Source: Helicobacter cetorum (GTDB taxonomy: Bacteria > Campylobacterota > Campylobacteria > Campylobacterales > BB28). From it: DNA of 64,000 nucleotides. Under the pieces are notes generated by a model that saw nothing but the letters and a program-made list of their open reading frames with translations, searched no databases and was not told the origin of the DNA. Location: assembly GCA_022729755.1 (NCBI GenBank), contig DZAZ01000002.1, positions 1,926-65,925 on the forward strand, written 5' to 3'. Both the position numbers and the translations under genes were made by a program. Below are positions 1 through 64,000 of this stretch, piece after piece. Positions within the stretch are counted from its first letter, which is position 1. Each line of letters starts with the position of its first letter.

Positions 1-410
1 AATTTTGGATAGATTTTAATAATTTTGATGAAAATAAAATTTATGGTTTAATTCAAAATGGCTTTGTAGCAGGAATTGTTATAAATAAAAATTCAAAACC
101 ATTGGCACTACTTAATGGTGATGAAAAGTGTAGTTATGCCGTTAGTATTGGTAAAAATTCAGCCCCTGGAATAATTAAGGGTGTTGCTGGTAAAAATAAA
201 ATTATCGCCGATTTTATCCCATCTTGGATTGAAGTTGAGGTTGGAGATGAAGTTGTTACAAGTGGACTTGATAATATCTTTTTTGGTGGAATTAAAGTCG
301 GTGTAGTTACTCAAATTGAGTATTCACAAGGCTATAAAGTCGCTACTATCAAGCCTTATGCAAATATTTTTAATCCATCATATTTTTATGTGGTAGATTT
401 AAAACACTAA
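1..410 (+). CDS. mreC: Rod shape-determining protein MreC, C-terminal part (5' end outside window)
   Basis: Frame 3 is open from the window edge to the stop at 408-410. The segment VVTSGLDNIFFGGIKVGVV resembles the MreC TSGxxGxFPxGxxVG signature. Confidence 0.55.
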   Translation, partial: FWIDFNNFDENKIYGLIQNGFVAGIVINKNSKPLALLNGDEKCSYAVSIGKNSAPGIIKGVAGKNKIIADFIPSWIEVEVGDEVVTSGLDNIFFGGIKVGVVTQIEYSQGYKVATIKPYANIFNPSYFYVVDLKH

Positions 411-411
411 T

Positions 412-873
412 CTACTTCTCATATAACTCTAAAAATTTTTCATAAATCTCTTTTGCCTTTGCAATAAGTTCTTTATCAGTTAAAATTCCTGAAGTTAACT
501 TTTGATATTTTTCTATCATAATTTCACAAATCATTTTAACTCTTATTTTATCTGGCTTAGTTATCTCATTTTGAGATGCAATTGCACTAACTTGAGCTAA
601 ATATTGGCTTCCTTCATTGATATAGTCAATAAATTTTAAAGAAATCTTACTTTGTGCCAAAATTGTAAAAGCTAATTTATTGTACTCATCCTCTTTTAGT
701 GCCTCTTTTGATAATATAAATGCTTGTTCAAAATCACCCATCGTATAATAAAACTTAGCCGAAAGTGCATTTTGATAAGATGGACTAATTAAAAAATAAA
801 TTCCCATAAAACCCATAATTGCTAACGATACCGTACTCATTATAACTCTTGAGACAGTTCTATTTGATAGCAT
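412..873 (-). CDS. Hypothetical membrane-anchored TPR-like protein
   Basis: 153-aa ORF with an N-terminal hydrophobic helix (VSLAIMGFMGIYFLI) followed by helical repeat-like sequence. It overlaps the stop of the upstream gene, which suggests an operon. Confidence 0.4.
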   Translation of the reverse strand: MLSNRTVSRVIMSTVSLAIMGFMGIYFLISPSYQNALSAKFYYTMGDFEQAFILSKEALKEDEYNKLAFTILAQSKISLKFIDYINEGSQYLAQVSAIASQNEITKPDKIRVKMICEIMIEKYQKLTSGILTDKELIAKAKEIYEKFLELYEK

Positions 874-1483
874 TTTCTAAAAGCCTCTCTTTTATGTATA
901 TTTTTGCCTCTTCATCGCTTAAATGTGCAATTGAAAAAGGCTCACTAGCAAAAAATTCAATTGTAGCAAATGGTTTTGGTACAACAAATTTATCCCAACT
1001 ATTAAATCGCCAATATTTATCAGCTTTGTAATTAAAAATAATTATTTTTGTATCATTTTTTTTTGCAATTGCTACAACTCCATTTGCAATTGAAAATCTC
1101 GGACCCTTTGGTCCATCTGGAGTTATTGCAATATCTTTAGCATCTTTTAATTTTTTAAATACATTAAAAAGTGCTTTTGTTCCACCTCTTTTGCTTGAGC
1201 CTCTAATTGATTTAAATCCAAAAAAACCTATTAATCTTGCGATTATTTCGCCATCGGAGTGTTCACTTATCATTGCATAAATATCTCTTTTATCTCTTAA
1301 TTTTTTATATAAAAACGGTTGCATTAAAAGTTCACCGTGCCAAAAAGTTACGATTAAAGGTTCATTTGATAAATTTTGTGGAATAAAAAACTTTTTTCTT
1401 GAAGTTAAGTAAATAAATTTTACTAAAATATAAGCTATAAAAGGAAGAAAAAAAACTAAAAGTTTATTTTTAAACTTCTTTAT
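860..1483 (-). CDS. DUF374 / lysophospholipid acyltransferase-like protein (start upstream of the first ATG)
   Basis: The track ORF 860..1324 starts at an internal Met. The same frame stays open upstream and encodes a TM helix plus the DUF374-typical FWHGELL motif. An AAGGAG Shine-Dalgarno lies 5 nt before an ATA codon at 1483-1481. Confidence 0.6.
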   Translation of the reverse strand: MKKFKNKLLVFFLPFIAYILVKFIYLTSRKKFFIPQNLSNEPLIVTFWHGELLMQPFLYKKLRDKRDIYAMISEHSDGEIIARLIGFFGFKSIRGSSKRGGTKALFNVFKKLKDAKDIAITPDGPKGPRFSIANGVVAIAKKNDTKIIIFNYKADKYWRFNSWDKFVVPKPFATIEFFASEPFSIAHLSDEEAKIYIKERLLENAIK

Positions 1484-1485
1484 TT

Positions 1486-2769
1486 TTACTCCTTTAGTGT
1501 CGCTTCTAGTGAGTGTCTGTGAGAGTTTGTAATTTTTACTTTTTGAATTTGACCAATTAAGCTTAAATTATCCGATTTAACTTTAATTAAGTAGTTATTA
1601 TCACTTCTGCCAATTAATTTTCCATCATCAAAATGTTCAAATAAAACTTCGTATTCATTTGCGACTTTTGAAGCATTTACCTCATCTATTAAAGTATCAT
1701 TTAAGTTTTGAAGATAAATTAATCTATTTTCTGCTACCTCTTTTGGAATTTGATTTTCAAACTCACTAGCCTTTGTATTTGGTCTTTTTGAGTAGATAAA
1801 ACTAAAAATTTGATTAAATTTAACTTGTTTCATAACATCAATTGTATCTAAAAAATCATTTTCATCCTCATTTGGAAAAGCCACGATAATATCGGTACTA
1901 ATTGCAACATCAGGTACTAACTTTCTAAGTTTTAAAGCTCTATCTAAAAACCACTCTTTAGTATAACCTCTTTTCATATCGCGAAGAATTTTGCTTGAGC
2001 CACTTTGAAGAGGCATATGCATAGATTTTGCAATTTTTTTATTTTGGCTAAATTCTATCAAAAATTCATCATCCATGTGCAATGGATGGGGAGAAGTAAA
2101 GCGAATTCGCTCAACTCCATTAACTTCACTAACTTTTTTTAATAATTTCGTAAAATTTACTTTATCTTTAAAATTTTTTCCATAACTATTTACATTTTGT
2201 CCTAAGAGTAAAATTTCCTTAGCACCACTATCAACAACTCTTTTAACTTCATCTAATATAATATTTAAAGGAATTGAAATCTCTTCGCCCCTAGTTGATG
2301 GGACAATGCAAAAAGTACACTGTTTATCACAGCCAATTGATATATTTATATTTGCTTTTAAGGAATTTGAGCGAAAATCTTTAAATGGATAAGTTGACTC
2401 ATCATAATTTATATCTATTTCAACAGATTTTGGTGAATTTATTACTTTTGAAATTTTAGAAACATTTCTAGCTCCAAGTACAAAATCTACAAATGGAGCT
2501 TTTTTTATTATCTCTTCTCCTAAGTGACTTGCAGTACAACCACAAACACCTATTTTTGCATCTTTTTTTTTGTTTTTATTAAAAGCTCCAAGTTCACTAA
2601 AGAGTTTATTTACGGGTTTTTCTCGCACACTACAAGTATTTATTATAATTAAATCAGCTTCTTTAAAGTTTTGTGTAGGAGAATATGAGTCGCTAAGTTC
2701 TGCTATGAGATGTTCGCTATCTCGAACATTCATAGCACAACCTAAAGTTTCAATGAAAACTTTTTTCAT
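1486..2769 (-). CDS. miaB: tRNA-2-methylthio-N6-dimethylallyladenosine synthase (radical SAM methylthiotransferase)
   Basis: N-terminal UPF0004 motif [12 protein letters not shown], radical-SAM CxxxCxxC (CDKQCTFC) and a C-terminal TRAM-like region. Length 427 aa. Confidence 0.85.
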
Positions 2770-3008
2770 AAAATATGCACTTCATACATATAATTATCTT
2801 CATCAAGTCCATATTTTATATCTCTAAAATAGACACTATAGCCCAATTTTTCAAAATACTCTACAAATTCAATCATAGTTTTATGTGAATTTTCTCTATC
2901 AAAGTACAAAATTCTTTGACCAATTTTTTTAACATCTTCAACTATTTTTTCAATTTCAACTGTTTTTGGCTTATCGTTTAATTCTTTTCTTGCTATTTTT
3001 AGTTCCAT
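2766..3008 (-). CDS. Small hypothetical protein, translationally coupled to miaB
   Basis: 80-aa ORF whose stop overlaps the miaB start (ATGA). No recognisable motif. Confidence 0.35.
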
Positions 3009-3158
3009 ATCAATTCCCTTAAACTCTTAATATTATTTAGCATAATAAACTTCTGATTATATCACTAGTTGGCTTAAAAACTTTTTTGCAAATATTAATC
3101 AATTATCAAGCACTTTTAAGTTAAAATTTTCGGTTAATAAATTTCAAAAGGAACTATT

Positions 3159-4274
3159 TTGGATAAAGTTGTAGATATTATCGATTCAATAGCCTACGAA
3201 AAAGATTTAAATGCTGAAGATGTAAAAAAAGTTTTAATTGAAGCAATTATTAAGACGGCTAAAAAGACTATTGGAGAAGAATTTGATTTTTCAGTGGATA
3301 TTGATAAAAAAAATAAAAGTTTAAAAATTTTTCAAAATATTTTAGTTATAAGTGATAGTGATAAAAAAGCAAAAGATATAAAAAATTATATAACAATAAA
3401 CAAAGCTAAAGAGATTGATGAAGATATTGAAATTGGCGATGAAATCGCTCACGAACTTACATTTGAAAATTTAGGTAGAAATGCAATAAATTTACTTTAT
3501 CACGAGCTTGAAACTAGAATTCAAAACTTAATTGGTATAAAATTATTTGATAAATATAAATCAAAAGTTAATAAACTCGTCACTGGAACAGTTGTAAGAA
3601 TTGATAATGATGAAAATACTTATATCGAAATAAACGAAGTTAGAGCAACTCTTCCAAGAAAAAATAGAATAAAAGGTGAGCAATTTAAAGTTGGAGATGT
3701 TGCAAAAGCTATCTTAAAATCAATAAATGTAGATAAAGATGGAATGGAAATTGAGCTTTCTCGTACAACTCCAAAACTATTAGAAGAGTTATTAAAACTT
3801 GAAGTTCCAGAAATAAAAGAGGGAAATATAATAGTTGAAAAATCTTCAAGAATACCAGGAATAAGAGCAAAAGTAGCACTAAGCTCAACAAATCCTAAAA
3901 TCGACCCTATTGGCTCAACTGTCGGAGTTAAAGGTGTTAGAATACATGCAGTAAGTAATATTTTAAAGGGCGAACATATCGATTGTGTGGAGTATTCTCC
4001 TAAAATTGAAATTTTTATAGCAAGAGCATTATCTCCCGCAATTGTTTCGGGTGTTAAAATGGATGGAGACAAAAAAGCAATTGTGACAATTTCAAAAGAC
4101 CAAAAGTCAAAAGCAATAGGTAAAAGTGGAGTAAATATTCGATTAGCTTCGATGATTACTGGAGTTCAGTTAGAGCTTAATGAAGTTGAAGGCTTAACTC
4201 CGAATAAAGATGACGGTGATAATAGCAATAAAAAAGCTGATTTAACCGACTTAATTTCACTATTTAAGGAATAA
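3159..4274 (+). CDS. nusA: Transcription termination/antitermination factor NusA
   Basis: TTG start. The N-terminal NusA domain, S1-like region (VTGTVVRIDN...) and two KH-like segments (GVKGVRIHAV, GKSGVNIRLAS) follow the NusA layout. Confidence 0.9.
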   Translation: MDKVVDIIDSIAYEKDLNAEDVKKVLIEAIIKTAKKTIGEEFDFSVDIDKKNKSLKIFQNILVISDSDKKAKDIKNYITINKAKEIDEDIEIGDEIAHELTFENLGRNAINLLYHELETRIQNLIGIKLFDKYKSKVNKLVTGTVVRIDNDENTYIEINEVRATLPRKNRIKGEQFKVGDVAKAILKSINVDKDGMEIELSRTTPKLLEELLKLEVPEIKEGNIIVEKSSRIPGIRAKVALSSTNPKIDPIGSTVGVKGVRIHAVSNILKGEHIDCVEYSPKIEIFIARALSPAIVSGVKMDGDKKAIVTISKDQKSKAIGKSGVNIRLASMITGVQLELNEVEGLTPNKDDGDNSNKKADLTDLISLFKE

Positions 4275-5229
4275 AATTAATACTCTTTAAATATCCCCTA
4301 ACTTTAGGTGGAATTTTTTTAATCCTACACTCTTCTTTAAACTTTTTTTCAAGTTTGATTTTATAATAAGGTGCAATGTAAATTTTATCTTCAGTATATG
4401 AAATAGCGATATTTCCCGAAATTACACAATCTTTTGTTTTTATTATTTCATCTCTTTGAGCTTTTGACATTAATAAACCTAACTTTTTTAATATTTTATC
4501 GATATTTCGGATATTTTTAATTTCATCATTTAAATTTTTAAGTATAAAAAACTCTTCTTGATTTAATAAAATACTATCTTCATTTAAAAGTTTTTCATCA
4601 ATTTCAAGATAATTAAAACTTTTTTTTATGCCACTTTCAAACTCTTTAATCAATTGATTTGCAAACTTATCTCTAAAATAATTTCTTTTATATTTTGTAT
4701 CAAAATTTGAAAAATCTATAAAATATTTTATATTTTTTTTATCTAAAAAATTTTTTAATTCATCTTTTGAAAACTCTAATAAAGGTCTTAAAATAGTGTA
4801 ATTTTCTTTTTTTACAATAGCTTTTAAACCCAAAAGTTCAACTAAACCAGCACCTTTACTTAATTGCATCAAAAACCATTCAAATTTATCATTTAATTGA
4901 TGTGCCATTAAAAGAGTTTGATAGCTATTTTGTTTAATTATCTCTTCAAAAAATTCATATCTAATTTTTCTTGCATTTGCTTCAAAGTTATTAAAATTAC
5001 AATTAACATCTTTTATAAAAATTTTTTTATTAAATTTTTGAGCTAACTCTCTCGCATAATTCAACTCATTAATAGCCTCTTTTCTTAGATTATAATTAAC
5101 TATTGCAATATCAAAATTTATGCTATTTTCAATTAACATAAAAAATAGAGCAGTTGAATCAAGCCCACTTGAAAATGCTAATAAATTTTTTTTGTTTTTT
5201 AAAAAATCGGTATAATTTTTGCTTAACAT
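4264..5229 (-). CDS. tilS: tRNA(Ile)-lysidine synthase
   Basis: PP-loop motif LAFSSGLDSTAL near the N-terminus. Size 321 aa. Convergent with nusA with an 11-nt overlap. Confidence 0.8.
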   Translation of the reverse strand: MLSKNYTDFLKNKKNLLAFSSGLDSTALFFMLIENSINFDIAIVNYNLRKEAINELNYARELAQKFNKKIFIKDVNCNFNNFEANARKIRYEFFEEIIKQNSYQTLLMAHQLNDKFEWFLMQLSKGAGLVELLGLKAIVKKENYTILRPLLEFSKDELKNFLDKKNIKYFIDFSNFDTKYKRNYFRDKFANQLIKEFESGIKKSFNYLEIDEKLLNEDSILLNQEEFFILKNLNDEIKNIRNIDKILKKLGLLMSKAQRDEIIKTKDCVISGNIAISYTEDKIYIAPYYKIKLEKKFKEECRIKKIPPKVRGYLKSINFIP

Positions 5230-5409
5230 CGCCTGAACCTAAATAATATTTTTTTAGATATAGTAGTTTAATTTTTATTAAAAAGTGTAATTTTTTGATA
5301 AAAATTATAAAAACTTATGAATATAGTCGGTATAATTCCAACTTTTAAGTAAGTTACATTTTAATTACAATTATGCTACAATATATCGCAAATTTTTAAA
5401 GGAGAGTTA

Positions 5410-6591
5410 ATGAAGTTAGTAAAGCTTAGTTTAGCAACAATTTTAGGTCTTGGAGTGGTTAGTACTTTAAGTGCAAATACACTTGCAGAGGCACTTTCAA
5501 GTGGAAAGACAGCTGGTAAGGCAACAATTTGGTATCAAACAAATGACAATGCTGATTTATTTGATCAAGCAAGTTCAATGGGAGATGCAGGTCTTGAGTT
5601 AGGTTATGTAACTGGAGATTATAATGGTTTAGGATTTGGTGTAACTGCTTATGCACTTGATTCTCTTAATTTACACGATAGTATAGTAAGTGCAACTCCA
5701 CACGGTGCATTAGGTGTTAATAATACTGATACTTGGCTTGGTGAAGCATATTTTACATATAAAATTGCTAACACTTCAGTTAAAGTTGGTAGACAAAATT
5801 TAGCTACTCCATTTGCAAATTCTGATACTTGGGCAGTTCATCCAAATAACTTTGAAGCTGTTGTAGTTATTAATACAGACTTACCTGATACGACTTTAAT
5901 CGGTGCATTTGTAAATAAAGAAAGAACAAGAACTTCTAGCACATTTGGTGATTTCTATACTGATGATGGTGCTTGGATGTTAGCAGCAATTTACAATGGT
6001 GTAAAAGATACTCCAATGAAAATTTTTGCATATGATGTTGTTGATGTTGCACAAGCAGTTTATGCTGATGTTTCTACAAATGTAAATGTTTTAGACGGCG
6101 TAACAGTGGCTGGACAATATTTATCAATGATGCCTGATGCAGCTGGTTTAGATGATACTCACGGTTTTGGTGCAAAAGCATCTACAAAAGTTTCTGGTGT
6201 TAATGTAACTGGAGCAATCTCTTATACAAGTGATGGTGCATTACCCGTTGCAAATGCTGGTGATAAAATGACTAAAACTCCAATTTTCACAACAACAATT
6301 ACAGCTGATGGTGATATCTCTTCTGCTCCTGATACAATGGGATATTTACTTTCTGGTGAAATGGAAGTTGCAAAAGATTTAACAACTACATTAACTTGGG
6401 GATTTTATGACCACGGCGAAAAATCATATGATGATGAGTCTTTAGCAGTTGAATTAGTTTCAATGTATAAAGGAATTCAAAATTTAGCACTATTTGGTGG
6501 TTATTTCTTTACTGACCAAGCAGCTGGTGTGTATTATGATAACACAGACGAAGTTCACGTTGTAAGACTTTGGGGAAGATATAGTTTCTAA
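5410..6591 (+). CDS. Outer-membrane porin (Campylobacter MOMP/OprD-like beta-barrel)
   Basis: Signal peptide (MKLVKLSLATILGLGVVSTLSA), alternating beta-strand pattern and a C-terminal aromatic residue (RYSF). GC and codon usage look like a highly expressed gene. Confidence 0.6.
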   Translation: MKLVKLSLATILGLGVVSTLSANTLAEALSSGKTAGKATIWYQTNDNADLFDQASSMGDAGLELGYVTGDYNGLGFGVTAYALDSLNLHDSIVSATPHGALGVNNTDTWLGEAYFTYKIANTSVKVGRQNLATPFANSDTWAVHPNNFEAVVVINTDLPDTTLIGAFVNKERTRTSSTFGDFYTDDGAWMLAAIYNGVKDTPMKIFAYDVVDVAQAVYADVSTNVNVLDGVTVAGQYLSMMPDAAGLDDTHGFGAKASTKVSGVNVTGAISYTSDGALPVANAGDKMTKTPIFTTTITADGDISSAPDTMGYLLSGEMEVAKDLTTTLTWGFYDHGEKSYDDESLAVELVSMYKGIQNLALFGGYFFTDQAAGVYYDNTDEVHVVRLWGRYSF

Positions 6592-6607
6592 GAAGAGTTC
6601 TTCTTAG
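6588..6607. terminator. Bidirectional hairpin between the convergent porin and rimO genes
   Basis: ctaagaaga-gt-tcttcttag is a 9-bp perfect palindrome (8-bp stem with a 4-nt loop once the closing pair opens). It spans both stop codons in a 12-nt intergenic gap. Confidence 0.4.
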
Positions 6608-7911
6608 TTCTCTATCCTACCTATTAATTTATCTTCCACTACTTCTGTTATCGTTGCTTTGTAAATTCTACCGTATTTTATATCTTCAACTTCACTATCA
6701 TTGATTAAAATTTCACCATCAATCTCTGGTGCCCAAGATAATTTTTTTGCACTTAATAAATATTCGTGTTCATCGCTTTCTCCATCAATCACAACTTCAA
6801 AAGTTTTACCAATTTCGCTTTGTAATTTCTCTTCATTTATCTCTTTTATTATTTGACTTAAAATATTAACTCGTCTTTCAATCTCTTTTGGTGAAATTTT
6901 CTCATCCATCTCATAAGCTAATGTTCCCTCTTCATCTGAATAAGCAAAGATATTCACTCTATCAAATTTAAACTCTCTTAAAAATTCACAAACTCTCTGA
7001 AAATCTTCTTCACTCTCTTTTGGATGTCCCACGATTATGCTCGTTCTAATAAAGCTATCTTTTACTTTTTTTATCTCATTTAAAAGCTCTTTTAATTTAA
7101 CCTCGCCCATTCCTCGCTTCATAATTTTCAGCATATTATCGCTGATATGCTGAATTGGAATATCAAAATAGTTGTGAAAAACTTTTGAGTTTTCAATCTT
7201 TTTAATCAAATCGCTCGAAGTTGTACTTGGATAAAGATATAAAATTCTAGCACTCTTTACTCCTTCAATATTTTCAACTTCATTAATTAATTTTATAAGT
7301 CCATCTTTTTCATCTTTATCTCTTAAATATGAACTACTATCTTGAGAAATAAAACTAAAATCATAAAACCCTTTACTTACAAGCTTTTTAACCTCGTTTA
7401 CAATACTCTCAAGACTTCTACTTTGAAGTTTTCCTCTAAAGTTTGGAATTGCACAAAAACTACATTTTTGATTGCAACCTTCAGCAATTTTAATATATGA
7501 GTGATAGTTTGAGCCAGTAATTATTCGCTCCTCATTGTCAATTAAAAAAACTTGCTCTGAAAAAAGCGATTTTTTCTCATTAATTAACTCATTAATCTTT
7601 TCATAATCCCCAACTCCAGTGAAAATATCAACTTCAATAAGCTCTTTTGCAAGTTCATTTTTATATCGCTCACTAAGGCATCCACTCATCACTAAAATTG
7701 CGCCATCTTTTCGCTCTTCGTGAAGATTAAAAATAGTGTTTAAACTCTCTTGCTTCGCACTCTCAATAAATCCACAAGTATTCACAATAATAACATCAGC
7801 TTCATTCACTTCATTTGTTAATTCATAATCACTTAATTTTGCAAGCATAACTTCACTATCAACTAAATTTTTAGTACAACCAAGTGATACTAAATGTAAC
7901 TTTTTACTCAT
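6604..7911 (-). CDS. rimO: Ribosomal protein S12 methylthiotransferase
   Basis: [13 protein letters not shown]-terminal motif, radical-SAM CNQKCSFC and a C-terminal TRAM region. Length 435 aa. Confidence 0.85.
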
Positions 7912-8042
7912 TTAAACTTCTTCCTTTAATAAATTTTTAAAAAAGATTATATCTAAAAAAAAATTATTTTTTTAATGAAAATTGTATCGTTTAAGTGGTA
8001 TCATCATAACAAAAGAAGTTTATAAAAAATAGAGAAGAGTAG

Positions 8043-10232
8043 ATGAGTAATGGTATTAATGTAATAACTCAAAAGAGATTGGAAGGTAGTGCGGTTTCAA
8101 TATCTTTTACAGATAAATATATGGTGGCTATAGATAATGCTTATGATATCTATCTTTTTTATAAAGAGGATTATAAAGTTTACAAAAGTACAAAATTATC
8201 AAAAAGCCACGAAGCAGGACACAGATATACTAAAGCTTTTTCTGTATCTGCAAATGAGTACTTTTGCATTCCATTATTTGGTACTTCAACAGCTGCATTA
8301 ATTCACTTTGAAGATGGATTTAAGAAGATAAAAACCCTAAATTGGCATAGTGCTGATATTGAAGTTTCAAAATTTTCCGATAAATTTTCATATTTTGCAA
8401 CAGGTGGGGCTGATGGAAAAATACTTATTTATGATACTGAAAGTGGAAATTTAATCTTATCACTTCCAAATAAACCAGATTATATATCTTGCATCTCTTT
8501 TGGAAACCATTCCGAATTCATAGTAATTGGTGCATTTGATAATAGTATTAGCATTTTTGATATTTCAAGAAATGAGGCTATTGCTGATTTTTTATTAACT
8601 GATGTAGTTGAGGGGTGCGAATTTTTCGATAACGATAGAAAATTATTTATTATTACAAGAGATGGATATTCAATTATTTATAATACAGAAAAAAAGCAAA
8701 TAGAAACTAAAAATAAAAATTTTAAAGAGTGGCCAACTTCAATAGCCTTTACCCCAGATGAAAAATTTATTTTAATTGGCACAAGACAAAAAACATTATA
8801 TGTCTTAACGACTGAAAATAATGAAATAGTTTTAGATGTTAAATTAAGTGGCATTGGAGTAGCGAGTTTAAAATTTTATGAAAAAAATTTATTAATTGGC
8901 TATATTGATGGTTCAATAGATATAATTGATTATTATATTTATGAAAAAGAGTTTGAAGAGTATATAAGTAAAAGAGAGTTTAATAAGGCAAGGGAATTAT
9001 TACTACAAAATGTATTTTTAAGAACGCATCCATTAGTTGAAAAGTTTAACGAATCTTGGGAGCATGTCGTAATTTTAGCAATAGAGATGATGGGAAAAGG
9101 TTTAGGCGATGAAGCTTTAAAAATGGTTGAGCCATTTTTGGATGACCCAAATAAAAGTGAAGAGTTTAAATTTTATTTGGAGCATAAAAATCACATTATT
9201 ACTTTTATCAATTCAGTTAGAAATAAAGATTTACTTGTGGCTTATGATTTGGTTGAAGATAATAAATTTTTAGAAAAACTTGAAGGTTACAAAGAGTTAG
9301 AAGGGGATTGGACAAAAGCTTTTAATGCCGCAAAAAAATTACTTCAAGAAGACCCTGAACTTAATCGTGGTAAAGCTTTGCAAATTTTAAAAGCTTATAC
9401 TGCACTTCCTGCTAAAAAACGACAAATCAACTTTTTAGTTAATAATGCTAAAAAATTTGGAGAGGCTGACCAATCTGTAAAAATTAAAGATTTCAAAAAA
9501 TATTTTCAAATGACTGAAACTTATCCATTTTTAAAAGAAGTTGATTTATACGACAAAGTGGTAACTTTTGGAGAAGGACTTTTAGTTAATTTATCTGGTT
9601 TTGAGCAAAAGCAAGATTATAAAAATGCACTTGGAATTGCCGCAAAATTACAATATTTTACACCTTTTGCTGAAGTAGTTGCTTCAAAAGTAAGACTTAT
9701 AAAAGCAAAATTAAAGTTTATAGAATCAGTTTCAATGAACAATGAAAAGTATGCTTATGAGCAAGTTGAAAAAATTCCAGAATTAAAAATGCTCCCACAA
9801 TTTGAAGAGTTAGAACATAAATTTAAAGTTGTTTTAGATGCCGCAAATCACGAAGCATTTCAAGGTTATCCTCAAAAAGTTTTAGAGAAGTTTAAAAATT
9901 ATATGTTTATCGATTATTGGTCTAGTAAAATTGGCTCTGTTATGAAACTTGCTTATTTAAATGAGTTAAAAGATAATGCTAGAGATAAAAGTATTATTTG
10001 GAAAGATAGTTTAATTGAGTATGTTACAAGATTTTCAAAAGACCCAGAAATTCAACAACTTTGTAAACAATTTAATAAAAGTGATGAGCTTGATGCTGTT
10101 GCAATTCAAGGCGATACAATGGGATATAAAAAGTATGAGTATTTAAAAAGTATTATTCTTAGAAAAAAAGAAGAAGCAAAATCTGAAGTTGATAAAATCA
10201 AAGAGAATTTTGATGTGAGTAAATTAATTTAA
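8043..10232 (+). CDS. WD40-repeat protein with a long helical C-terminal region
   Basis: Repeated WD-like units (GGADGKILIYD, GAFDNSISIFD, GYIDGSIDIID) in the first ~300 aa, followed by ~430 aa of helical/TPR-like sequence. Confidence 0.55.
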   Translation: MSNGINVITQKRLEGSAVSISFTDKYMVAIDNAYDIYLFYKEDYKVYKSTKLSKSHEAGHRYTKAFSVSANEYFCIPLFGTSTAALIHFEDGFKKIKTLNWHSADIEVSKFSDKFSYFATGGADGKILIYDTESGNLILSLPNKPDYISCISFGNHSEFIVIGAFDNSISIFDISRNEAIADFLLTDVVEGCEFFDNDRKLFIITRDGYSIIYNTEKKQIETKNKNFKEWPTSIAFTPDEKFILIGTRQKTLYVLTTENNEIVLDVKLSGIGVASLKFYEKNLLIGYIDGSIDIIDYYIYEKEFEEYISKREFNKARELLLQNVFLRTHPLVEKFNESWEHVVILAIEMMGKGLGDEALKMVEPFLDDPNKSEEFKFYLEHKNHIITFINSVRNKDLLVAYDLVEDNKFLEKLEGYKELEGDWTKAFNAAKKLLQEDPELNRGKALQILKAYTALPAKKRQINFLVNNAKKFGEADQSVKIKDFKKYFQMTETYPFLKEVDLYDKVVTFGEGLLVNLSGFEQKQDYKNALGIAAKLQYFTPFAEVVASKVRLIKAKLKFIESVSMNNEKYAYEQVEKIPELKMLPQFEELEHKFKVVLDAANHEAFQGYPQKVLEKFKNYMFIDYWSSKIGSVMKLAYLNELKDNARDKSIIWKDSLIEYVTRFSKDPEIQQLCKQFNKSDELDAVAIQGDTMGYKKYEYLKSIILRKKEEAKSEVDKIKENFDVSKLI

Positions 10233-10397
10233 GTTGAAATTTTTTTCATAAGTAATTTTTTTTCAAAATCTATATAAAAATATAAGGTATCTCAAAAGAG
10301 ATTTATTTGTCAAATCTCTCATTATAATCATACCTTTCTACACAAATATTAAAGAGAACGGTTATTGCTTTATGAAACTAAAAAAGGTTTTGAAATT

Positions 10398-11092
10398 ATG
10401 GAATTGAGATTAAAAAAAGATTTAATCAATTGGTGAAAAGTGCAATAAGTGTAAAAGAGAGAGCTACAAATGGGCTTAAACTATTGATTAAAAATGTTGA
10501 ATTGTTTTCACAAGTTCAAGCAAGTTGGAGGTTTTTCAATAATAATAGTGTAACAGTAGAAGCACTTTTTGATAAAATATCAGAAAATTTGGAGACAGAG
10601 ATAGATACTCATTGCGATAAATATCTATTGGCAATGTCAGATTGGTCACATTTGGATTATAAAAAGCATACATCAAAAAAAGAGCTAATATCTAAAAACA
10701 AAAAAGATAACTGTAAACAATTAGGCTATGATTTGCAAACAACAATAGCAGTGAGCGATAAGAGTGGACAGCCCATAGCACCGATAGTACATAACTTAAA
10801 AACAAGTAAGAAAGTTTATTCAACTTATGATAATAATATATCAAAAGAAGCTACACACTTAGAAGAGTTGGCTTTGCGAACTAGGTGGATAAAGGAAAAT
10901 TTAAATATAAAAAAACAGATAGTTCATATTGTAGATAGAGAGGCAGATAGTATCGCATTTATGCGGGAATTAGATAAAAATAACGAGAAGTTTCTCTTAA
11001 GAGTAACTAATACAAATAAAATTCACTATTTAGAAAACAATGAAGATATAAAACAGATAGATTTAGCCGATAAATTGGGACTTGGCAAGTAA
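10398..11092 (+). pseudogene. IS4-family (Tn5/IS50-like) transposase, frameshifted near the N-terminus and truncated after about half its length
   Basis: SWRFFNNNSVTVEAL, LLAMSDWSHLDY and IVHIVDREADSIAFMRELDKNNEKFLLR align by eye with Tn5 Tnp AYRFIRNPNVSAEAI, LLAIEDTTSLSY and VIAVCDREADIHAYLQDRLAHNERFVVR. The ATG at 10398 encodes MELRLKKDLINW then a stop, and the homology continues in another frame (KSAISV...). The ORF ends at ~220 aa, where ~450-480 aa would be expected. Confidence 0.75.
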
Positions 11093-11099
11093 TAATATA

Positions 11100-11180
11100 A
11101 CTCAAATCAAAACTTCAAAAAAAACAAGAGATTCTTTATTGCCAAAATTAATGAGCGGGAAAGTGATGGTGGAGATATGA
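11100..11180 (+). pseudogene. 3'-terminal remnant of a type I restriction specificity subunit (hsdS tail)
   Basis: A start-less frame reads ...ITQIKTSKKTRDSLLPKLMSGKVMVEI*. RDxLLPKLMSGxV is the typical C-terminal conserved helix of HsdS proteins. Its TGA overlaps the ATG of the first reverse transcriptase (ATGA). Confidence 0.35.
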
Positions 11181-12565
11181 AGCAATCGTTTAATGTTGAA
11201 AATTTTATAAAAATATATTATGACGAAAACAGAAAGGGTGATTATTTAGATGGTATATTTCAAGAATTTGGCGAATTAAAAGACATTGGACAAGAAATTA
11301 AACAAATCAATCAAAATTTTAGAGATAAAGTATATACAACACAAGCACAAAAAGAAACTGCAAATCAAAGAAAAGAGGAATTATTAAAAAGTAAATTTGA
11401 TAAGTTGGGAATAATATTATTAACTGTAGAAGAAAAAATCGATAAAAAAAACTATCACATATCTATGATTACTAAATCCATCAAAGGTAAAACAGTTTAT
11501 ACAATAGATAGAAGCAACATTGAAACATTTTTTTTATTTAAACAGATTCAAAAAAATATACAGCATTCATTTAAAGTAAAACAAGCTGATAGAAATAAAA
11601 TAGTATCTCAAGTAGTAAATATGCTTGATAATGGATTTCCAAAATATATTATAAGAACTGATATTACAAGCTTTTATGAGTCTATTCCTCATGATGAATT
11701 AAAAAAAGTCATAAGTAGAAATCATATACTAAGCCCATTATCTAAAAAAGTTATCAATGAAATCTTAAGACAATATCAGTCTATAACTGGTCAGGATAAA
11801 GGGATACCAAGAGGAATAGGCATAAGTGCTTATCTTGCAGAGTTGTATATGAGAGATTTTGATTATGACATCAAAAACTTGAATAATGTAACTTATTATG
11901 CAAGATATGTGGATGATATTATCATTATTTTTACACCAAATAATAAGTATGAAAGTATTGATTATTTAAGTTTGATAAAACAATGTATTTTAAAAACTAA
12001 ACTAAGTTTAAATGATAAAAAGACCGAAAAAATTGATTTTCTCAATATGAAAAGCTATAAACTAGAGTTTTTAGGATATCAAATTAATTTTAATCATATT
12101 AAAAAATTAGAGTATGAAATTAATATCAATCTTAGTCATAAAAAATTTAGAAAGTATCAAAGAAAAATACAATCAATGATAAACAACTACAATCTTTCAA
12201 GTAAATTTGATGAAAAAAAAGCAAGAAAACAAATGATTCGACAATTAAAATACTTAACTGGAAATATTAGATTTTTAGGAGTAAAAAAAGATATTCTAAT
12301 AGGAATTTACTTTTCAAATCAAAAATTATTTAAAACTGATAGTTTAGAAAAGCTTGATAATTACTTATATACAAAAATAGATAAACATGTAAAACCATAT
12401 ACAAAAATTACTTTAGATTTAATGCAATTAAAAGATAAGCTAAAAACTTATAGTTTTAAAAAAGGCTTTGAAGAAAAAATATTTTATAGATTTAAGAAAA
12501 GTAAATATATTAAATTTTCATCAAAAGACTTAGAAGAAATTTTATCTGGTTGGAAAAATTTATGA
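11177..12565 (+). CDS. Reverse transcriptase, defence-associated (UG3 / Drt3a-like)
   Basis: RT motif A TDITSFYESIPH, motif B GIPRGIGISAYLAELYM, catalytic motif C YARYVDDIIIIF and thumb-like LEFLGYQI and YLTG. Length 462 aa. No maturase, endonuclease or retron-type accessory domain. Confidence 0.8.
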   Translation: MKQSFNVENFIKIYYDENRKGDYLDGIFQEFGELKDIGQEIKQINQNFRDKVYTTQAQKETANQRKEELLKSKFDKLGIILLTVEEKIDKKNYHISMITKSIKGKTVYTIDRSNIETFFLFKQIQKNIQHSFKVKQADRNKIVSQVVNMLDNGFPKYIIRTDITSFYESIPHDELKKVISRNHILSPLSKKVINEILRQYQSITGQDKGIPRGIGISAYLAELYMRDFDYDIKNLNNVTYYARYVDDIIIIFTPNNKYESIDYLSLIKQCILKTKLSLNDKKTEKIDFLNMKSYKLEFLGYQINFNHIKKLEYEININLSHKKFRKYQRKIQSMINNYNLSSKFDEKKARKQMIRQLKYLTGNIRFLGVKKDILIGIYFSNQKLFKTDSLEKLDNYLYTKIDKHVKPYTKITLDLMQLKDKLKTYSFKKGFEEKIFYRFKKSKYIKFSSKDLEEILSGWKNL

Positions 12566-14586
12566 GCAAAAAATTTAAAAAGAAACAAAAAATTACATAC
12601 CTAAAAGAAAGAGCCGTTTTATCAGATACTCTGCCTTATGAAACACCAGCGATTTTTTCAAATAAATATTTTTATAGGTTTTTAATTCAAAATAAAATAG
12701 AAATACAAGATAGTGAAATTAGTTTTGATAATTCAAATCCAGATATTATTCAAATATTAAAACTTTTATTAAATGTTAATATTGATGACGGTCGAGCTCT
12801 TTTTAAAAAAAGTGAAAGAAATATTCCTTTTACTTTTAAAATTGCACATAAAAAAAATGATTTTAGAAATTTGTCTTTGATTCATCCATTAAATCAGTTG
12901 ATGGTTGTAGATTTTTATGATAAATATAAAGACAGTATAAGATACTTTTCAAATCAAAGTGAATTTTCAATTAGAAAACCATTTAAAATTGCAAAGAATA
13001 GATATATAAATGACTATCTTAAAAAGCAAAAAAAAGGACAAACCTCTCACAGTAAAATTGAGATACACGATAAAGAAGAAGAACACTTAAAAAGTTTTTT
13101 TACTTATAAAAAATACAGTAATATTCACGGATTCTTCGAGTCGTATGAATATCAAAGATGTGAAAAAAAATTTGAAAAACTTTATAAATTTGATATTAAT
13201 AAATGTTTTGACAGTATTTATACACATACTATTGCATGGGCACTTTTAAACAAGGAAATAGTAAAAGATAATTTAGATAAAAAATTAGATGCTACATTTG
13301 CAGGAAAGTTTGATAAATTGATGCAAAATATGAACTATGGAGAGACAAATGGCATTTTAATTGGTGCAGAAATTTCTCGCATATTTGCTGAGCTAATTTT
13401 ACAAAAAATAGATAAAAATGTACAAAATAAACTTAGAAAAAAATACGAATATTTGCATAAAACTCACTATGAAATTTTCAGATATATAGATGACTATTTT
13501 ATTTTTTATGATGACGAAGAAGTCAAGGATAAAATAATTGAAACTTTTAAACATGAATTAAAAGAATATAATTTATATGTCAGTGATACCAAAACAATTG
13601 AATTCGTAAAACCAATTATTACAGATTTGACAATTGCAAAAACAAAAATAACAGACTTGATAAATGAAAACTTTAGTTATAAAATAACAGACAATACAAC
13701 TGACGATGAAAAACAATGGAGTATTTCATTAAGATCTAGAGATGTTATAAAAAGATTTAAAATCATAATTAAAGAGACAAATATTGACTACAAAGATATT
13801 TTGAACTACTCAATTGCAACAATAGAGAAAAGATTTTTAAAAATAATTGAAAAACTTAAAAATTATGATAATCATCGGTTATATGTTGATATGTTTGTTG
13901 CTTTCACTATTCAGCTACTAGATTTTTTGTTTTTTATATATTCCGTATCACCTAGAGTTACATCGACTATTAAAATAGTTTCACTTATTAGTAAATTATT
14001 ACAATTTATCAAAGATGATAGATCGAATAAAAAAATACTAAAAAATTATCAAGTTGAATTAATTTATAAAAAAATTTATGATGAAATTTTTCAAATATTG
14101 AAAAAAAATAGATTAAAAGAATATACACAGAATGAAACATTGTATCTATTGCTTACATTGAATGAGTTAGCTAAAGATTACAGGCTAGATGCTGAGTTCT
14201 TAATTGAATATTTTTTTAATGATGGGATAGAACTAAATTACTTTGTAATAGTAAGTTTACTTTATTATATAAAGGATATTCGTCGGTATAGTGAAATAAA
14301 AATTAAGCTCTTAGAATGGATTGAAAATAAATTCAAAAATTGCAATATAGACCATTTGAGAAAAAATACAGAATTAACATTGTTGTTAATGGATTTAATG
14401 ACCTGCCCATATATTAGTAATTTAGATAGAAATAAATTTTTATCTTTAAATGGCATAACTGATTCAGCTATTCAAACTAAAATCATTTGCTTTTCATCAA
14501 AACAAAAATATTGGTTTATTAAATGGCAAGATTTTAACTTGGCTGAAGAGATAGAAATGAAAAAAAGTCAGGAAGTTTATAGCTGA
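12562..14586 (+). CDS. Second reverse transcriptase with a long helical C-terminal domain (UG8 / Drt3b-like, AbiA/AbiK class)
   Basis: Motif A FDINKCFDSIYTH, motif B NGILIGAEISRIFAELIL and motif C IFRYIDDYFIFY, followed by ~330 aa of helical repeat-like sequence. The ATG at 12562 overlaps the stop of the first RT (ATGA). The track's alternative TTG start is 12550. Confidence 0.75.
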   Translation: MSKKFKKKQKITYLKERAVLSDTLPYETPAIFSNKYFYRFLIQNKIEIQDSEISFDNSNPDIIQILKLLLNVNIDDGRALFKKSERNIPFTFKIAHKKNDFRNLSLIHPLNQLMVVDFYDKYKDSIRYFSNQSEFSIRKPFKIAKNRYINDYLKKQKKGQTSHSKIEIHDKEEEHLKSFFTYKKYSNIHGFFESYEYQRCEKKFEKLYKFDINKCFDSIYTHTIAWALLNKEIVKDNLDKKLDATFAGKFDKLMQNMNYGETNGILIGAEISRIFAELILQKIDKNVQNKLRKKYEYLHKTHYEIFRYIDDYFIFYDDEEVKDKIIETFKHELKEYNLYVSDTKTIEFVKPIITDLTIAKTKITDLINENFSYKITDNTTDDEKQWSISLRSRDVIKRFKIIIKETNIDYKDILNYSIATIEKRFLKIIEKLKNYDNHRLYVDMFVAFTIQLLDFLFFIYSVSPRVTSTIKIVSLISKLLQFIKDDRSNKKILKNYQVELIYKKIYDEIFQILKKNRLKEYTQNETLYLLLTLNELAKDYRLDAEFLIEYFFNDGIELNYFVIVSLLYYIKDIRRYSEIKIKLLEWIENKFKNCNIDHLRKNTELTLLLMDLMTCPYISNLDRNKFLSLNGITDSAIQTKIICFSSKQKYWFIKWQDFNLAEEIEMKKSQEVYS

Positions 14587-14681
14587 TGTATAATAAAATA
14601 GTAGTTCAAATCATCCCGAACAAAATAACTTCACACACAAATGTTTTAGTAAATGCTTTGATTAAAAAGGTATTTACTTAT

Positions 14682-14708
14682 AATGTAGCGAGTTCGGGCT
14701 ACATTTTT
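14682..14708 (+). terminator. Stem-loop plus T-run downstream of the RT pair
   Basis: aatgtagc-gagttcgg-gctacatt is an 8-bp stem followed by tttt at 14705-14708. Confidence 0.5.
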
Positions 14709-14761
14709 ATTAAGACACTTTTTCCACCTCTTAACAATGTGCTAAAAAGAGGGTTTTCTTT

Positions 14762-15706
14762 ATGAATAACACCCCACTATACAAAATTACATCAAAAATA
14801 CTAAAACTCTCCACTAAAATTAGTGAAGAGCTTACAAAACTTCAATTGAATGGTGCTACAAAAGTAAATCCAATGCTACGAAAAAAAAATCGTATCAAAA
14901 CATTAGCAGGGACTTTGGAGATAGAGGGTAATTTTTTAGGAGAAGCAAAAATTACAGCTATTTTGGATGGTAAAAGAGTTTTAGGAACTTTAAAAGAACT
15001 AGCTGAAGTAAATGGAGCTATAAAAGCCTATGAAAAACTTGATAAGTATAGATTTGATGAACTAGATGATTTACTTTTAGCACATAAAATTTTAATGAGT
15101 GATATTTTAACAACAGCAGGAAATTTTAGAAATGTGAATGTAAAAGTTGGTGAGCATATCGTTCCACAATCACATATAATAAATTACTTAATGAAAAATC
15201 TTTTTTATTGGCTAAAAAATAGTGATGAACATATGCTTTTAAAATCTTGTATATTTCACTATGAATTTGAATTTATACATCCGTTTTCAGATGGAAATGG
15301 CAGAATTGGAAGATTTTGGCAAAGTGTTATTTTAAATAGTTTTAATCCAATTTTCTCACTTCTACCAATTGAAAGTATAGTAAAAGACCATCAAGAAGAG
15401 TATTATAGTGCGATTGAAAATTCCACTGCACTTGGCGAAAGCGCTCCGTTTTGTGAATTTATGCTTGAGATGATATTAAAATCTATGCAAAACACTTTAA
15501 AAAGTGACCCAAAAAGTAACTATAAAAGTGACCAAAAAGTTTTATTACTAATGCAAGAGAATAGCAAAATTACTATAAATGAGCTGATGGGAAAACTCTC
15601 TATGAGCGAATCTGGTATTAAAAAAGTTATAAAAAAATTAAAAGATGAGGGGATTATAAAAAGAATTGGGAGCCTGAAATCAGGAGATTGGAAAGTAAAA
15701 ATATAA
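14762..15706 (+). CDS. Fic-family protein (AMPylase-type) with a C-terminal winged-helix domain
   Basis: Canonical Fic motif HPFSDGNGRIGR. N-terminal inhibitory-helix motif TLEIEG ([ST]xxxE[GN], class II). The C-terminal MarR/wHTH-like segment is INELMGKLSMSESGIKKVIKKLKDEGIIKR. Confidence 0.85.
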   Translation: MNNTPLYKITSKILKLSTKISEELTKLQLNGATKVNPMLRKKNRIKTLAGTLEIEGNFLGEAKITAILDGKRVLGTLKELAEVNGAIKAYEKLDKYRFDELDDLLLAHKILMSDILTTAGNFRNVNVKVGEHIVPQSHIINYLMKNLFYWLKNSDEHMLLKSCIFHYEFEFIHPFSDGNGRIGRFWQSVILNSFNPIFSLLPIESIVKDHQEEYYSAIENSTALGESAPFCEFMLEMILKSMQNTLKSDPKSNYKSDQKVLLLMQENSKITINELMGKLSMSESGIKKVIKKLKDEGIIKRIGSLKSGDWKVKI

Positions 15707-15716
15707 AGGAATTTAA

Positions 15717-16859
15717 ATGCTTAATATAATCGGTAATGGAATGAAGCCTTATGATTTAAAATATATTGATATAAATTTTAGCGATTTTGATATGGTAATT
15801 TGCGATAAAAATTTTATTGGTGAAGCTGAAAATTTATATAAACTTAGTTTTACTGAAGCTAAAGAGATGATTTTAGCAAATGCCAAAGAGAAAAATTTAC
15901 TCTATATTGTGAGTGGTTCGCCGTTATTTTATTCTGGTGCAACTGTTATTTTAAATCAACTTAAAAATGAAGATATAAATTTTAAAATTATCGATAATAG
16001 TTCCTCAAAAAGTTATCTTTTAGCAAAATTAGGAATTGCAGAAAACGAAATAAATTGCCTAAGTCTTCACGGAAGAGCTAAAATTGATTTAACTAAACTT
16101 TTAACTTTAAAATATACTTTTATTTTATGCGATGAATTTAGTATTAAGCGATTAAAAAAAGCCCTAAAATATGTGGATAATTTTAAAGTGACAATTGGCT
16201 CAAGATTAGGATATTTGGATGAGCTTATTAAAGAGATTGATTTAAATTTTAGAGCTAAAATGCCTTATGTTTTACTGATTGAGAGAAATTATGAGCCACT
16301 AAATACAATCTCAAAAGATGATGAGTTTGCAAAAGATAATGAAATGATTACAAAAGAGTATAAAAGACATCTTAGTTTGCAACTACTTGATTTAAGTCCA
16401 AATTTAACTCTTTGGGATATTGGTTCTGGAAGCGGTTCAATTTCGATTGATGGCTTTAAAAGATATAAAATAAAAACTTTTCTTTTTGAGAAAAATGAAA
16501 AAAGAGCCAAAGATATTGAGCAAAATTTAGCAACACATAAAGTAATTGATGCCGAATTAATCGTTGGAAATGCTAAAGATGAGATTAAAAAAATTGAACA
16601 AAATCCAGAGCGAATTTTTATCGGTGGAGGAGGAGAAGAGATTATTAGTGAATTAGTTTATTTATATGAGAGACTTGCTAAAAATGGAATTTTAGTTGCA
16701 AATTTTGTTACACTTTCACATTTAAGCCAAGCAATTGAAACTCTAAAAAGTGCTAAAATTGACTTTGAGATAAAGAGCATTTCACTCACAACTTATAAAA
16801 ACTCACTTTTAATTAGTGAGCCTGAACGAATACTATTTCAAATAAAGGTAGTTAAATGA
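15717..16859 (+). CDS. cobL: Precorrin-6Y C5,15-methyltransferase (decarboxylating), fused CbiE/CbiT
   Basis: N-terminal tetrapyrrole methylase-like half. The C-terminal half has the SAM-binding motif LWDIGSGSGSISI. Length 380 aa. It sits in an operon with cbiF. Confidence 0.7.
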   Translation: MLNIIGNGMKPYDLKYIDINFSDFDMVICDKNFIGEAENLYKLSFTEAKEMILANAKEKNLLYIVSGSPLFYSGATVILNQLKNEDINFKIIDNSSSKSYLLAKLGIAENEINCLSLHGRAKIDLTKLLTLKYTFILCDEFSIKRLKKALKYVDNFKVTIGSRLGYLDELIKEIDLNFRAKMPYVLLIERNYEPLNTISKDDEFAKDNEMITKEYKRHLSLQLLDLSPNLTLWDIGSGSGSISIDGFKRYKIKTFLFEKNEKRAKDIEQNLATHKVIDAELIVGNAKDEIKKIEQNPERIFIGGGGEEIISELVYLYERLAKNGILVANFVTLSHLSQAIETLKSAKIDFEIKSISLTTYKNSLLISEPERILFQIKVVK

Positions 16860-17566
16860 TATATTTTATTGGAGCAGGACCAGGTGACCCTGAACTTTTG
16901 ACTATTAAAGCCAAAAATATTCTTGAAAGAGCTGATATGATACTCTATACTGGAAGTTTAATTCCAAAAGAGATTTTATCATTTGCAAAAAAAGATGCAA
17001 TTATCAAATCTTCTGAAAGCTTAAAGTATGATGATATTTTTTATTGTCTCAAAAAATATGCAAACACAACTTTAGTTAGACTTCACACGGGTGACCCAAG
17101 TTTATACTCAACTATTGCAAAACAGATTGAATTTTTAAAAAGAGAAAAAATTGCTTATGAGGTAATTCCTGGAGTTAGTGCAAGTTTTGGTGCAAGTGCA
17201 TCTTTAGGGATTGAATACACAATTCCAGGAGTTTCGCAAACTTTGATTTTAACAAGAATTGAGGGGAACACTCCAAATCCTGAACAGTTAGAAAATATTT
17301 TAAATTGCAAAAACTCTTCAATTGTTTTTTATCTCTCAATCAATTTAATTGCAAAATTAAAAGAGGTTGCTTATAAGTTAAATTATCCAAAAACAACTCC
17401 TTGTTGGGTGATTGAGCGGGCTACTTGGGTTAATGAGAAAGTTTATAAAGGCACGATTGAAGATATTGAAGAGCAAGTAAAAGATATAAATGGGATTGCA
17501 CTAATTCTTTTTGGAGAATTTTTAAATCAAAAAGAAGCCGTTTCGTCGCATCTTTATAGAGTATAA
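16856..17566 (+). CDS. cobM: Precorrin-4 C11-methyltransferase
   Basis: IYFIGAGPGDPELLTIKA...ADMILYTGSLIP is the CbiF/CobM N-terminal signature. Its start overlaps the upstream stop. Confidence 0.8.
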   Translation: MIYFIGAGPGDPELLTIKAKNILERADMILYTGSLIPKEILSFAKKDAIIKSSESLKYDDIFYCLKKYANTTLVRLHTGDPSLYSTIAKQIEFLKREKIAYEVIPGVSASFGASASLGIEYTIPGVSQTLILTRIEGNTPNPEQLENILNCKNSSIVFYLSINLIAKLKEVAYKLNYPKTTPCWVIERATWVNEKVYKGTIEDIEEQVKDINGIALILFGEFLNQKEAVSSHLYRV

Positions 17567-17569
17567 ATT

Positions 17570-18322
17570 TTGAAATTAAAAGTTGTTATAATTTATGATG
17601 GAAGTGAATTTTTTGGCTCACAACTTCAAAAAAATAAAAAAAGTGTAATTGGTGAAATAAAAAAGGCACTAAAACTTTTAAATATTAACTCTCAAATTAA
17701 TGCAAGTGGTCGAACGGATGCTGGAGTTCACTCTACAAATCAAGTAATTGATTTTGAAGTACCAAATTATTGGAATGATTTGAATAAGCTTAAAGATGTA
17801 TTAAATAAAATTTTAATGCCAAATATTTATATAAAAAAGATTGAGGAAGTTTGCGAAACTTTTCATTCTAGGTTTTTGGCTAAAAAACGAACTTATCGAT
17901 ATATAATAACCACAAAAAAATTTAATCCATTTGAAGCAAAATATGTAAGCTTTATAAGTAAAATTGATGAAGTTAAAATAAAAGAAGCTATCAAACTCTT
18001 TGAAGGTGTGTATAATTTCAAGTATTTTAAAAAGTCAGGAAGTGGAAATATTAGCGATATTAGAGAAATTTATAAAACTATGTTTTATAAATATAAAGAG
18101 TATTATATTTTCTATTTTGAAGCAAACTCATTTTTAAGAGCTCAAATAAGATTTATGGTAGCTTTTTTACTAGAAATTTCAGATAATAATTTGACAAAAG
18201 ATGATTTAAAACTTCAGTTAAATTTAATAAAAAACTTCAAGTTAAAACCAGCTCCACCAAATGGCTTATATTTAAGCAAAGTTAAATATTCCCCACTTAA
18301 AAAAGTGGGGATGAATTTATAA
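17570..18322 (+). CDS. truA: tRNA pseudouridine(38-40) synthase
   Basis: Catalytic motif SGRTDAGVHS. Length 250 aa. Confidence 0.8.
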   Translation: MKLKVVIIYDGSEFFGSQLQKNKKSVIGEIKKALKLLNINSQINASGRTDAGVHSTNQVIDFEVPNYWNDLNKLKDVLNKILMPNIYIKKIEEVCETFHSRFLAKKRTYRYIITTKKFNPFEAKYVSFISKIDEVKIKEAIKLFEGVYNFKYFKKSGSGNISDIREIYKTMFYKYKEYYIFYFEANSFLRAQIRFMVAFLLEISDNNLTKDDLKLQLNLIKNFKLKPAPPNGLYLSKVKYSPLKKVGMNL

Positions 18323-18323
18323 T

Positions 18324-19646
18324 TTATGGACTAACTGCGTGAGGAATGTAAAGTCCTAAGATTTCATATTGAAGATACCAAGTAGCAATTGAAATAATAT
18401 ATCCCAACATAATTGTCCAAGCATATTTCATATGAGAGTTAAAAGTGTAAATTCCTCGTAATTTTCCCATAACTCCAACTCCAGCGGCTGAACCAAAGCT
18501 AATTAAACTTCCACCAATTCCAACTGTTAAAGTTACAAGCATCCATTGGTCAAGCCCCATTTGTGGGTCAGCTTTTAAGATTGCACTCATAACGGGTACA
18601 TTATCTACAATTGCTGAAAGTAAGCCAACACCGATATTTGTTACAGTTGGACCAGCTATGTCGTAAAGATGTGCTGCAACTGCTAAATAACCTAAAAAGT
18701 GAAGTCCTCCAACTGCTGCTAAAATACCAAAGAAGAAAAGTAGTGTATCATTTTCTATTCTTGAAATGCTTTGGAAAACATTAATATTTTCTTGATGTCT
18801 TCTTTTAAGTGTAAAAGCATAAAGTTTCAAAAGTGAAAGCCCAAACATCATTCCCCACATTGCTGGTAAATGAAGCACTTGATGGCTCATAACGGCTGAA
18901 AAGATTGTAAATGCACCAAGCCAAATTATAACTTTTCCACCTTTTTTAATTACAACAGGTTTTTCTTTTGATGCATCAAAATGTGGTTGAGCATCTGGTA
19001 CAAATCTTGATAGTAAATAACCCGTTACTAACCATCCAATAATCGAAGCTGGAAATAAAAATATAAAATCTCCAAATTGTCCTTTTCCTGCCGTCCAAGC
19101 CATTAGTGTTGTAATATCTCCAAAAGGCGACCAAGCACCACCAGCATTTGCAGCAACAACGATACTAATTGCCCCTGGAACTAAAAAGTTTTTATTCTCT
19201 TTTTCAATAGTTATAAGTACGGTTGAAAGAATTAGTGCTGTTGTTAAATTATCAGCCACGGGGCTTAAGAAAAATGCAATTGCTCCTGTTGCCCAAAATA
19301 GTTTTTTATAACTATAACCTCTCGAAGTTAAGTTGTATTTTAGGGCATCAAAGACACCTCTTTCTATTAGCGACTCAATATAAGTCATTGCTACAAATAA
19401 GAAGAAGAATATTTGAGCAATCTCTAATATTAAATGCTCAACTTCTTGCTCTAGCAAATGAGCATCAAGCCCATTAATTGCATAATAAATTGCAATCAAC
19501 ATAAATATAAAAATACCAATAAATAGGGCTGGTTTTGCTTTATTTATATGAAATTTATCTTCAGTTGCGATGAAAAAGTATCCAACAACAAAAATAATTA
19601 ATGATAAAATACCGACCCAACTTGAAACTAAGCTAATGTGTTCCAT
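18324..19646 (-). CDS. Na+/H+ antiporter, NhaD/ArsB superfamily
   Basis: 440-aa polytopic membrane protein with ~11-12 hydrophobic helices. The overall pattern resembles the NhaD/citrate transporter-like family. Confidence 0.55.
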   Translation of the reverse strand: MEHISLVSSWVGILSLIIFVVGYFFIATEDKFHINKAKPALFIGIFIFMLIAIYYAINGLDAHLLEQEVEHLILEIAQIFFFLFVAMTYIESLIERGVFDALKYNLTSRGYSYKKLFWATGAIAFFLSPVADNLTTALILSTVLITIEKENKNFLVPGAISIVVAANAGGAWSPFGDITTLMAWTAGKGQFGDFIFLFPASIIGWLVTGYLLSRFVPDAQPHFDASKEKPVVIKKGGKVIIWLGAFTIFSAVMSHQVLHLPAMWGMMFGLSLLKLYAFTLKRRHQENINVFQSISRIENDTLLFFFGILAAVGGLHFLGYLAVAAHLYDIAGPTVTNIGVGLLSAIVDNVPVMSAILKADPQMGLDQWMLVTLTVGIGGSLISFGSAAGVGVMGKLRGIYTFNSHMKYAWTIMLGYIISIATWYLQYEILGLYIPHAVSP

Positions 19647-19648
19647 TT

Positions 19649-21085
19649 TTATCCTTTAATAATGTAGTGAGCTCCTAGCGATTCTTCTCGTTTTATCGCA
19701 CTTTCAACTATATTTTTAGCAGTTAAAAGCTTAAATCTTAAAAATTCACCAATTTCACTTGCTAAAAACTTATTTATCTCATTTAGAGAAAACTCAAGCT
19801 TATCTTTATATCTGACAATTCCGACATAATTCCACATTAAATCCTTTAACTCTTTTTCTATCTTTTCATCTCCTTTTTTGATTAATTGTTTTGTTTGAAG
19901 TGTAAATTTTACCATTTTAAAATCAAAATTTTTACATAAAATATCTTCTATTGCTATTTTAGAAAAAACTAATCCTTCAAGCAAAGAGTTACTTGCTAAT
20001 CTATTTGCACCGTGAACCCTTGTACAAGCCACTTCACCGATTGCATAAAGATTGCTAAAATTAATTACTTTAGCATTCAAATCAGTTTTTATTCCACCCA
20101 TTGAGTAGTGATAAGCTGGAGAAATTTCAATTTTATCTTTTGGCACATTAAAGCCAAACTCATTTAAATTATAATAAATATTTGGAAATCTTGTTTTAAA
20201 AAAACTCTCATTAAAATTTTCAAATGAGAGATAAACTTTTGAATTGCTCTTTTGTTTATAATCAAATATTGCCCTACTTACGACATCTCTAGGAGCAAGT
20301 TCGCCTTTTTTGTCATAATCGAATAAAAATCGTCTATTAAAATCATCAACTATCAAAGCCCCCTCACCTCGCAATGCTTCGCTTAAAAGATTAGCTTTAT
20401 TATCTTTTGAAATATAAGCGCTTGGGTGAAATTGTATTAATTCCATATCAATTAATTCAATACCTTTATCTAAGCAAATCCCTTGTAAATCGCCACTTAT
20501 AGTTTTTTCGTTGGTTGAATATTTATAAAGCGAACCTATTCCACCTGTTGCGATAATTACACATTTTGCATAAATGTGTTTTAATTTATTATTATCTAAA
20601 ACTTCAACACCATAGCAAATATTGTCTTTTATAAGTAAATCTGTAACAATGAAATTATTAGCGATTGGGTGTTCATTTTGCTCCATCAAAAATTTATGAA
20701 GCATTCTTCCCGTAGCATCTCCATCAGCATGTAAAATTCTCTTAATTGAGTGAGCCCCTTCTTTTGTGTAGGCTAAATTTCCATACTCATCTTTATCAAA
20801 CTCAAATCCACGATTAATTATATCTTTGATTACTATCAAACTATTTTTACTTAAGATTTTTAAAGCTTCAAGTGAGCAATAATTATCACCCGCTTTCATA
20901 GTGTCGCTAATATGTAAATCTATATCGCTCTCATCAATTGCAGTTGCAATTCCACCTTGAGCATAAAAACTATTTCCTTGCCAAGGCATTCCTTTTGTAA
21001 TAATTAAACACTTTTTATCTTTAGGAATATTAGCACCTGCATAAAGTCCTGAAATACCACTTCCTATTATTATAATATCAAACAT
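19649..21085 (-). CDS. nadB: L-aspartate oxidase
   Basis: FAD-binding motif IIIGSGISGLYA, succinate dehydrogenase/fumarate reductase flavoprotein-like core (HPSAY..., RGEGA) and C-terminal ESLGAHY. Confidence 0.85.
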   Translation of the reverse strand: MFDIIIIGSGISGLYAGANIPKDKKCLIITKGMPWQGNSFYAQGGIATAIDESDIDLHISDTMKAGDNYCSLEALKILSKNSLIVIKDIINRGFEFDKDEYGNLAYTKEGAHSIKRILHADGDATGRMLHKFLMEQNEHPIANNFIVTDLLIKDNICYGVEVLDNNKLKHIYAKCVIIATGGIGSLYKYSTNEKTISGDLQGICLDKGIELIDMELIQFHPSAYISKDNKANLLSEALRGEGALIVDDFNRRFLFDYDKKGELAPRDVVSRAIFDYKQKSNSKVYLSFENFNESFFKTRFPNIYYNLNEFGFNVPKDKIEISPAYHYSMGGIKTDLNAKVINFSNLYAIGEVACTRVHGANRLASNSLLEGLVFSKIAIEDILCKNFDFKMVKFTLQTKQLIKKGDEKIEKELKDLMWNYVGIVRYKDKLEFSLNEINKFLASEIGEFLRFKLLTAKNIVESAIKREESLGAHYIIKG

Positions 21086-21171
21086 TATTTTTTACTTTTT
21101 TGAGTATAAATGGGGTCACTTTTATAACCACATCCAATAATACTCAAAGTTAAAAATGTTATAATAACAAT

Positions 21172-21633
21172 ATGAAAGATACTAAATTTATTATTCAACA
21201 TTTGAAAAATGACCCCCGATTTAGCAAGTTAAAGCAATATGAATGTTTTAATAAATTAAAAAAAATATTATCAACTAATTTACAAAATGCGATAAAATCA
21301 ACGTATGAAAAAAATAATATTTTATACTTCATATTAGTAAATCACATATATAAAATGGAATTTAATTATAGCTTAAAACTAATAATTAAATTATTAAATA
21401 CACTTAAATCTGAACATATTGAGTGTCGAGAAATTAAAGATGTAAAATTTTTTATAACGAATAAAATTGATGATTTTAAAGATTTAGAACAAAAATCTAC
21501 AAATATTTTTTATGAAGAAAAATCTAAAGGTGATTTTAAAAATTTAGCTGAAGACAAAAAAATAAAAGAGATTTTTGAAGATATAAGAAATATAATTTTA
21601 AAAAATAATAATAAAGAGATAGAAAAAGAATGA
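21172..21633 (+). CDS. Hypothetical protein
   Basis: 153-aa ORF and the first gene of a three-gene overlapping set ending in ttcA. No confident motif. Confidence 0.35.
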   Translation: MKDTKFIIQHLKNDPRFSKLKQYECFNKLKKILSTNLQNAIKSTYEKNNILYFILVNHIYKMEFNYSLKLIIKLLNTLKSEHIECREIKDVKFFITNKIDDFKDLEQKSTNIFYEEKSKGDFKNLAEDKKIKEIFEDIRNIILKNNNKEIEKE

Positions 21634-22367
21634 GTTTAGAAGAATTAATAAACAGTTTAACATACGAAGATTTACAAAAAATAAATGAAGAGTTTCAAAA
21701 AAAAGAGTTGAAAACTCCAATTTTTTTATACTCTAAAATGACAATGGAAATCTTAAATTCAATAGTAAATATAGAAAAAGAGTATAACAAACATAGATTA
21801 GATGAATGGTTTAATTTTGAAATCAAAATAGATAAAGAAAGCGAAATATTTTTGCTTGAACTATTAGAAAGAAATGAATTTTTACTAAAAAGTTATAATG
21901 AAGAAGAGTTGAAAATGAAATTTTTGTCTCTCATATTAAATAGAGTAAATTTTCAGACAATACAAAAAAGAGTTAGAGATTTTTATGAAGCTAAATTAAC
22001 TTATAAATCTGAAAATTTTATACTAACAGGTACGACAGATTATTTGGTTTCAAAGGGATTAGAGTATGTGCAAAAACCATATTTTTTTATTCAAGAGTTT
22101 AAAAAATCAATCGAAAACTCTGACCCTGAACCTCAATTATTGGCTGAATTAATATCCGCAGTTGAACTTAATAATGCTCATTTTATGAGAGGTGCTTATA
22201 TTATTGGCGAAAATTGGTACTTTGTGATTTTAGATAGAGTTACAAAACATAACTATAAATATTATGTAAGTTCATCTTTTAATGCAACGAAAATAGAAGA
22301 TTTAAAAGCAATTTATAAAAATTTACTATATGTTAAAAATGAGATAATGGAGTTAGAAGCTAAATGA
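21630..22367 (+). CDS. Hypothetical protein with a possible PD-(D/E)xK nuclease-fold motif
   Basis: GTTDYLVSKGLEYVQKPYFFIQEFKKS fits D-x(n)-E-x-K. Its start and stop overlap both neighbours. Confidence 0.35.
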   Translation: MSLEELINSLTYEDLQKINEEFQKKELKTPIFLYSKMTMEILNSIVNIEKEYNKHRLDEWFNFEIKIDKESEIFLLELLERNEFLLKSYNEEELKMKFLSLILNRVNFQTIQKRVRDFYEAKLTYKSENFILTGTTDYLVSKGLEYVQKPYFFIQEFKKSIENSDPEPQLLAELISAVELNNAHFMRGAYIIGENWYFVILDRVTKHNYKYYVSSSFNATKIEDLKAIYKNLLYVKNEIMELEAK

Positions 22368-23119
22368 TAGAAATAAGTAAAAAACTTTTAAGAACAGTTG
22401 GTAAAACAAATGCTAAATATAATTTAATTGGTGAGGGTGACAAAGTTTTAATTGGATTAAGTGGTGGAAAAGATTCGCTAACTCTCGCACATATTTTAAA
22501 ACGAATGCAAACTCATACTCCATTTAAATTTGAATTTGAAGCAGTTACGATTACTTATGGAATGAGTGAAAAATTGGATTTTTTGAGTGAACATTGCAAA
22601 AAATATGACATAAAACACTCTATTTATGACACTGAAATTTATGATATTGCAAAAGATAAAATTAGACACAATAGCTCATATTGCAGCTTTTTTAGTAGAA
22701 TGCGACGAGGTGCTTTGTATACCTATGCACTTGAAAATGGTTTTAATAAATTAGCACTTGGTCATCATCTTGATGATGCGGTTGAGAGTTTTTTTATGAA
22801 TTTATTTTATAATGGTTCAATGAGGGCAATGCCTCCTATTTATAGGGCTACAAATGGACTTTTAGTGATTAGACCTTTAATTTTTGCAAGAGAAAAGCAA
22901 TTAATTGGTTTTGCACAAAGTAATAATTTTATGGTTATAGGTGATGAGGCTTGTCCTGCGATGAGGTTTGATGTTAAAAGTCCATATGCAAGGGAAAAAA
23001 CAAAAGAGTTTTTAGCAAAACTTGAAGATGAACAAAAAGATATTTTTACAATGTTTAAAGCTGGGTTTGAGCATATTCACTATGATACATTTTTTGATAA
23101 AGAGATGTTAAAAGTTTAA
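22364..23119 (+). CDS. ttcA: tRNA 2-thiocytidine(32) synthetase TtcA-family PP-loop ATPase
   Basis: PP-loop GLSGGKDSLTLAH, plus CSFFSRMRRG and a second Cys cluster (GDEACPA). Confidence 0.8.
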   Translation: MIEISKKLLRTVGKTNAKYNLIGEGDKVLIGLSGGKDSLTLAHILKRMQTHTPFKFEFEAVTITYGMSEKLDFLSEHCKKYDIKHSIYDTEIYDIAKDKIRHNSSYCSFFSRMRRGALYTYALENGFNKLALGHHLDDAVESFFMNLFYNGSMRAMPPIYRATNGLLVIRPLIFAREKQLIGFAQSNNFMVIGDEACPAMRFDVKSPYAREKTKEFLAKLEDEQKDIFTMFKAGFEHIHYDTFFDKEMLKV

Positions 23120-23135
23120 TCTACAATGCCGATTA
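23109..23135 (+). promoter_or_regulatory. Sigma28 (FliA)-type promoter upstream of fliL
   Basis: TAAA-N15-GCCGATTA (consensus TAAA-N15-GCCGATAA). It lies 31 nt upstream of the fliL ATG, inside the 3' end of ttcA. Confidence 0.5.
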
Positions 23136-23166
23136 AGTAGAATATAAATTGTAATTAGGAGAAAAA

Positions 23167-23679
23167 ATGGCTGATGAAAAAGATAAAAAAGAAGAAAATG
23201 GCAAGAAATCTTCAAGTTTAGTTTTGATTATAGTAGGTATTTTAGTTGTTGTAATTTTACTAATTGGTGGAATTGTAGCATTTATGCTTTTATCAAAAGA
23301 TGAAACGGCAACAGCCACAACATCAGCAGATGGAACTCAACAACCAGTGCAAAGAAAACAACTCGATGATTTAAGTGTTGGTCCAATTTTTCCAGTTGAC
23401 CAATTTATTGTAAATTTAACAAGCGATGGTGGAAAAAGATTTTTAAAAACGAAGTTAGAATTAGAGTTAAATGATGCTGATTTATTGACAGAATTAGAAG
23501 GTAAAAAACCGAGAATAAGGGATATCATTATTAGAGTTTTATCATCTAAAACAGTGGAAGAAATTTCAACTCCAAAAGGTAAAGATAAGTTAAAACAAGA
23601 GTTAATTACTCAATTAAATTCAGTTTTACTTGATGGTCAAGTTGTGCGATTATATTTTACAGAATTTGTAATTCAATAA
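23167..23679 (+). CDS. fliL: Flagellar basal body-associated protein FliL
   Basis: A charged N-terminus, a single TM helix (LVLIIVGILVVVILLIGGIVAFML) and then the FliL domain (FIVNL...RFLKTKLELEL...). Confidence 0.8.
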   Translation: MADEKDKKEENGKKSSSLVLIIVGILVVVILLIGGIVAFMLLSKDETATATTSADGTQQPVQRKQLDDLSVGPIFPVDQFIVNLTSDGGKRFLKTKLELELNDADLLTELEGKKPRIRDIIIRVLSSKTVEEISTPKGKDKLKQELITQLNSVLLDGQVVRLYFTEFVIQ

Positions 23680-23682
23680 ATT

Positions 23683-24687
23683 ATGCAAAAAACTTTTATA
23701 ATTGCTGAAGCTGGAGTTAATCACAATGGCGATTTAGAGTTAGCTAAAAGGCTTATAAATATTGCTGTTATGGCTGGGGCTGATGCCGTTAAATTTCAAA
23801 CATTCAAAAGTGAGCATTTAGTTAAAAAAGATGCTAAAAAAGCTTCTTATCAAATCAAAAACACAGAAAATAGCGAAACTCAATATCAAATGCTTAAAAA
23901 ACTTGAACTTGATATGAAAGCTCACAAAGAGTTGATTGAATATTGCAATAAAAAAGAGATTATGTTTTTATCAACTCCTTTTGATTTAGAAAGCATAAAA
24001 TTACTTTATGATTTAGGCTTAGAGATTTTTAAAATTCCTTCAGGCGAAATTACAAATTTTCCATTTTTAAGAGAAGTTGCAAAACTTGATAAAAAAGTAA
24101 TTCTTTCAACTGGAATGAGTAGACTTTGCGAAATAGAAGAGTCTCTTGAAATTTTATTAAATTATGGAACTAAAAAAGAAAATATCACGATTCTTCACTG
24201 CAATACTGACTATCCAACAAAGTTTGAAGATGTGAATTTAAAAGCAATGCTAACTATAAAAGATGCTTTTAAAGTAAATGTTGGCTATTCTGACCACACT
24301 TTAGGCATAGAAGTGCCTATTTCAGCCGTAGCTTTGGGGGCTAGTATTATCGAAAAACACTTCACAATTGATAGAGAAATGCAAGGACCAGACCATAAGG
24401 CGAGTTTAACTCCAATTGAATTACAAGAGATGGTAAAAGCTATTAGAAATATAGAGATTGCTTTAGGAAATGGAATAAAAAAGCCAACTAAAAGTGAAGC
24501 TAAAAATATAGAAGTAGCTAGAAAATCAATTGTAGCCAAGTGTAAAATTAAAAAAGATGAAGTTTTTAGCGAAGAGAATCTTACAACAAAAAGACCAGTA
24601 AATGGAATAAACCCAATGAGATGGAATGAGGTTATAGGAAAAGAGGCTAAAAGAGATTTTAGTGAAGATGAATTGATAGAGGTATAA
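23683..24687 (+). CDS. Nonulosonic acid synthase (NeuB/PseI/LegI family)
   Basis: [24 protein letters not shown], the DHT motif and a C-terminal SAF/antifreeze-like domain. Length 334 aa. The subfamily cannot be assigned by eye. Confidence 0.85.
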
Positions 24688-24689
24688 TA

Positions 24690-25739
24690 GTGAAAATTAA
24701 AAAAATCGAAATAGAACATTTTAAACATTTAAGAGATATAAAAATAGATAATATTGGAGATTATCTATTAATCATAGGAGATAATAAAGCAGGAAAAAGT
24801 ACACTTCTTCAAGCTATAGCTTTAACAGTTGAATTAGCAACGGGAGTTATTAAAAATAGAAGTGAGTTTCATTGGGGAAATATACTATTAGAACAAGATA
24901 GAATTGATACTTTTAATATTAACATTATATTGGAATTAGATAGAGAAGAGATTAAAAATACTATAGAGTTATCTAATAAAATTGAAAGAAAAAATAAAAT
25001 AAATTTAGATCAGTTTTTGAATAAAAATAGTTTAGAAATTGAATTAAAGTTTGACAATAGCAAAAATAAACCATTTATTTATCCTAAAGATAGAATGTAT
25101 CTATTATCTGGTAGGTCATATTTAGCTCAACTTATTAGTCAAGACAGAATTAATTCAGAAAATAGATTAAATTATTATAAAAATATTGGAGGGGTTTATA
25201 AATTTAATTATAATAGAGTTTATCCAATTTCTCTTTACCATAAACAAGAAACAAATTTAAAATCTTTAAAAGTACAATTAAGAAACTTATGGAGTACACA
25301 TAAATCAGAAGCTAAAAATGAAAATATTCCAGATTGGATTAATGAAATAACAGAAAAATTTAAAAATGTTTTTAATGGCTTTAGAATGTTAGGTCCAGTA
25401 TTAAAAAGTAATGAATTAGTTGATACAGATGATTTTTACTTTTATGTAGAAGATGGTGAAAAAAATAAGTATGATATTGAAGAGTTTTCAAGTGGAGAAG
25501 AGACACTTTTTAAAATGATTTGGCATAGTGTAGTATTTTCTATGTTTAAATCTATTATTTTAATAGATGAAATTGAACTTCATTTAAGTGAAATGGAACA
25601 AAAGAAACTATTTTTAAATTTAAAAAAAATCTTTCCAAATTCTCAATTTATAATCACAACTCACTCAAGATACTTTTCAGAACAGATTTTTAGTGAAGAT
25701 GATATTGTTGTTTTAGAAAATGGTAAGAGGATAGGTTAG
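24690..25739 (+). CDS. ABC/AAA_15-21-type ATPase, AriA-like
   Basis: Walker [10 protein letters not shown] (res 30-38), signature-like FSSGEE, Walker [12 protein letters not shown] and H-loop TTHS. GTG start 3 nt after the upstream stop. Confidence 0.65.
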
Positions 25740-26479
25740 TGAGTAAATTTGATTTAAGTTTAAGTAAAAGTAGAGAACTTATCATAGAAGGAATTAAAGG
25801 AAGTTTTGATTATAAATTTTACTCTAAAGTTTTAAGAGGTATTTTTGGTAATTTTGAACCTTGTGGTAGTCAAAAGTGTATAATTGAAATAGCAAAAAAC
25901 AAAAATGCTTATTCACTTCAAGATAGAGATTATAAAGATATGGAAGATAGTAATTTAGACTCTATTTTTACTCAAAATAAGTTAGTTTCAAAAGAAAATA
26001 AATCATTTAAGTTAAAACACACTGAAATTGAAAATATACTGCTACTTGCAATAGATGAAAAATTTAATATAAATTTAAAAAATATAATTTTAAGTAACTT
26101 AAATATTTTAATAGAAGCTACAGCTATTAGAATAGTAAAATCAAAAAGTTTAGAACCATTCTTTAAATTTAGATATAACTATTTAGAGTTTAATAATTGT
26201 AATATCAACTTATTGTTAAGAGATATAAATAGAATTGAAATAAGCCCATTAATAAATCGTTGGAAACGTGTATTAAAAGATTTTATTGATAACAATTTCG
26301 ATAAAGCAATGATTATTTTATCAGGTAAAGATATTTGGAAATTTATAGAAAATTGTGATAAATACAGTATAGATTTAAATAAACATTTTAAAGATACTTT
26401 TGATAAAACAGATAATAGCGAAATGTTAAAAATTAGTATAGTTAAAAAATTAAAAGATGACATAGAGAGTTTATTGTAA
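25739..26479 (+). CDS. DUF4435 / Toprim-like nuclease, AriB-like
   Basis: LIIEG (E17-G18), LQDRDY (D62-x-D64) and TEIENILL (E96-x-E98-N99) follow the DUF4435/OLD-type Toprim motif order. The start overlaps the ATPase stop (TAGTG). Confidence 0.6.
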   Translation: MSKFDLSLSKSRELIIEGIKGSFDYKFYSKVLRGIFGNFEPCGSQKCIIEIAKNKNAYSLQDRDYKDMEDSNLDSIFTQNKLVSKENKSFKLKHTEIENILLLAIDEKFNINLKNIILSNLNILIEATAIRIVKSKSLEPFFKFRYNYLEFNNCNINLLLRDINRIEISPLINRWKRVLKDFIDNNFDKAMIILSGKDIWKFIENCDKYSIDLNKHFKDTFDKTDNSEMLKISIVKKLKDDIESLL

Positions 26480-26487
26480 GGATAGAT

Positions 26488-27213
26488 ATGAGAATAATCG
26501 CAAGACTTGATGTAAAGCCCCCTTATGTTGTAAAACCTGTACATTATGAGGGGCTTAGAAAAATTGATACTCCAAAAGAGTTAGCACTAAAGTATTATAA
26601 ACAAGGTGCTGATGAGGTAATTTATATAGATATAGTCTCAAGTTTATATCAAAGAGAAATTTTATTTGATGAGATTAAAGAGGCAAGTGATGGAGTTTTT
26701 GTGCCATTTGGAGTTGGTGGGGGAGTTAGCAAAATTGAAGATTTTTCAAAACTTTTTCATTATGGTGCTGATAAAGTATTAATCAACACAAATGCAATCA
26801 AAAATCCAAATATTATTGATGAAGCGAGTAAAATTTTTGGCTCACAAGCAGTTGTTATTAGTATTCAAGCTAAAAGAGTTGGAAAAAAATTTGAGTGTCA
26901 TACTGATTGTGGGAGAATTCCAAGTGGGAAAGATGTGGTTGAATGGATAAAAGAGGTTCAAAATAGAGGAGCTGGAGAAATATTTTTAAATTCAATTGAT
27001 TGTGATGGAAGAGGACGAGGGTTTGAGCTTGAGCTTATAAATGAAGTAATTGCTAATTCAAAAGTGCCAATTATTGCAGGAAGTGGAGCAGGAGAGTTAG
27101 CTCATATTCTTGAAGTTGCAAAGCTAAAGCCCGATGCTATCGCGATTGCTAGTATGCTTCATTATGATAAAATTACTATTTCACAAATAAAAGAGTTACT
27201 TGAAAAAAATTAA
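26488..27213 (+). CDS. Imidazole glycerol phosphate synthase cyclase subunit paralog (HisF-like, glycan-locus type)
   Basis: (beta/alpha)8 HisF pattern: IIARLDVK, VPFGVGGGV, and GAGEIFLNSIDCDGRGRG. Confidence 0.75.
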   Translation: MRIIARLDVKPPYVVKPVHYEGLRKIDTPKELALKYYKQGADEVIYIDIVSSLYQREILFDEIKEASDGVFVPFGVGGGVSKIEDFSKLFHYGADKVLINTNAIKNPNIIDEASKIFGSQAVVISIQAKRVGKKFECHTDCGRIPSGKDVVEWIKEVQNRGAGEIFLNSIDCDGRGRGFELELINEVIANSKVPIIAGSGAGELAHILEVAKLKPDAIAIASMLHYDKITISQIKELLEKN

Positions 27214-28426
27214 AATTTTATTTAACAAAGCAATTATTTTAAAATCCTTTTTAATCGCTATTTCATTTTCACTTTTTATCTATTTGGCTTATTTTAATAT
27301 AGAAGTAAAATTAATAAACTCTATTTTAGCGGTAATTTCACTATTTTTTATTTTAAAAGCTAATAAAATTGAATCTTTTTGGATAGGTTTTTTTATTGGT
27401 ATTTTTTGGTTTTATTGGATAAGTTTGAGTTTTAGATATTATGATTTAACTTTTTTAATTCCATTTATTATTTTGGTCATAGCTTTAGTTTATGCAATTT
27501 TATTTTTCGCATTAGGGTTTATTTCAAATATTTTCTTAAAAGCTTTAATTTTTATTTTTATCTTTGATTTTATTGAACCACTTAATTTTAATTGGTTTAA
27601 GCCTGAACTTATATTTATTGAGAGTTATTTTGGAGTACAAAAGTGGCAATTTGGACTTATTATGTTTGCAATTGCTCTATTTATATATTTAAAAAAATAT
27701 AAATTTTTCCCACTAATCCCATTAATTGCTTCACTTAATTTATTCTTTAATCCTCAAAATATCGATTTACCAAAATTAAAAATTTTCATTTCTGAAACCA
27801 AACTTCCCCAAAATATAAAATGGAAAAGAGAAAATTTAAAAGAGATAGTTGCGAATAATTTTAATATTATAAATTCAGCCATTTCAAATGGTTATGATTT
27901 AGTAATTTTACCTGAAGCTGCTTTTCCACTTTTTTTGAATAAAGAGCCGATTTTAATGGATATGTTAAAAGCTAAAAGCGAAAAAATAGCGATAGTTACG
28001 GGTGCATTGAAATATGAAAATGAAAAATTTTTTAACTCTAGTTATCTTTTTATTGATAATGAAGTTAAAATTGCTGATAAAGTCGTTTTAGTTCCATTTG
28101 GTGAAGTTATTCCTCTTCCAAAGTTTTTGGTGGACTTAATTACAGAAATTATTTTTGATGGAGCAAAAGATTACGATACTGCCCCAACTCCGAGCGATTT
28201 TAATATCAAAGGTGTAACTTTTAGAAATGCGATTTGTTTTGAAGCTACAAGAGAAGAGATTTATCAAAATTCGCCAAAATATATTCTGGCACTCTCAAAT
28301 AATGCTTGGTTCAAACCATCAATTGAGCCGACACTTCAAAAATTGTTAATGAAATATTTTGCCACAAAAAAAGGGGTGATAATTTTTCACAGTGTAAATA
28401 TGAGTGGTAGTTTTGTCATAAAATAA
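27200..28426 (+). CDS. lnt: Apolipoprotein N-acyltransferase
   Basis: ~190-aa multi-TM N-terminus, then a CN-hydrolase domain with LVILPEAAF (Glu) and NAICFE (Cys). Confidence 0.75.
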   Translation: MKKIKILFNKAIILKSFLIAISFSLFIYLAYFNIEVKLINSILAVISLFFILKANKIESFWIGFFIGIFWFYWISLSFRYYDLTFLIPFIILVIALVYAILFFALGFISNIFLKALIFIFIFDFIEPLNFNWFKPELIFIESYFGVQKWQFGLIMFAIALFIYLKKYKFFPLIPLIASLNLFFNPQNIDLPKLKIFISETKLPQNIKWKRENLKEIVANNFNIINSAISNGYDLVILPEAAFPLFLNKEPILMDMLKAKSEKIAIVTGALKYENEKFFNSSYLFIDNEVKIADKVVLVPFGEVIPLPKFLVDLITEIIFDGAKDYDTAPTPSDFNIKGVTFRNAICFEATREEIYQNSPKYILALSNNAWFKPSIEPTLQKLLMKYFATKKGVIIFHSVNMSGSFVIK

Positions 28427-28433
28427 CCCATAA

Positions 28434-29492
28434 TCACTGTGCTAAAGCTTTTTTTAACTCTTCTTGATTAGTTGAAAATCTAAGTGCATTTTCTTGAGTA
28501 ATTTTTCCCTCTTTTATATTTCTTAATAACTCTTGAGTTTGTGTTTGCATTCCAGTTCCTGCTTGACCTATTTGCATTTGTGAGTAGAGTTGATGAATTT
28601 TTCCCTCTCTTATTAAATTTGCAAGTGCGGGATTATTAATTAAAATTTCACTAATGGCAACTCTTCCACCTCCAATTTTTGGGAGTAGTGCTTGAGCAAT
28701 ACTTGCTACTAGTGTGGCTGAAAGTTGAGCTGTTATTTGAGGTCGCTCATCTGCTTCAAAAGTATCTAAAATCCTATTTATCGTCGCAACAGCCGAATTT
28801 GTATGAAGTGTTGAAAAGACTAAATGCCCTGTTTCCGCGGCTGTAATTGCAGCTTTAATAGTTTCTTTATTTCTCATCTCACCAATTAATATAATATCAG
28901 GGTCTTGACGAAGTGCCGATTTTAGTGCATTTGCAAATGAAAGTGTGTCACTTCCTACATTTCTTTGAGAAAAAAGAGATTGTTTATTTTGATGTACAAA
29001 CTCAACTGGGTCTTCAATTGTCAAAATATGCTTATTTTCTGTTAAATTTATTTCATTTAACATAGCTGCTAAAGTTGTAGATTTACCACTTCCTGTTGGA
29101 CCAGTCACCAAAATAAGCCCTTTTTCTCGCTTAATTATCTCTTTATAAATTTGAGGTGCCTTAAGCTCATCAATTGAAGGAATTTTAGTTGGAATAACCC
29201 TAAAAGCAGCCCCCATTTTATCGAGTGCAACATAATAGTTTGTTCTAAAACGAGATTTTTCAGTTTGTACCATAAAATCTAGCTCGTGTTTTTCCAAAAA
29301 TTCTCGCTTTTCTCTATCATTTAAAGCTGGAGCACAAATTTTTTTTACCTCATCATTACTTAGTGCTTTTTCATATCCAATTAATAGTTGAAGTTTACCA
29401 TCAATCCTCACAAGTGGAGGCTCACCTCCCAAAAAATGTAAATCTGAACCTCTAAGTTGCACCATTTTATCGAGCATTTCGTGTAGTTGCAT
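28434..29492 (-). CDS. pilT: Type IV pilus twitching-motility ATPase PilT
   Basis: Walker A GPTGSGKSTT, Asp box, Walker B PDIILIGEMR and His box TGHLVFSTLHTN. Length 352 aa. Confidence 0.85.
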   Translation of the reverse strand: MQLHEMLDKMVQLRGSDLHFLGGEPPLVRIDGKLQLLIGYEKALSNDEVKKICAPALNDREKREFLEKHELDFMVQTEKSRFRTNYYVALDKMGAAFRVIPTKIPSIDELKAPQIYKEIIKREKGLILVTGPTGSGKSTTLAAMLNEINLTENKHILTIEDPVEFVHQNKQSLFSQRNVGSDTLSFANALKSALRQDPDIILIGEMRNKETIKAAITAAETGHLVFSTLHTNSAVATINRILDTFEADERPQITAQLSATLVASIAQALLPKIGGGRVAISEILINNPALANLIREGKIHQLYSQMQIGQAGTGMQTQTQELLRNIKEGKITQENALRFSTNQEELKKALAQ

Positions 29493-29500
29493 AATTTAGC

Positions 29501-29791
29501 CTATTCAATAATTTTTGGAACTATAAAAAAATTATCTTCACTTTTTGGAGCATTTTTTAAAACCATTTGTGCTATCTCTTTTTGAGAAACAATTTCATCG
29601 TCTGCAAGTCTAGTACCACCTTGTAAAGTTGTAAAAGTTGCATCAATTTTAGAAACATCAATTGAGTTTAAATTCTCAACAAATTCAAGAAATTCACTAA
29701 GTTGCTTTTTTACTTGCCCTTTTTTATCCTCTTCTAATTTTAATGCTGAAAGTTTTTCTAATCTATTTAATAATTTATCATCTATTTTCAT
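29501..29791 (-). CDS. gatC: Asp/Glu-tRNA amidotransferase subunit C
   Basis: 96 aa. LAKLxL...E...L..IL.FVE-like N-terminus (LSALKLEEDKKGQVKKQLSEFLEFVENL). Confidence 0.8.
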   Translation of the reverse strand: MKIDDKLLNRLEKLSALKLEEDKKGQVKKQLSEFLEFVENLNSIDVSKIDATFTTLQGGTRLADDEIVSQKEIAQMVLKNAPKSEDNFFIVPKIIE

Positions 29792-29874
29792 TTTTAACCT
29801 TTTTTTGCTTGATTATAACAAAATTAAAATTGTGGTAGAATAAAAGGAAAATTAAATATTAATTAAGGTAATAA

Positions 29875-30942
29875 ATGAATATAGTAAATTTCCACGGTAA
29901 AAGCGCAAAAGCAAATGATTTTGTAGAGTTTCTAAGAGGTAAAAGTACTACGTTTTTACTCTCACTCTCAACTACGAAAACTTGCGAAATACCACATATT
30001 ACTCAAGCTGGAATTCCAAATAAAATTCACTTAACTCCAATTTTGGATGCAGAGTTTTTATGCACAGCTCAAGTTCGCTCAATTAGTGAAATTGCAAAAA
30101 CTCCAAATGGTGTTCCAACTCCAGCATTAATTACAAGAAAAATTCATCTTTTAAAGCCGTTTAATGAGATTGAGATTTTAAATTTAGGTTTAACTAATAC
30201 TCCTAAAATAGGATATTTTAAAATGTATGAATTTGGCTTAACTCCAAGTGAGCGAATTGATATTGGAGCCAAAATTGAAGCTGAAAAGTTATTTCAAATG
30301 GGAGTTGAATTTGGACAAAATTATAAATGCAAAAGTGATTATATAATTTTAGCTGAGTCAGTTCCAAGTGGCACAACAACAGCTTATGCAAGTGCTAAAG
30401 CATTAGGTTATAAGTGTGATGGTATGTTTTCATCTTCATTTAAAGATAATCCAACTTCAATTAAAGATGAAGTTATAAATAAGGCACTTTTAAATATTAG
30501 TGATAATATGAATATTTTTGAAAAACTCTCACAAGTTGGCGATAATATGCTGATTTTTAATGCTGGATTTGTTATTAGTGTATTGCAAAATTATAAAGTT
30601 ATTTTAGGTGGTGGAACTCAAATGGCTTCTCTTTTGCTCATTATAAATTCTATTGTAGAGCTTATGCAAGGTGAATTTGATAGTACAAATTTAGCATTAG
30701 TTACTACAAAATGGGTTTATGAAGATGAAAATTCAAATATAAAAGGCTTACTTGAACTTTTAAATTTTGATATTTTGGCTTATTATGCTGATTTTGATTT
30801 TAGCCAAAGTAGTAATGAAATTTTAAAACTTTATGATAAGGGCGAAGCAAAAGAGGGAGTTGGGGCTGGAGCTGCACTATTTTATGGATATTTAAATGGA
30901 CTTAACAAAAAGGAGATTAGTGAGAGCATTAGCACTTTTTAG
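29875..30942 (+). CDS. CobT-like (archaeal-type, TIGR00303/UPF0284-like) phosphoribosyltransferase family protein
   Basis: The 355-aa protein carries ESVPSGTTTA and GGGTQMA segments resembling CobT-family glycine-rich loops. The cobalamin gene context supports the assignment, which remains tentative. Confidence 0.45.
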   Translation: MNIVNFHGKSAKANDFVEFLRGKSTTFLLSLSTTKTCEIPHITQAGIPNKIHLTPILDAEFLCTAQVRSISEIAKTPNGVPTPALITRKIHLLKPFNEIEILNLGLTNTPKIGYFKMYEFGLTPSERIDIGAKIEAEKLFQMGVEFGQNYKCKSDYIILAESVPSGTTTAYASAKALGYKCDGMFSSSFKDNPTSIKDEVINKALLNISDNMNIFEKLSQVGDNMLIFNAGFVISVLQNYKVILGGGTQMASLLLIINSIVELMQGEFDSTNLALVTTKWVYEDENSNIKGLLELLNFDILAYYADFDFSQSSNEILKLYDKGEAKEGVGAGAALFYGYLNGLNKKEISESISTF

Positions 30943-31897
30943 TGGTGGGCTTGATAGTTTACTTGCTATAAAAGTTATACAAGAACAAGGGATTGAGGTA
31001 ATAGCACTGAATTTTGATACGGGTTTTGCAAGTGTAAGAGATAAAAAAATTCAACTTGAAAGAGTTCTTAGTCAAATTGGTGCAAAATTGCAAATAATAA
31101 ATCTTCAAAATACTTTTATAAAAACTACACTTTTTAGCCCAAAATATGGTTATGGTAAAAATTTTAATCCTTGCATTGATTGTCATGCAAAAATGATTGA
31201 AGTTACAAAAGAACTTTTGAGCGAATTTGATGCAAAATTTATTATCAGTGGTGAAGTGTTAGGTCAGCGACCAATGAGCCAAACTTCACGAGCATTAAAA
31301 AGTGTTAGTTCTCTAAGTGATGAGGGTGGATTGCTTCTTAGACCACTTTCAGCGAAATTACTTCCAAAAACAATTCCTGAAAATGAAGGTTGGGTCGATA
31401 GGGAAAAGTTATTGGATATAAGTGGAAGAGGTAGAACTAAACAGATAAATTTAGCAAAAAAATTTGAAATAGATGAGTATGAAAGTCCATCAGGTGGATG
31501 TTTATTGACTGATGAAAATTTTTCTCTAAAACTAAAAGATTTTATAAAATATGATAAAAATTTTTTAGTTGAAGATATAGAAGTGTTAAAATATGGGCGA
31601 CATTTAAGATTACCAGAGGGTGCAAAACTAATTATTGGAAGACACGAAGAGGAAAATAATTATATTCAAGAGATAAAAAATTCAAAATTTGATTTAGCTT
31701 ATGCAATCGATGTAAATGGTCCAACTGCATTAGTATCTAAAAATGCAACTAAAGGTGAGAAAATTTTAAGTGCAAAGCTGATTTTAACTTATGCAAAAAC
31801 AGATGAAAATAAAGAATATGAAGTAAAAATAGCAAATGAAATAATTAAAGAGATTAAGTTGAAAAGTAAAGACATGGCAAGAGAGTATTTTTTATAA
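30896..31897 (+). CDS. PP-loop (adenine nucleotide alpha-hydrolase) family protein, ThiI/MnmA-like
   Basis: ALFSGGLDSLLA PP-loop and NPCIDCH Cys motif. The true start may lie downstream of 30896, because the track start overlaps the previous gene by 47 nt. Confidence 0.6.
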   Translation: MDLTKRRLVRALALFSGGLDSLLAIKVIQEQGIEVIALNFDTGFASVRDKKIQLERVLSQIGAKLQIINLQNTFIKTTLFSPKYGYGKNFNPCIDCHAKMIEVTKELLSEFDAKFIISGEVLGQRPMSQTSRALKSVSSLSDEGGLLLRPLSAKLLPKTIPENEGWVDREKLLDISGRGRTKQINLAKKFEIDEYESPSGGCLLTDENFSLKLKDFIKYDKNFLVEDIEVLKYGRHLRLPEGAKLIIGRHEEENNYIQEIKNSKFDLAYAIDVNGPTALVSKNATKGEKILSAKLILTYAKTDENKEYEVKIANEIIKEIKLKSKDMAREYFL

Positions 31898-32228
31898 TTT
31901 TGGATATTATTTTGAGTAATATAATACCAATTATGATCATTTTATTATAAATTCTTAAATTAGTAATCAATTATTTTGTGTTGACTTTGGTATTATTTGG
32001 CAACTTTAAATCCAGAAGAGAAACTCAAATTGAGTCTTTAGAGAGCTAGTTTAACGAAAAACCAAAGTTGTTTAAAGTTGATATCGAAACATTTAAAAAT
32101 GCAGAAAGATGGTTATATTTAAATGACTATAGACAGGAACTTGACAAAAAAATAATAGAGTATTATGGTAATAAAATTGATACAGTTTTAATACACGATG
32201 TAAATAAGCATAAGATAAATATAAAAAA

Positions 32229-33059
32229 TTAATAAAATGATATAGTTCTTCCATCACTTGAGATATTAACACTGTTAAAGTTTTTTCCTGCACTTGAAAA
32301 TCCATCAAATTCACCAGCATTGTGTATAGGTCTCCATTTTCGCTCACTTGTTAAATTCCAAACAGCGATTTCACCATCTCTACCACTTGCTAAATAAGCT
32401 TTTCCACTATCAGTCATCCAAAAATACCAACCAATATTTTGAGTAGTGTTTTTTAAATCAGATACAAATTCGTTGTTAGACAATGATGTTGTTGTAGTAA
32501 TATTTAAACTTTTGAGTGTTAAATTAAAGCTATTTAAATGGTTATAACTTGCATTTTTTAGCTTTTCATACACAACTTTTACATCATCTGTTGCCTTTAT
32601 TGTCGCACTTTCTAAATCTTTTATATCCATAGTTTCGATTTCAACTCCAACATTTAAAGCATTTATAATAGACATTGAACCTCTTGCTATTAAGTCATTA
32701 TATGCTTGTTGCAATGTTTGATTATTAAAAACTCCTGCTTTTTCGTTTATAACTGGTTTAGGAATTGAGTATCGCTCAAGCAAAGTACCAATTGCATCCA
32801 TATGTTTTTGTTCAGATTTTGCAATATTTGAAAAAACTTCAACACCCCATTTTACATACAGATAATTATAAACATCTCTTGCAACTTGCTCTTCTTCATA
32901 CATAAATTTCATATCATTTATTTGCTCTGTTGTTAGAGTGTAGATTGGATAACTACTTAAATTTAAATTTGTTCCAATATCACCGTTTTCATTTTGTCCT
33001 GCATTTAATGAAATTGTTAAACTTAAAGCTAAACCAATTAATTTTATTTTTTTCATCAT
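32229..33059 (-). CDS. Secreted DUF2202 ferritin-like protein with a C-terminal extension
   Basis: Signal peptide MMKKIKLIGLALSLTISLNA. Ferritin-like four-helix motifs are EEEQVARDVY and AKSEQKHMDA. Confidence 0.5.
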   Translation of the reverse strand: MMKKIKLIGLALSLTISLNAGQNENGDIGTNLNLSSYPIYTLTTEQINDMKFMYEEEQVARDVYNYLYVKWGVEVFSNIAKSEQKHMDAIGTLLERYSIPKPVINEKAGVFNNQTLQQAYNDLIARGSMSIINALNVGVEIETMDIKDLESATIKATDDVKVVYEKLKNASYNHLNSFNLTLKSLNITTTTSLSNNEFVSDLKNTTQNIGWYFWMTDSGKAYLASGRDGEIAVWNLTSERKWRPIHNAGEFDGFSSAGKNFNSVNISSDGRTISFY

Positions 33060-33083
33060 AAACCTTTCATTTTTTATTACATT

Positions 33084-34460
33084 CTACTTAATAATTTTAT
33101 TTAAATCAAGCGAATTTCTTATCTTTTCTACAAATTTATCAATACTATTATCTTTATAATTTTGATAATTAAAATTTATGTAATTAGCATTCATAGACTT
33201 AAATAAGTTTGTTCTAAATTCATCGTTTTCAAAAATTCCGTGCAAAAAGCTCCCATAAATATTATCTTTTTTAAAAAATTCATATTTTTTTGCAACTCCA
33301 CAATGAATTTCATAACCTTTTAATTTTTGATTAAAAATAAAATATTCACCTCGTTTTAAAACTTTAGTTTTTAAAAATTCAACCTCATCATCTATGAAAT
33401 TCAATCCATTTTCGATTGTATTTTTATCATTTTCAACTCCATCTAAATCAATAAGCGATTTAAACATCATTTGATATCCGCCACAAATCCCAAAAATTAG
33501 CCCTTTAAAACTTTTTATTGCTTCAAAAAGTCCATTTTTTTTAAGCCATTTTAAATCTTCAATCGTACTTTTTGTGCCACTTAGTATCAACATATCATAA
33601 TTATTTAAGTTTTGAAAACTCTCAATAAAATCGACTTGAATTTGGCTATCAACGATAAGTGGGTCGATGTCGGTGTAATTGCTAATATGAGGAAATTTTA
33701 TAACGGCAACTTTTATAATCGCTTTTTTATTTTGAGTGTAATTATTAAGTGAAAGTCCATCTTCAAATCCAATATTTATCGGAATATATGGCAAAACTCC
33801 TAAAACTGGCAATTTAAACTCTTTCTCTATAATTTTTATTCCATCATCAAAAAGGCTTATATCACCCCTAAATTTATTTATAATTACACCTATAACTCTA
33901 CTTTGTAACTCTTTTGGAAGTAAGTTAAAAGTGCCATAAATTGAGCCAAAAACCCCACCTCGCTCAATATCAGCAACAATAATTATTTTTGTTTTAAACT
34001 CACTTGCAATAAAAATATTTGACAAATCCCTACTCATCAAATTAAGCTCAACAGGACTTCCAGCTCCTTCAGCAACTACAATATCAAAGTTGTTATTTAA
34101 ATAATTAAATGCTTCTTTTACAATTGGCTTAAACTCATCAATTCTAGCAAAATACTCTCTCGCACTCATATTAAATTTTGCTTTTCCATTGATAATAACT
34201 TGCGAAGTTTTATCGCGCTCTGGCTTTAGCAAAATCGGGTTTAAGTGATAAGTTGTGTGAAGATTTATAACTTTTGCTTGATTAAATTGTGCAATTCCAA
34301 TCTCGCTTCCATCATCACAAACATTTGAATTATTCGACATATTTTGAGCTTTAAATGGAGTGATTTTATAACCAAGTGAGTGAAGTATTTTCACTAAAGC
34401 TAAAGTGATTGTACTTTTGCCACTATCTGAAGATGTCCCAAAGATTGAGATGTTATTCAT
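33084..34460 (-). CDS. cobQ: Cobyric acid synthase
   Basis: N-terminal CobQ/CobB/MinD-type P-loop GTSSDSGKST. The C-terminal GATase1-like domain carries GICGGYQM and a His (HG). Confidence 0.85.
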   Translation of the reverse strand: MNNISIFGTSSDSGKSTITLALVKILHSLGYKITPFKAQNMSNNSNVCDDGSEIGIAQFNQAKVINLHTTYHLNPILLKPERDKTSQVIINGKAKFNMSAREYFARIDEFKPIVKEAFNYLNNNFDIVVAEGAGSPVELNLMSRDLSNIFIASEFKTKIIIVADIERGGVFGSIYGTFNLLPKELQSRVIGVIINKFRGDISLFDDGIKIIEKEFKLPVLGVLPYIPINIGFEDGLSLNNYTQNKKAIIKVAVIKFPHISNYTDIDPLIVDSQIQVDFIESFQNLNNYDMLILSGTKSTIEDLKWLKKNGLFEAIKSFKGLIFGICGGYQMMFKSLIDLDGVENDKNTIENGLNFIDDEVEFLKTKVLKRGEYFIFNQKLKGYEIHCGVAKKYEFFKKDNIYGSFLHGIFENDEFRTNLFKSMNANYINFNYQNYKDNSIDKFVEKIRNSLDLNKIIK

Positions 34461-34477
34461 TTTTGAAATCCAAATTC

Positions 34478-35737
34478 TTAAAGCAAAACAAATTCATTCC
34501 ATTTCATCAAACTATACTCATAAGTATCCATTACAGTGTTCCAAACAGCCACATTTTCAAATCTTTTGATGTATGAACCACCCGTTCTAACTTCACCTTT
34601 TGCAACTGAAATTTTGCCATCAGTTCCCATTAATGGCTCACTTGCAGGTTTTCCATCATACCAATAATCCCATTCAGCACTACTCATAAGTGGTTTTGAC
34701 CTTTGTGGATTTGATATGTAATAACCTTGTCGTGCAATAAAAGCCCCAGCCCAGCCAGATAACCACCAATTCATAAAAGCATAAGCAGCCTCTTTATTTT
34801 CGCCTTTTGAATTTTTTGATAAACACATCACACCATACCAAGCCCGATAACCCTCTTTTGGTGCGGCATAAATACAAGGAATTCCATTGCCATTTAAAGT
34901 TGAAACGGCAGGAGAAAACATACTTTCGATATCAACTTCACCAGATTGCATCAATTCAACCGAATGAGGAACAGAAGACCAAAGCCCCCTAAAATGCCCC
35001 TTTTTCTTATAACTAACTAAAATATCAAACAATTTATCTAATTCAAGCCTACTCATATTTCCCATATCAACAAAATCCATAAGCCCTTTTGCCCTAACTG
35101 CAAGTGCTAAATCAAAAAGCCCAATTGTTGGCTCATTTGCAATTGCGACTTTACCGTGATACTTCTCATCTAAAAGCCAACCCCAACTCTCACTCTCATA
35201 AGGAATTCCTTTTGGAATAATTTTTGAGTTATAACCAAACGAGTCAACATTATGAACATAAGGTAAAAAACTAATATGCTCACTCTGGCTTCCGCCAAGA
35301 GTTCCGTTTTGCTGAATAAATAATATTTTATTAGGTGCATCTCCAAGCCCAACTCTAGCCATACTTGAAATTACACCTTTTTTTGCCAAATCATTTATTT
35401 CATCAAAATATTTTATCTTTTTCACTTCTATTGGAGCGATTGCATTTGCTTGCCAAAGAATTCTAATACTATTTGACCACTGCTCATAGAGGTCAAACGA
35501 AGTTGGGTCAGTTGAAGCTTTTAGGATAATTTGAGCATCTCCACCAGCATAAAATTCAATATTAATTCCTAAATCATTTTGAGCTTTCTTACGAATTGCT
35601 TCTTGCAAAGTTACGTGAGTTCCAAGCACTTTAATAGTTGGTTTTTTATTAATTCCACCTTTTATTATATTTGGAAAAACAATTGTGCTAAGTGCCATAT
35701 TTTTTATAAAATCTCGTCTATTCATCGCAACTATCAA
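34478..35737 (-). CDS. Periplasmic ABC-transporter substrate-binding protein (PotD/extracellular solute-binding family) with a Tat signal
   Basis: Twin-arginine motif NRRDFIK at the N-terminus. 419 aa with an aromatic-rich SBP-like pattern. Confidence 0.6.
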   Translation of the reverse strand: MIVAMNRRDFIKNMALSTIVFPNIIKGGINKKPTIKVLGTHVTLQEAIRKKAQNDLGINIEFYAGGDAQIILKASTDPTSFDLYEQWSNSIRILWQANAIAPIEVKKIKYFDEINDLAKKGVISSMARVGLGDAPNKILFIQQNGTLGGSQSEHISFLPYVHNVDSFGYNSKIIPKGIPYESESWGWLLDEKYHGKVAIANEPTIGLFDLALAVRAKGLMDFVDMGNMSRLELDKLFDILVSYKKKGHFRGLWSSVPHSVELMQSGEVDIESMFSPAVSTLNGNGIPCIYAAPKEGYRAWYGVMCLSKNSKGENKEAAYAFMNWWLSGWAGAFIARQGYYISNPQRSKPLMSSAEWDYWYDGKPASEPLMGTDGKISVAKGEVRTGGSYIKRFENVAVWNTVMDTYEYSLMKWNEFVLL

Positions 35738-35853
35738 CCTAAATTTTTATGTTTTTAATAAATATGTCAATGACTTTTTTATTATAAAAATTACAAATTA
35801 CAAATTTTACAAGATGGTTCTTGAACTTTATCGTAAGGTCAGTTATGTAATTT

Positions 35854-37302
35854 TTACAAAGATGTAACCCCAACTCTTGAAATGTGATAAGCAATATTAT
35901 GTTGAATATCATTAACTAACTCTTTTCTTGCTCTAAATAGCAACTTAAGATTCTCAAGTGTTTTAGGATTTAATCCAAATATATGTCTTAAACTAAGCAA
36001 TAAAATATAATTTTGACTTTCATAATTAAATGAGAATCCACTTTTATAAAAATTATCTAACTTTTTTATACACTGTTTATCAAATGGAACTAAATAACCA
36101 AATATTAACCTTGATTTTTTAAATTTATTATTTGAATAGTCACAATATGGAGTGAATTCTATTAAAATTGGTTTGATGGAATCTAAAGTATCTTGTTTTG
36201 TTTTATTTTTAATTCTTTCATTATATTCATCTTTAGCTTCATTTTGTTGTTTTTCAAGTTCACTTTTATATTTTGAATTATAATCATAAATTTCATCTTC
36301 AAAAATTTTTTTATAATCATCATATCCACAAACATTTTCGTTTAATTTATCACAAATATTTAAATAACTCTCAAAACAAAATATATTTCCTGGATACATT
36401 TTTTTATTACTAGATAATGGAATCTCAAACAAAAGTTTGCTATTAACAATATATGTGTTTTCATTATTTTTAACTTGTAAATCTAAATTTTTTAAAGTGT
36501 TATTTGTAGTTTCATTAGAGTTTGAATCTTCAACACTTTTTTCTATTGTGTCTTGAAGTACCATATTTAAAGCTGTATATAAACCTTTTCTTTTCTCTTC
36601 TTTGTTTGGAGATTGATTAGTTCCGACTATTGACTTAATAGCTCCATTTAATAAATCTCGATTTTTATCTTGATTCTCTATATCTAAAAACATATCAAAT
36701 ACTTTTGCACTTGATTTTTGTATTTGGCTCTCCCACTCTCTTAATAGATTGAAATAGTCTAAATTTTGATTTAAAGAATTTTTTATATCGTTAATTAAAT
36801 AATTGATAGATTTATTGCAAAAAATATTAAAATGGTGTTGATAATCAGCTAAAGTTAATTCTTTTTTATTTATACACCATTTCATTTGTTCAAATTTTTT
36901 TATAATGTTAATTTCATTTTTTTTATAATCATTTTTATCTAAAGTAACTATTGGATAAAATTTATATTTTCTCTCTTTTAATTTATCAATTAAAACATTT
37001 CTCAGTTCATTATGTTTTGACCATATTATTAATATAAATGCTCCATTATCCTCAGATAAATTTCTTGTTATTGATGAGTATATAGGAGAAATCGTACTTT
37101 TGTTAGAACTACTAATTTTATCATCTAATGTTAAATCAGCAAAAATATACCTAACATTGGTGAATTTATTTTTCTTTTTACTCGTTTTAAAGTTAATGTA
37201 AATACTTTGAATACCAATATCATCTAATGCTTCTCTTAAATTTTGTATTTCTTCAGGTTTATCATCAAAAATTAAAACTTTTGTATTATTTACACTATTC
37301 AC
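35854..37302 (-). CDS. Receiver (REC)-like domain protein with an uncharacterised ~350-aa C-terminal region; third gene of the dcm operon
   Basis: The N-terminus reads KVLIFDD (D13-D14)...YIFADLTL (D56)...LIIWS (S95)...K, which follows the CheY-like acidic pocket, phospho-acceptor, Ser/Thr and Lys order. The rest has no motif I recognise. The start overlaps the upstream stop (ATGA at 37299-37302). Confidence 0.45.
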   Translation of the reverse strand: MNSVNNTKVLIFDDKPEEIQNLREALDDIGIQSIYINFKTSKKKNKFTNVRYIFADLTLDDKISSSNKSTISPIYSSITRNLSEDNGAFILIIWSKHNELRNVLIDKLKERKYKFYPIVTLDKNDYKKNEINIIKKFEQMKWCINKKELTLADYQHHFNIFCNKSINYLINDIKNSLNQNLDYFNLLREWESQIQKSSAKVFDMFLDIENQDKNRDLLNGAIKSIVGTNQSPNKEEKRKGLYTALNMVLQDTIEKSVEDSNSNETTNNTLKNLDLQVKNNENTYIVNSKLLFEIPLSSNKKMYPGNIFCFESYLNICDKLNENVCGYDDYKKIFEDEIYDYNSKYKSELEKQQNEAKDEYNERIKNKTKQDTLDSIKPILIEFTPYCDYSNNKFKKSRLIFGYLVPFDKQCIKKLDNFYKSGFSFNYESQNYILLLSLRHIFGLNPKTLENLKLLFRARKELVNDIQHNIAYHISRVGVTSL

Positions 37303-39476
37303 TTTAATTCTCCTTTTTTAAATTCTAAAGCTATTGTCGCACCGTCAATAAAATCTTCTTCTAAATTCAAGTTTTTTATTTTATATTCTTTATTAGTAAT
37401 AATTTTTAAAGCACCTAAATTTTGCTTCATTATTTCATTAGAGAAGTACAAACCAAGACCTTTTCCAAATTCATTTTTTGTAGTTTTAAATGGTAATTTT
37501 GCAATATCTTCTGATATGGAAAATCCTAATCCATTGTCAGCTATTATTAATTCTATTGAATTTTCTTTTTCAAAAACATCTATTAAAATTTTTCTATCTT
37601 TAATCATCTTTTTATAATCTAGCCAATAAATTGAATTATCAAACAAATTCATTAAAACTTGATTAGTCAATTTAGGAAAACAATTAATATAAAATTTTTT
37701 ATCATTTGTTTTATCAATTAATTTTATTTTATGGTCTTCAAATCTTGCTTCAAAATATATCATACACATTTCTATTAACTCATTAACTAATGTATTTTTT
37801 TGTTTATCATTTTCTAAAAATTTTGCAACTCCTTCAATTATAGTTGATAATGAAATAGCTATTTTTTCTATATCATCAAAATTTTTACTTTTAATAGTTT
37901 TGTTTAAAGAGTGAACTATTTTTTCAATTTCGTGTATTACTAAACTATATGCAAGTCCTGCACCTGAACTTTTCAATACAATATCTTTCATACTATTATA
38001 ATTTTCTTCTACTTTTTCAATAAGATGGATAACTTCATCTCTCTTTTTTTCATCAGGAATATATTTTGTAAGCTTTTCCTTACTCTCTTCTATAATTGCT
38101 AATGTATCTCTATCACTATCTTGTTCTTTTGCATATTGTGTTCTAAATTTATCTTTATCTTCATTTTTTAAAAAATTTACTTTATTTATGATATTAATTA
38201 CTATATCTCTAAAGTTATAATAAATTTTATCTTCAATAAATCCTTCACGATTTGTCTTTTCAACTAATCCACTGCTGTTTTTCCCATCTAAAAATACAGA
38301 TGATATAATATTTCTATTTCCTATCTTTGAAGTTGGAGCGTTGATTCTACTTGCATCCATTCCAAGCCAATCATTGCCTTCCTCTCCATAATCATAAATT
38401 CTCATTCCATCTCTATATACTCTTACACCACCATTTTCTTTAACAAAACTTTTCAAACCACTTCTATCAGATATGTTACTTAAATCTAATGTAGTTTTAT
38501 CAAAATCAAATATGTAACCTTTTATATCTATCTCTTTAATACCATCAAATGGTATATCTTCAAATTTATCTCTATTTTTTTCTTGTTTCTCTTTTTCTAT
38601 CTCTCTTCTAATAAAGGGATTTTTTGCTATATATTCATCAACTTCTGTAACTTCTCTAGCTTCTGCTCTTTCCATATACCTATATGGTTGAAATTTATAT
38701 TTAAAGTTTGTAACTTTACTTATTTTATTTCCATTCTCATCTTCAACTTCACTTGCCTTACATTCAAAATACCATAAAGCATATCTTTTTAAAGTCTCTA
38801 ATGATAATAATCCCTCTTTCCAATCTTCTAAATTTGTCTCTATCTCTATATTAAAATTATCTCTTGTTTCAAATGGAGAAGTTAAAGCAAAAATAGAGCG
38901 ATATAACTCTCTAAAGTCTCGTTTACTCCACTCTTTTCTTAAATTTGTAACTCTAATATATGTACCTTTCTCTTCACCAATAAAGAAAGAGGCTTTTCTC
39001 TCTTTTAGAGTAATTAGTTTATCTGATAAATACTCATCACCACTAAATTCACTCCAATCAATGCTTAAAACTACCTCTTTTGAGTTGGCTTTTTTTGTAA
39101 TTAACTCTATCTTATTTCCAAGTTTATGTACACCAAATCTACCAATTCCCTTTTCGCCGATTGGTCTTCTATTACAATCACTTATAAAGTTTTCACTATT
39201 TTTTTCCTCTTTATTATTAGTTCCAGGTTCCATCCAAATATTATTGATAATATCTATATCCATTCCAAAACCATCATCAATAATAATTATTTCTCCATTA
39301 GTTAAGTTATCAATATCATTCATTATAACTTTTACATTTCTTGCACAAGCATCATAAGAGTTTTTGATAATTTCTGAAAGTGCAATTTTTTCATTTCTAA
39401 TAAGTTGGTCACCAAGTTGTAAAAGCAATCTTGCTTTTGGTTTAAATGGTGTGGTAACTTCTTTGTACTCTAACAT
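37299..39476 (-). CDS. Dual Bergerat-fold ATPase: N-terminal MORC/Hsp90-like GHKL module plus C-terminal histidine-kinase core (DHp + CA)
   Basis: N-terminal motifs are ALSEIIKNSYDA (E35, N39, D42), IIIIDDGFGM (D68-G-x-G71) and GEKGIGRFG (~107-115). C-terminal motifs are the H-box VIHEIEKIVHSL (His515, codon 37932-37934), N-box LMNLFDNSIYW, G1 ADNGLGF and G2 GKGLGL. The start overlaps the dcm stop. Confidence 0.65.
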   Translation of the reverse strand: MLEYKEVTTPFKPKARLLLQLGDQLIRNEKIALSEIIKNSYDACARNVKVIMNDIDNLTNGEIIIIDDGFGMDIDIINNIWMEPGTNNKEEKNSENFISDCNRRPIGEKGIGRFGVHKLGNKIELITKKANSKEVVLSIDWSEFSGDEYLSDKLITLKERKASFFIGEEKGTYIRVTNLRKEWSKRDFRELYRSIFALTSPFETRDNFNIEIETNLEDWKEGLLSLETLKRYALWYFECKASEVEDENGNKISKVTNFKYKFQPYRYMERAEAREVTEVDEYIAKNPFIRREIEKEKQEKNRDKFEDIPFDGIKEIDIKGYIFDFDKTTLDLSNISDRSGLKSFVKENGGVRVYRDGMRIYDYGEEGNDWLGMDASRINAPTSKIGNRNIISSVFLDGKNSSGLVEKTNREGFIEDKIYYNFRDIVINIINKVNFLKNEDKDKFRTQYAKEQDSDRDTLAIIEESKEKLTKYIPDEKKRDEVIHLIEKVEENYNSMKDIVLKSSGAGLAYSLVIHEIEKIVHSLNKTIKSKNFDDIEKIAISLSTIIEGVAKFLENDKQKNTLVNELIEMCMIYFEARFEDHKIKLIDKTNDKKFYINCFPKLTNQVLMNLFDNSIYWLDYKKMIKDRKILIDVFEKENSIELIIADNGLGFSISEDIAKLPFKTTKNEFGKGLGLYFSNEIMKQNLGALKIITNKEYKIKNLNLEEDFIDGATIALEFKKGELK

Positions 39477-40708
39477 AACATTTCCTTTATCTTCTCCCCT
39501 ATTTTTTCAGCCATAAGAGGAGGTACAGCATTTCCTATTTGTTTAAATATAAAAGTTCTAGGTCCTTCAAAATAGAAGTCATCAGGAAAAGATTGAACTC
39601 TTGAAGCCTCTCTAATTGAGAGTGAGCGGAGTTGATTAATGTCAGGATGAATGTAGTAGTGTCCATCCATTGCAATGTGTGCTAACATCGTATGAGTTGC
39701 CTCTAAATCAGCTTTTACAACATTAAAACGATTTACAAAAGTTTCTATATTTTTATGCTTTCTTAATCTTTCTGGTAACTCATCATATCTTAATCTCTTT
39801 TTTTTTCTATTCCATAACTCTATCGCTATTTCATAAATTTTTCTATCATTATCATTGTGCGGTCTAGTTTCGTGTTGAGTTAAAATATTAAAATCTTTTT
39901 CTCTAATTTTACTAAAGATTAAATACTCATTTGAATTTTTTTTATATCTATTTTTACCCTCTATTTTACTGCCTGGTTCAACTTCTGGTAAATCATTTAG
40001 TATTTTTTCTACTTTTGTATCTTTTGGTAAATTAACTTTTTCAAAAGTTGGATAACTTAATTTTAACTCTTTTTTCCAACCAATAATAATAACTCTCTTT
40101 CTATTTTGTAACACTCCAAAATCAAAAGAGTTTAAAATTTTAAACTCAAATTCATATCCAACTTCTCTTATCTCTTTTTGTAAATCTTCAAAATATTTTC
40201 CATTTGAAGCACTCAAAAGTCCTGGTACATTTTCAAATACAAACATTTTAGGTTTAAAATCTCTTAAAAATTTTACATAGTGTTTATATAAAGTATTTCG
40301 CTCATCATTAACAACTCTATCTTTCATTCTAGCTCTACCAATTACAGAGTAAGCTTGACAAGGAGGACCACCTATGATTACATCTACTTTTTTACTTATC
40401 TCTTTTAAATTTTTATCTATTTTATTTTTTATCTCTCCATAATTACTATTTGATATAAATTCATTAATAACTAAATCTTTATTACTAAATACATTGTTTA
40501 AAAACTCTTCTCTATCTATCTTTTTTTCTAAGTAATTGTGATATGTTTTTAATTTTTTTTGTTTTTTTAATTCCCAGTAAGCTGTTCTTGTTGAGAGTGT
40601 GTCACAAGCATATTTATCTGCTTCTATGTGTCCAATAAAAGTAGCTCCATTTCGCCAAAAGCCTTCACTTAGTCCTCCAGCACCTGAAAAAAGGTCTAAA
40701 ACAACCAT
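39470..40708 (-). CDS. dcm: DNA (cytosine-5)-methyltransferase
   Basis: Motif I DLFSGAGGLSEGF, motif IV GGPPCQAYS, motif VI ENVPGL, motif VIII QNRKRVIIIG and motif X QIGNAVPP. Confidence 0.9.
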   Translation of the reverse strand: MVVLDLFSGAGGLSEGFWRNGATFIGHIEADKYACDTLSTRTAYWELKKQKKLKTYHNYLEKKIDREEFLNNVFSNKDLVINEFISNSNYGEIKNKIDKNLKEISKKVDVIIGGPPCQAYSVIGRARMKDRVVNDERNTLYKHYVKFLRDFKPKMFVFENVPGLLSASNGKYFEDLQKEIREVGYEFEFKILNSFDFGVLQNRKRVIIIGWKKELKLSYPTFEKVNLPKDTKVEKILNDLPEVEPGSKIEGKNRYKKNSNEYLIFSKIREKDFNILTQHETRPHNDNDRKIYEIAIELWNRKKKRLRYDELPERLRKHKNIETFVNRFNVVKADLEATHTMLAHIAMDGHYYIHPDINQLRSLSIREASRVQSFPDDFYFEGPRTFIFKQIGNAVPPLMAEKIGEKIKEMLC

Positions 40709-40871
40709 TTTTTGCTCCTAAAATGTCAAGTTCATATCTATAATTAGAAAAATTATTTGAACTTCCACTGAAAGTTTTAATATTAATTTCAAAAATTTTA
40801 TTACCTTTATTGTACCATATTTTCATAGCTTCCATCGAAATTTTCTTTTACTGAAAGTGATAAAATTTTTA

Positions 40872-40887
40872 TGGAATGTTTTTTGCT
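40872..40887 (+). promoter_or_regulatory. Sigma54 (RpoN)-type promoter upstream of fliK-flgD-flgE-like
   Basis: TGGAAT-GTTTT-TTGCT has the exact -24 GG / -12 GC spacing of TGGCAC-N5-TTGCW. It lies 35 nt upstream of the fliK ATG. Confidence 0.55.
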
Positions 40888-40920
40888 TTTTAGAAATTAA
40901 ACTTTCTAAAAGGTCATATT

Positions 40921-42162
40921 ATGACAAATGTTTTAAATTTAAACCCTCAAAATTCAGAAGTTGAAAAAGTCCCATCTAAAGGCAAGATTGGTAAAAATGA
41001 AAAGGATGAGCCTCAATTTAGTTTTTTATCGATTATGCAACTTCAATTAGATAAGTTAAATCTCAATGAAAATAGCGAAAATACGGATTTAACTAAAGAA
41101 AAAAGTAAAAAAAGTGTAAATTTAACTAATTTAAATAATTTATCATTGCTTGGTAAAAATAAATTAAATGTTGAGTTAAAAAATGTAGAAAATTTAAACG
41201 AGTTAAAAAGTGCAAAAAATTTGCAAGATTTGGTTAAAGTGGCAAATCAAAAAGGTTTGAATATTGAAAAAATTGATATTCAAAGTGTAAAAGATACTAA
41301 CTCTAAAAGCATCGATACTACGACAACTACCACTATTACAACTGCTAATAATAAAATAGTTAATACTAAAAAAGTTGAAACAAGAATATTGGAAAAAGAG
41401 TTAAATTTAGAGTTAGATAATGAAAAGTTGACAATTTCACCTAAAATAAAAGAGGAAAAAATTGCTGAAAATAAAAATTTCATTGCAAACTCTAATTCTA
41501 TTGAAAAAGAGTCTCTAAAACAAAATATCGTAAATAACGGTTTTAGTTTAGAGTCTCTTTTACAAAAAGATGAAAATGTTGTGAATAAAAAACTCAAAAA
41601 AGATAAAGTTGTAACAGAGACTTTAGAGCAAAATAAATTAGAAAAGTTAGAAAATATTGAGAGTAAAAAAGATATTAGTCTTGATTTAAAACTTGATACA
41701 AACGGCAAAAGTTTAGCTGAAGTTGAAGTTAAAAATAAAATGGTGGAAGCAAAAAGTACGATAAATTCATTTGCAAATACCCTAAAAGAGCAAGTTGAAA
41801 ATTACAAACCTCCTATTATGAAACTTTCACTTAGCTTAAATCCAAAAGAGCTTGGGAATGTAGATGTAACTCTTATTTCAAGAGGAAACTCTATTCAAGT
41901 CAATTTAGCTTCAAATTCACAAGCGATGCAACTTTTTGCACAAAATGCGGCTGAATTTAAAAATGCACTTGCAAGTATTGGTTTTGAAAATGTGCAAATG
42001 AATTTTAATAGTAATGAACAAAGTGGGCAAAACAATCAAAACAACCAAAACGGGCAAAATCAGAGGGCTTTTAAATACTATAGTGACAATGATTTAAACT
42101 TTTCAGCACAAGAGTTAGAGAGTTTAAGTAGCATTGATTTAACAATACCATATTATGCTTAA
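40921..42162 (+). CDS. fliK: Flagellar hook-length control protein FliK
   Basis: Low-complexity, charged N-terminal two-thirds. The C-terminal Flg_hook domain reads LSLNPKELGNVDVTLISRGNSIQVNLASNSQAMQLF. It lies directly upstream of flgD. Confidence 0.65.
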   Translation: MTNVLNLNPQNSEVEKVPSKGKIGKNEKDEPQFSFLSIMQLQLDKLNLNENSENTDLTKEKSKKSVNLTNLNNLSLLGKNKLNVELKNVENLNELKSAKNLQDLVKVANQKGLNIEKIDIQSVKDTNSKSIDTTTTTTITTANNKIVNTKKVETRILEKELNLELDNEKLTISPKIKEEKIAENKNFIANSNSIEKESLKQNIVNNGFSLESLLQKDENVVNKKLKKDKVVTETLEQNKLEKLENIESKKDISLDLKLDTNGKSLAEVEVKNKMVEAKSTINSFANTLKEQVENYKPPIMKLSLSLNPKELGNVDVTLISRGNSIQVNLASNSQAMQLFAQNAAEFKNALASIGFENVQMNFNSNEQSGQNNQNNQNGQNQRAFKYYSDNDLNFSAQELESLSSIDLTIPYYA

Positions 42163-42172
42163 GGAGTAAAAA

Positions 42173-42826
42173 ATGGCAGTATCATCGGTAAATAATTCTT
42201 CTAGTGCAAAAGTTTATGAAAATCCAAATGCAAAACTGGGTTCACAAGAGTTTTTAAAACTATTTTTAGTGGAACTTCAATATCAAGACCCGACTGAACC
42301 TATGGATAATGAAAAGATTTTAACCCAAACATCGCAATTATCGACACTTGAAAATAACGATAAATTAGCAACTTCACTTCAAAGTGTTGTTAATAAATTG
42401 GAAGCAAATTCACAATATTCGATGATTTCAGCGATTGGAAAAACGGCAAATACGGGAGTAAATACTATAACTCTTGAAAATGGAAATAGTGCTAATTTTG
42501 GAATGTTGTTTAAAAATCCAATAGAAAGCGGAACTATAAAAATCACAGATTCTGATGGAAAAATTGTAAAAACAATTGATTTGGCTAATTATAAAGGCAT
42601 AGCAGGAAATATAAATTTATCTTGGGATGGAACTGATTTTAATGGTCAAAAAATGCCTGATGGTGAATACAAAATAGTGGCTGATTATGTAGATTCAGCT
42701 GGAGGATTAAATAGCATTAAACTGGGCGAATCTTTGGTTGAATCGGTTAAATTTGATGGTGGAAAAACTTATTTAAAAATTGGTTCAAACTATGTTTTAG
42801 CAAGTGATGTTAAGGAGATTTACTAA
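42173..42826 (+). CDS. flgD: Flagellar hook capping/assembly protein FlgD
   Basis: FLKLFLVELQYQDPTEPMD is the FlgD N-terminal signature. The C-terminus has a FLgD Ig/tudor-like domain (WDGTDFNGQKMPDGEY). Confidence 0.85.
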   Translation: MAVSSVNNSSSAKVYENPNAKLGSQEFLKLFLVELQYQDPTEPMDNEKILTQTSQLSTLENNDKLATSLQSVVNKLEANSQYSMISAIGKTANTGVNTITLENGNSANFGMLFKNPIESGTIKITDSDGKIVKTIDLANYKGIAGNINLSWDGTDFNGQKMPDGEYKIVADYVDSAGGLNSIKLGESLVESVKFDGGKTYLKIGSNYVLASDVKEIY

Positions 42827-44526
42827 TGATACAATCATTTTATAATGGATACTCTGGAGTTAAAACTCAACAATTTGGGGTTGATGCTTGGTCAAATAAT
42901 ATCGCAAATGTCAATACTAACGGATATCGTGCAAATATTCCAAGGTTTCAAAATGTTTTTACTGAAGCACTTGACCACGTAAATGCAAGTAATCCTTCAC
43001 CAATAGCAAATACTCAAGGCTTTGGAGTTACCGTTGGCTCAAATGCAATTGATACTTCAGTTGGTACATTAATAAATGCCGATGATAGCGATTTTAATAT
43101 GGCTTTAGGAAATTCTAATGGTTGGTTTGTTGTTGGTTCAGCTAATGAAAAATTTTATACAAGAAATGGAGCTTTTAATAGAGATGCAAGTGGAAATATA
43201 GTTAATAGCGATGGACAATTTTTATATGGAGTTAATTTAAATAAAATTGCAAATAACACAATTACACCAACTACAGACAGAAATAGTGATATAAGTGCCT
43301 TAAATTCAGCTACAACTATTAGTGCACCACTCGTAATTTCTGATGATTTGAGATACCCTGCAAAAGATACAACTATTGTAAATTCAAGTATAAATTTAAA
43401 TATCAGAGATTCGCTAAAATCAGCCGATACAACTTCACTTTTAGGTGCTAATTTAAATACTATTTATGGTGATGATGGAGTTAGTATTAAAACAGCTAAT
43501 GAACAAATAACTATAAATCAAATTGACCCTCAAAGTGGTGCTAAAACTCCGAGTGTAATCGATTTGACAAATATAAATACTCTTCAAGATTTAGTAGATA
43601 ATTCAAATGGTTTAATAACTTTAAATGGTACAAAGTTAAAATTTACAAATCCTAATGAAACTGACATAGAAATAGATTTTGAAAATAGTTCACAAAATAC
43701 ACTAAAAGCCTTAGGTATCACTTCAAGTAAAACTATTGGAAGTGGCAGTAGTTTGGATAGTAACGAATTAAAACTTTCACAAACAACTTTTTATGAAAAA
43801 ATTTATGATGTAAGTGGAAATGAATACAATTTAAAAAGTGAATACACTCTAAGCAATAGAACAAATGAAAATCAAACTTGGAGTGTAAAAAACGGAATTT
43901 ACGATGCTTCTGGAACTTTAGTTTCTGATGAAATAAAAGGCTTTATACAATTTGAAGGAAGTAGTGCAACTAATGTACCAAAACTTTTTGCTCAAGATGG
44001 TACAACTGAAGTACCATCTTTTAGTGTTAGTAATTTTAACGGCAAAACTATAACTTACAATCCAAAAGAGTTTACAGATATCTATGGAGTGAAACATAAT
44101 TCAACTAATATTTATTCAAATAGTGAACAACTTCAAACAGATAATAATGGAGTTAAAGATGGATATTTTAGTGATGCTTATATCGATAAAGATGGAATTA
44201 TAACTTTGAACTTTGATAATGGTAAAGGTGAAATTTTTGGAAGAGTTGGAGTTGCAAATTTTATAAATCCACAAGGTTTAGAAAAAATGGGTGGAAATTT
44301 ATTTAAAGAAACAACAAATAGTGGTGCTGAAAGTTTAAATTGGGATACAACAACAGGAAAATTAAAATCAACTAGTGTTGTTCAAGGTAAACTTGAAACA
44401 TCAAATGTAAGAATGGAAACAGCACTAACTCAATTGATGATAATGCAAAGAGCATATTCAGCTTCAACAAAATCAATTACAACGGCTGATGATATGGTAA
44501 AAGAAGCAATTGGACTTAAAAGATAG
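42826..44526 (+). CDS. Flagellar hook protein FlgE paralog (FlgE2-like)
   Basis: Flg_bb_rod N-terminus (NNIANVNTNGYR) and conserved C-terminus (LETSNVRMETALTQLMIMQRAYSASTKSITTADDM). Confidence 0.7.
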   Translation: MIQSFYNGYSGVKTQQFGVDAWSNNIANVNTNGYRANIPRFQNVFTEALDHVNASNPSPIANTQGFGVTVGSNAIDTSVGTLINADDSDFNMALGNSNGWFVVGSANEKFYTRNGAFNRDASGNIVNSDGQFLYGVNLNKIANNTITPTTDRNSDISALNSATTISAPLVISDDLRYPAKDTTIVNSSINLNIRDSLKSADTTSLLGANLNTIYGDDGVSIKTANEQITINQIDPQSGAKTPSVIDLTNINTLQDLVDNSNGLITLNGTKLKFTNPNETDIEIDFENSSQNTLKALGITSSKTIGSGSSLDSNELKLSQTTFYEKIYDVSGNEYNLKSEYTLSNRTNENQTWSVKNGIYDASGTLVSDEIKGFIQFEGSSATNVPKLFAQDGTTEVPSFSVSNFNGKTITYNPKEFTDIYGVKHNSTNIYSNSEQLQTDNNGVKDGYFSDAYIDKDGIITLNFDNGKGEIFGRVGVANFINPQGLEKMGGNLFKETTNSGAESLNWDTTTGKLKSTSVVQGKLETSNVRMETALTQLMIMQRAYSASTKSITTADDMVKEAIGLKR

Positions 44527-44530
44527 AAAT

Positions 44531-44547
44531 TAGGAACGATTTTTGCT
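44531..44547 (+). promoter_or_regulatory. Sigma54 (RpoN)-type promoter upstream of flgE
   Basis: TAGGAAC-GATTT-TTGCT has the correct GG/GC spacing. It lies 46 nt upstream of the ATG at 44592, which is preceded by the RBS AAGGGAA. Confidence 0.55.
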
Positions 44548-44591
44548 TTTTTAATTTAAATAGTTTAAAATAAGAAAGAAAGGGAAAAGCG

Positions 44592-46154
44592 ATGGTTAGG
44601 TCAATGTATTCAGGGACACTTGGTTTACAAGCACACCAACTAGCGATGGACATTGAGGGGCATAATATTGCAAATGTAAATACAGTTGGTTTTAAGTATT
44701 CTCGTGCAAATTTTTCGGAAATGCTAAGTCAAACTATGAGAGGCTCTTCTGCACCTACGGGTGAAAAGGGTGGAACAAATGGGCTACAAGTTGGGCTTGG
44801 GGCTGAAGTTAATTCAAGTACAAAAATTTTTAAACAAGGTTCATTTCAAAAGACTGATAACAATACAGATTTAGCACTAGATGGCGATGGAATGTTTGTT
44901 GTTAGTAATGATGGAGGTAGAACTAATCAATACACAAGAGCTGGAAATTTTGATTTTGATGTGGCTGGAAATTTAGTTGACCCATCAGGAAATATTGTTC
45001 AAGGTTGGAATATCGATGCTAATTATGAGGTTGATAGCACAAAGCCAATCAGAGGAATTCAAATTAATCCAAAACTAAAAATTGGAGCAAAAGCTACTTC
45101 TTCAATTACTGCAAAAGGAAATTTAAACTCTGAAGAGAGTATTAAAACTCTTTTTAATTTAAAAGATGGCGAAACTGTTACGATTAATGGAACTAAATAC
45201 ACTTATACTGATAAAACAACACCAGGTACGGGTGAATTTAATACTGCTGACCAATTAGCAACTGCAATGAAAGCTACAATAGTTGATGGTAAATTTAAAA
45301 TTGCTAAAGTAGGTGATGTAACTTCAGTTTCAGGGGATAATGCGGATTTAGTAAATGCATTAACTCCACTAATGAGTGGAACTGAAAGTAAAAAAGTAGC
45401 TCCATATTATGCTATGAGTATAGATGTTTATGACTCACTTGGTGAAAAACATACAGTAAATGTTAAATTTACTAGAACTGTGGCCGCTGCAAGTCCTACA
45501 ACTGCTGGAGCTGCTGGAACTGCTACTACTCAAAATAGATGGAAAATGACAATTGAAGCACCAGTTCCAGTTACTATTGATGGTGCAAATGCCAATAGAC
45601 AAGTTGAGGGAACTGTAGCATTTAATTCAGATGGCTCAATTGCAAGTTTAACTCCACAAAGTTTTACAATGAATGCTAATAATGGTTCAGCTGGGGCTCA
45701 AAAAATTGCACTTAATTTTGGCTCAAAGTTTGATGGTTTAAGTTCATTTGCAAATATTAGTGATATTAGCGACCAAAATCAAAATGGATTTACGGGTGGA
45801 AATATAAAAGAAGTTAATGTTAATGGTAGTGGCTCAATTATTGGAACTTTTACAAGTGGTGAAACCATTGAATTAGGAAAAGTTGCAGTAGCACAATTTA
45901 GAAATAATGAAGGGCTTTCAAGCATTGGCTCAAATCTTTATGCATCAACTCCTAGTTCAGGAGACCCTACAATTGGTGTTGCTGGACGAAGTGGAAGAGC
46001 TGATATTGTAAGTTCAACTTTAGAGATGAGTAATGCTGATTTAAGTAAAAGTTTAACTCAATTAATAGTAATTCAAAGAGGTTATCAAGCTAACTCGAAA
46101 ACTATCACAACTGCCGATACAATGCTAGATACACTTATTCAAATTAAGAGATAG
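44592..46154 (+). CDS. flgE: Flagellar hook protein FlgE
   Basis: N-terminal HNIANVNTVGFK, and C-terminal LEMSNADLSKSLTQLIVIQRGYQANSKTITTADTM. Confidence 0.8.
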   Translation: MVRSMYSGTLGLQAHQLAMDIEGHNIANVNTVGFKYSRANFSEMLSQTMRGSSAPTGEKGGTNGLQVGLGAEVNSSTKIFKQGSFQKTDNNTDLALDGDGMFVVSNDGGRTNQYTRAGNFDFDVAGNLVDPSGNIVQGWNIDANYEVDSTKPIRGIQINPKLKIGAKATSSITAKGNLNSEESIKTLFNLKDGETVTINGTKYTYTDKTTPGTGEFNTADQLATAMKATIVDGKFKIAKVGDVTSVSGDNADLVNALTPLMSGTESKKVAPYYAMSIDVYDSLGEKHTVNVKFTRTVAAASPTTAGAAGTATTQNRWKMTIEAPVPVTIDGANANRQVEGTVAFNSDGSIASLTPQSFTMNANNGSAGAQKIALNFGSKFDGLSSFANISDISDQNQNGFTGGNIKEVNVNGSGSIIGTFTSGETIELGKVAVAQFRNNEGLSSIGSNLYASTPSSGDPTIGVAGRSGRADIVSSTLEMSNADLSKSLTQLIVIQRGYQANSKTITTADTMLDTLIQIKR

Positions 46155-46181
46155 TTAATATCTTTTAATTTTTTTACTCAC

Positions 46182-46889
46182 TCACTTATTAAAAATAAGC
46201 AAAGTTGAAATTCCAAAAGAAAAATCTTTTAAATAAATTGCTTCAAATCCGCAAGTTTTTAACTCTTGTACCATCATTTCTTTAGTTAAAAATCCATCGA
46301 TTGAATTTGGCAAATATTGATAAGCCTCTTTATTTCCTGAAATCAAACCTCCGATAAAAGGCAACATTTTTTTAGTATAAAAGTTTGTAAATTTTGAAAT
46401 AAATTTATTTTCGTCTTGTTTCATAAATTCAAGAATAATCAAAATTCCACCATTTTTTAATACTCTAAAAAATTCATTAAATGCTTTTTGCCTTTCAATC
46501 ACATTTCTAATCCCATACGTAATACTAATAATATCTACACTTTTATCTTCAAAAGGAAGTTTTATAGCTTCACCCTCTAAAAATTTAATATGAGAATACT
46601 TTTTTCTAGCAACTTCAAGCATTCCAATTGATGGGTCAACTCCTACAATATACTCGATTTGAATTGATTTAGCTTTTGCCATTTTTAGCCAAAATTCGCT
46701 CATATCACCCGTTCCACAAGCTACATCTACAACTCTTTGTATTTTATCTTTATTATATATTTTAAATGTCTCTTCACAAGCCTTTTTTCTCCAACTTTGG
46801 TCAACTCCAAAGCTTAAAAGTCTATTTGCAATATCATAAGTTGGAGCTATATTATTAAACATATTTATAATTTTTTCTTGTTTTTGCAC
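46182..46889 (-). CDS. ubiE: Demethylmenaquinone/ubiquinone methyltransferase
   Basis: FNNIAPTYDIANRLLSFGVDQSWR and SAM motif VVDVACGTGD. Confidence 0.8.
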   Translation of the reverse strand: MQKQEKIINMFNNIAPTYDIANRLLSFGVDQSWRKKACEETFKIYNKDKIQRVVDVACGTGDMSEFWLKMAKAKSIQIEYIVGVDPSIGMLEVARKKYSHIKFLEGEAIKLPFEDKSVDIISITYGIRNVIERQKAFNEFFRVLKNGGILIILEFMKQDENKFISKFTNFYTKKMLPFIGGLISGNKEAYQYLPNSIDGFLTKEMMVQELKTCGFEAIYLKDFSFGISTLLIFNK

Positions 46890-47713
46890 TAAAATTTCTC
46901 CCTATTTTTACTTAAATACATTAAATAAGTATAAAATATAATACAAACTAATATTATAAGTAGTGATAAAATTTGTCCCATTGTGAAATTACAACAGATA
47001 AAGCCCATTTGAAAATCAGGTTCTCTCCAAAATTCGGCAATAAATCTAGCCAAAGAGTAGCTAAAACCATAAATTAATATCAATTCACCTTGAAATTTTT
47101 TATAATTTCTATAAAAATAGATGATTAAAAATACTACAAAACCCTCTAAAAATGCTTCATAAAGTTGTGATGGATGTCTTAGTACTCCATCTACATATAT
47201 ACCAATTTGGCTAGTTGTCTCTCTTCCTACTAACTCTTGATTTAAAAAATTTCCAACTCTTCCAAAAACATAAGCTAAAGGAATACTTACCGCTACTAAA
47301 TCCATCAAAAATCCAAAAGAGTAATTGTATCTTTTGGTATAAATATAAGTTGCTAGTAAAAAGCCTATTAATGCCCCGTGATAACTCATTCCTCTAATTC
47401 CGACAAATTCGCCATTCATAAATGGATTAAACATTTGCCAAGGATGAGTTAAATAATAACTGCTATGTGGGTCATAAAATATAATATAACCTATTCTAGC
47501 TCCCAAAATTACACCGATTTCAACATAAATAAAATAGTTATCTAAATCTTTATTTGAGATTGCTAAGTTATCTTTTTTTACAATCAATTTTGCAATCATT
47601 AATGCACTAAATAAGGCTAAAACATACATTAATCCATACCAATGGATTTTTAAACCAAAAAGCTCGATTGCAACGGGGTCAAAATGATAGTATATATTAT
47701 TCCAAAACTCCAA
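46889..47713 (-). CDS. lgt: Prolipoprotein diacylglyceryl transferase
   Basis: Multi-TM protein with HWYGLMY and [13 protein letters not shown], the Lgt signature. Confidence 0.85.
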
Positions 47714-47715
47714 AA

Positions 47716-49050
47716 TTATGCCTTTTCTAAATATTTTCCATCAAAACAAGCTTTACAATAAATATCATTATTATCTATACTTTTAAGCAACCCTTCAATT
47801 GAAAGATAAGCAAGTGAGTCAGCCCCGATATGTTTACAAATCTCTTCATTACTCATTTTATTGCTAATTAATTCTTCTTTTGTCGGAGTATCCACACCAT
47901 AAAAACAAGGACAAATCGTAGGAGGAGAACTTATTCTCATATGTACCTCTTTTGCTCCAGCTTCACGGAGCATTCTTACAATTTGCTTACTTGTAGTACC
48001 TCTTACGATACTATCATCGATTACAACAAGTTTTTTACCTTGAATAAATTGTTTGATAGGTGAGAGTTTAAGTTTTACTTTGAGGTCTCGTATCTCTTGA
48101 GTTGGCTCGATAAAAGTTCTACCAATATAGTGATTTCTCACAATTCCAAGCTCAAAAGGAATTCCACTAGCTTTAGAGTATCCAAGTGCTGCGGCAACTC
48201 CACTATCTGGAACAGGTACAACCATATCAGCTTCAATCGGTAACTCTTTTGCAAGTTCAGCACCCATTCGCTCTCTTGCTTCATAGACACTTTTGCCAAA
48301 AAGATAACTATCAGGTCTTGCAAAATAAATATATTCAAATATACATTTATACGATTTTTCGGGCATAATTTGCATTGAAATAGGCTCTTTATTTTTTTCA
48401 AAAATTAAAAGTTCTCCAGCTTTCACATCTCTAATGTATTCAGCTCCAACTAAATCAAATGCACAAGTTTCACTAGCAACAACATATCCATCATTTAATT
48501 TTGCAATTGAAAGTGGTCTAAATCCGTAAGGGTCGCGAATTGCAAACATTTTGGTTCTACTTAAAATCACAAGCGAATAAGCCCCCTCCATTTTTTTTAC
48601 ACCATCAATTATTCTATCAAGTAGTTTATCTTCATCACTTTTTGCAATCAAATGAATTAAATTTTCTGTATCCATAAAGGTTTGAAAAATTGCACCTTTT
48701 TTAATCAATTTATTTCTAATTTCATCTTTATTTGTAAAATTACCATTATGAACAATGCTCATCTCACCCAAATCATATCTTGCAAAAACTGGTTGAGCAT
48801 CCAAAATCGAGTCATCTCCAGCCGTTGAATAGCGATTATGACCCACTGCCATATTTCCTTTTAAAGTAGCTAGTTTATTCTCTTTAAAAATACTCGTTAC
48901 AAGCCCTCTATCTTTGATAGTGTGAAGTCTATTCCCATCACTTGTACTAATTCCACTTGCTTCTTGACCTCGATGTTGCATAGAAAAAAGGCTAAAATAA
49001 GCAATTTTTCCCGCATCTTCAACATTAAAAACACCAACTACGGCACACAA
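47716..49050 (-). CDS. purF: Amidophosphoribosyltransferase
   Basis: N-terminal MCAVVG (Ntn Cys), HRGQEASGI, PRTase motif [12 protein letters not shown] and a C-terminal Cys cluster. Confidence 0.9.
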
Positions 49051-49060
49051 ATTTTATCCT

Positions 49061-49831
49061 TTATATTCCTAAACAATCACTTATTGTATATAAACCACTC
49101 TCTTTATTTATAAGCCATTTAGCCGCTTTTATCGCTCCATTTGCAAATGTATCGCGACTTGTTGCTGTGTGACTTAATTCGATAAATTCGCCATCAGCAT
49201 AAAATCCAACTCTGTGAGAGCCAACAATATCGCCACCTCGCAAAGCAATAACAGCTATTTCATCTTCACCTCTTGCTCCAATATTACCATTTCTTCCACT
49301 TGTCATAACTTTTGAAAGTTCAAGCCCTCTGGCTTTTGCTACCGAAGTTGCTAAAGTTAAAGCTGTTCCACTTGGAGCATCTTTTTTATGTTTATGATGC
49401 ATTTCCACAATTTCGCAATTAAAATCTCTTAAACTTCTTGAAGAAATTTCCACTAACTTGTTTAAAAGTGCAACACCTAAAGACATATTAGTTGCATATA
49501 AAATAGGCATTTTTGTGCTTGCCTCTTTGATTAAATTTTGTTGATGTTCATTTAATCCAGTTGTACCGATTACAATTGGTTTTGGATGGTTTTCAATTGC
49601 ATTTTCTAGCAATGTTTCCATCGCTTCAGGAAGTGAAAAATCAATTACGACATCACTTGAGTCTAAAAAAGTTATAAAATCATTAGTTACTAAAGTTTCA
49701 GGTTCTAGCGAAAAATCAAGCTCATTTCTAACAAAAACCGTTCCTACTCTTGCATCTTTATCATTTTTTAAATTTTCAACTATTAATTTTCCAACTCTAC
49801 CACTAGCTCCAAATACTCCTACTCTTATCAT
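49061..49831 (-). CDS. dapB: 4-hydroxy-tetrahydrodipicolinate reductase
   Basis: [11 protein letters not shown](P) motif and E(M)[13 protein letters not shown] catalytic motif. Confidence 0.85.
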
Positions 49832-50775
49832 TTCTCGCCCTTAAATTTTTCTACATACGAAATTGCTTGAATTCCAGCAATTGCTCCATCACTTGCCGCA
49901 CAAACAACTTGTTTTGGAGCATTAATTCTAATATCACCTGCTGCAAATAATCCTTTAGTTGAACTATTCATATTCAAATCAACTATAACTTCACCCGCTT
50001 CATTTAATGCACAGATTGAATTTTCACCATCTTTTAAAACTAAATTGTTTATATTATAACCAACAAATGTGAATATTCCTGGTACTTTCAAATCTCTTAA
50101 ATTTTCAGTTTGTAAATTCTTTATAATTATTCCATTTACTCCTGAAGTATCCCCATAAACCTCTTCAACTGCTGAATTTAAAATTAATTCAATTTTAGAA
50201 TTTTTCATAACTCGCTCAACCGTCGAGGGTGAAGCTTTAAATTTATCTTTTCTATGAATTAAGTAAACTTTAGTGCAAATACTAGCTAAATATAAAGCTT
50301 CTTCAAGTGCCGTATTTCCTCCACCAACTATTGCAATTTCTTTATTTTTGTAAAAAAATCCATCGCAAGTTGCACAAACACTAACACCTCTTCCAAAAAA
50401 CTCTTTTTCACCTTTAAACCCACCCTTTTTAGGAGTGCTTCCTGTTGCTACAATTACACTTATAGTATCCATCTCTTTGCCATTTGAAAGTTTTATTTTA
50501 AAAGTTTTGTTAGTGTTTAAAGTTACTTTTTCAACTTCGCTCATATCGTGTTTTAAGCCAAATCGCATACACTGTTCTGGCCAAGGCTCCATCAATTCAA
50601 GCCCTGTTACAATTTTTGCAATTCCAGGGTAATTTTCAACTTCACTACTACTTGTAATTTGTCCCCCAGGCATACCTTTTTCAAACATTACAACATTTCT
50701 AAGCCCACCTCTTGTGGCATAAAGCCCAGCACTTAGCCCAGCAGGTCCTCCTCCAATAATTGCTAAATCAAGCAT
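49828..50775 (-). CDS. trxB: Thioredoxin-disulfide reductase
   Basis: [14 protein letters not shown] motif, redox CATCDG and [15 protein letters not shown] motif. Confidence 0.9.
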
Positions 50776-50784
50776 AAAAACCTC

Positions 50785-51234
50785 CTATAATATCTTAATC
50801 ATACTCTTTTGTTTGTAGTTAGATTTTTTATTTTTTTCTATCAAAAAAACTGAAGGCACTTCATAAATATTAAATTTTTGAATAAATTTTAGCAAAGTAT
50901 TCATACCAGCTGAAAGATATATCACATTCTCACTACTTTCAAACCTTTTTTGATATAAATCTATTGCTAAAATTTTTCTATCTTTATAATATTTTTTCTC
51001 TATTTCTTTATAATCTTGCATATTTGAGCTAAAAATAATAATTAAATACTCCTCTTCTTTTGGAGTAAAAATTTCACTTTTTGTATAAAAAAGAGTTTCA
51101 TTAAAATCGATAAAATTATATTGTGAAAATTTGTAGTTAAAGTATGCAAAGGCAATTCCAACCATTGCAGCCCCAAAAAACGAAGCAAATAAATATGGCA
51201 GAGAAAGAAGACTTCTCCCCTTAAAGCGATTCAT
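50785..51234 (-). CDS. Hypothetical membrane-anchored protein
   Basis: 149-aa ORF with one N-terminal TM helix (FASFFGAAMVGIAFAYF). It lies between trxA and trxB. Confidence 0.35.
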   Translation of the reverse strand: MNRFKGRSLLSLPYLFASFFGAAMVGIAFAYFNYKFSQYNFIDFNETLFYTKSEIFTPKEEEYLIIIFSSNMQDYKEIEKKYYKDRKILAIDLYQKRFESSENVIYLSAGMNTLLKFIQKFNIYEVPSVFLIEKNKKSNYKQKSMIKIL

Positions 51235-51245
51235 AATAATTTAAA

Positions 51246-51566
51246 TTATCCTAAAAAGTAATTTAATTTATCAGTATAAGTCTGTTTTGAAGAAGCACCA
51301 ACCATTTGGTCAACAACTTCACCATTTTTGAAAATAAGTAGTGTAGGAATACTTCTAATTCCAAATTTAATTGCTAATTCTTGCTCTTCATCAGTATTAA
51401 CTTTACCAATTTTAGCTTTACCTTCAAATTCCTCTGTCAATTCATCAATAATTGGAGCAATCATTCTACACGGTCCACACCAAGGAGCCCAAAAATCAAC
51501 TAAAGTTACACCATCTTTTACAACTTCATTAAAGTTTGAAGCATTAAGTTCAATATATTTTCCCAT
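51246..51566 (-). CDS. trxA: Thioredoxin
   Basis: WCGPC active site. Length 106 aa. Confidence 0.9.
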   Translation of the reverse strand: MGKYIELNASNFNEVVKDGVTLVDFWAPWCGPCRMIAPIIDELTEEFEGKAKIGKVNTDEEQELAIKFGIRSIPTLLIFKNGEVVDQMVGASSKQTYTDKLNYFLG

Positions 51567-51630
51567 TAATTATCCTTTTTTCATAAACTTAAGTGTTGAT
51601 TATACTTCAAAAAAACTTTTAAATCAACTT

Positions 51631-51954
51631 TTAAATAGTAATATTTTCAATTAAATCAATTTCTTGATTGCTTATAATTAAAGCATCTATACAAAATTCA
51701 ACATTCACATTATTTTTTAAATAGATATAAACCGATTTTATAATTTTTTTTATTTTTGATGGAGTTATATTATAAATCGGCTCAAAACTATCCCCACTTT
51801 TAACCTCAATAAAGTGCAAAACTCCATCTTTTTTAGCAATAATATCAATTTCACCAAATTTTGTATAAAAATTTCGCTCAATTATTTCAAATTTTTTGCT
51901 TGTTAAAAATTTTATGGCTTTATCTTCAGCAAGTGAGCCTTTTAATCTCGACAT
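51631..51954 (-). CDS. yraN: YraN-family (UPF0102) endonuclease-like protein
   Basis: [19 protein letters not shown] is the UPF0102 D...E-x-K core. Length 107 aa. Confidence 0.7.
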
Positions 51955-51956
51955 TT

Positions 51957-52580
51957 TTATATTTTTTGTAATAATTCAGAATGAGGAATTAATTTTATAT
52001 CTTCTATTAAACTATTTAACTCTTGTTTCAAGTCATTCATGTATTTTTGTAAAGCTTCCAAAACTTTTATATCAGATTTTTTTATACAAACAGAAATAAT
52101 AATATTTTTAGTTTTTTTATAAAAAAAGCATTTATTAACTATTTTAAATTTATTGGGCATATCATTATATATACAAAGAGTGCCTAATATTTTATCTTTT
52201 AGCTCTTGTTTAATAATTTTTTTAATAAATTCTCTAATATTTGTATCGTCAATATTGGATTTTAAATTTTTTTGAATAGATTTATTAATAGCTTCATTAA
52301 TTTTTTCATTCTCATTATTAGAAAATTGTTTGAAATATTCTTTAATAAGTTTTTCACTTCCATATTTTAAATAATTATCTTCTTGAGCTTTTAAATTAGA
52401 AAATTCTATAAAATATACTTTTCTATTTTTAAAATAAAAATAATCACAAGATGGAATTCCATTCAAATTCATATTCAATTTTATACCATTTTTACCATCA
52501 ATTTTTAAAGCTTTTTTATTATATTTGGGTGAGTTTTCACATTCAGGGTCTATTTTTTCTAAATGTTCATATAGAAGCAT
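51957..52580 (-). CDS. Hypothetical 207-aa protein, translationally coupled partner of the upstream ATPase
   Basis: Its start overlaps the ATPase stop by 1 nt. I recognise no motif. CDYFYF...[10 protein letters not shown] only loosely resembles a nuclease core. Confidence 0.35.
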
Positions 52581-53965
52581 TAAACATCTTTCATATATAG
52601 TTCAAAAAATGGCTCACTTAACTCCTCTAAAACTATATCTATTTTTTTACTTAATTCTTTTTTATGAAATTCATCACTATAAGGCATCATATTCAAAGAG
52701 ATAAATTTTGCTGCCTCTTTATCTTTTTTACTAAGTATTTCTAAAAATTTTATTATCTCTATACTATGAGTTGCAATTACTATATTTGCACCACTTTTAG
52801 CAATATCATATAACACCTCTATCATTTTTATTTGCCACTCTGGATGTAAATGAACTTCAGGTTCATCTAAAATCAAAAATGAACCTTTTTTTATAATATT
52901 ATTTTCCAGTAATAAACCTATAAGCCCTATATTTGATATTCCCATTGCAGTTAATGAAATTGGAATTACTTTTCCACCATCATTTACATAATTTATTTCT
53001 CCACTCTTTGAAAATTCTACTTTTCCACTTATAATTTTTTCTATTTTTTTATAAACTTCAATGAAATCAGGTTTATCAATGTACCTTTGTTTCATTAATT
53101 CAAAAAGCTTTTCTACATAAAAAGGATAACCTTTTAAATATTTATCTTCACTTTTTTTAGCAAAGATAGATAAAAAAGTTGTTTTATTACACTCTTCTAA
53201 TGCCTCTTTTATTTTAATATAAATAGGAGAATCTAAATAAATTATACTTGAGAGTTTTTGTATTTCTTCTATTCCATTCGATTTTAAATTAAATTGTATT
53301 TCTTCTCCAGTAATTACTATATCACCTATTGTATTCAATTTAAAACTATTATTTTCATTGTTTTTTGAATTGAAATTATGTAAATCTTTTAATTTAGTAA
53401 TTTGAAAATTTTTTAAAAGTTTATCTCTTAAGTTCTTACCTATTTCAAAGCTAATTAAATCTCTTGGGCTATGAAGATTTTTTTGTAATGAAGATAAATT
53501 TTCTTTAATCTCATTTAAATTATTTTCTAGTTTTTTGTATTTTATAATTTTATTACTTTGTTTTATTTTATAATTGTCTAATATTTGTTCAGCTTCTAAA
53601 ATTATATTTTGTTCAGCTTCTTGCCAAGAAAATTGTTTTATTAAACTTCTTTCTTTAGAAATTGTAAGTAATTTATCAATTTTTTCTAAATGTTGGAGAA
53701 AAGTATCTATAAAAATTTTATCATCTTTTGATTGTGTAGTTAAAATAGTTTGAAGAGAATTAAAATTGTCTTGTAATTTAATTAACTGACTATTTATTAC
53801 TAGTGATAAATAGTCAATATTTAATACACTTAAAAAACTATACAAACTTTTTGTAGCAAAACTTTTACCACTATCATTTTTACCAGCTATGATAGTCAAT
53901 GGTTTTATGTCAAGATTTGCTCTATCTATTTTTCCAAAATTTTTTATTTCAAAATTAAATTCCAT
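52580..53965 (-). CDS. SMC/ABC-like ATPase (AAA_15/AAA_21 type) with a long helical insertion
   Basis: Walker A AGKNDSGKSF, then ~300 aa of helical/coiled-coil-like insertion. These are followed by the signature-like SLTAMGISNIG, Walker B FLILDEPEVHLHP and H-loop IATHS. Confidence 0.65.
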   Translation of the reverse strand: MEFNFEIKNFGKIDRANLDIKPLTIIAGKNDSGKSFATKSLYSFLSVLNIDYLSLVINSQLIKLQDNFNSLQTILTTQSKDDKIFIDTFLQHLEKIDKLLTISKERSLIKQFSWQEAEQNIILEAEQILDNYKIKQSNKIIKYKKLENNLNEIKENLSSLQKNLHSPRDLISFEIGKNLRDKLLKNFQITKLKDLHNFNSKNNENNSFKLNTIGDIVITGEEIQFNLKSNGIEEIQKLSSIIYLDSPIYIKIKEALEECNKTTFLSIFAKKSEDKYLKGYPFYVEKLFELMKQRYIDKPDFIEVYKKIEKIISGKVEFSKSGEINYVNDGGKVIPISLTAMGISNIGLIGLLLENNIIKKGSFLILDEPEVHLHPEWQIKMIEVLYDIAKSGANIVIATHSIEIIKFLEILSKKDKEAAKFISLNMMPYSDEFHKKELSKKIDIVLEELSEPFFELYMKDV

Positions 53966-54096
53966 TCTTATTCTTTTGTTTATTTTTATTATTAGGTTTT
54001 ATTATATAGTTTCTAGTGTTAGAGTATGGTAAAAGTTACGATATACTCATTTATCTTAACTTTTACTAAAAAAGCAAAATCTATTCCGTCTTTTTT

Positions 54097-55512
54097 TCAA
54101 CAAATCACAACCGATTTTATTTCGCTAAACTCTTCAAGTGCAAATCTGGCTCCCTCTCTTCCAATACCGCTAAGTTTAACCCCACCATAAGGCTGAATAT
54201 CAAATCGTAAAGTTGGAATATCATTAACCACAACTCCGCCACACTCAAACTCTTCAATTGCCCGTTTTGTAAGAGTTAAATCATTTGTAAAAATCGAAAA
54301 TTGAAGTCCATAAGGCGAATTATTTATTTTCTCTAAAGCTTCATCAAAATTACTAACTTTAATCAAGCTTACAATCGGAGCAAAAACCTCTTCACAAACA
54401 ATATTCATACTATCAAGCACATCTACCATAATAGTTGGATAAAAAATAAGCCCTTCGCTCTTGTTTCCACTCAAAACTTTTGCACCCTCATTTATCGCAC
54501 TTTGTACCCAATTTTTGGCTCTTTCAATCGCTTCAATATTTATTAGTGAGCTGATAAATGTTTCATTTTCATACGGACTTCCAACTTTTAGTTTTTCAGT
54601 TTCAGTTTTTAACTTTTGGGCAAACTCTTCATAAATATCTTGATGGACATAAATTCTCTGAAGTGAAATACAAACTTGTCCAGAATTGATAAAAGCCCCA
54701 TAAGCACAGCGATTTGCTGAAATATTCAAATCCGCACTCTTATCGATAAAAGTTCCAGCATTTCCGCCAAGTTCAAGTGCTACTTTTTTAATTCCAGCAT
54801 TTCTCATAATAATTTTGCCAACTCCAACACTTCCAGTAAAACTAATTACTCGCGGAATTTCGCTAGTTACAAGAGTGTTTCCAATTTCAGCATCGCCATA
54901 AATTAAACTTAGTGCATCTTTGATTGCAAATTCACTCTCAATAAAAAGTTTTGCAAATTTATAAGCAGTTAGCGGAGCTTCTGGAGTTGGTTTTAAAATC
55001 ACTGTATTTCCCATAGCTAGGGCTGGAGCTAATTTATGAGCCACTAAATTTAGTGGAAAATTAAATGGAGTAATCGCAACCACAACTCCCACAGGTTCTC
55101 GTTTAAAGTAACTTATTGTTTTTTTACCGCTACTCATCGCATCGGAATTGAAAAGCTCACCACTAAAATTCATAACTTCACTTGCGCTAATTTTAATCGT
55201 TTCAATACATCTATCAACTTCAATTCTACTAAAAGTTATCGGCTTTCCAACTTCATCGGTTATTGTTTTTGCGATATCTTCTTTGTTTTCTTGCAATTTT
55301 TTTGCAACATCAAGTAGCCAATTTATTCTTTGACTTAGAGGAGAATTTTTTGCATTTTTTTTAGTTTTTTGTGCAATTTCAAGTGCTTTTGTTGCATCTT
55401 CAACTTCGCATTTAAGGGATTTTGAAACAACTTCATTTAAATATGGACTAACTCTATCTACATAATCATCTCTAATAATTTCATTACTTCCTAAAAACAT
55501 ATTTGCCAACAT
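54097..55512 (-). CDS. NAD(P)-dependent aldehyde dehydrogenase
   Basis: ELGGNA (catalytic Glu), FINSGQVCISLQR (catalytic Cys) and FTGSVGVGK cofactor motif. Confidence 0.85.
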   Translation of the reverse strand: MLANMFLGSNEIIRDDYVDRVSPYLNEVVSKSLKCEVEDATKALEIAQKTKKNAKNSPLSQRINWLLDVAKKLQENKEDIAKTITDEVGKPITFSRIEVDRCIETIKISASEVMNFSGELFNSDAMSSGKKTISYFKREPVGVVVAITPFNFPLNLVAHKLAPALAMGNTVILKPTPEAPLTAYKFAKLFIESEFAIKDALSLIYGDAEIGNTLVTSEIPRVISFTGSVGVGKIIMRNAGIKKVALELGGNAGTFIDKSADLNISANRCAYGAFINSGQVCISLQRIYVHQDIYEEFAQKLKTETEKLKVGSPYENETFISSLINIEAIERAKNWVQSAINEGAKVLSGNKSEGLIFYPTIMVDVLDSMNIVCEEVFAPIVSLIKVSNFDEALEKINNSPYGLQFSIFTNDLTLTKRAIEEFECGGVVVNDIPTLRFDIQPYGGVKLSGIGREGARFALEEFSEIKSVVIC

Positions 55513-55604
55513 TTTCTATCCTTTTACTTTGATATTAAATATATTTTATCGTATTTTCACACACTCATTGTATAATTAATAAATATAAAAAAAAGGTTTT
55601 AGCA

Positions 55605-56318
55605 ATGATTGTAATTCCTGCAAGACTTAAATCTAGTAGGTTTGAGCATAAGGTTTTAGTTGATATCAATGGTTTGCCAATGGTCATAAAAACTGCAAAG
55701 CAAGTTGAAAGTTTAGATGAAGTTGTAATTGCAACTGATAGCGAAGAAGTTATGCAAATTGCAAAAAAGTATAATTTTAAGGCAATTATGACAAGCCAAA
55801 AGCATAATTCTGGTACAGATAGAGTAAATGAAGCTTGTGAGAAATTAAATTTATCCGAAGATGAAATAGTTATAAATGTACAAGCTGATGAGCCTTTTAT
55901 TGAGCTTCAAGTTATAAAAAGTGTGATTGAAAAGTTAAAAGAGTTAAAAGATAGTGTTATGATGGTGAGTTGTTATAAAACAATTAATTCAGAGTTAGCA
56001 GATGACTCAAATCATGTAAAAGTTATAATTGATGAGTTTTCAAATGCGATTTATTTTTCAAGAAGTAAAATTCCATACAATCGAGACCACGGCGAAATTG
56101 AGTATTTTGGGCATTTAGGGATTTATGGTTTTACAAAGAGAAGTTTAAATGAGTTTTGTAATTTAAAAGTAGCTCCACTTGAAAACATTGAAAAATTGGA
56201 ACAATTAAGAGCAATTTATCATAACAAAAAAATAGCGATGATAAAAGTCGAAAGTAAAAGTTTCGGAATTGATACTGAAGCTGATTTAAAAAGAGCTTTA
56301 GAAGTGTTTAATTTATAA
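55605..56318 (+). CDS. kdsB: 3-deoxy-manno-octulosonate cytidylyltransferase
   Basis: MIVIPARLKSSRF, HNSGTDR and NVQADEP motifs. Confidence 0.85.
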   Translation: MIVIPARLKSSRFEHKVLVDINGLPMVIKTAKQVESLDEVVIATDSEEVMQIAKKYNFKAIMTSQKHNSGTDRVNEACEKLNLSEDEIVINVQADEPFIELQVIKSVIEKLKELKDSVMMVSCYKTINSELADDSNHVKVIIDEFSNAIYFSRSKIPYNRDHGEIEYFGHLGIYGFTKRSLNEFCNLKVAPLENIEKLEQLRAIYHNKKIAMIKVESKSFGIDTEADLKRALEVFNL

Positions 56319-56330
56319 TTTTTTGGTACC

Positions 56331-56357
56331 AAAGAGGGGACTTGAACTCAATTTGAA
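56331..56357 (-). other. Orphan tRNA 3'-end fragment (T-loop, 3' T-stem, acceptor 3' strand and CCA); putative att-site remnant
   Basis: The reverse complement reads GTTCAAGTCCCCTCTTTGGTACCA. This gives a canonical T-loop TTCAAGT, stem CCCCT, a 7-nt acceptor strand, a discriminator A and CCA. The 5' T-stem partner and the rest of the tRNA are absent. Confidence 0.5.
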
Positions 56358-56400
56358 TGCTTTATAAAGTCCCATAGTTAGCATATTTTTTCCCATATAG

Positions 56401-56453
56401 TCGGTCATTTATTAGTCATTATTGGTCACTATTAGTTATGACTAGTAGTCATT
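56401..56453. repeat. Phased ~10-bp direct repeats (ATTRGTCAYT-like), iteron or arm-site-like
   Basis: tcggtcattt / attagtcatt / attggtcact / attagttatg are four tandem decamers, followed by actagtagtcatt. The related cccatagttagcat and cccatatagtcggtcat lie just upstream (56371-56408). Confidence 0.5.
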
Positions 56454-56696
56454 TTTTTATCGATTTGACTACCGTTTTTTTTATTTGCATAATAAAATTT
56501 TTATAGTTTTTGGTGATAGTAGTTTTGATTGTTTTATAACTTCTTCTATTTGGTCGCAAATAACTTTTTCTAATATTCCTTTATAATCTATTTTTTTTAT
56601 ATTTATTTCATTTGATTGAATTTCTTGTATATTTTTTAAATCTATTACAGTTGTTTTTTTGAAAAATTTACTTTTATTTTTTTCTATAATTATGAA

Positions 56697-57074
56697 TTAA
56701 CATTTTTTTAAATCACCATCAAAACTAATTTTTCCATAATCCTCCAATTTACTTTTTGCACATATAAGAGCATCTACAAAATCTATATTTTTATTTTCTA
56801 AAATATTTAATGTCTCATATAAAACTATTTTATTGGAATTTACCACACCATCAAGCGATAATATAGTCTTTAAATCTAAAATAACTTCATCTTTAGGCAA
56901 TTTATAAAACTTTGTAAGCACAAAAAAAGCTTCCATCAAAACAGTATCTAAGATTTCTACCTCTATTTTTAAAGCTTCTATATCTTTAAAATATTTTTCA
57001 CTCTCTTTTAAAAATTTCTCATTATCTCCAACTAAAAATCTAATAATTACATTTGTATCAAGTAGATAAATCAT
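56697..57074 (-). CDS. vapC: PIN-domain toxin VapC
   Basis: MIYLLDTNVIIRFL is the first acidic PIN motif, with later conserved acidic residues (E..., FVDAL). Length 125 aa. It overlaps the upstream antitoxin gene. Confidence 0.8.
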   Translation of the reverse strand: MIYLLDTNVIIRFLVGDNEKFLKESEKYFKDIEALKIEVEILDTVLMEAFFVLTKFYKLPKDEVILDLKTILSLDGVVNSNKIVLYETLNILENKNIDFVDALICAKSKLEDYGKISFDGDLKKC

Positions 57075-57312
57075 ATTTTTCTCTCATTGCAATTAAAGTA
57101 GCCTCTTCTTTTATCTCTTTGAAATTTAAATTATTTTTTTCTACTCTATCTTTATATTTTCCAGCTAATTTATCTACTTTGTTACTTCTTTTGACAGGAT
57201 AGACAAAAGCTAATGTCTCTTTTTTTCTTTTATCTATAATTTTGACAATTTGATTTAAATTATTAAAAATAGATATCTTTTTTTGAATTTCACCAATTCC
57301 GATAGTTAGCAT
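57058..57312 (-). CDS. Cognate antitoxin (VapB-type) of the PIN toxin
   Basis: 84-aa ORF overlapping the vapC start by 17 nt, which is the typical type II TA arrangement. Confidence 0.55.
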   Translation of the reverse strand: MLTIGIGEIQKKISIFNNLNQIVKIIDKRKKETLAFVYPVKRSNKVDKLAGKYKDRVEKNNLNFKEIKEEATLIAMREKYDLST

Positions 57313-57815
57313 AACAAAGCCTTTTATATAAATAAATTCTATTTTATATAAAAATCACTCTTTTGTCAATAATCAATCTGCCAACTCTTCTATCTTTTTA
57401 TAAACATCATCTCTAAGTTTTTTTATCTCTTCAATAAATTTTTGATACTTATCATCAATCATATTATCCAATATATCGCTACTAGTATCTAAATCAATAT
57501 TTAACTCTCTCAAAAAGTTTTTTTGTCTCTCTGCTCTATTCTCTACTAAAAGTATTTTTAAAACACCTAGTTTTCAGGCTTTTAAGAAAAAATTTTCATA
57601 CTATGAATATCTTTAAGTTTCAGATTTAAACCTTAAAAAAATTAATTAAAATACAAAATGGTATTAAAAAGAATAAAGCCCATAAAATATGGACTTTTTA
57701 CTTAAAGCAGTTTAATTTAACGAAAAAGAAAAAAATTATTAGTTAAAAATGTGGGTGGTAATAGAAAGTGTATAGAAATTTTGTTATTAAAGTAAAATAG
57801 TTATTATTTAATAAC

Positions 57816-57919
57816 TAGACTTCTTGCAAAACTCATTTAAATGATATAGATAGTCTAACAAGTTTAAGTGTATTTTATTTGTAAACCACTTTAATTTTTT
57901 TAGTTTTGCAAGAAGTCTA
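57816..57919. repeat. Perfect 18-bp inverted repeat with a 68-nt spacer
   Basis: tagacttcttgcaaaact (57816-57833) and agttttgcaagaagtcta (57902-57919) are exact reverse complements. They are nested inside a 12-bp inverted pair, aaagcccataaa (57675-57686) and tttatgggcttt (57972-57983). Confidence 0.6.
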
Positions 57920-58073
57920 CTATTTATTTTTTTATAAAGATGATTTTTTTCTTGTGTTTTTAAAATGCCTATTTATGGGCTTTGTGAGAAGTGGAAAAAG
58001 AGAGGTTAAAGTGTTTGAAAAAGTATACTTTTTTGAACGCTTTAAACTTTGATTTTTATTATTTTCATAATTA

Positions 58074-58877
58074 TTATGCACAATTAAAAATAATTAATTC
58101 AAGATAAACTTTTTTGTTTTTATCTTCTATATTATTAAAAATATATGAGATAGATGTTTTAGAGGTTTCTTTTACAAATAAAGAAAAATTAGGATGAGTA
58201 GATATAGCATTTTTTGCATTTTCTAGTAATTTAGAAAAATCTTTATTTTCTTTATTGAAAATTATTAAAGCAGTATGTTCATCTCTCCAATTTACATATC
58301 GTTCTAAAAGTTGGTCAATAGCTTTTAATAATTCTTTTTCTCCATACCAAATTTTACATTCTCCAATAAAAACATTTATACCATTGTTATCTTGTATTAG
58401 AATATCTGTTTTTCCTATTTTATTAAAAGTTTCACCAGTTGCAGAATGATTTTTTGATATTGAATTTAAATGTGGTAAGAAAAAATCTCTAAACCCTTCT
58501 TCATCAAATTTTGAATGAAGAGATTTTAGTTTTTCAAGTTCAAGTCCAAATTTATTTATTTTTTCTATAATCTGAGAGTATGCTTGATTACTAATAGTAG
58601 ATAATTCTTCTACTTCAAAATATGGGTCTATTGGCTCAGATTTAAAAAAATTATCAAGCTGTACAATTATTTCTTTTTCAACTTCATTTGGTTCATAAAA
58701 TTTAGAAGGATAAACAGTAATATCTGTTCGTTTATTGTTTGTAATATTTACCGTTCTAGTTGTTTGAAGATTATTTAATAATTTTTGTACTATTTCAAGT
58801 TGTTTATTATTTTTTAACTCAACTTTTAAATAAGGATTACCATGAGCTTCTCTGTGTATGATTGTGTAATTTAACAT
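58074..58877 (-). CDS. Stand-alone PD-(D/E)xK nuclease-fold protein with an unknown N-terminal domain
   Basis: The C-terminal half carries GKTDILIQDNNGINVFIGECKIW, a D-x(n)-E-x-K core. The N-terminal ~140 aa have no motif I recognise. Confidence 0.45.
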   Translation of the reverse strand: MLNYTIIHREAHGNPYLKVELKNNKQLEIVQKLLNNLQTTRTVNITNNKRTDITVYPSKFYEPNEVEKEIIVQLDNFFKSEPIDPYFEVEELSTISNQAYSQIIEKINKFGLELEKLKSLHSKFDEEGFRDFFLPHLNSISKNHSATGETFNKIGKTDILIQDNNGINVFIGECKIWYGEKELLKAIDQLLERYVNWRDEHTALIIFNKENKDFSKLLENAKNAISTHPNFSLFVKETSKTSISYIFNNIEDKNKKVYLELIIFNCA

Positions 58878-59090
58878 TTATTTTACCTCATTTTTTAAAT
58901 TGTTTGATATATTTTAGGGCATAAACCTATAAATCTTTTATTTGCAAGTGCTTAAAAATATATTAATTGTATTTTAATAAAAATAATATTAATTTTTATT
59001 AAATAATAACTTTCAGTTTCATTTTTGTTATTTTAAACAATTACAAATACATTAATTTGAGTAAATTAATGCAATTTCATTAACTTTAGA

Positions 59091-59366
59091 CTAATACTTT
59101 TTAAAAAGTTGTGAATGTGTACCAATCCTAAGTAAGATAATCTCATTATCTTCATTTATAAGATAAATAACTAACATATCTCCACCAATATGAAATTCTC
59201 TACAATCCAAATATTCACCATTTAATAAATGGTCTCTTGCTTCAAGTGGTAATTTACCATCAATTCTTAAACAATTTACATAATAGACAAACTTTTCAAA
59301 TTGAGTATCACTTAATTTGGCTTTATTAAACTCTTTGATAAAAACTTTATGCCTATTAATTTTCAT
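59091..59366 (-). CDS. yafQ: YafQ/RelE-family mRNA interferase toxin
   Basis: 91 aa. ...DCREFHIGGDMLVIYLINEDNEIILLRIGTHSQLF matches the YafQ C-terminal signature (GTHSELF). Confidence 0.75.
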   Translation of the reverse strand: MKINRHKVFIKEFNKAKLSDTQFEKFVYYVNCLRIDGKLPLEARDHLLNGEYLDCREFHIGGDMLVIYLINEDNEIILLRIGTHSQLFKKY

Positions 59367-59676
59367 TTTTATGTTTTAACTCATCTAATGAAAACTCCTC
59401 AACATTTTTACCTTCTCTAGCCTCCTCAATAATAGTTTTAGTTTTATCATTTGGAATTTTTACATCAAATGGTATCCCTTTGTGTAAATTAACTTGATGT
59501 AAGAACATATTAAAAGCATCTCCCATTGAAATACCAAGTTCTTTAAATATCTTTTTTGCTCTCTCTTTTGCCTCTTTATCCAATTTAATACTTGTAGTTT
59601 CTTTCATAATTGAAATAGACATAAAAAATCTCCCATAATACTTTTGTGTTATTTTATCGTATTTTTTCATTAGCAC
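59356..59676 (-). CDS. dinJ: DinJ/RelB-family antitoxin
   Basis: TSIKLDKEAKERAKKIFKELGISMGDAFNMFLHQV is a ribbon-helix-helix DinJ pattern. It overlaps the toxin start. The true start is probably an internal Met (MSISIM or MKETT). Confidence 0.75.
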   Translation of the reverse strand: MLMKKYDKITQKYYGRFFMSISIMKETTSIKLDKEAKERAKKIFKELGISMGDAFNMFLHQVNLHKGIPFDVKIPNDKTKTIIEEAREGKNVEEFSLDELKHKNEN

Positions 59677-60049
59677 TAAATGAGCGTTTAAACTTGATAA
59701 TATGCCTATTTAAAAAAGTATACTTTGAGAGACTTTATTACTGAATTTCTCACCACCCACGCTTTTAAGTACTACCCTTTTGAGAAGTTAAGTTAATTCT
59801 ATTTAGAAACTTGCCAAACAAAAATAGCATATTTAAAAACTCATCAAATTTATGAGAAATATTATAAACTTCAAAACCGTTCATATTAACAATTCCTGCA
59901 TTCATATATTCATTGAGTTTTAAATTTTGAAATAGTGTTTTTACTTGAATATAATTTTTTCCTTTATGATTAATAGCTTTACTCCATTATAATTAACTAT
60001 CTGAAATTACGATAAAATACACTTATGTTAAATAAAAGGAAATTTATCT

Positions 60050-61087
60050 ATGTCTTCTTCAAAAATTAAAGTAGCTATAAATGGGTTTGGTAGAATTGGT
60101 AGGAGTATCGCTAAAATAATAGCAAAAAGAGATGATTTAGAATTAGTTGCAATAAACGATGTGGCTCCAATTGAAATTTTAGAAAACTTATTAAAATATG
60201 ATAGTGTGCAAGGTAGTTTTAAAGATGTGGAAATTTTGAGTGATAATTACTTAAAAATTTTAAATTCAAAAGTCAAAGTTTTGAGTGAAGAGGTTCATAA
60301 TAATTTAAACTTTGGCGAATTTGGGGCTGAAGTTGTAATTGAAGCGAGTGGTAAATTTTTAACTTTTGAGTATGGATTAAATCATATAAATAAAGGTGTC
60401 AAAAAAGTTATTTTTTCGGCTCCTGCAAAAGATGATACAAAGACTTTTGTACTTGGAGTAAATGAACATAATTACAATGGTGAAAATATTATTTCAAATG
60501 CTAGTTGTACTACAAATTGTATCGCTCCAATTGCAAAAATAATAAATGAAAATTTTGAAATACAAAAAGGTTTTTTAACTACAACACACAGTTATACAAA
60601 TGACCAAAATTTGCTTGATTCAAATCATTCTCGCGATATTAGAAGATGTAGGGCTTCTGCTATTAATATCATTCCGACAAGCACTGGTGCAACAAAAGCG
60701 ATGGGAAAAGTTTTACCTGAACTTAGAGATAAGTTTGATGGAGTAAGCTTAAGAGTTCCCGTTGCTAATGTTAGCATTGCTGATTTGAATATTTTGATTA
60801 AAAAAAACACTTCAAAAGAGGAGTTAAACGAACTTTTTATAAAAAAAGCACAAAATGAGTTAAAGGGAATAATTGAGATTGACAGTGATTTTAGGGTTTC
60901 TAGCGATTTTATTCTAAATCCTCACAGTGCAATTATTGCTAAAGATTTAACTCAAGTAATTGGTGGAAATTTGATTAAAATTATGGCTTGGTATGACAAT
61001 GAATGGGGTTATTCAAATAGATTAGTTGAAATGATAAAGTACATTTCAATTGACACTATTGCCCACAAAAATAATAAGAGGTGTTAA
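60050..61087 (+). CDS. gap: Glyceraldehyde-3-phosphate dehydrogenase family (type I)
   Basis: INGFGRIGR NAD motif and active site ASCTTNC, followed by WYDNEWGYS. Confidence 0.85.
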   Translation: MSSSKIKVAINGFGRIGRSIAKIIAKRDDLELVAINDVAPIEILENLLKYDSVQGSFKDVEILSDNYLKILNSKVKVLSEEVHNNLNFGEFGAEVVIEASGKFLTFEYGLNHINKGVKKVIFSAPAKDDTKTFVLGVNEHNYNGENIISNASCTTNCIAPIAKIINENFEIQKGFLTTTHSYTNDQNLLDSNHSRDIRRCRASAINIIPTSTGATKAMGKVLPELRDKFDGVSLRVPVANVSIADLNILIKKNTSKEELNELFIKKAQNELKGIIEIDSDFRVSSDFILNPHSAIIAKDLTQVIGGNLIKIMAWYDNEWGYSNRLVEMIKYISIDTIAHKNNKRC

Positions 61088-61756
61088 ATTTCGCAACTCT
61101 TTGAAAAAATTTTCATCTTTTTGATGTACTTCACCCAAAGTTAAGACTATTTTTTGTGCATTTTCAAAATAGCCTTTGCTTAAAAAAGCTACTAAAGTCT
61201 CTTTTGGATAAGCCTTTTTTTCTATCAATATTTCTACAATTTTTTTTGCATTGTGAGCACCCATTAAAATAATTAAATTTTCTCTAGGATTGAAATTTGT
61301 TATAATATTTTCAAAAATTTGAGTATTATGCCCCGTAATTGTACGATAAGAATCTGAATAATTTCTATCAATCAAAGGTATCATAAAAAACTCTGGAACG
61401 GCCGTAGTTGAGGAAACTCCTGAAATAACATTTGCTTTAATATTATGAGCTTTTAAAAATTGCACCTCTTCAAAACCTCTTCCAAAAACAAATGGAGTTC
61501 CACCTTTTAATCTTACAACTATATTTCCTTTTGCATACTTTAGTATTAAATTATTTATCTCTTCTTGTGCTAATAAATGGTTATTTTTTCGTTTTCCAAC
61601 ATTAATTTTTATAGTTTTATTTTTACAAAATTTTAATATTTCTTCGTTTATTAGGGCATCATAAAGCACTACATCTGCTTGTTTTAATATTTTAACTGCT
61701 TTTAGTGTTAATAACTCAACATCCCCAGCACCTGCACCAACTAAATAGACACTCAT
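61046..61756 (-). CDS. cobA: Uroporphyrinogen-III C-methyltransferase (SUMT)
   Basis: VYLVGAGAGDVELLTLKA...ADVVLYDALI and VVRLKGGTPFVFGRG motifs. Length 236 aa. Confidence 0.8.
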   Translation of the reverse strand: MSVYLVGAGAGDVELLTLKAVKILKQADVVLYDALINEEILKFCKNKTIKINVGKRKNNHLLAQEEINNLILKYAKGNIVVRLKGGTPFVFGRGFEEVQFLKAHNIKANVISGVSSTTAVPEFFMIPLIDRNYSDSYRTITGHNTQIFENIITNFNPRENLIILMGAHNAKKIVEILIEKKAYPKETLVAFLSKGYFENAQKIVLTLGEVHQKDENFFKELRNLTPLIIFVGNSVN

Positions 61757-61850
61757 TCATCTCCAATCTAATTAAATATTTCAATTTTATGTATCATTTA
61801 TTAAGTATTAGTTAAAATAATAGCTTATTTTATTTAAAGGATTTCTTTTA

Positions 61851-63140
61851 ATGCAAAAAAGCACCGCTCTAAAAGAACTATTAAAAGATTTTTCAATTTT
61901 ATATGTTGAAGATGAGCAAATAGTGAGGGAGACTTTAAGAGATATTTTGGCGAGAAAAGTAGATACAATCTATACCGCTGAAAATGGATTGATGGGGCTT
62001 GAAATATATAAAGAAAAGAAACCAGATATAATAATAACTGATATTAGAATGCCTTTGATGGATGGAATATCGATGGCAAAAGAGATAAAAGCAATTGACC
62101 CTGAAGCTCAAATTATAGTAACTACGGCACACAATGAGCTTGATATTTTGCTTGATGCAATTGAGACTGGAATTACTCAATATTTAATCAAACCAATTAG
62201 AAGTAGACAACTTATAACTTCGCTTGAAAAAGTTGCTGATATTTTAAACTTAAAACGAAGTATAGATAGAAAAAATAAGTTTATTCAAAATATTTTAAAT
62301 TTTCAAGATAATATTATTTTGGTTACAGATGGAAATTATATTAATACAGTCAATAAAGCTTTTTTGGACTTTTTTGGATTTAAAAGTATTGAAGAGTTTA
62401 GAGAGAAAGCTAAATGTATTTGTGAGTTTTTTATTGAAGAGAATGGATTTATTTGTCAGCCAAAAAGTATTGATGAAAATTGGCTAGAGACTATTATAAA
62501 AAATAAAGTTAGAGAACCAAAAGTTAAAATGAAAAATAGATATTTAGAGGAGCGAATTTTCATTGTAAAATTTGCATGTTTCCCTGAAATCGATTCTCAA
62601 TATATAGTATCTTTTACAGATGTAACTGAACTTGAAAATCAAAGAATAACCTTTAAAGCCCTAGCTTATCAAGACCCACTAACAAAAATAAATAATAGAT
62701 TAAGACTTGATGTTGTTTTAGAAAAAGAGATAGAAATTGCTAGAAAAGAGTCAATTTCACTCTCACTTGTAATGCTTGATATAGATTTTTTCAAAAAAGT
62801 AAATGATACTTATGGTCACGATATGGGTGATTATGTGTTGATAGAGTTGACAAATTTAATAAAAGTACGACTTAGAGATAACGATATGTTTGCAAGATGG
62901 GGAGGTGAAGAATTTATGATAATTCTTCCAAAATCTGATGCTGAACTTGCAAAAGAGATTGCAGAGAGACTTCGAGTAAGTGTACAAAATCATAAATTTG
63001 AAGATGTTGGAACAATTACTTGCAGTTTTGGAGTAAGCGAACTTATGGCAAATGATACTTATACAAGTTTTTTAAAAAGAGTTGATGATGCACTTTATAA
63101 AGCAAAAAATAATGGCAGAAACAGGGTTGAAAAACTCTAA
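61851..63140 (+). CDS. Response regulator with REC, PAS-like and GGDEF (diguanylate cyclase) domains
   Basis: REC motifs are ILYVEDE...IIITDIRMP...TAH...KP. The GGDEF domain carries RWGGEEFMII (GGEEF active site) and DIDFFKKVNDTYGH. Confidence 0.85.
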   Translation: MQKSTALKELLKDFSILYVEDEQIVRETLRDILARKVDTIYTAENGLMGLEIYKEKKPDIIITDIRMPLMDGISMAKEIKAIDPEAQIIVTTAHNELDILLDAIETGITQYLIKPIRSRQLITSLEKVADILNLKRSIDRKNKFIQNILNFQDNIILVTDGNYINTVNKAFLDFFGFKSIEEFREKAKCICEFFIEENGFICQPKSIDENWLETIIKNKVREPKVKMKNRYLEERIFIVKFACFPEIDSQYIVSFTDVTELENQRITFKALAYQDPLTKINNRLRLDVVLEKEIEIARKESISLSLVMLDIDFFKKVNDTYGHDMGDYVLIELTNLIKVRLRDNDMFARWGGEEFMIILPKSDAELAKEIAERLRVSVQNHKFEDVGTITCSFGVSELMANDTYTSFLKRVDDALYKAKNNGRNRVEKL

Positions 63141-63689
63141 ATGTTCAAACTTTTTCTTGCTTTCTTAGCTCCATTTCTTCTATTTTCTAACGACGATGAA
63201 TGCTCAATTGATTACTCTATTATGTATGCTATTCAAAAAATTGAAAGACATTCTAAATTTCCAATTGGTTATCCTTTTATTATCTCTTTTAACTCAAAGG
63301 AAGATGTTATTTTTGCAAAAAAAAAGTTTGATTTAAATTGGATAGATAATCGAAGTATAAATTGTGAAGAGTTAATAAAATGCGAAAAAATATTAAAAAA
63401 ATTAATAAAAATTAAAGTAGATAATTTAGATTTAGGTTCATTTCAAATAAATTATAAATATCATAAAATGAAATTAAGAGATTATTTTAATAATAAAAAA
63501 TCATATTTAAAAGCTTGTGAAATTCTACAAGATTTAATTCAAAGATACGGAACCTCGGCAGATACAATAGCAAGATATCACTCATCAACGGATAAGTATA
63601 AAAACATTTATGTCGATAAATTCTTTAAATCATTTATTGAAGAAAAGTTAATTGTTGGGGCAGATATATTTTATTACTATTTCGAGTAA
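63141..63689 (+). CDS. Lytic transglycosylase (SLT/IagB-like) domain protein
   Basis: Signal peptide, then a catalytic-Glu region (AIQKIER) and DLGSFQINYKYH, which resembles the SLT GxxQI motif. Confidence 0.45.
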   Translation: MFKLFLAFLAPFLLFSNDDECSIDYSIMYAIQKIERHSKFPIGYPFIISFNSKEDVIFAKKKFDLNWIDNRSINCEELIKCEKILKKLIKIKVDNLDLGSFQINYKYHKMKLRDYFNNKKSYLKACEILQDLIQRYGTSADTIARYHSSTDKYKNIYVDKFFKSFIEEKLIVGADIFYYYFE

Positions 63690-63713
63690 ATTTTAAGTGA
63701 ATAGTGGGGGAAG

Positions 63714-63980
63714 TTATCTACTTCCGCCACTTCCTCCACCCTCAACTACTCTACCTGTATCTACAACATATGGAACTAAAGCTATGTGTCTAGCTCTTTT
63801 TATTGCTCTTTCTACCAATTCTTGGTGTTTTTTGCAATTGCCTGTAAGTCTTCTAGGCATAATTTTATATCTTTCTGAAAGAGAGTGTCTTAATATTCTC
63901 AAATCTTTGTAATCTATATGGTTCACTTTCATTTCACAGTATTTACAACTTTTTTTTGTATATTTTCTTTTTTCAGCCAT
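63714..63980 (-). CDS. rpsR: 30S ribosomal protein S18
   Basis: YIDYKD-type motif ([27 protein letters not shown]) and [11 protein letters not shown]. Length 88 aa. Confidence 0.9.
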
Positions 63981-64000
63981 TTATATTCTCCTTAAAACGG

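Follow-up and report, generated by a model that had tools for sequence, protein, structure and literature searches.

A 725-aa Protein of Helicobacter cetorum Joins a MORC/Hsp90-Type ATPase to a Histidine Kinase and Is Encoded Between a C5 DNA Methyltransferase and a Receiver-Like Partner

A 725-aa cytoplasmic protein encoded in a 64,000-nt stretch of Helicobacter cetorum DNA (contig DZAZ01000002.1; hereafter the window) was confirmed to combine a MORC/Hsp90-type ATPase with a complete histidine kinase, with the ATPase module in the position usually held by a sensor domain. The two Bergerat-fold modules are different, and both are apparently competent. The gene is intact and overlaps a C5 DNA methyltransferase (MTase) gene upstream and a gene for a response regulator-like (RR-like) protein downstream (Table 1). 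On balance, we favor the view that these overlapping genes (35854-40708, minus strand) form one module consisting of a C5 MTase, a soluble sensor kinase with a GHKL input domain, and a receiver-domain effector. The architecture is common and already known; both it and its linkage to RR-like and C5 methylase genes were published in 2021 (Bellieny-Rabelo, Pretorius & Moleleki 2021, Genome Biol Evol, PMC8011034).

Table 1. Coordinates of the three genes, the domains of their products, and selected codons in the window.
Feature	Position	Strand	Basis or content
C5 DNA cytosine MTase, 412 aa, first operon gene	39470..40708	-	Pfam, TIGR00675
725-aa sensor kinase-like protein	37299..39476	-	GHKL ATPase, transducer domain, coiled coil/DHp, kinase CA domain
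Residues 1-150, N-terminal Bergerat ATP-binding domain	39027..39476	-	HATPase_c_3; E35, N39, D42, D67xG69xG71, G107-F114
E35 codon	39372-39374	-
Residues 151-416, beta-rich middle (transducer/S5-like) domain	38229..39026	-	Foldseek alignments, conservation
Residues 417-556, long helices, then DHp-like helical hairpin	37809..38228	-	Model secondary structure
Codon of putative phospho-acceptor His515	37932-37934	-	CAC
Residues 557-725, kinase catalytic (CA) domain	37299..37808	-	N, G1, and G2 boxes; Pfam HATPase_c
482-aa RR-like protein	35854..37302	-	GTG start; RR-like homologues at related loci
Residues 1-128, cryptic receiver (REC) domain	36919..37302	-	D13, D14, D56, S95, K123
Codon of putative phospho-acceptor D56	37135-37137	-
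Residues 129-482, helical middle and C-terminal alpha/beta output domain	35854..36918	-	Conservation
C387-D388 codons	36139-36144	-

Two ATP-Binding Modules in One Chain

Pfam profiles placed two ATP-binding domains in the protein, both above cutoff: HATPase_c_3 at residues 31-148 (E = 1.2e-16; 61.5 bits, cutoff 25) and HATPase_c at residues 605-692 (E = 4.1e-11; 43.7 bits, cutoff 26.4). In NCBIfam, residues 19-247 align with the N-terminus of the BbrUII/HgiDII restriction enzymes and residues 509-693 with the sensor kinases PgtB, AtoS, and ZraS; among PDB sequences, the CA domain matched ZraS (9jfj, E = 5.6e-5). The Foldseek matches of an AlphaFold2 model (mean pLDDT 80.2) likewise fall into two distinct groups. 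The C-terminal part resembles the DHp-CA kinases ZraS, HK853, KinB, and YycG (TM about 0.53-0.59 on the target), while the N-terminal ~450-520 residues resemble the ATPase modules of Hsp90, MORC2 (9cdh), and SMCHD1 (6mw7), in alignments of 450-520 columns that reach through the middle domain. Two segments of that domain, GGVRVYRDGxRIxDYG and K407-x-N409-R410-E411-G412-F413, are invariant, and by comparison with MutL and MORC, K407 is a candidate for the ATP-contacting lysine. Long helices follow in the model (417-449, 458-472, and 476-502), then the DHp-like hairpin (507-528 and 533-553) and a CA domain with its N box (N610, D613, N614), G1 box (D647, G649, G651), and G2 box (G673, G675).

An earlier note, made from the sequence alone, had proposed both the paired ATPase modules and the use of the GHKL module as the input of a histidine kinase, and the Pfam domains, the Foldseek sets, and the conservation given below bear out this architecture. 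The motifs that it named are there (E35/N39/D42; GEKGIGRFG, 107-115; VIHEIE with His515; NLFDNS, 610-615; DNGLG, 647-651; GKGLGL, 671-676), and the His515 codon lies exactly where it was placed; the DxGxG motif is also present, but it spans residues 67-71 (D67-D68-G69-F70-G71) and not 68-71. HisKA, named there alongside the two ATPase domains, was not found: no HisKA-type Pfam model, HEF_HK included, matches the DHp-like region at residues 417-556.

By Pfam criteria the kinase could accordingly be called incomplete, and in the NCBI record of a nearly identical contig the gene is annotated as two ORFs, of 34 and 674 aa. Both observations would suit a reading in which one ATP-binding module is a degenerate scaffold, or the fusion an artefact of assembly or annotation. 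We consider this very improbable. The split comes from a single G-to-T change that turns codon 35 into a stop, whereas the window copy is intact, and thousands of clusters share the full-length architecture. What largely refutes such a reading is residue conservation. In 77 sequences (the query and 76 species-level homologues with 27-70% identity to it, from many bacterial and archaeal phyla), the ATP-binding and catalytic residues of both modules are invariant: E35, N39, D42, D67, G69, G71, K109, G110, G112, and R113 at the N-terminus, and N614, D647, G651, G673, and G675 at the C-terminus, together with the phospho-acceptor candidate H515. Furthermore, both Pfam domains are present in 55/55 aligned homologues.

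The earlier note had also called the architecture unusual, which does not hold given the 2021 publication and the size of the family: an exhaustive profile search found relatives in 3,113 representative clusters at E ≤ 1e-30, and at least 553 genomes at species level encode one. Near His515, E516 is kept in 72 of the 77 sequences and K519 in 71. The position four residues past the phospho-histidine, occupied here by K519 rather than by Thr or Asn, has been linked to the phosphatase activity of HisKA kinases (10.64898/2026.02.27.708494), and a lysine there would fit a one-way trigger better than a homeostatic sensor. Some relatives carry an EcoRII-N DNA-binding domain (56-57 bits; cutoff 25) fused N-terminally onto the same chassis in the same type of operon, which supports DNA sensing. 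The 725-aa protein itself has neither such a DNA-reading head nor a demonstrated DNA-binding motif. PADLOC returned only weak N-terminal matches (REase_II, MzaB) for the kinase-like and RR-like proteins.

The Methyltransferase and the Receiver-Like Partner

The first gene encodes a C5 MTase (Pfam DNA_methylase, E = 2.1e-66; TIGR00675 dcm, E = 2.7e-57), with the DrmMII-type MTase PDLC02649 as its best match in PADLOC. The junction sequence shows that it ends 7 nt inside the kinase-like gene, and the RR-like start overlaps the kinase-like stop codon by 4 nt (GTGA); these overlaps indicate co-translation of the triad. The earlier note took the kinase-like gene alone and overlooked this operon.

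The linkage is widespread. The gene immediately downstream of the kinase-like gene encodes an RR-like homologue at 64/72 related loci, and the one immediately upstream a homologous C5 MTase at 52/72; the order MTase, kinase, RR-like is kept across Campylobacterota, Bacteroidota, Firmicutes, Planctomycetota, Chloroflexota, CPR, and archaea. At four loci an N6/N4 MTase stands in for the C5 enzyme, a displacement of the kind seen in restriction-modification (R-M)-type systems. The triad is a self-contained unit that moves into unrelated genomes and plasmids. Within the window's three genes no nuclease or other toxic effector is recognizable; among 79 related loci, an HNH_2 endonuclease gene lies directly 3′ of the RR-like gene at nine, and Vsr genes lie beside the triad at 30. 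Instead of defence, the Vsr genes would also suit a housekeeping role, either epigenetic or in DNA repair, in which a MutL-like GHKL module, a Dcm-type methylase, and Vsr-type T:G repair work together and the kinase reports damage or methylation. A functional interaction of MutL with Vsr in E. coli (reviewed in PMC2292703) speaks for such a role, which we nonetheless hold to be improbable.

No Pfam model, REC models included, matches the 482-aa partner anywhere along its length. Its N-terminal domain nevertheless has a predicted (beta/alpha)5 fold whose Foldseek matches are flavodoxin/CheY-like receivers, and of seven weak profile hits in the PDB, six are receiver domains whose alignments superpose the DD pocket and the Asp. 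Across 47 diverse homologues the receiver signature is well kept: D56 and K123 in all 47, position 14 as D, N, or E in 46, D13 in 45, and S or T at position 95 in 44. Additionally, a response regulator from a C. jejuni plasmid has a canonical REC domain (Pfam, E = 2.5e-6) followed by the same C-terminal domain (E = 5e-12). In the output region N287, G305, C387, G402, and G478 are invariant, and D388 (45/47) and R476 (45/47) nearly so; R398 is kept in 41/47. Residues 129-482 matched nothing in Pfam, NCBIfam, PADLOC, or PHROGs, a profile of the output domain found nothing among PDB sequences, and hhalign showed no relation to neighboring nuclease families. The output domain with its Cys387-Asp388 pair has no known relative.

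Relation to Described Systems

The closest published relatives are proteins with HATPase_c_3, HEF_HK, and HATPase_c domains, encoded beside RR-like genes and C5 methylases and described in purely computational work (PMC8011034). Like the 725-aa protein, they are soluble and combine a MORC-type GHKL domain, a DHp region whose conserved His precedes an acidic residue, and a kinase CA domain. In the protein encoded by the adjacent gene, a cryptic receiver domain is the only domain known; most loci have a C5 methylase upstream, and many have Vsr or HNH_2 close by. Against a profile built from the 725-aa protein, published-type proteins from Acinetobacter and Agrobacterium score E-values of 1e-68 to 1e-75; their partners share the RR-like C-terminal domain. 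PF19191 and PF19192, the Pfam models by which the published family is defined, gave only sub-threshold hits even on the Acinetobacter-type proteins and matched neither the 725-aa protein and 54 homologues nor 47 partners. Partners in the published family (Response_reg_2 "RR-like"; PMC8011034) have about 600 aa, against 410-480 aa in the window clade. A further difference is that the window clade reaches archaea, CPR, and Firmicutes. The window clade is a minimal three-gene form without a recognizable nuclease, and the triad is the minimal core of these R-M-associated two-component-like systems. Prokaryotic MORC and paraMORC proteins of R-M systems also share an intact-motif GHKL domain followed by a transducer-type domain, and operons with cytosine methylase and Vsr genes, whereas paraMORC1-5 have C-terminal nuclease, TIR, or unknown modules, or helicase partners (Iyer, Abhiman & Aravind 2008, PMC2292703). 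In that description, no paraMORC ends in a histidine kinase module or is paired with a receiver protein.

Ambrosia, a five-gene anti-phage system of Pseudomonas aeruginosa (AbrR-AbrA-AbrB-AbrC-AbrD), requires every gene and the receiver Asp (D60A) for defence (preprint, 10.1101/2025.09.30.679545). By gene description it likewise clusters a DNA methylase, a "sensor histidine kinase/HSP90-like ATPase," and a receiver-domain gene, and its AbrC-AbrD order is the RR-like then HNH_2 order of the nine loci above. On the other hand, it includes an XRE regulator, an N6 adenine methylase, and an HNH nuclease, while the window cluster has a C5 methylase and neither contains nor adjoins an XRE or nuclease gene; AbrC was reported with a wHTH, and none was detected in the window partner. 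Its authors lean toward a function in transcription for the receiver protein and saw no protection of phage by methylation (10.1101/2025.09.30.679545), so the classical self/non-self logic of R-M cannot be assumed here.

Ambrosia also bears on whether the pair is a conventional two-component system, in which the phosphorylated partner would be no effector itself but would bind DNA and turn on or off the methylase, or R-M or defence genes located elsewhere. Control of R-M systems by such pairs was speculated on in 2021 (PMC8011034), and the AbrC wHTH and the infection-induced expression of flanking genes in Ambrosia (10.1101/2025.09.30.679545) point the same way, as does a core triad without a nuclease. 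The partner's long helical middle (residues 130-291) or the conserved basic R398, R457/R459, and R476 of its C-terminal domain could bind DNA. Yet HTH and wHTH models match neither the partner nor any of the 47 homologues, Foldseek gave it no DNA-binding-domain match, the invariant Cys-Asp pair suggests catalysis or ligand binding more than the reading of DNA, and the mobility of the triad as a self-contained unit argues against host gene regulation. We regard this account as possible but rather unlikely.

Detocs, a defensive two-component system, offers a further likeness in concept: infection is sensed by a cytoplasmic histidine kinase, which then phosphorylates an effector with a receiver domain. 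It differs in its sensor domain, a buffer receiver protein, and a nucleosidase-type effector, and it is not known to include a methylase. The type II restriction enzymes BbrUII/HgiDII have genes paired with a DNA MTase gene, as here, and that MTase is a C5 methylase. Their N-terminal ~230 residues resemble those of the 725-aa protein (NF050001, E = 5.8e-24), but the match covers just positions 11-231 of the 659-position profile and scores 84.6 bits, far below the cutoff of 550; in the 725-aa protein the coiled coil, DHp, and CA domains replace the remainder of the restriction enzyme.

A Possible Course of Events

If the three genes act as one module, the methylase would mark the cell's own DNA, and the N-terminal GHKL and transducer module would serve as an ATP-driven dimerizing clamp on DNA or on a DNA-linked infection signal, guided in some relatives by the added EcoRII-N head. 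A conformational change would then pass along the coiled coil to the DHp hairpin, the CA domain would phosphorylate His515, and the phosphoryl group would move to Asp56 of the partner's receiver domain, switching on its output region (Cys387-Asp388, Arg398, Arg476). Such a phosphorelay is plausible because the overlapping next gene encodes a cognate receiver protein; ATP-driven clamping and phosphotransfer are what we infer from the domains of the 725-aa protein. The 725-aa protein's want of a DNA-reading head, the output domain without a known match, and the lack of a nuclease in the triad count against the module. The likely meaning of the 725-aa protein comes from its three-gene operon context, in which the triad would most likely serve as a methylation-linked defence module.

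A kinase-like protein with two GHKL modules

The 725-aa kinase-like protein was proposed in the earlier note to carry two different Bergerat-fold ATPase modules, and profile searches bear this out: Pfam HATPase_c_3 covers residues 31–148 (E = 1.2e-16) and HATPase_c residues 605–692 (E = 4.1e-11), both far above the curated cutoffs. Conservation was assessed in 77 sequences, comprising the window protein and 76 homologues (one genome per species, 27–70% identity), and residues of both modules proved invariant. All of the motifs listed in that note are present, although the DxGxG motif placed at 68–71 lies at 67–71. The N-terminal motifs occur in the correct order (E35/N39/D42, D67-x-G69-x-G71, and G107-E-K-G-I-G-R-F114), and E35, N39, D42, D67, G69, G71, K109, G110, G112, and R113 are found in 77/77 sequences. 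On these motifs the N-terminal module is predicted to be a GHKL (Bergerat-fold) ATPase of the MORC/Hsp90-like branch. In NCBIfam, residues 19–247 align to the N-terminus of the BbrUII/HgiDII restriction enzymes, a match that is N-terminal only and far below the cutoff. The first ~450–520 residues of an AlphaFold2 model of the whole protein (mean pLDDT 80.2) were matched by Foldseek to the ATPase modules of Hsp90, MORC2, and SMCHD1. TM-scores were low (0.25–0.36), and the alignments span 450–520 columns and thus continue past the ATP-binding domain. The first half would therefore consist of a GHKL domain followed by a transducer-type domain, for which K407 (75/77 sequences) and R410 (77/77) are possible basic residues.

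The model continues with helices at 417–502, then a helical hairpin bearing His515, and then a kinase catalytic (CA) domain. H515, whose CAC codon was read directly at 37932–37934 as claimed, lies on a predicted helix (507–528) that is paired with a second hairpin helix (533–553). The histidine is present in all 77 sequences and the following acidic residue, E516, in 72. The CA boxes are N610, D613, and N614; D647-x-G649-x-G651; and G673-x-G675, with N614, D647, G651, G673, and G675 invariant (77/77). NCBIfam aligns residues 509–693 with a series of sensor kinases, and Foldseek matches the last ~250 residues of the model to the DHp-CA cores of ZraS, HK853, KinB, and YycG. The C-terminal half thus appears, by sequence and model, to have the phospho-acceptor histidine and the CA boxes of a sensor histidine kinase. 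The residue four positions after H515 is a lysine (K519) in 71/77 sequences, not the Thr or Asn that has been linked to phosphatase activity at that position (10.64898/2026.02.27.708494), and we infer that the kinase could act as a one-way trigger.

The domain search suggested in the earlier note returned HATPase_c_3 and HATPase_c but no HisKA-type domain. Six such models (PF00512, PF07568, PF07730, PF07536, PF06580, and PF19191) failed to match the window protein at E ≤ 1 for the whole sequence and E ≤ 10 for the isolated region, and none matched any of 55 aligned kinase-like sequences at E ≤ 0.01. All 55, the window protein included, have both HATPase_c_3 and HATPase_c. Together with the invariant catalytic residues and the two groups of structural matches, this indicates that the combination does not arise by chance, and a degenerate module or an artefact is highly improbable. 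The order proposed in the note, a GHKL module ahead of a histidine kinase, is upheld by Pfam, conservation, and the model alike.

A receiver-like partner

The 482-aa product of the next gene gave no usable match in Pfam, NCBIfam, PADLOC, or PHROGs. Its alignment shows a receiver signature made up of the acidic pair D13/D14, D56, S95, and K123. Of 47 homologues sampled from widely separated phyla, all have D56 and K123 and 45 have D13; 46 carry D, N, or E at position 14, and 44 carry S or T at position 95. In the structure model (pLDDT 80.0) the N-terminal domain folds as (beta/alpha)5; Foldseek matches it to flavodoxin/CheY-like receiver (REC) domains, and the receiver domain dominates the matches of the whole model. 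In a search of the family profile against the PDB, six of seven weak matches were to receiver domains, with the acidic pocket and the phospho-Asp in register. By fold and signature residues, then, the N-terminal domain is predicted to be a CheY-like REC domain. Neither Response_reg (PF00072) nor Response_reg_2 (PF19192) matches the window partner or any of the 47 homologues, and Pfam as a whole gave two stray matches among these 47. Both REC models do recognise other proteins: PF00072 matches a relative on a C. jejuni plasmid, and PF19192 weakly matches an Acinetobacter partner. The highest Foldseek rows for the whole partner were GPCR-flavodoxin fusion constructs, artefacts that we attribute to the combination of helices with a flavodoxin fold.

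The plasmid relative is located on CP132116.1 (55.9 kb, conjugative; locus L082, 2131–6596), where the gene for a related double-GHKL kinase precedes one for a 340-aa response regulator with a REC domain detectable by Pfam; a dcm gene adjoins on the opposite strand. Taken with the receiver signature and fold of the window partner, this pair suggests that the cognate receiver of the 725-aa protein is encoded by the overlapping next gene. In this record at least, which comes from the same phylum as the window, the module is carried on a plasmid. A tblastn search with the window protein found 41 Campylobacter plasmid records, some of them full-length and many covering only residues ~338–697.

The partner's C-terminal alpha/beta domain has five invariant residues (N287, G305, C387, G402, and G478; 47/47) and three that are less strictly conserved (D388 and R476, 45/47 each; R398, 41/47). 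No match to this domain was obtained in Pfam, in the PDB, or by hhalign against neighbouring nuclease families, and Foldseek against a viral structure library added nothing further.

The operon and its setting

The two genes are preceded by a C5 methylase gene on the same strand, and each of the three ORFs (35854–40708) overlaps its neighbour. The methylase stop and the kinase-like start share 7 nt (ATGTTAG), and the kinase-like stop and the GTG start of the receiver-like gene share 4 nt (GTGA). The triad is a translationally coupled operon.

Genes of the methylase, kinase-like, and receiver-like triad
Feature	Coordinates	Strand	Evidence
C5 DNA cytosine methyltransferase, 412 aa	39470–40708	-	ORF call; Pfam E 2.1e-66, TIGR00675 E 2.7e-57
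Double-GHKL kinase-like protein, 725 aa	37299–39476	-	ORF call; Pfam
Receiver-like protein, 482 aa	35854–37302	-	ORF call; alignment signature

The triad is flanked by the flagellar genes FliK, FlgD, and FlgE and, at its other end, by genes for a periplasmic (ABC-type) binding protein and CobQ. Its G+C content falls to 0.21, compared with ~0.30–0.33 in its surroundings, and this low-G+C block between ordinary chromosomal genes looks like a small island that was inserted into a genome of low G+C. The nearest relatives of the triad proteins are in Sulfurospirillum, Aliarcobacter, and other Campylobacterota. A promoter and terminator scan of the operon was uninformative in such AT-rich DNA (39 promoter-like sites, with 39.4 expected, and 0 terminators). 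There are no tRNA genes or Rfam matches at the gathering threshold within the 64-kb window. Further stretches of low G+C (0.21–0.23) occur at 52001–54000 and 56001–60000, and 56318–58074 lacks any ORF of ≥150 aa. A 98-aa antisense ORF within the kinase-like gene, 39061–39357(+), is Leu/Ser/Ile-rich and of low complexity, and is most likely a spurious product of AT-rich DNA.

A public MAG contig, CDAAWT010000161.1 (GCA_973903765.1, locus L085), is 99.96% identical to window positions 35000–43302, with three base differences. At window position 39374, codon 35 of the kinase-like gene, GAA for the catalytic Glu of the N-terminal ATPase, is TAA, so NCBI calls ORFs of 34 aa and 674 aa in its place. 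A second difference, at 36576, changes T243 of the receiver-like protein to Pro inside a predicted helix, and the third, at 41760, is synonymous in FliK. These differences hint that the signalling pair may have been inactivated in this sibling lineage, though three SNPs carry little statistical weight.

Distribution and gene order of the family

Relatives were detected in at least 553 species in a scan of one genome per species, from which 79 loci were fetched, and in an exhaustive profile search 3,113 representative clusters reached E ≤ 1e-30, with nearly all of the best 150 full-length. The earlier note had called the architecture unusual; these numbers, and its publication in 2021 (PMC8011034), overturn that view. 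Hosts include Bacteroidota, Firmicutes, Planctomycetota, Chloroflexota, Actinomycetes, Parcubacteria, Nitrosopumilaceae, and Bathyarchaeota. This host range and the cluster count together indicate that the architecture is common and laterally mobile. Only two short unannotated faecal contigs in a phage collection match, which leaves phage-borne status unsupported.

Gene order was counted in 72 full-length loci with enough flanking DNA. The receiver-like gene is directly downstream of the kinase-like gene in 64/72, and a homologous C5 methylase is directly upstream in 52/72 and within 8 kb in 62/72. Among loci where the C5 methylase is absent, an N6/N4 methylase takes its position in 4, an AIPR gene is present in 2, and an HNH gene in 1. 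Some loci are arranged differently. In a Cenarchaeum sp. MAG (L024), two kinase-like/receiver-like pairs stand in tandem, a 923-aa ORF matches the receiver-like profile, and no C5 methylase was detected within 8 kb. In a subgroup of more distant relatives (L062–L065, L067, and L069), an ORF of 200–290 aa without a Pfam match replaces the receiver-like gene, sometimes followed by an ORF of 800–1,120 aa; the shorter ORF may be a different output module.

Relationship to published systems

Proteins composed of HATPase_c_3, a new DHp domain (HEF_HK, PF19191), and HATPase_c were described by Bellieny-Rabelo, Pretorius & Moleleki 2021, and their genes adjoin genes for cryptic receivers (Response_reg_2, PF19192), with a receiver-like gene within three genes in 91.6% (PMC8011034). 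A C5 methylase usually precedes the pair, and Vsr or HNH_2 is often close by (PMC8011034). [quoted passage not shown] 2008 (PMC2292703). The idea of a GHKL domain as the kinase's input is therefore an already published hypothesis for such proteins. With respect to Vsr, a repair or epigenetic role linked to it is an alternative that we regard as improbable. HNH_2 directly follows the receiver-like gene in 9 of the 79 related loci.

The window system shares with this family a soluble protein with the order HATPase_c_3, DHp, HATPase_c, a receiver-like gene nearby (adjoining and overlapping in the window), and a C5 methylase upstream (directly so in the window). It differs in that PF19191 and PF19192 miss the window proteins, the 55 aligned kinase-like sequences, and the 47 partners, and relaxing the threshold to E ≤ 10 for the DHp and REC regions alone yields no match either; a search with a Prevotella-group partner for a link to these models likewise gave no match for the window clade. 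Sub-threshold matches of both models were obtained on Acinetobacter and Agrobacterium proteins. Partners of that type are ~640 aa long, consistent with the 600-aa query of the published work (PMC8011034), whereas those of the window clade are shorter (410–480 aa). Profiles built on the window clade recover the published-type kinases at E = 1e-68 to 1e-75 and the C-terminal domain of partners at 1e-7 to 5e-12, the value for partners of the Acinetobacter and Agrobacterium type being 1e-7. Such profile links, combined with the absence of PF19191/PF19192 matches, suggest that the window pair represents a sister clade of the same superfamily that the Pfam models miss.

A 2025 preprint validated the Ambrosia system of Pseudomonas aeruginosa, in which a 'sensor histidine kinase/HSP90-like ATPase' and a receiver protein are encoded together with an XRE regulator, an N6 methylase, and an HNH nuclease; phage defence requires every component, and also the receiver Asp (10.1101/2025.09.30.679545). 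By gene content, Ambrosia has five genes. The window system has a core of three, in which the methylase is of the C5 and not the N6 type, and it has neither an XRE nor a nuclease gene. The main rival to the mechanism proposed below is a transcriptional role, the model favoured for Ambrosia (10.1101/2025.09.30.679545). Because no HTH is detectable in the partner and the triad spreads as a unit complete in itself, we consider such a role unlikely for the window system. In the DefensePredictor paper, a predicted HATPase/REC system appears in a figure legend only.

A type II R-M system would be expected to include a nuclease, and no nuclease domain was found in the kinase-like or receiver-like protein with Pfam, NCBIfam, PADLOC, or PHROGs, or by hhalign against neighbouring nuclease families. 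DISARM class 2 was considered since the methylase best matches DrmMII in PADLOC, and was rejected: DrmA, DrmB, DrmC, and DrmE are missing, the neighbours match no Drm model, and the flanks are housekeeping genes. The protein belongs to a large, already described class, and experiments have validated a related system. The features particular to the window system are modest, namely a clade missed by the defining Pfam models, a minimal three-gene form, and an output domain without a known relative.

N-terminal heads and possible DNA sensing

An additional N-terminal head is present in approximately 11% of the fetched family members; these extensions fall into at least nine unrelated types and look like interchangeable 'reader heads'. 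Two proteins (P0220 and P0290) carry an EcoRII-N head scoring 56–57 bits (cutoff 25). The same head precedes the GHKL-kinase chassis in Roseivirga sp. (L068:7482-10115), within a complete methylase, kinase-like, and receiver-like operon, and in Chitinophagaceae (L073:1692-4277), where a C5 methylase lies upstream and the receiver-like profile does not match the downstream 428-aa ORF. EcoRII-N is the domain by which EcoRII reads its Dcm-sensitive site. DNA is thus a candidate signal, given the resemblance of the window protein's N-terminus to BbrUII/HgiDII and the EcoRII-N heads of its relatives; the fused heads strengthen this sequence-based idea. The closest relatives of the window protein (66–68% identity), from Aliarcobacter and its relatives (P0003–P0007, P0039–P0049, and P0057; ~920–980 aa), have an N-terminal extension of 200–250 aa that the window protein lacks. 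Pfam does not match this extension, and its likeness to EcoRII-N was set aside as a weak hint only (hhalign E = 0.025, probability 1.9%).

Proposed mechanism and significance

We infer as most likely a sequence of events in which the methylase would mark host DNA and the GHKL-transducer half would dimerise, driven by ATP, to clamp DNA or a signal linked to DNA. Via the coiled coil, the resulting conformational change would reach the DHp; His515 would be phosphorylated by the CA domain, and transfer of the phosphoryl group to Asp56 of the partner would activate its output region. It is possible, if rather doubtful, that the triad is a self-contained 'phosphorelay restriction' system, in which the clamp reads DNA methylation state directly and the partner's C-terminal domain, with C387-D388 and conserved Arg, is an unrecognised enzyme or toxin switched on by Asp56 phosphorylation, so that a receiver-gated effector executes immunity. 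If so, immunity would be achieved without a conventional restriction nuclease or transcriptional control.

Because the Pfam models miss the DHp and receiver domains of this clade, its pairs are labelled 'ATP-binding protein' and 'hypothetical protein', and model-based censuses undercount them. With three genes and no added regulator or nuclease, the window version is the simplest, and so is a good test case both for a GHKL clamp as phosphorelay input and for the role of the output domain. The module would join the MORC/MutL/Hsp90 clamp to the histidine kinase, each a much-studied ATP-driven switch, and would tie both to DNA methylation in thousands of bacterial and archaeal lineages.

Follow-up and report, generated by a model that had tools for sequence, protein, structure and literature searches.

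A two-gene ABC ATPase cassette of Helicobacter cetorum, probably a divergent relative of the HEC-02 defence system, with a partner family that lacks the strand lysine

The DNA considered here, hereafter the window, is a stretch of 64,000 nucleotides from a contig of Helicobacter cetorum, and it carries on its reverse strand two adjacent genes, one for an ABC-type ATPase and one for a small partner protein, whose coordinates and motifs are collected in Table 1. The stop codon of the ATPase gene and the start codon of the partner gene overlap by a single base (TAATG), and the GC content over the pair is 0.18-0.25, against 0.30-0.36 in the flanking genes, which Pfam assigns to an aldehyde dehydrogenase (Aldedh, PF00171) and to UPF0102/YraN (PF02021). 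The two-gene layout, the low GC content and these flanks had already been described in a sequence-only reading of the window, and all of them held, the ORFs being exactly as first described. The start of yraN lies 2 nt from the stop codon of the partner gene, and no terminator-like site was found in the interval 51500-54300. The promoter scan was uninformative, returning 28 sites vs 22.5 expected, no more than in shuffled sequence. Downstream, on the yraN side, lie the trxA-trxB genes, and genes of defence or toxin type lie nearby in the window, namely VapC-like, PDC-S54-like and RelB/YafQ.

Table 1. Genes and motifs of the cassette (positions in the window)
Feature	Position	Strand	Basis or remark
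ABC-type ATPase gene, 461 aa	52580..53965	(-)	ORF listing
Partner gene, 207 aa	51957..52580	(-)	ORF listing
Upstream intergenic region, 131 bp	53966..54096	(-)	weak promoter-like site 54015..53988, consensus scan only
ATPase, Walker A (P-loop) G28-K-N-D-S-G-K34-S35	53861..53884	(-)	read from sequence
ATPase, helical-bundle insertion after Walker A helix, about residues 49-186	53408..53821	(-)	AlphaFold model
ATPase, Walker B / D-loop F363-LILDEPE-370, continuing VHLHP to 375	52856..52879	(-)	read from sequence
ATPase, H-loop A398-T-H400-S401	52763..52774	(-)	read from sequence
Partner, beta-hairpin with active-site-like motif S44-C-D46-Y ... F57-I-E59-F-S61-N62-L63	52392..52451	(-)	
Partner, helix motif E126-L-K-D-K130	52191..52205	(-)	family alignment

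The ATPase is a member of the ABC/SMC superfamily with an ABC fold, as the sequence-only reading had proposed. It matches the Pfam models AAA_15 (2.9e-20) and AAA_21 (2.6e-16), and the top Foldseek matches of its AlphaFold model (pLDDT 86.4) are PtuA and SMC heads, with PtuA as the best solved structure (E 2.6e-7, TM about 0.37). A search recovered 343 homologues, the nearest non-self sequence having about 44% identity (E 1e-108), and an alignment of 28 of them shows that the nucleotide-binding motifs are intact: G28, N30, G33 and K34 are invariant in Walker A, D367, E368, P369, E370, H372, H374 and P375 in Walker B and the D-loop, and A398, H400 and S401 in the H-loop. The best PADLOC matches are ATPases of defence systems, in keeping with the kinship suggested earlier, and they are headed by HEC-02A (PDLC04214, 9.9e-33). 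HEC-02, or Hma-embedded candidate 02, pairs an ABC ATPase with a NERD-like PD-(D/E)xK protein in a two-gene system; the version that was tested, taken from Dickeya dianthicola NCPPB 3534, gives E. coli protection against phages, and both genes are needed (bioRxiv 10.1101/2024.01.29.577857). The examined flanks, about 52-60 kb of the window, showed no Hma system.

Regarding the region between Walker A and Walker B, the early description of some 300 residues of helical coiled coil did not survive modelling, and an SMC-like long coiled coil was rejected for this protein. The model shows instead a bundle of about 135 aa made of five helices (residues 52-74, 80-105, 116-137, 140-165 and 167-186), after which ordinary strands and helices of the ABC fold follow. 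The bundle is an optional module, being absent both from a 350-aa relative (locus L017), which keeps the same type of partner, and from the tested 342-aa HEC-02A, and it may serve as a separate module for trigger recognition. Natural ATPase variants of 330-350 aa occur, e.g., at loci L017 and L021.

The partner protein is far more elusive. A word-indexed homologue search recovered only the protein itself, and no PADLOC (E <= 1), Pfam or NCBIfam model matched it. An exhaustive HMMER search, in turn, found 50 further relatives at E <= 1e-3, and the resulting family forms 51 clusters at 50% identity and evolves fast. With 343 homologues of the ATPase and these 50 relatives of the partner, both ORFs are real genes. 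The most telling part of the family is a hairpin with the consensus SCDY ... FIEF[S/T]DL, in which D46 and E59 never vary (51/51 representatives) and position 62 is D in 46/51, N being found in the copy of the window. D28 is invariant across the representatives as well, and so is K130 (51/51) in the helix motif, where E126 is kept in 46/51; K130 aligns with a near-invariant helix lysine of the partners of the neighbouring ATPase clade (41/42) and with the EIAAK of HEC-02B. Taken together, the invariant D28, D46, E59 and K130 and the nearly invariant D62 point to a preserved, putative metal-binding catalytic site.

What sets this family apart is position 61, two residues after the glutamate, where all 51 representatives have S or T and none has K. 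The same hairpin pattern, with S/T in place of the lysine, recurs in 42/42 partners from the fetched loci, so that by alignment the strand lysine of (D/E)xK is lost in the whole partner clade (93/93 sequences examined). HEC-02B (IEVK) has the lysine of the (D/E/Q)xK motif at the corresponding place, and so do 39/42 neighbouring-clade partners and WonB (IELK), the small protein of WonAB, a system of the Vibrio cholerae WASA-1 prophage (PMC12137116). The type of defence to which the cassette is related is a known one, through HEC-02, and the one unusual element, as read from the alignments, is a partner clade without the catalytic lysine.

The AlphaFold model of the partner is confident (pLDDT 88.8) and places strands 47-51 and 54-61 as the hairpin, with D46 at its start and E59 inside, followed by helices and then by strands 157-164 and 194-199. 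The Foldseek comparison advised for this 207-aa protein gave no significant neighbour (best E 3.4 in PDB and 1.1 in BFVD), and for this reason the tentative assignment to a PD-(D/E)xK fold is based on the motifs and on the order of the secondary structure elements. At the sequence level, neither the profile of the partner family nor that of the neighbouring clade's partners matched any PDB sequence at E <= 10. The NERD model (PF08378) was matched neither by the partner of the window nor by its relatives (0/51 at E <= 0.05), and by 1/33 of the neighbouring-clade partners, at 0.0034. Toprim, HNH, PD-T4-4_B and AriB were also considered as identities and rejected, as neither the partner nor its family gave a significant Pfam or PADLOC match to any of them; the sole HNH match, Tox-HNH-HHH, had a non-significant E of 0.83 in Pfam. 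The initial remark that HNH, Toprim, DUF4276 and RloB patterns do not suit the protein was correct.

Both genes travel together. Among the 38 genome loci with an ATPase scoring at least 245 bits, 34 have the partner directly downstream, usually overlapping, and the same order, with overlap or abutment, is kept in 12/12 loci from viral contigs, which confirms the co-conservation on which the first description had left the matter to be checked. Three loci (L012, L016 and L025) have the ATPase without a partner. The pair is found in Campylobacterota and in Gamma- and Betaproteobacteria, in neighbourhoods that are unrelated each time, and also on prophage-like contigs; this patchy spread, along with the low GC content, indicates mobility. 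Neither protein matched the GenBank phages by tblastn, nor did the ATPase match the PLSDB plasmids, and no plasmid with the pair was found. The closest homologues of the flanking aldehyde dehydrogenase (82% and 71% identity) lie in other neighbourhoods where the pair is missing, and no unoccupied aldehyde dehydrogenase-yraN junction was found near these two. A qualitative survey for defence islands showed that the genes adjoining the pair in related loci are mostly housekeeping, and that several loci have DarT, a CBASS cyclase, IetAS, SspH, HsdR or a zeta toxin nearby.

The link to HEC-02 is direct for the ATPase and transitive for the partner. BLASTP aligns the ATPase with the tested Dickeya HEC-02A from end to end of the latter (E 1e-15), and an HMM of the ATPase clade scores HEC-02A at 87 bits. 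As for the partner, hhalign connects its family with the partners of the neighbouring ATPase clade (94.5% probability, E 8e-8), whose profile in turn finds the tested HEC-02B at 3.4e-9, and a profile merging both partner clades finds it at E 1.5e-8 over residues 19-149. The profile of the partner family alone gives a weak match to the tested HEC-02B (E 1.9e-4, single comparison), in which the correct hairpin is aligned, and the direct hhalign comparison gives a probability of 6%. In addition, the PADLOC model PDLC04229 for HEC-02B is matched by 9/51 members of the family, at best with E 5.3e-7, and six other HEC-02B models are matched by a few members. At the family level, these profiles identify the partner as homologous to HEC-02B through the neighbouring clade, and they supersede the view that the effector is unrecognised, as the B proteins of HEC-02 are NERD-like PD-(D/E)xK proteins. 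Because of this profile link, the cassette counts as a relative of an experimentally validated system. The partner of the window scores below every PADLOC HEC-02B model, and PADLOC presumably would miss the system here.

In light of this homology, the strict co-occurrence and gene order, the intact ATPase motifs and the conserved acidic residues, we regard it as rather probable that the two genes form an anti-phage module acquired by horizontal transfer, composed of an ABC ATPase and a small protein with a restriction-endonuclease fold, with HEC-02 as its nearest relative. By analogy with HEC-02 and WonAB, we infer a defence function for the clade, the formation of a complex, a nuclease activity and its target. 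The ATPase would dimerize through its ABC heads and hold, stabilise or license the small partner, while its variable parts, here possibly the 135-aa helical bundle, would sense the infection. ATP binding or hydrolysis would then switch on the partner, predicted to act as a metal-dependent phosphodiesterase using D46, E59 and probably D28 and K130, which would cut nucleic acid and stop the infection. Regarding the missing lysine, it is possible, although we consider it somewhat doubtful, that the clade has rebuilt its active site, either as a PD-(D/E)xK derivative taking the lysine from the following helix or by switching chemistry or substrate, that its fold has diverged beyond the reach of Foldseek, and that the optional bundle of the ATPase senses the trigger.

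Other explanations deserve to be weighed along with this one. The partner might belong to the same system family and no longer be a conventional nuclease, serving instead as an adaptor subunit or one that binds nucleic acid, or using a different chemistry, in which case the toxic or defensive output would come from elsewhere, e.g., from the ATPase itself or from a host factor. The replacement at the E+2 position in both sets of sequences, where the neighbouring clade has K in most cases, speaks for it, as do the want of a nuclease neighbour in Foldseek and the behaviour of WonB, whose K71A variant loses both defence and toxicity (PMC12137116). We consider this unlikely, however, in view of the invariant and nearly invariant residues of the putative metal site, which argue against it. 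Moreover, the lysine is replaced in known PD-(D/E)xK enzymes, by Glu in BamHI and by Gln in BglII, and it is supplied from a helix in cap-snatching endonucleases.

It is more improbable still that the pair serves to stabilise the mobile DNA carrying it, as a toxin-antitoxin or addiction module with the partner as toxin, the ATPase as antitoxin and no anti-phage role. The Pfam description of AAA_21, 'putative AbiEii toxin, Type IV TA system', the presence on prophage-like contigs, and the toxin-antitoxin genes often lying beside the pair (ParE, zeta, HigBA-like, VapC, RelB/YafQ) would suit such a module, but WonB is toxic only alongside active WonA (PMC12137116), HEC-02 protects from phages, the ATPase had no plasmid match in PLSDB, and the loci that retain the ATPase without a partner are the opposite of what an antidote would lead one to expect. 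Least probable is a housekeeping pair for DNA repair or maintenance, co-transcribed with yraN and the downstream trxA-trxB. The tight junction with yraN, devoid of a detected terminator-like site, favours it, along with the membership of UPF0102/YraN in the PD-(D/E)xK superfamily and the repair functions of ABC ATPases of the SMC/RecF/RecN type. Against it are the patchy distribution, with a different context in every genome and no yraN after the pair in any of the context listings for L001-L003, the closest aldehyde dehydrogenase relatives without the pair, the atypical GC content, and the best family matches, every one of which is a defence ATPase.

Current defence annotation would probably overlook this cassette: PADLOC sees the ATPase and not the partner, despite the clear kinship with HEC-02. 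The clade is widespread, from Campylobacterota to Gamma- and Betaproteobacteria and prophage-like contigs, and its effector does without the lysine that is essential in WonB. Should the clade be active, it would offer a natural experiment on the nuclease mechanism of HEC-02, WonAB and PD-T4-4 and on the minimal catalytic site; otherwise, it would be one more member of a common theme.

As in HEC-02, the B gene of the cassette follows the A gene and overlaps its end (4 nt by coordinates in HEC-02 and one base in the window); an unusual signature-region motif ('TAMG' / 'VAEG') is common to both ATPases, and the small B protein, of about 170-200 aa, shows a hairpin D ... h-I-E-h-x-D and after it a helix E-x-x-x-K. 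The cassette differs in the length of the ATPase, 461 aa vs 342 aa, the surplus being the helical bundle, in the E-F-S of its partner where HEC-02B has E-V-K, and in an extra helical segment of the partner, about residues 63-110.

WonAB and PD-T4-4 appear, from sequence comparison, to be more distant cousins than HEC-02. WonAB, whose mechanism is the best studied of those available for analogy, depends for defence on the ATPase motifs and on the nuclease lysine, acts by abortive infection through a translation block, and does not work by simple sequestration of the effector, which was excluded experimentally (PMC12137116). The same work cites the 'OLD-ABC ATPase + novel REase' operons of Krishnan et al. 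2020, and its supplementary table supplied the WonA and WonB homologues for our comparison; the published wonAB qPCR primers located no V. cholerae wonAB in viral or metagenome contigs. The window shares with WonAB the Walker A lysine at position 34, the DEPE-x-HL Walker B / D-loop, the THS H-loop, and a small downstream protein with the pattern x-D-G, C-D-[YF], F-I-E-h and then S-D. The similarity is much weaker, however, as the ATPase-clade HMM scores two WonA proteins at 47 and 30 bits vs 87 for HEC-02A, and with the partner profiles WonB does not reach 10 bits; WonA has the signature motif SSSGQQ, and WonB, of about 145 aa, reads ELKGSD with the essential K71, whereas the partner clade reads EF-SD. 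PD-T4-4 of E. coli (Vassallo et al. 2022) is similar to WonAB in organisation, with a B protein modelled with PD-(D/E)xK residues (PMC12137116). Our ATPase matches PD-T4-4_A at 7.3e-26, but neither the partner nor its 51 relatives match a PD-T4-4_B model.

Finally, the likeness to the ATPases of Septu, Gabija, Lamassu and OLD-type systems proposed at the outset is one of ATPase superfamily and goes no further. Septu (PtuAB), PARIS (AriAB), Gabija and OLD have the ABC-clade ATPase fold in common with the cassette, and generic AriA models of PADLOC match the ATPase at 1e-24, whereas their effectors are of other kinds. PtuB is an HNH protein, and the partner has no significant HNH match in Pfam and no PtuB match in PADLOC; AriB, OLD and GajA carry Toprim/DUF4435 effectors, which neither the partner nor its family matches, and GajB is a helicase, again unmatched by the partner. 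Among the known systems, the cassette is closest to HEC-02, and it is probably a divergent variant of this known type of defence, in which an ATPase would control a nuclease.

The cassette consists of two minus-strand ORFs, one for an ABC-type ATPase and one for a smaller partner protein, which are tightly coupled: the last base of the ATPase's TAA stop codon is the first base of the partner's ATG. The sequence-only reading had described these overlapping ORFs as an AT-rich pair between an aldehyde dehydrogenase gene and yraN, and both points are confirmed, as are the stated coordinates, with a GC content of 0.18–0.25 over the pair versus 0.30–0.36 in the flanking aldehyde dehydrogenase and trxB/dapB/purF genes, and with Aldedh as the upstream and UPF0102/YraN as the downstream neighbour. 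The partner stop codon and the yraN start are 2 nt apart, with no terminator-like site detectable. The window is part of a metagenome-assembled genome (GCA_973903765.1), and its aldehyde dehydrogenase has its closest named homologues in Sulfurimonas, Arcobacteraceae, and other Campylobacterota.

Coordinates of the cassette and of nearby defence and toxin genes in the window
Feature	Positions	Strand
ATPase ORF, 461 aa	52580-53965	minus
Partner ORF, 207 aa	51957-52580	minus
PIN/VapC-like pair (125-aa PIN/VapC-like protein and overlapping upstream 84-aa ORF)	56697-57312	minus
267-aa ORF, match to PADLOC candidate PDC-S54 (1.4e-59)	58074-58877	minus
RelB-like antitoxin and YafQ/ParE-like toxin pair	59091-59676	minus

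Three other defence or toxin genes or gene pairs lie within 7 kb of the cassette, and together with it they form a loose defence/TA neighbourhood, broken up by aldehyde dehydrogenase and kdsB-like genes. The PDC-S54-like ORF, set in low-GC surroundings with a toxin–antitoxin pair on either side, covers only the C-terminal 175 of 410 profile positions, has no Pfam hit on record, and carries a D...E-C-K motif (TDILIQD...FIGECK).

Regarding the ATPase, it matches AAA_15 (2.9e-20) and AAA_21 (2.6e-16) in Pfam, as well as PHROG 14430 (3.7e-75), whose function is unknown. Walker A (G28...K34-S35), Walker B with the D-loop (LILDEPEVHLHP, 364–375), and the H-loop (T-H400-S), are invariant in an alignment of 28 homologues. 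The coiled-coil insertion proposed in the sequence-only reading did not hold: in the confident AlphaFold model built from this alignment (pLDDT 86.4, pTM 0.86), five helices of ∼20–26 residues each are inserted into the ABC-type head at 52–186, past the Walker A helix, and form a helical bundle, so that a long antiparallel coiled coil of the SMC/Rad50 type was rejected. This bundle is an optional module: relatives of 330–350 aa (48–52% identity) lack residues ∼47–177 and retain the same partner protein. Foldseek against the PDB places PtuA of the Septu and retron systems first (E 2.6e-7, TM ∼0.37), ahead of SMC and cohesin heads, and a PDB sequence search returned UvrA, PtuA, OLD, and AriA, with matches confined to the Walker B/H-loop region. 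The best PADLOC match is HEC-02A (9.9e-33), the ATPase of a known two-gene defence system, followed by PD-T4-4_A, generic AriA models, PDC-M47A, and NsnB. The PADLOC model PDLC04146 (344 positions), named HEC-02B, matches the ATPase (2.6e-19) and not the small partner; at least one model of that name thus appears to describe an ATPase-type protein.

A genome scan with the ATPase alignment, taking one genome per species, yielded 80 loci, and HMMs of both proteins were run on all ORFs of these and of three loci fetched earlier. The co-occurrence proposed as a check on the pair is borne out: an ATPase of at least 245 bits occurs in 38 loci, with a partner-family protein directly 3′, usually overlapping, in 34 of them, and the partner also lies 3′ of all 12 close ATPases on IMG/VR viral contigs. 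Among the four exceptions, one (L007) is a contig end; in L012 (9460–12239) the partnerless ATPase is followed immediately by transposase genes; and L016 (9211–9825) and L025 simply lack the partner, with a HigA/HigB-like pair occupying its place in L016. Hosts include Arcobacter/Aliarcobacter, Sulfurimonas, Sulfurovum, Methylococcales, Moraxella/Psychrobacter, Pasteurellaceae, and several Betaproteobacteria.

The partner has no match in Pfam, NCBIfam, or PADLOC, and a word-indexed homologue search returned only the protein itself; it does match PHROG 34018, of unknown function, over nearly its full length (2e-10). When 1.84 billion cluster representatives were scanned exhaustively with HMMER, a family of 51 members emerged (99–217 aa, 27–43% identity), in which D28, D46, E59, and K130 are invariant and E13, Y47, D62, and E126 nearly so, with the consensus K-x-D-G ... 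K-S-C-D-Y ... F-I-E-F-[S/T]-D-L-x-x-Q ... E-L-x-x-K. For the window partner, AlphaFold gives a confident model (pLDDT 88.8, pTM 0.84) with a hairpin (47–51 and 54–61), where D46 opens the first strand and E59 lies inside the second, then a long helical region and a strand–helix–strand unit. Foldseek, recommended earlier as a check on this protein, found no significant neighbour of the model in the PDB (best E 3.4) or BFVD (best E 1.1).

The effector had been called unrecognised, a description that profile links to HEC-02B now replace. The link is stepwise at the level of sequence profiles, via family members and a neighbouring clade. One PADLOC HEC-02B model is matched by 9 of the 51 family members (best 5.3e-7), and six others by a few members. 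The more distant ATPases of the genome scan (100–155 bits) also have a 170–200-aa protein 3′, with a canonical D ... F-I-E-F-K motif. The profile of these neighbouring-clade partners aligns with that of the partner family (94.5% probability, E 8e-8), with the hairpin and helix lysine in register, and matches the tested HEC-02B at 3.4e-9; a merged profile does so at 1.5e-8 over residues 19–149. Compared directly, the partner-family profile and HEC-02B show a weak match (E 1.9e-4, hhalign 6%) that aligns the same motif. Several loci from Sulfurovaceae/Campylobacterales MAGs (L039, L059, L060, L061) carry two distant-clade ATPase copies 0.5–1.7 kb apart, and in both L039 and L061 a separate small ExK-type partner accompanies each copy, a pattern suggestive of duplication in place or of related modules being stacked.

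At the lysine position of (D/E)xK, E59+2, all 51 representatives and all 42 distinct partner proteins of the fetched loci have Ser or Thr; the residue is Lys in 39 of 42 neighbouring-clade partners, in HEC-02B, and in WonB. That the loss of this Lys reflects a changed activity is the main alternative to the nuclease reading given below, and rather improbable. Invariant K130 and three invariant acidic residues speak for the retention of a putative metal-binding catalytic site. The helix lysine (K130 in the window partner) is conserved in both clades and is therefore not a newly acquired compensation for the lost strand lysine. Position 62 is Asn in the window partner and Asp in 46 of the 51 representatives. 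Only two features are unusual: the canonical lysine is lost across the clade, and the partner model, though confident, has no Foldseek neighbour.

A housekeeping role for the pair is unlikely, and so is a purely addiction-module role. The gene context around the pair differs in every case. Most neighbours in related loci are housekeeping or glycan-biosynthesis genes, and defence or toxin genes (DarT-Macro, HsdR, ParE, zeta toxin, CBASS cyclase, IetAS, SspH, LeoA) lie close by in a minority of loci. In Arcobacter-type genomes, as in L001 (937–7913) and L004, from Aliarcobacter lanthieri and Arcobacter sp. 15-2, the pair sits within a cluster for sialic-acid-type glycan biosynthesis (NeuB, Epimerase_2, NTP_transferase, CTP_transf_3, Polysacc_synt), as it does in L010 and L025, and L001 has a DarT-Macro (DarTG) pair upstream at a distance of a few genes. 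The pair seems to land repeatedly in variable glycan loci.

The pair is probably an ATPase-controlled nuclease module of the HEC-02/WonAB kind. What is shown is homology, coupling of the genes, and conserved motifs; we infer each further step of its mechanism: an ABC ATPase dimer would bind and license the small effector, the variable ATPase inserts would sense infection, and the effector would cut nucleic acid, leading to abortive infection or direct interference.

The proposal of an ATPase-plus-effector defence system was right in general, and the cassette represents a divergent form of a defence type already known and validated; PADLOC's current models detect its ATPase and miss its partner. 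HEC-02, a "Hma-embedded candidate" system, combines an ABC ATPase with a NERD-like PD-(D/E)xK protein, and in E. coli it reduced plaquing of several coliphages, with both genes needed; the tested system, from Dickeya dianthicola, has an A protein of 342 aa and a B protein of 169 aa (bioRxiv 10.1101/2024.01.29.577857, with supplementary table). The window ATPase aligns end to end with this HEC-02A (23% identity, E 1e-15), the sole large difference being its extra helical bundle. WonAB, from the V. cholerae WASA-1 prophage, pairs an "OLD-ABC ATPase" with a PD-(D/E)xK nuclease-fold variant and aborts ICP1 infection via translation shutdown, DNA not being degraded; its action requires the WonA ATPase motifs and WonB K71, and WonB is unstable and toxic only with active WonA present (PMC12137116). 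WonB homologues in the supplementary table of that study show a partner-like pattern, V-D-G ... C-D-[FHY] ... F-[IV]-E-L-K-G-S-D. Against our profiles, WonA and WonB both score clearly lower than the corresponding HEC-02 proteins; we therefore classify the pair as a divergent HEC-02 branch and regard WonAB and PD-T4-4 as its cousins within one broad group.
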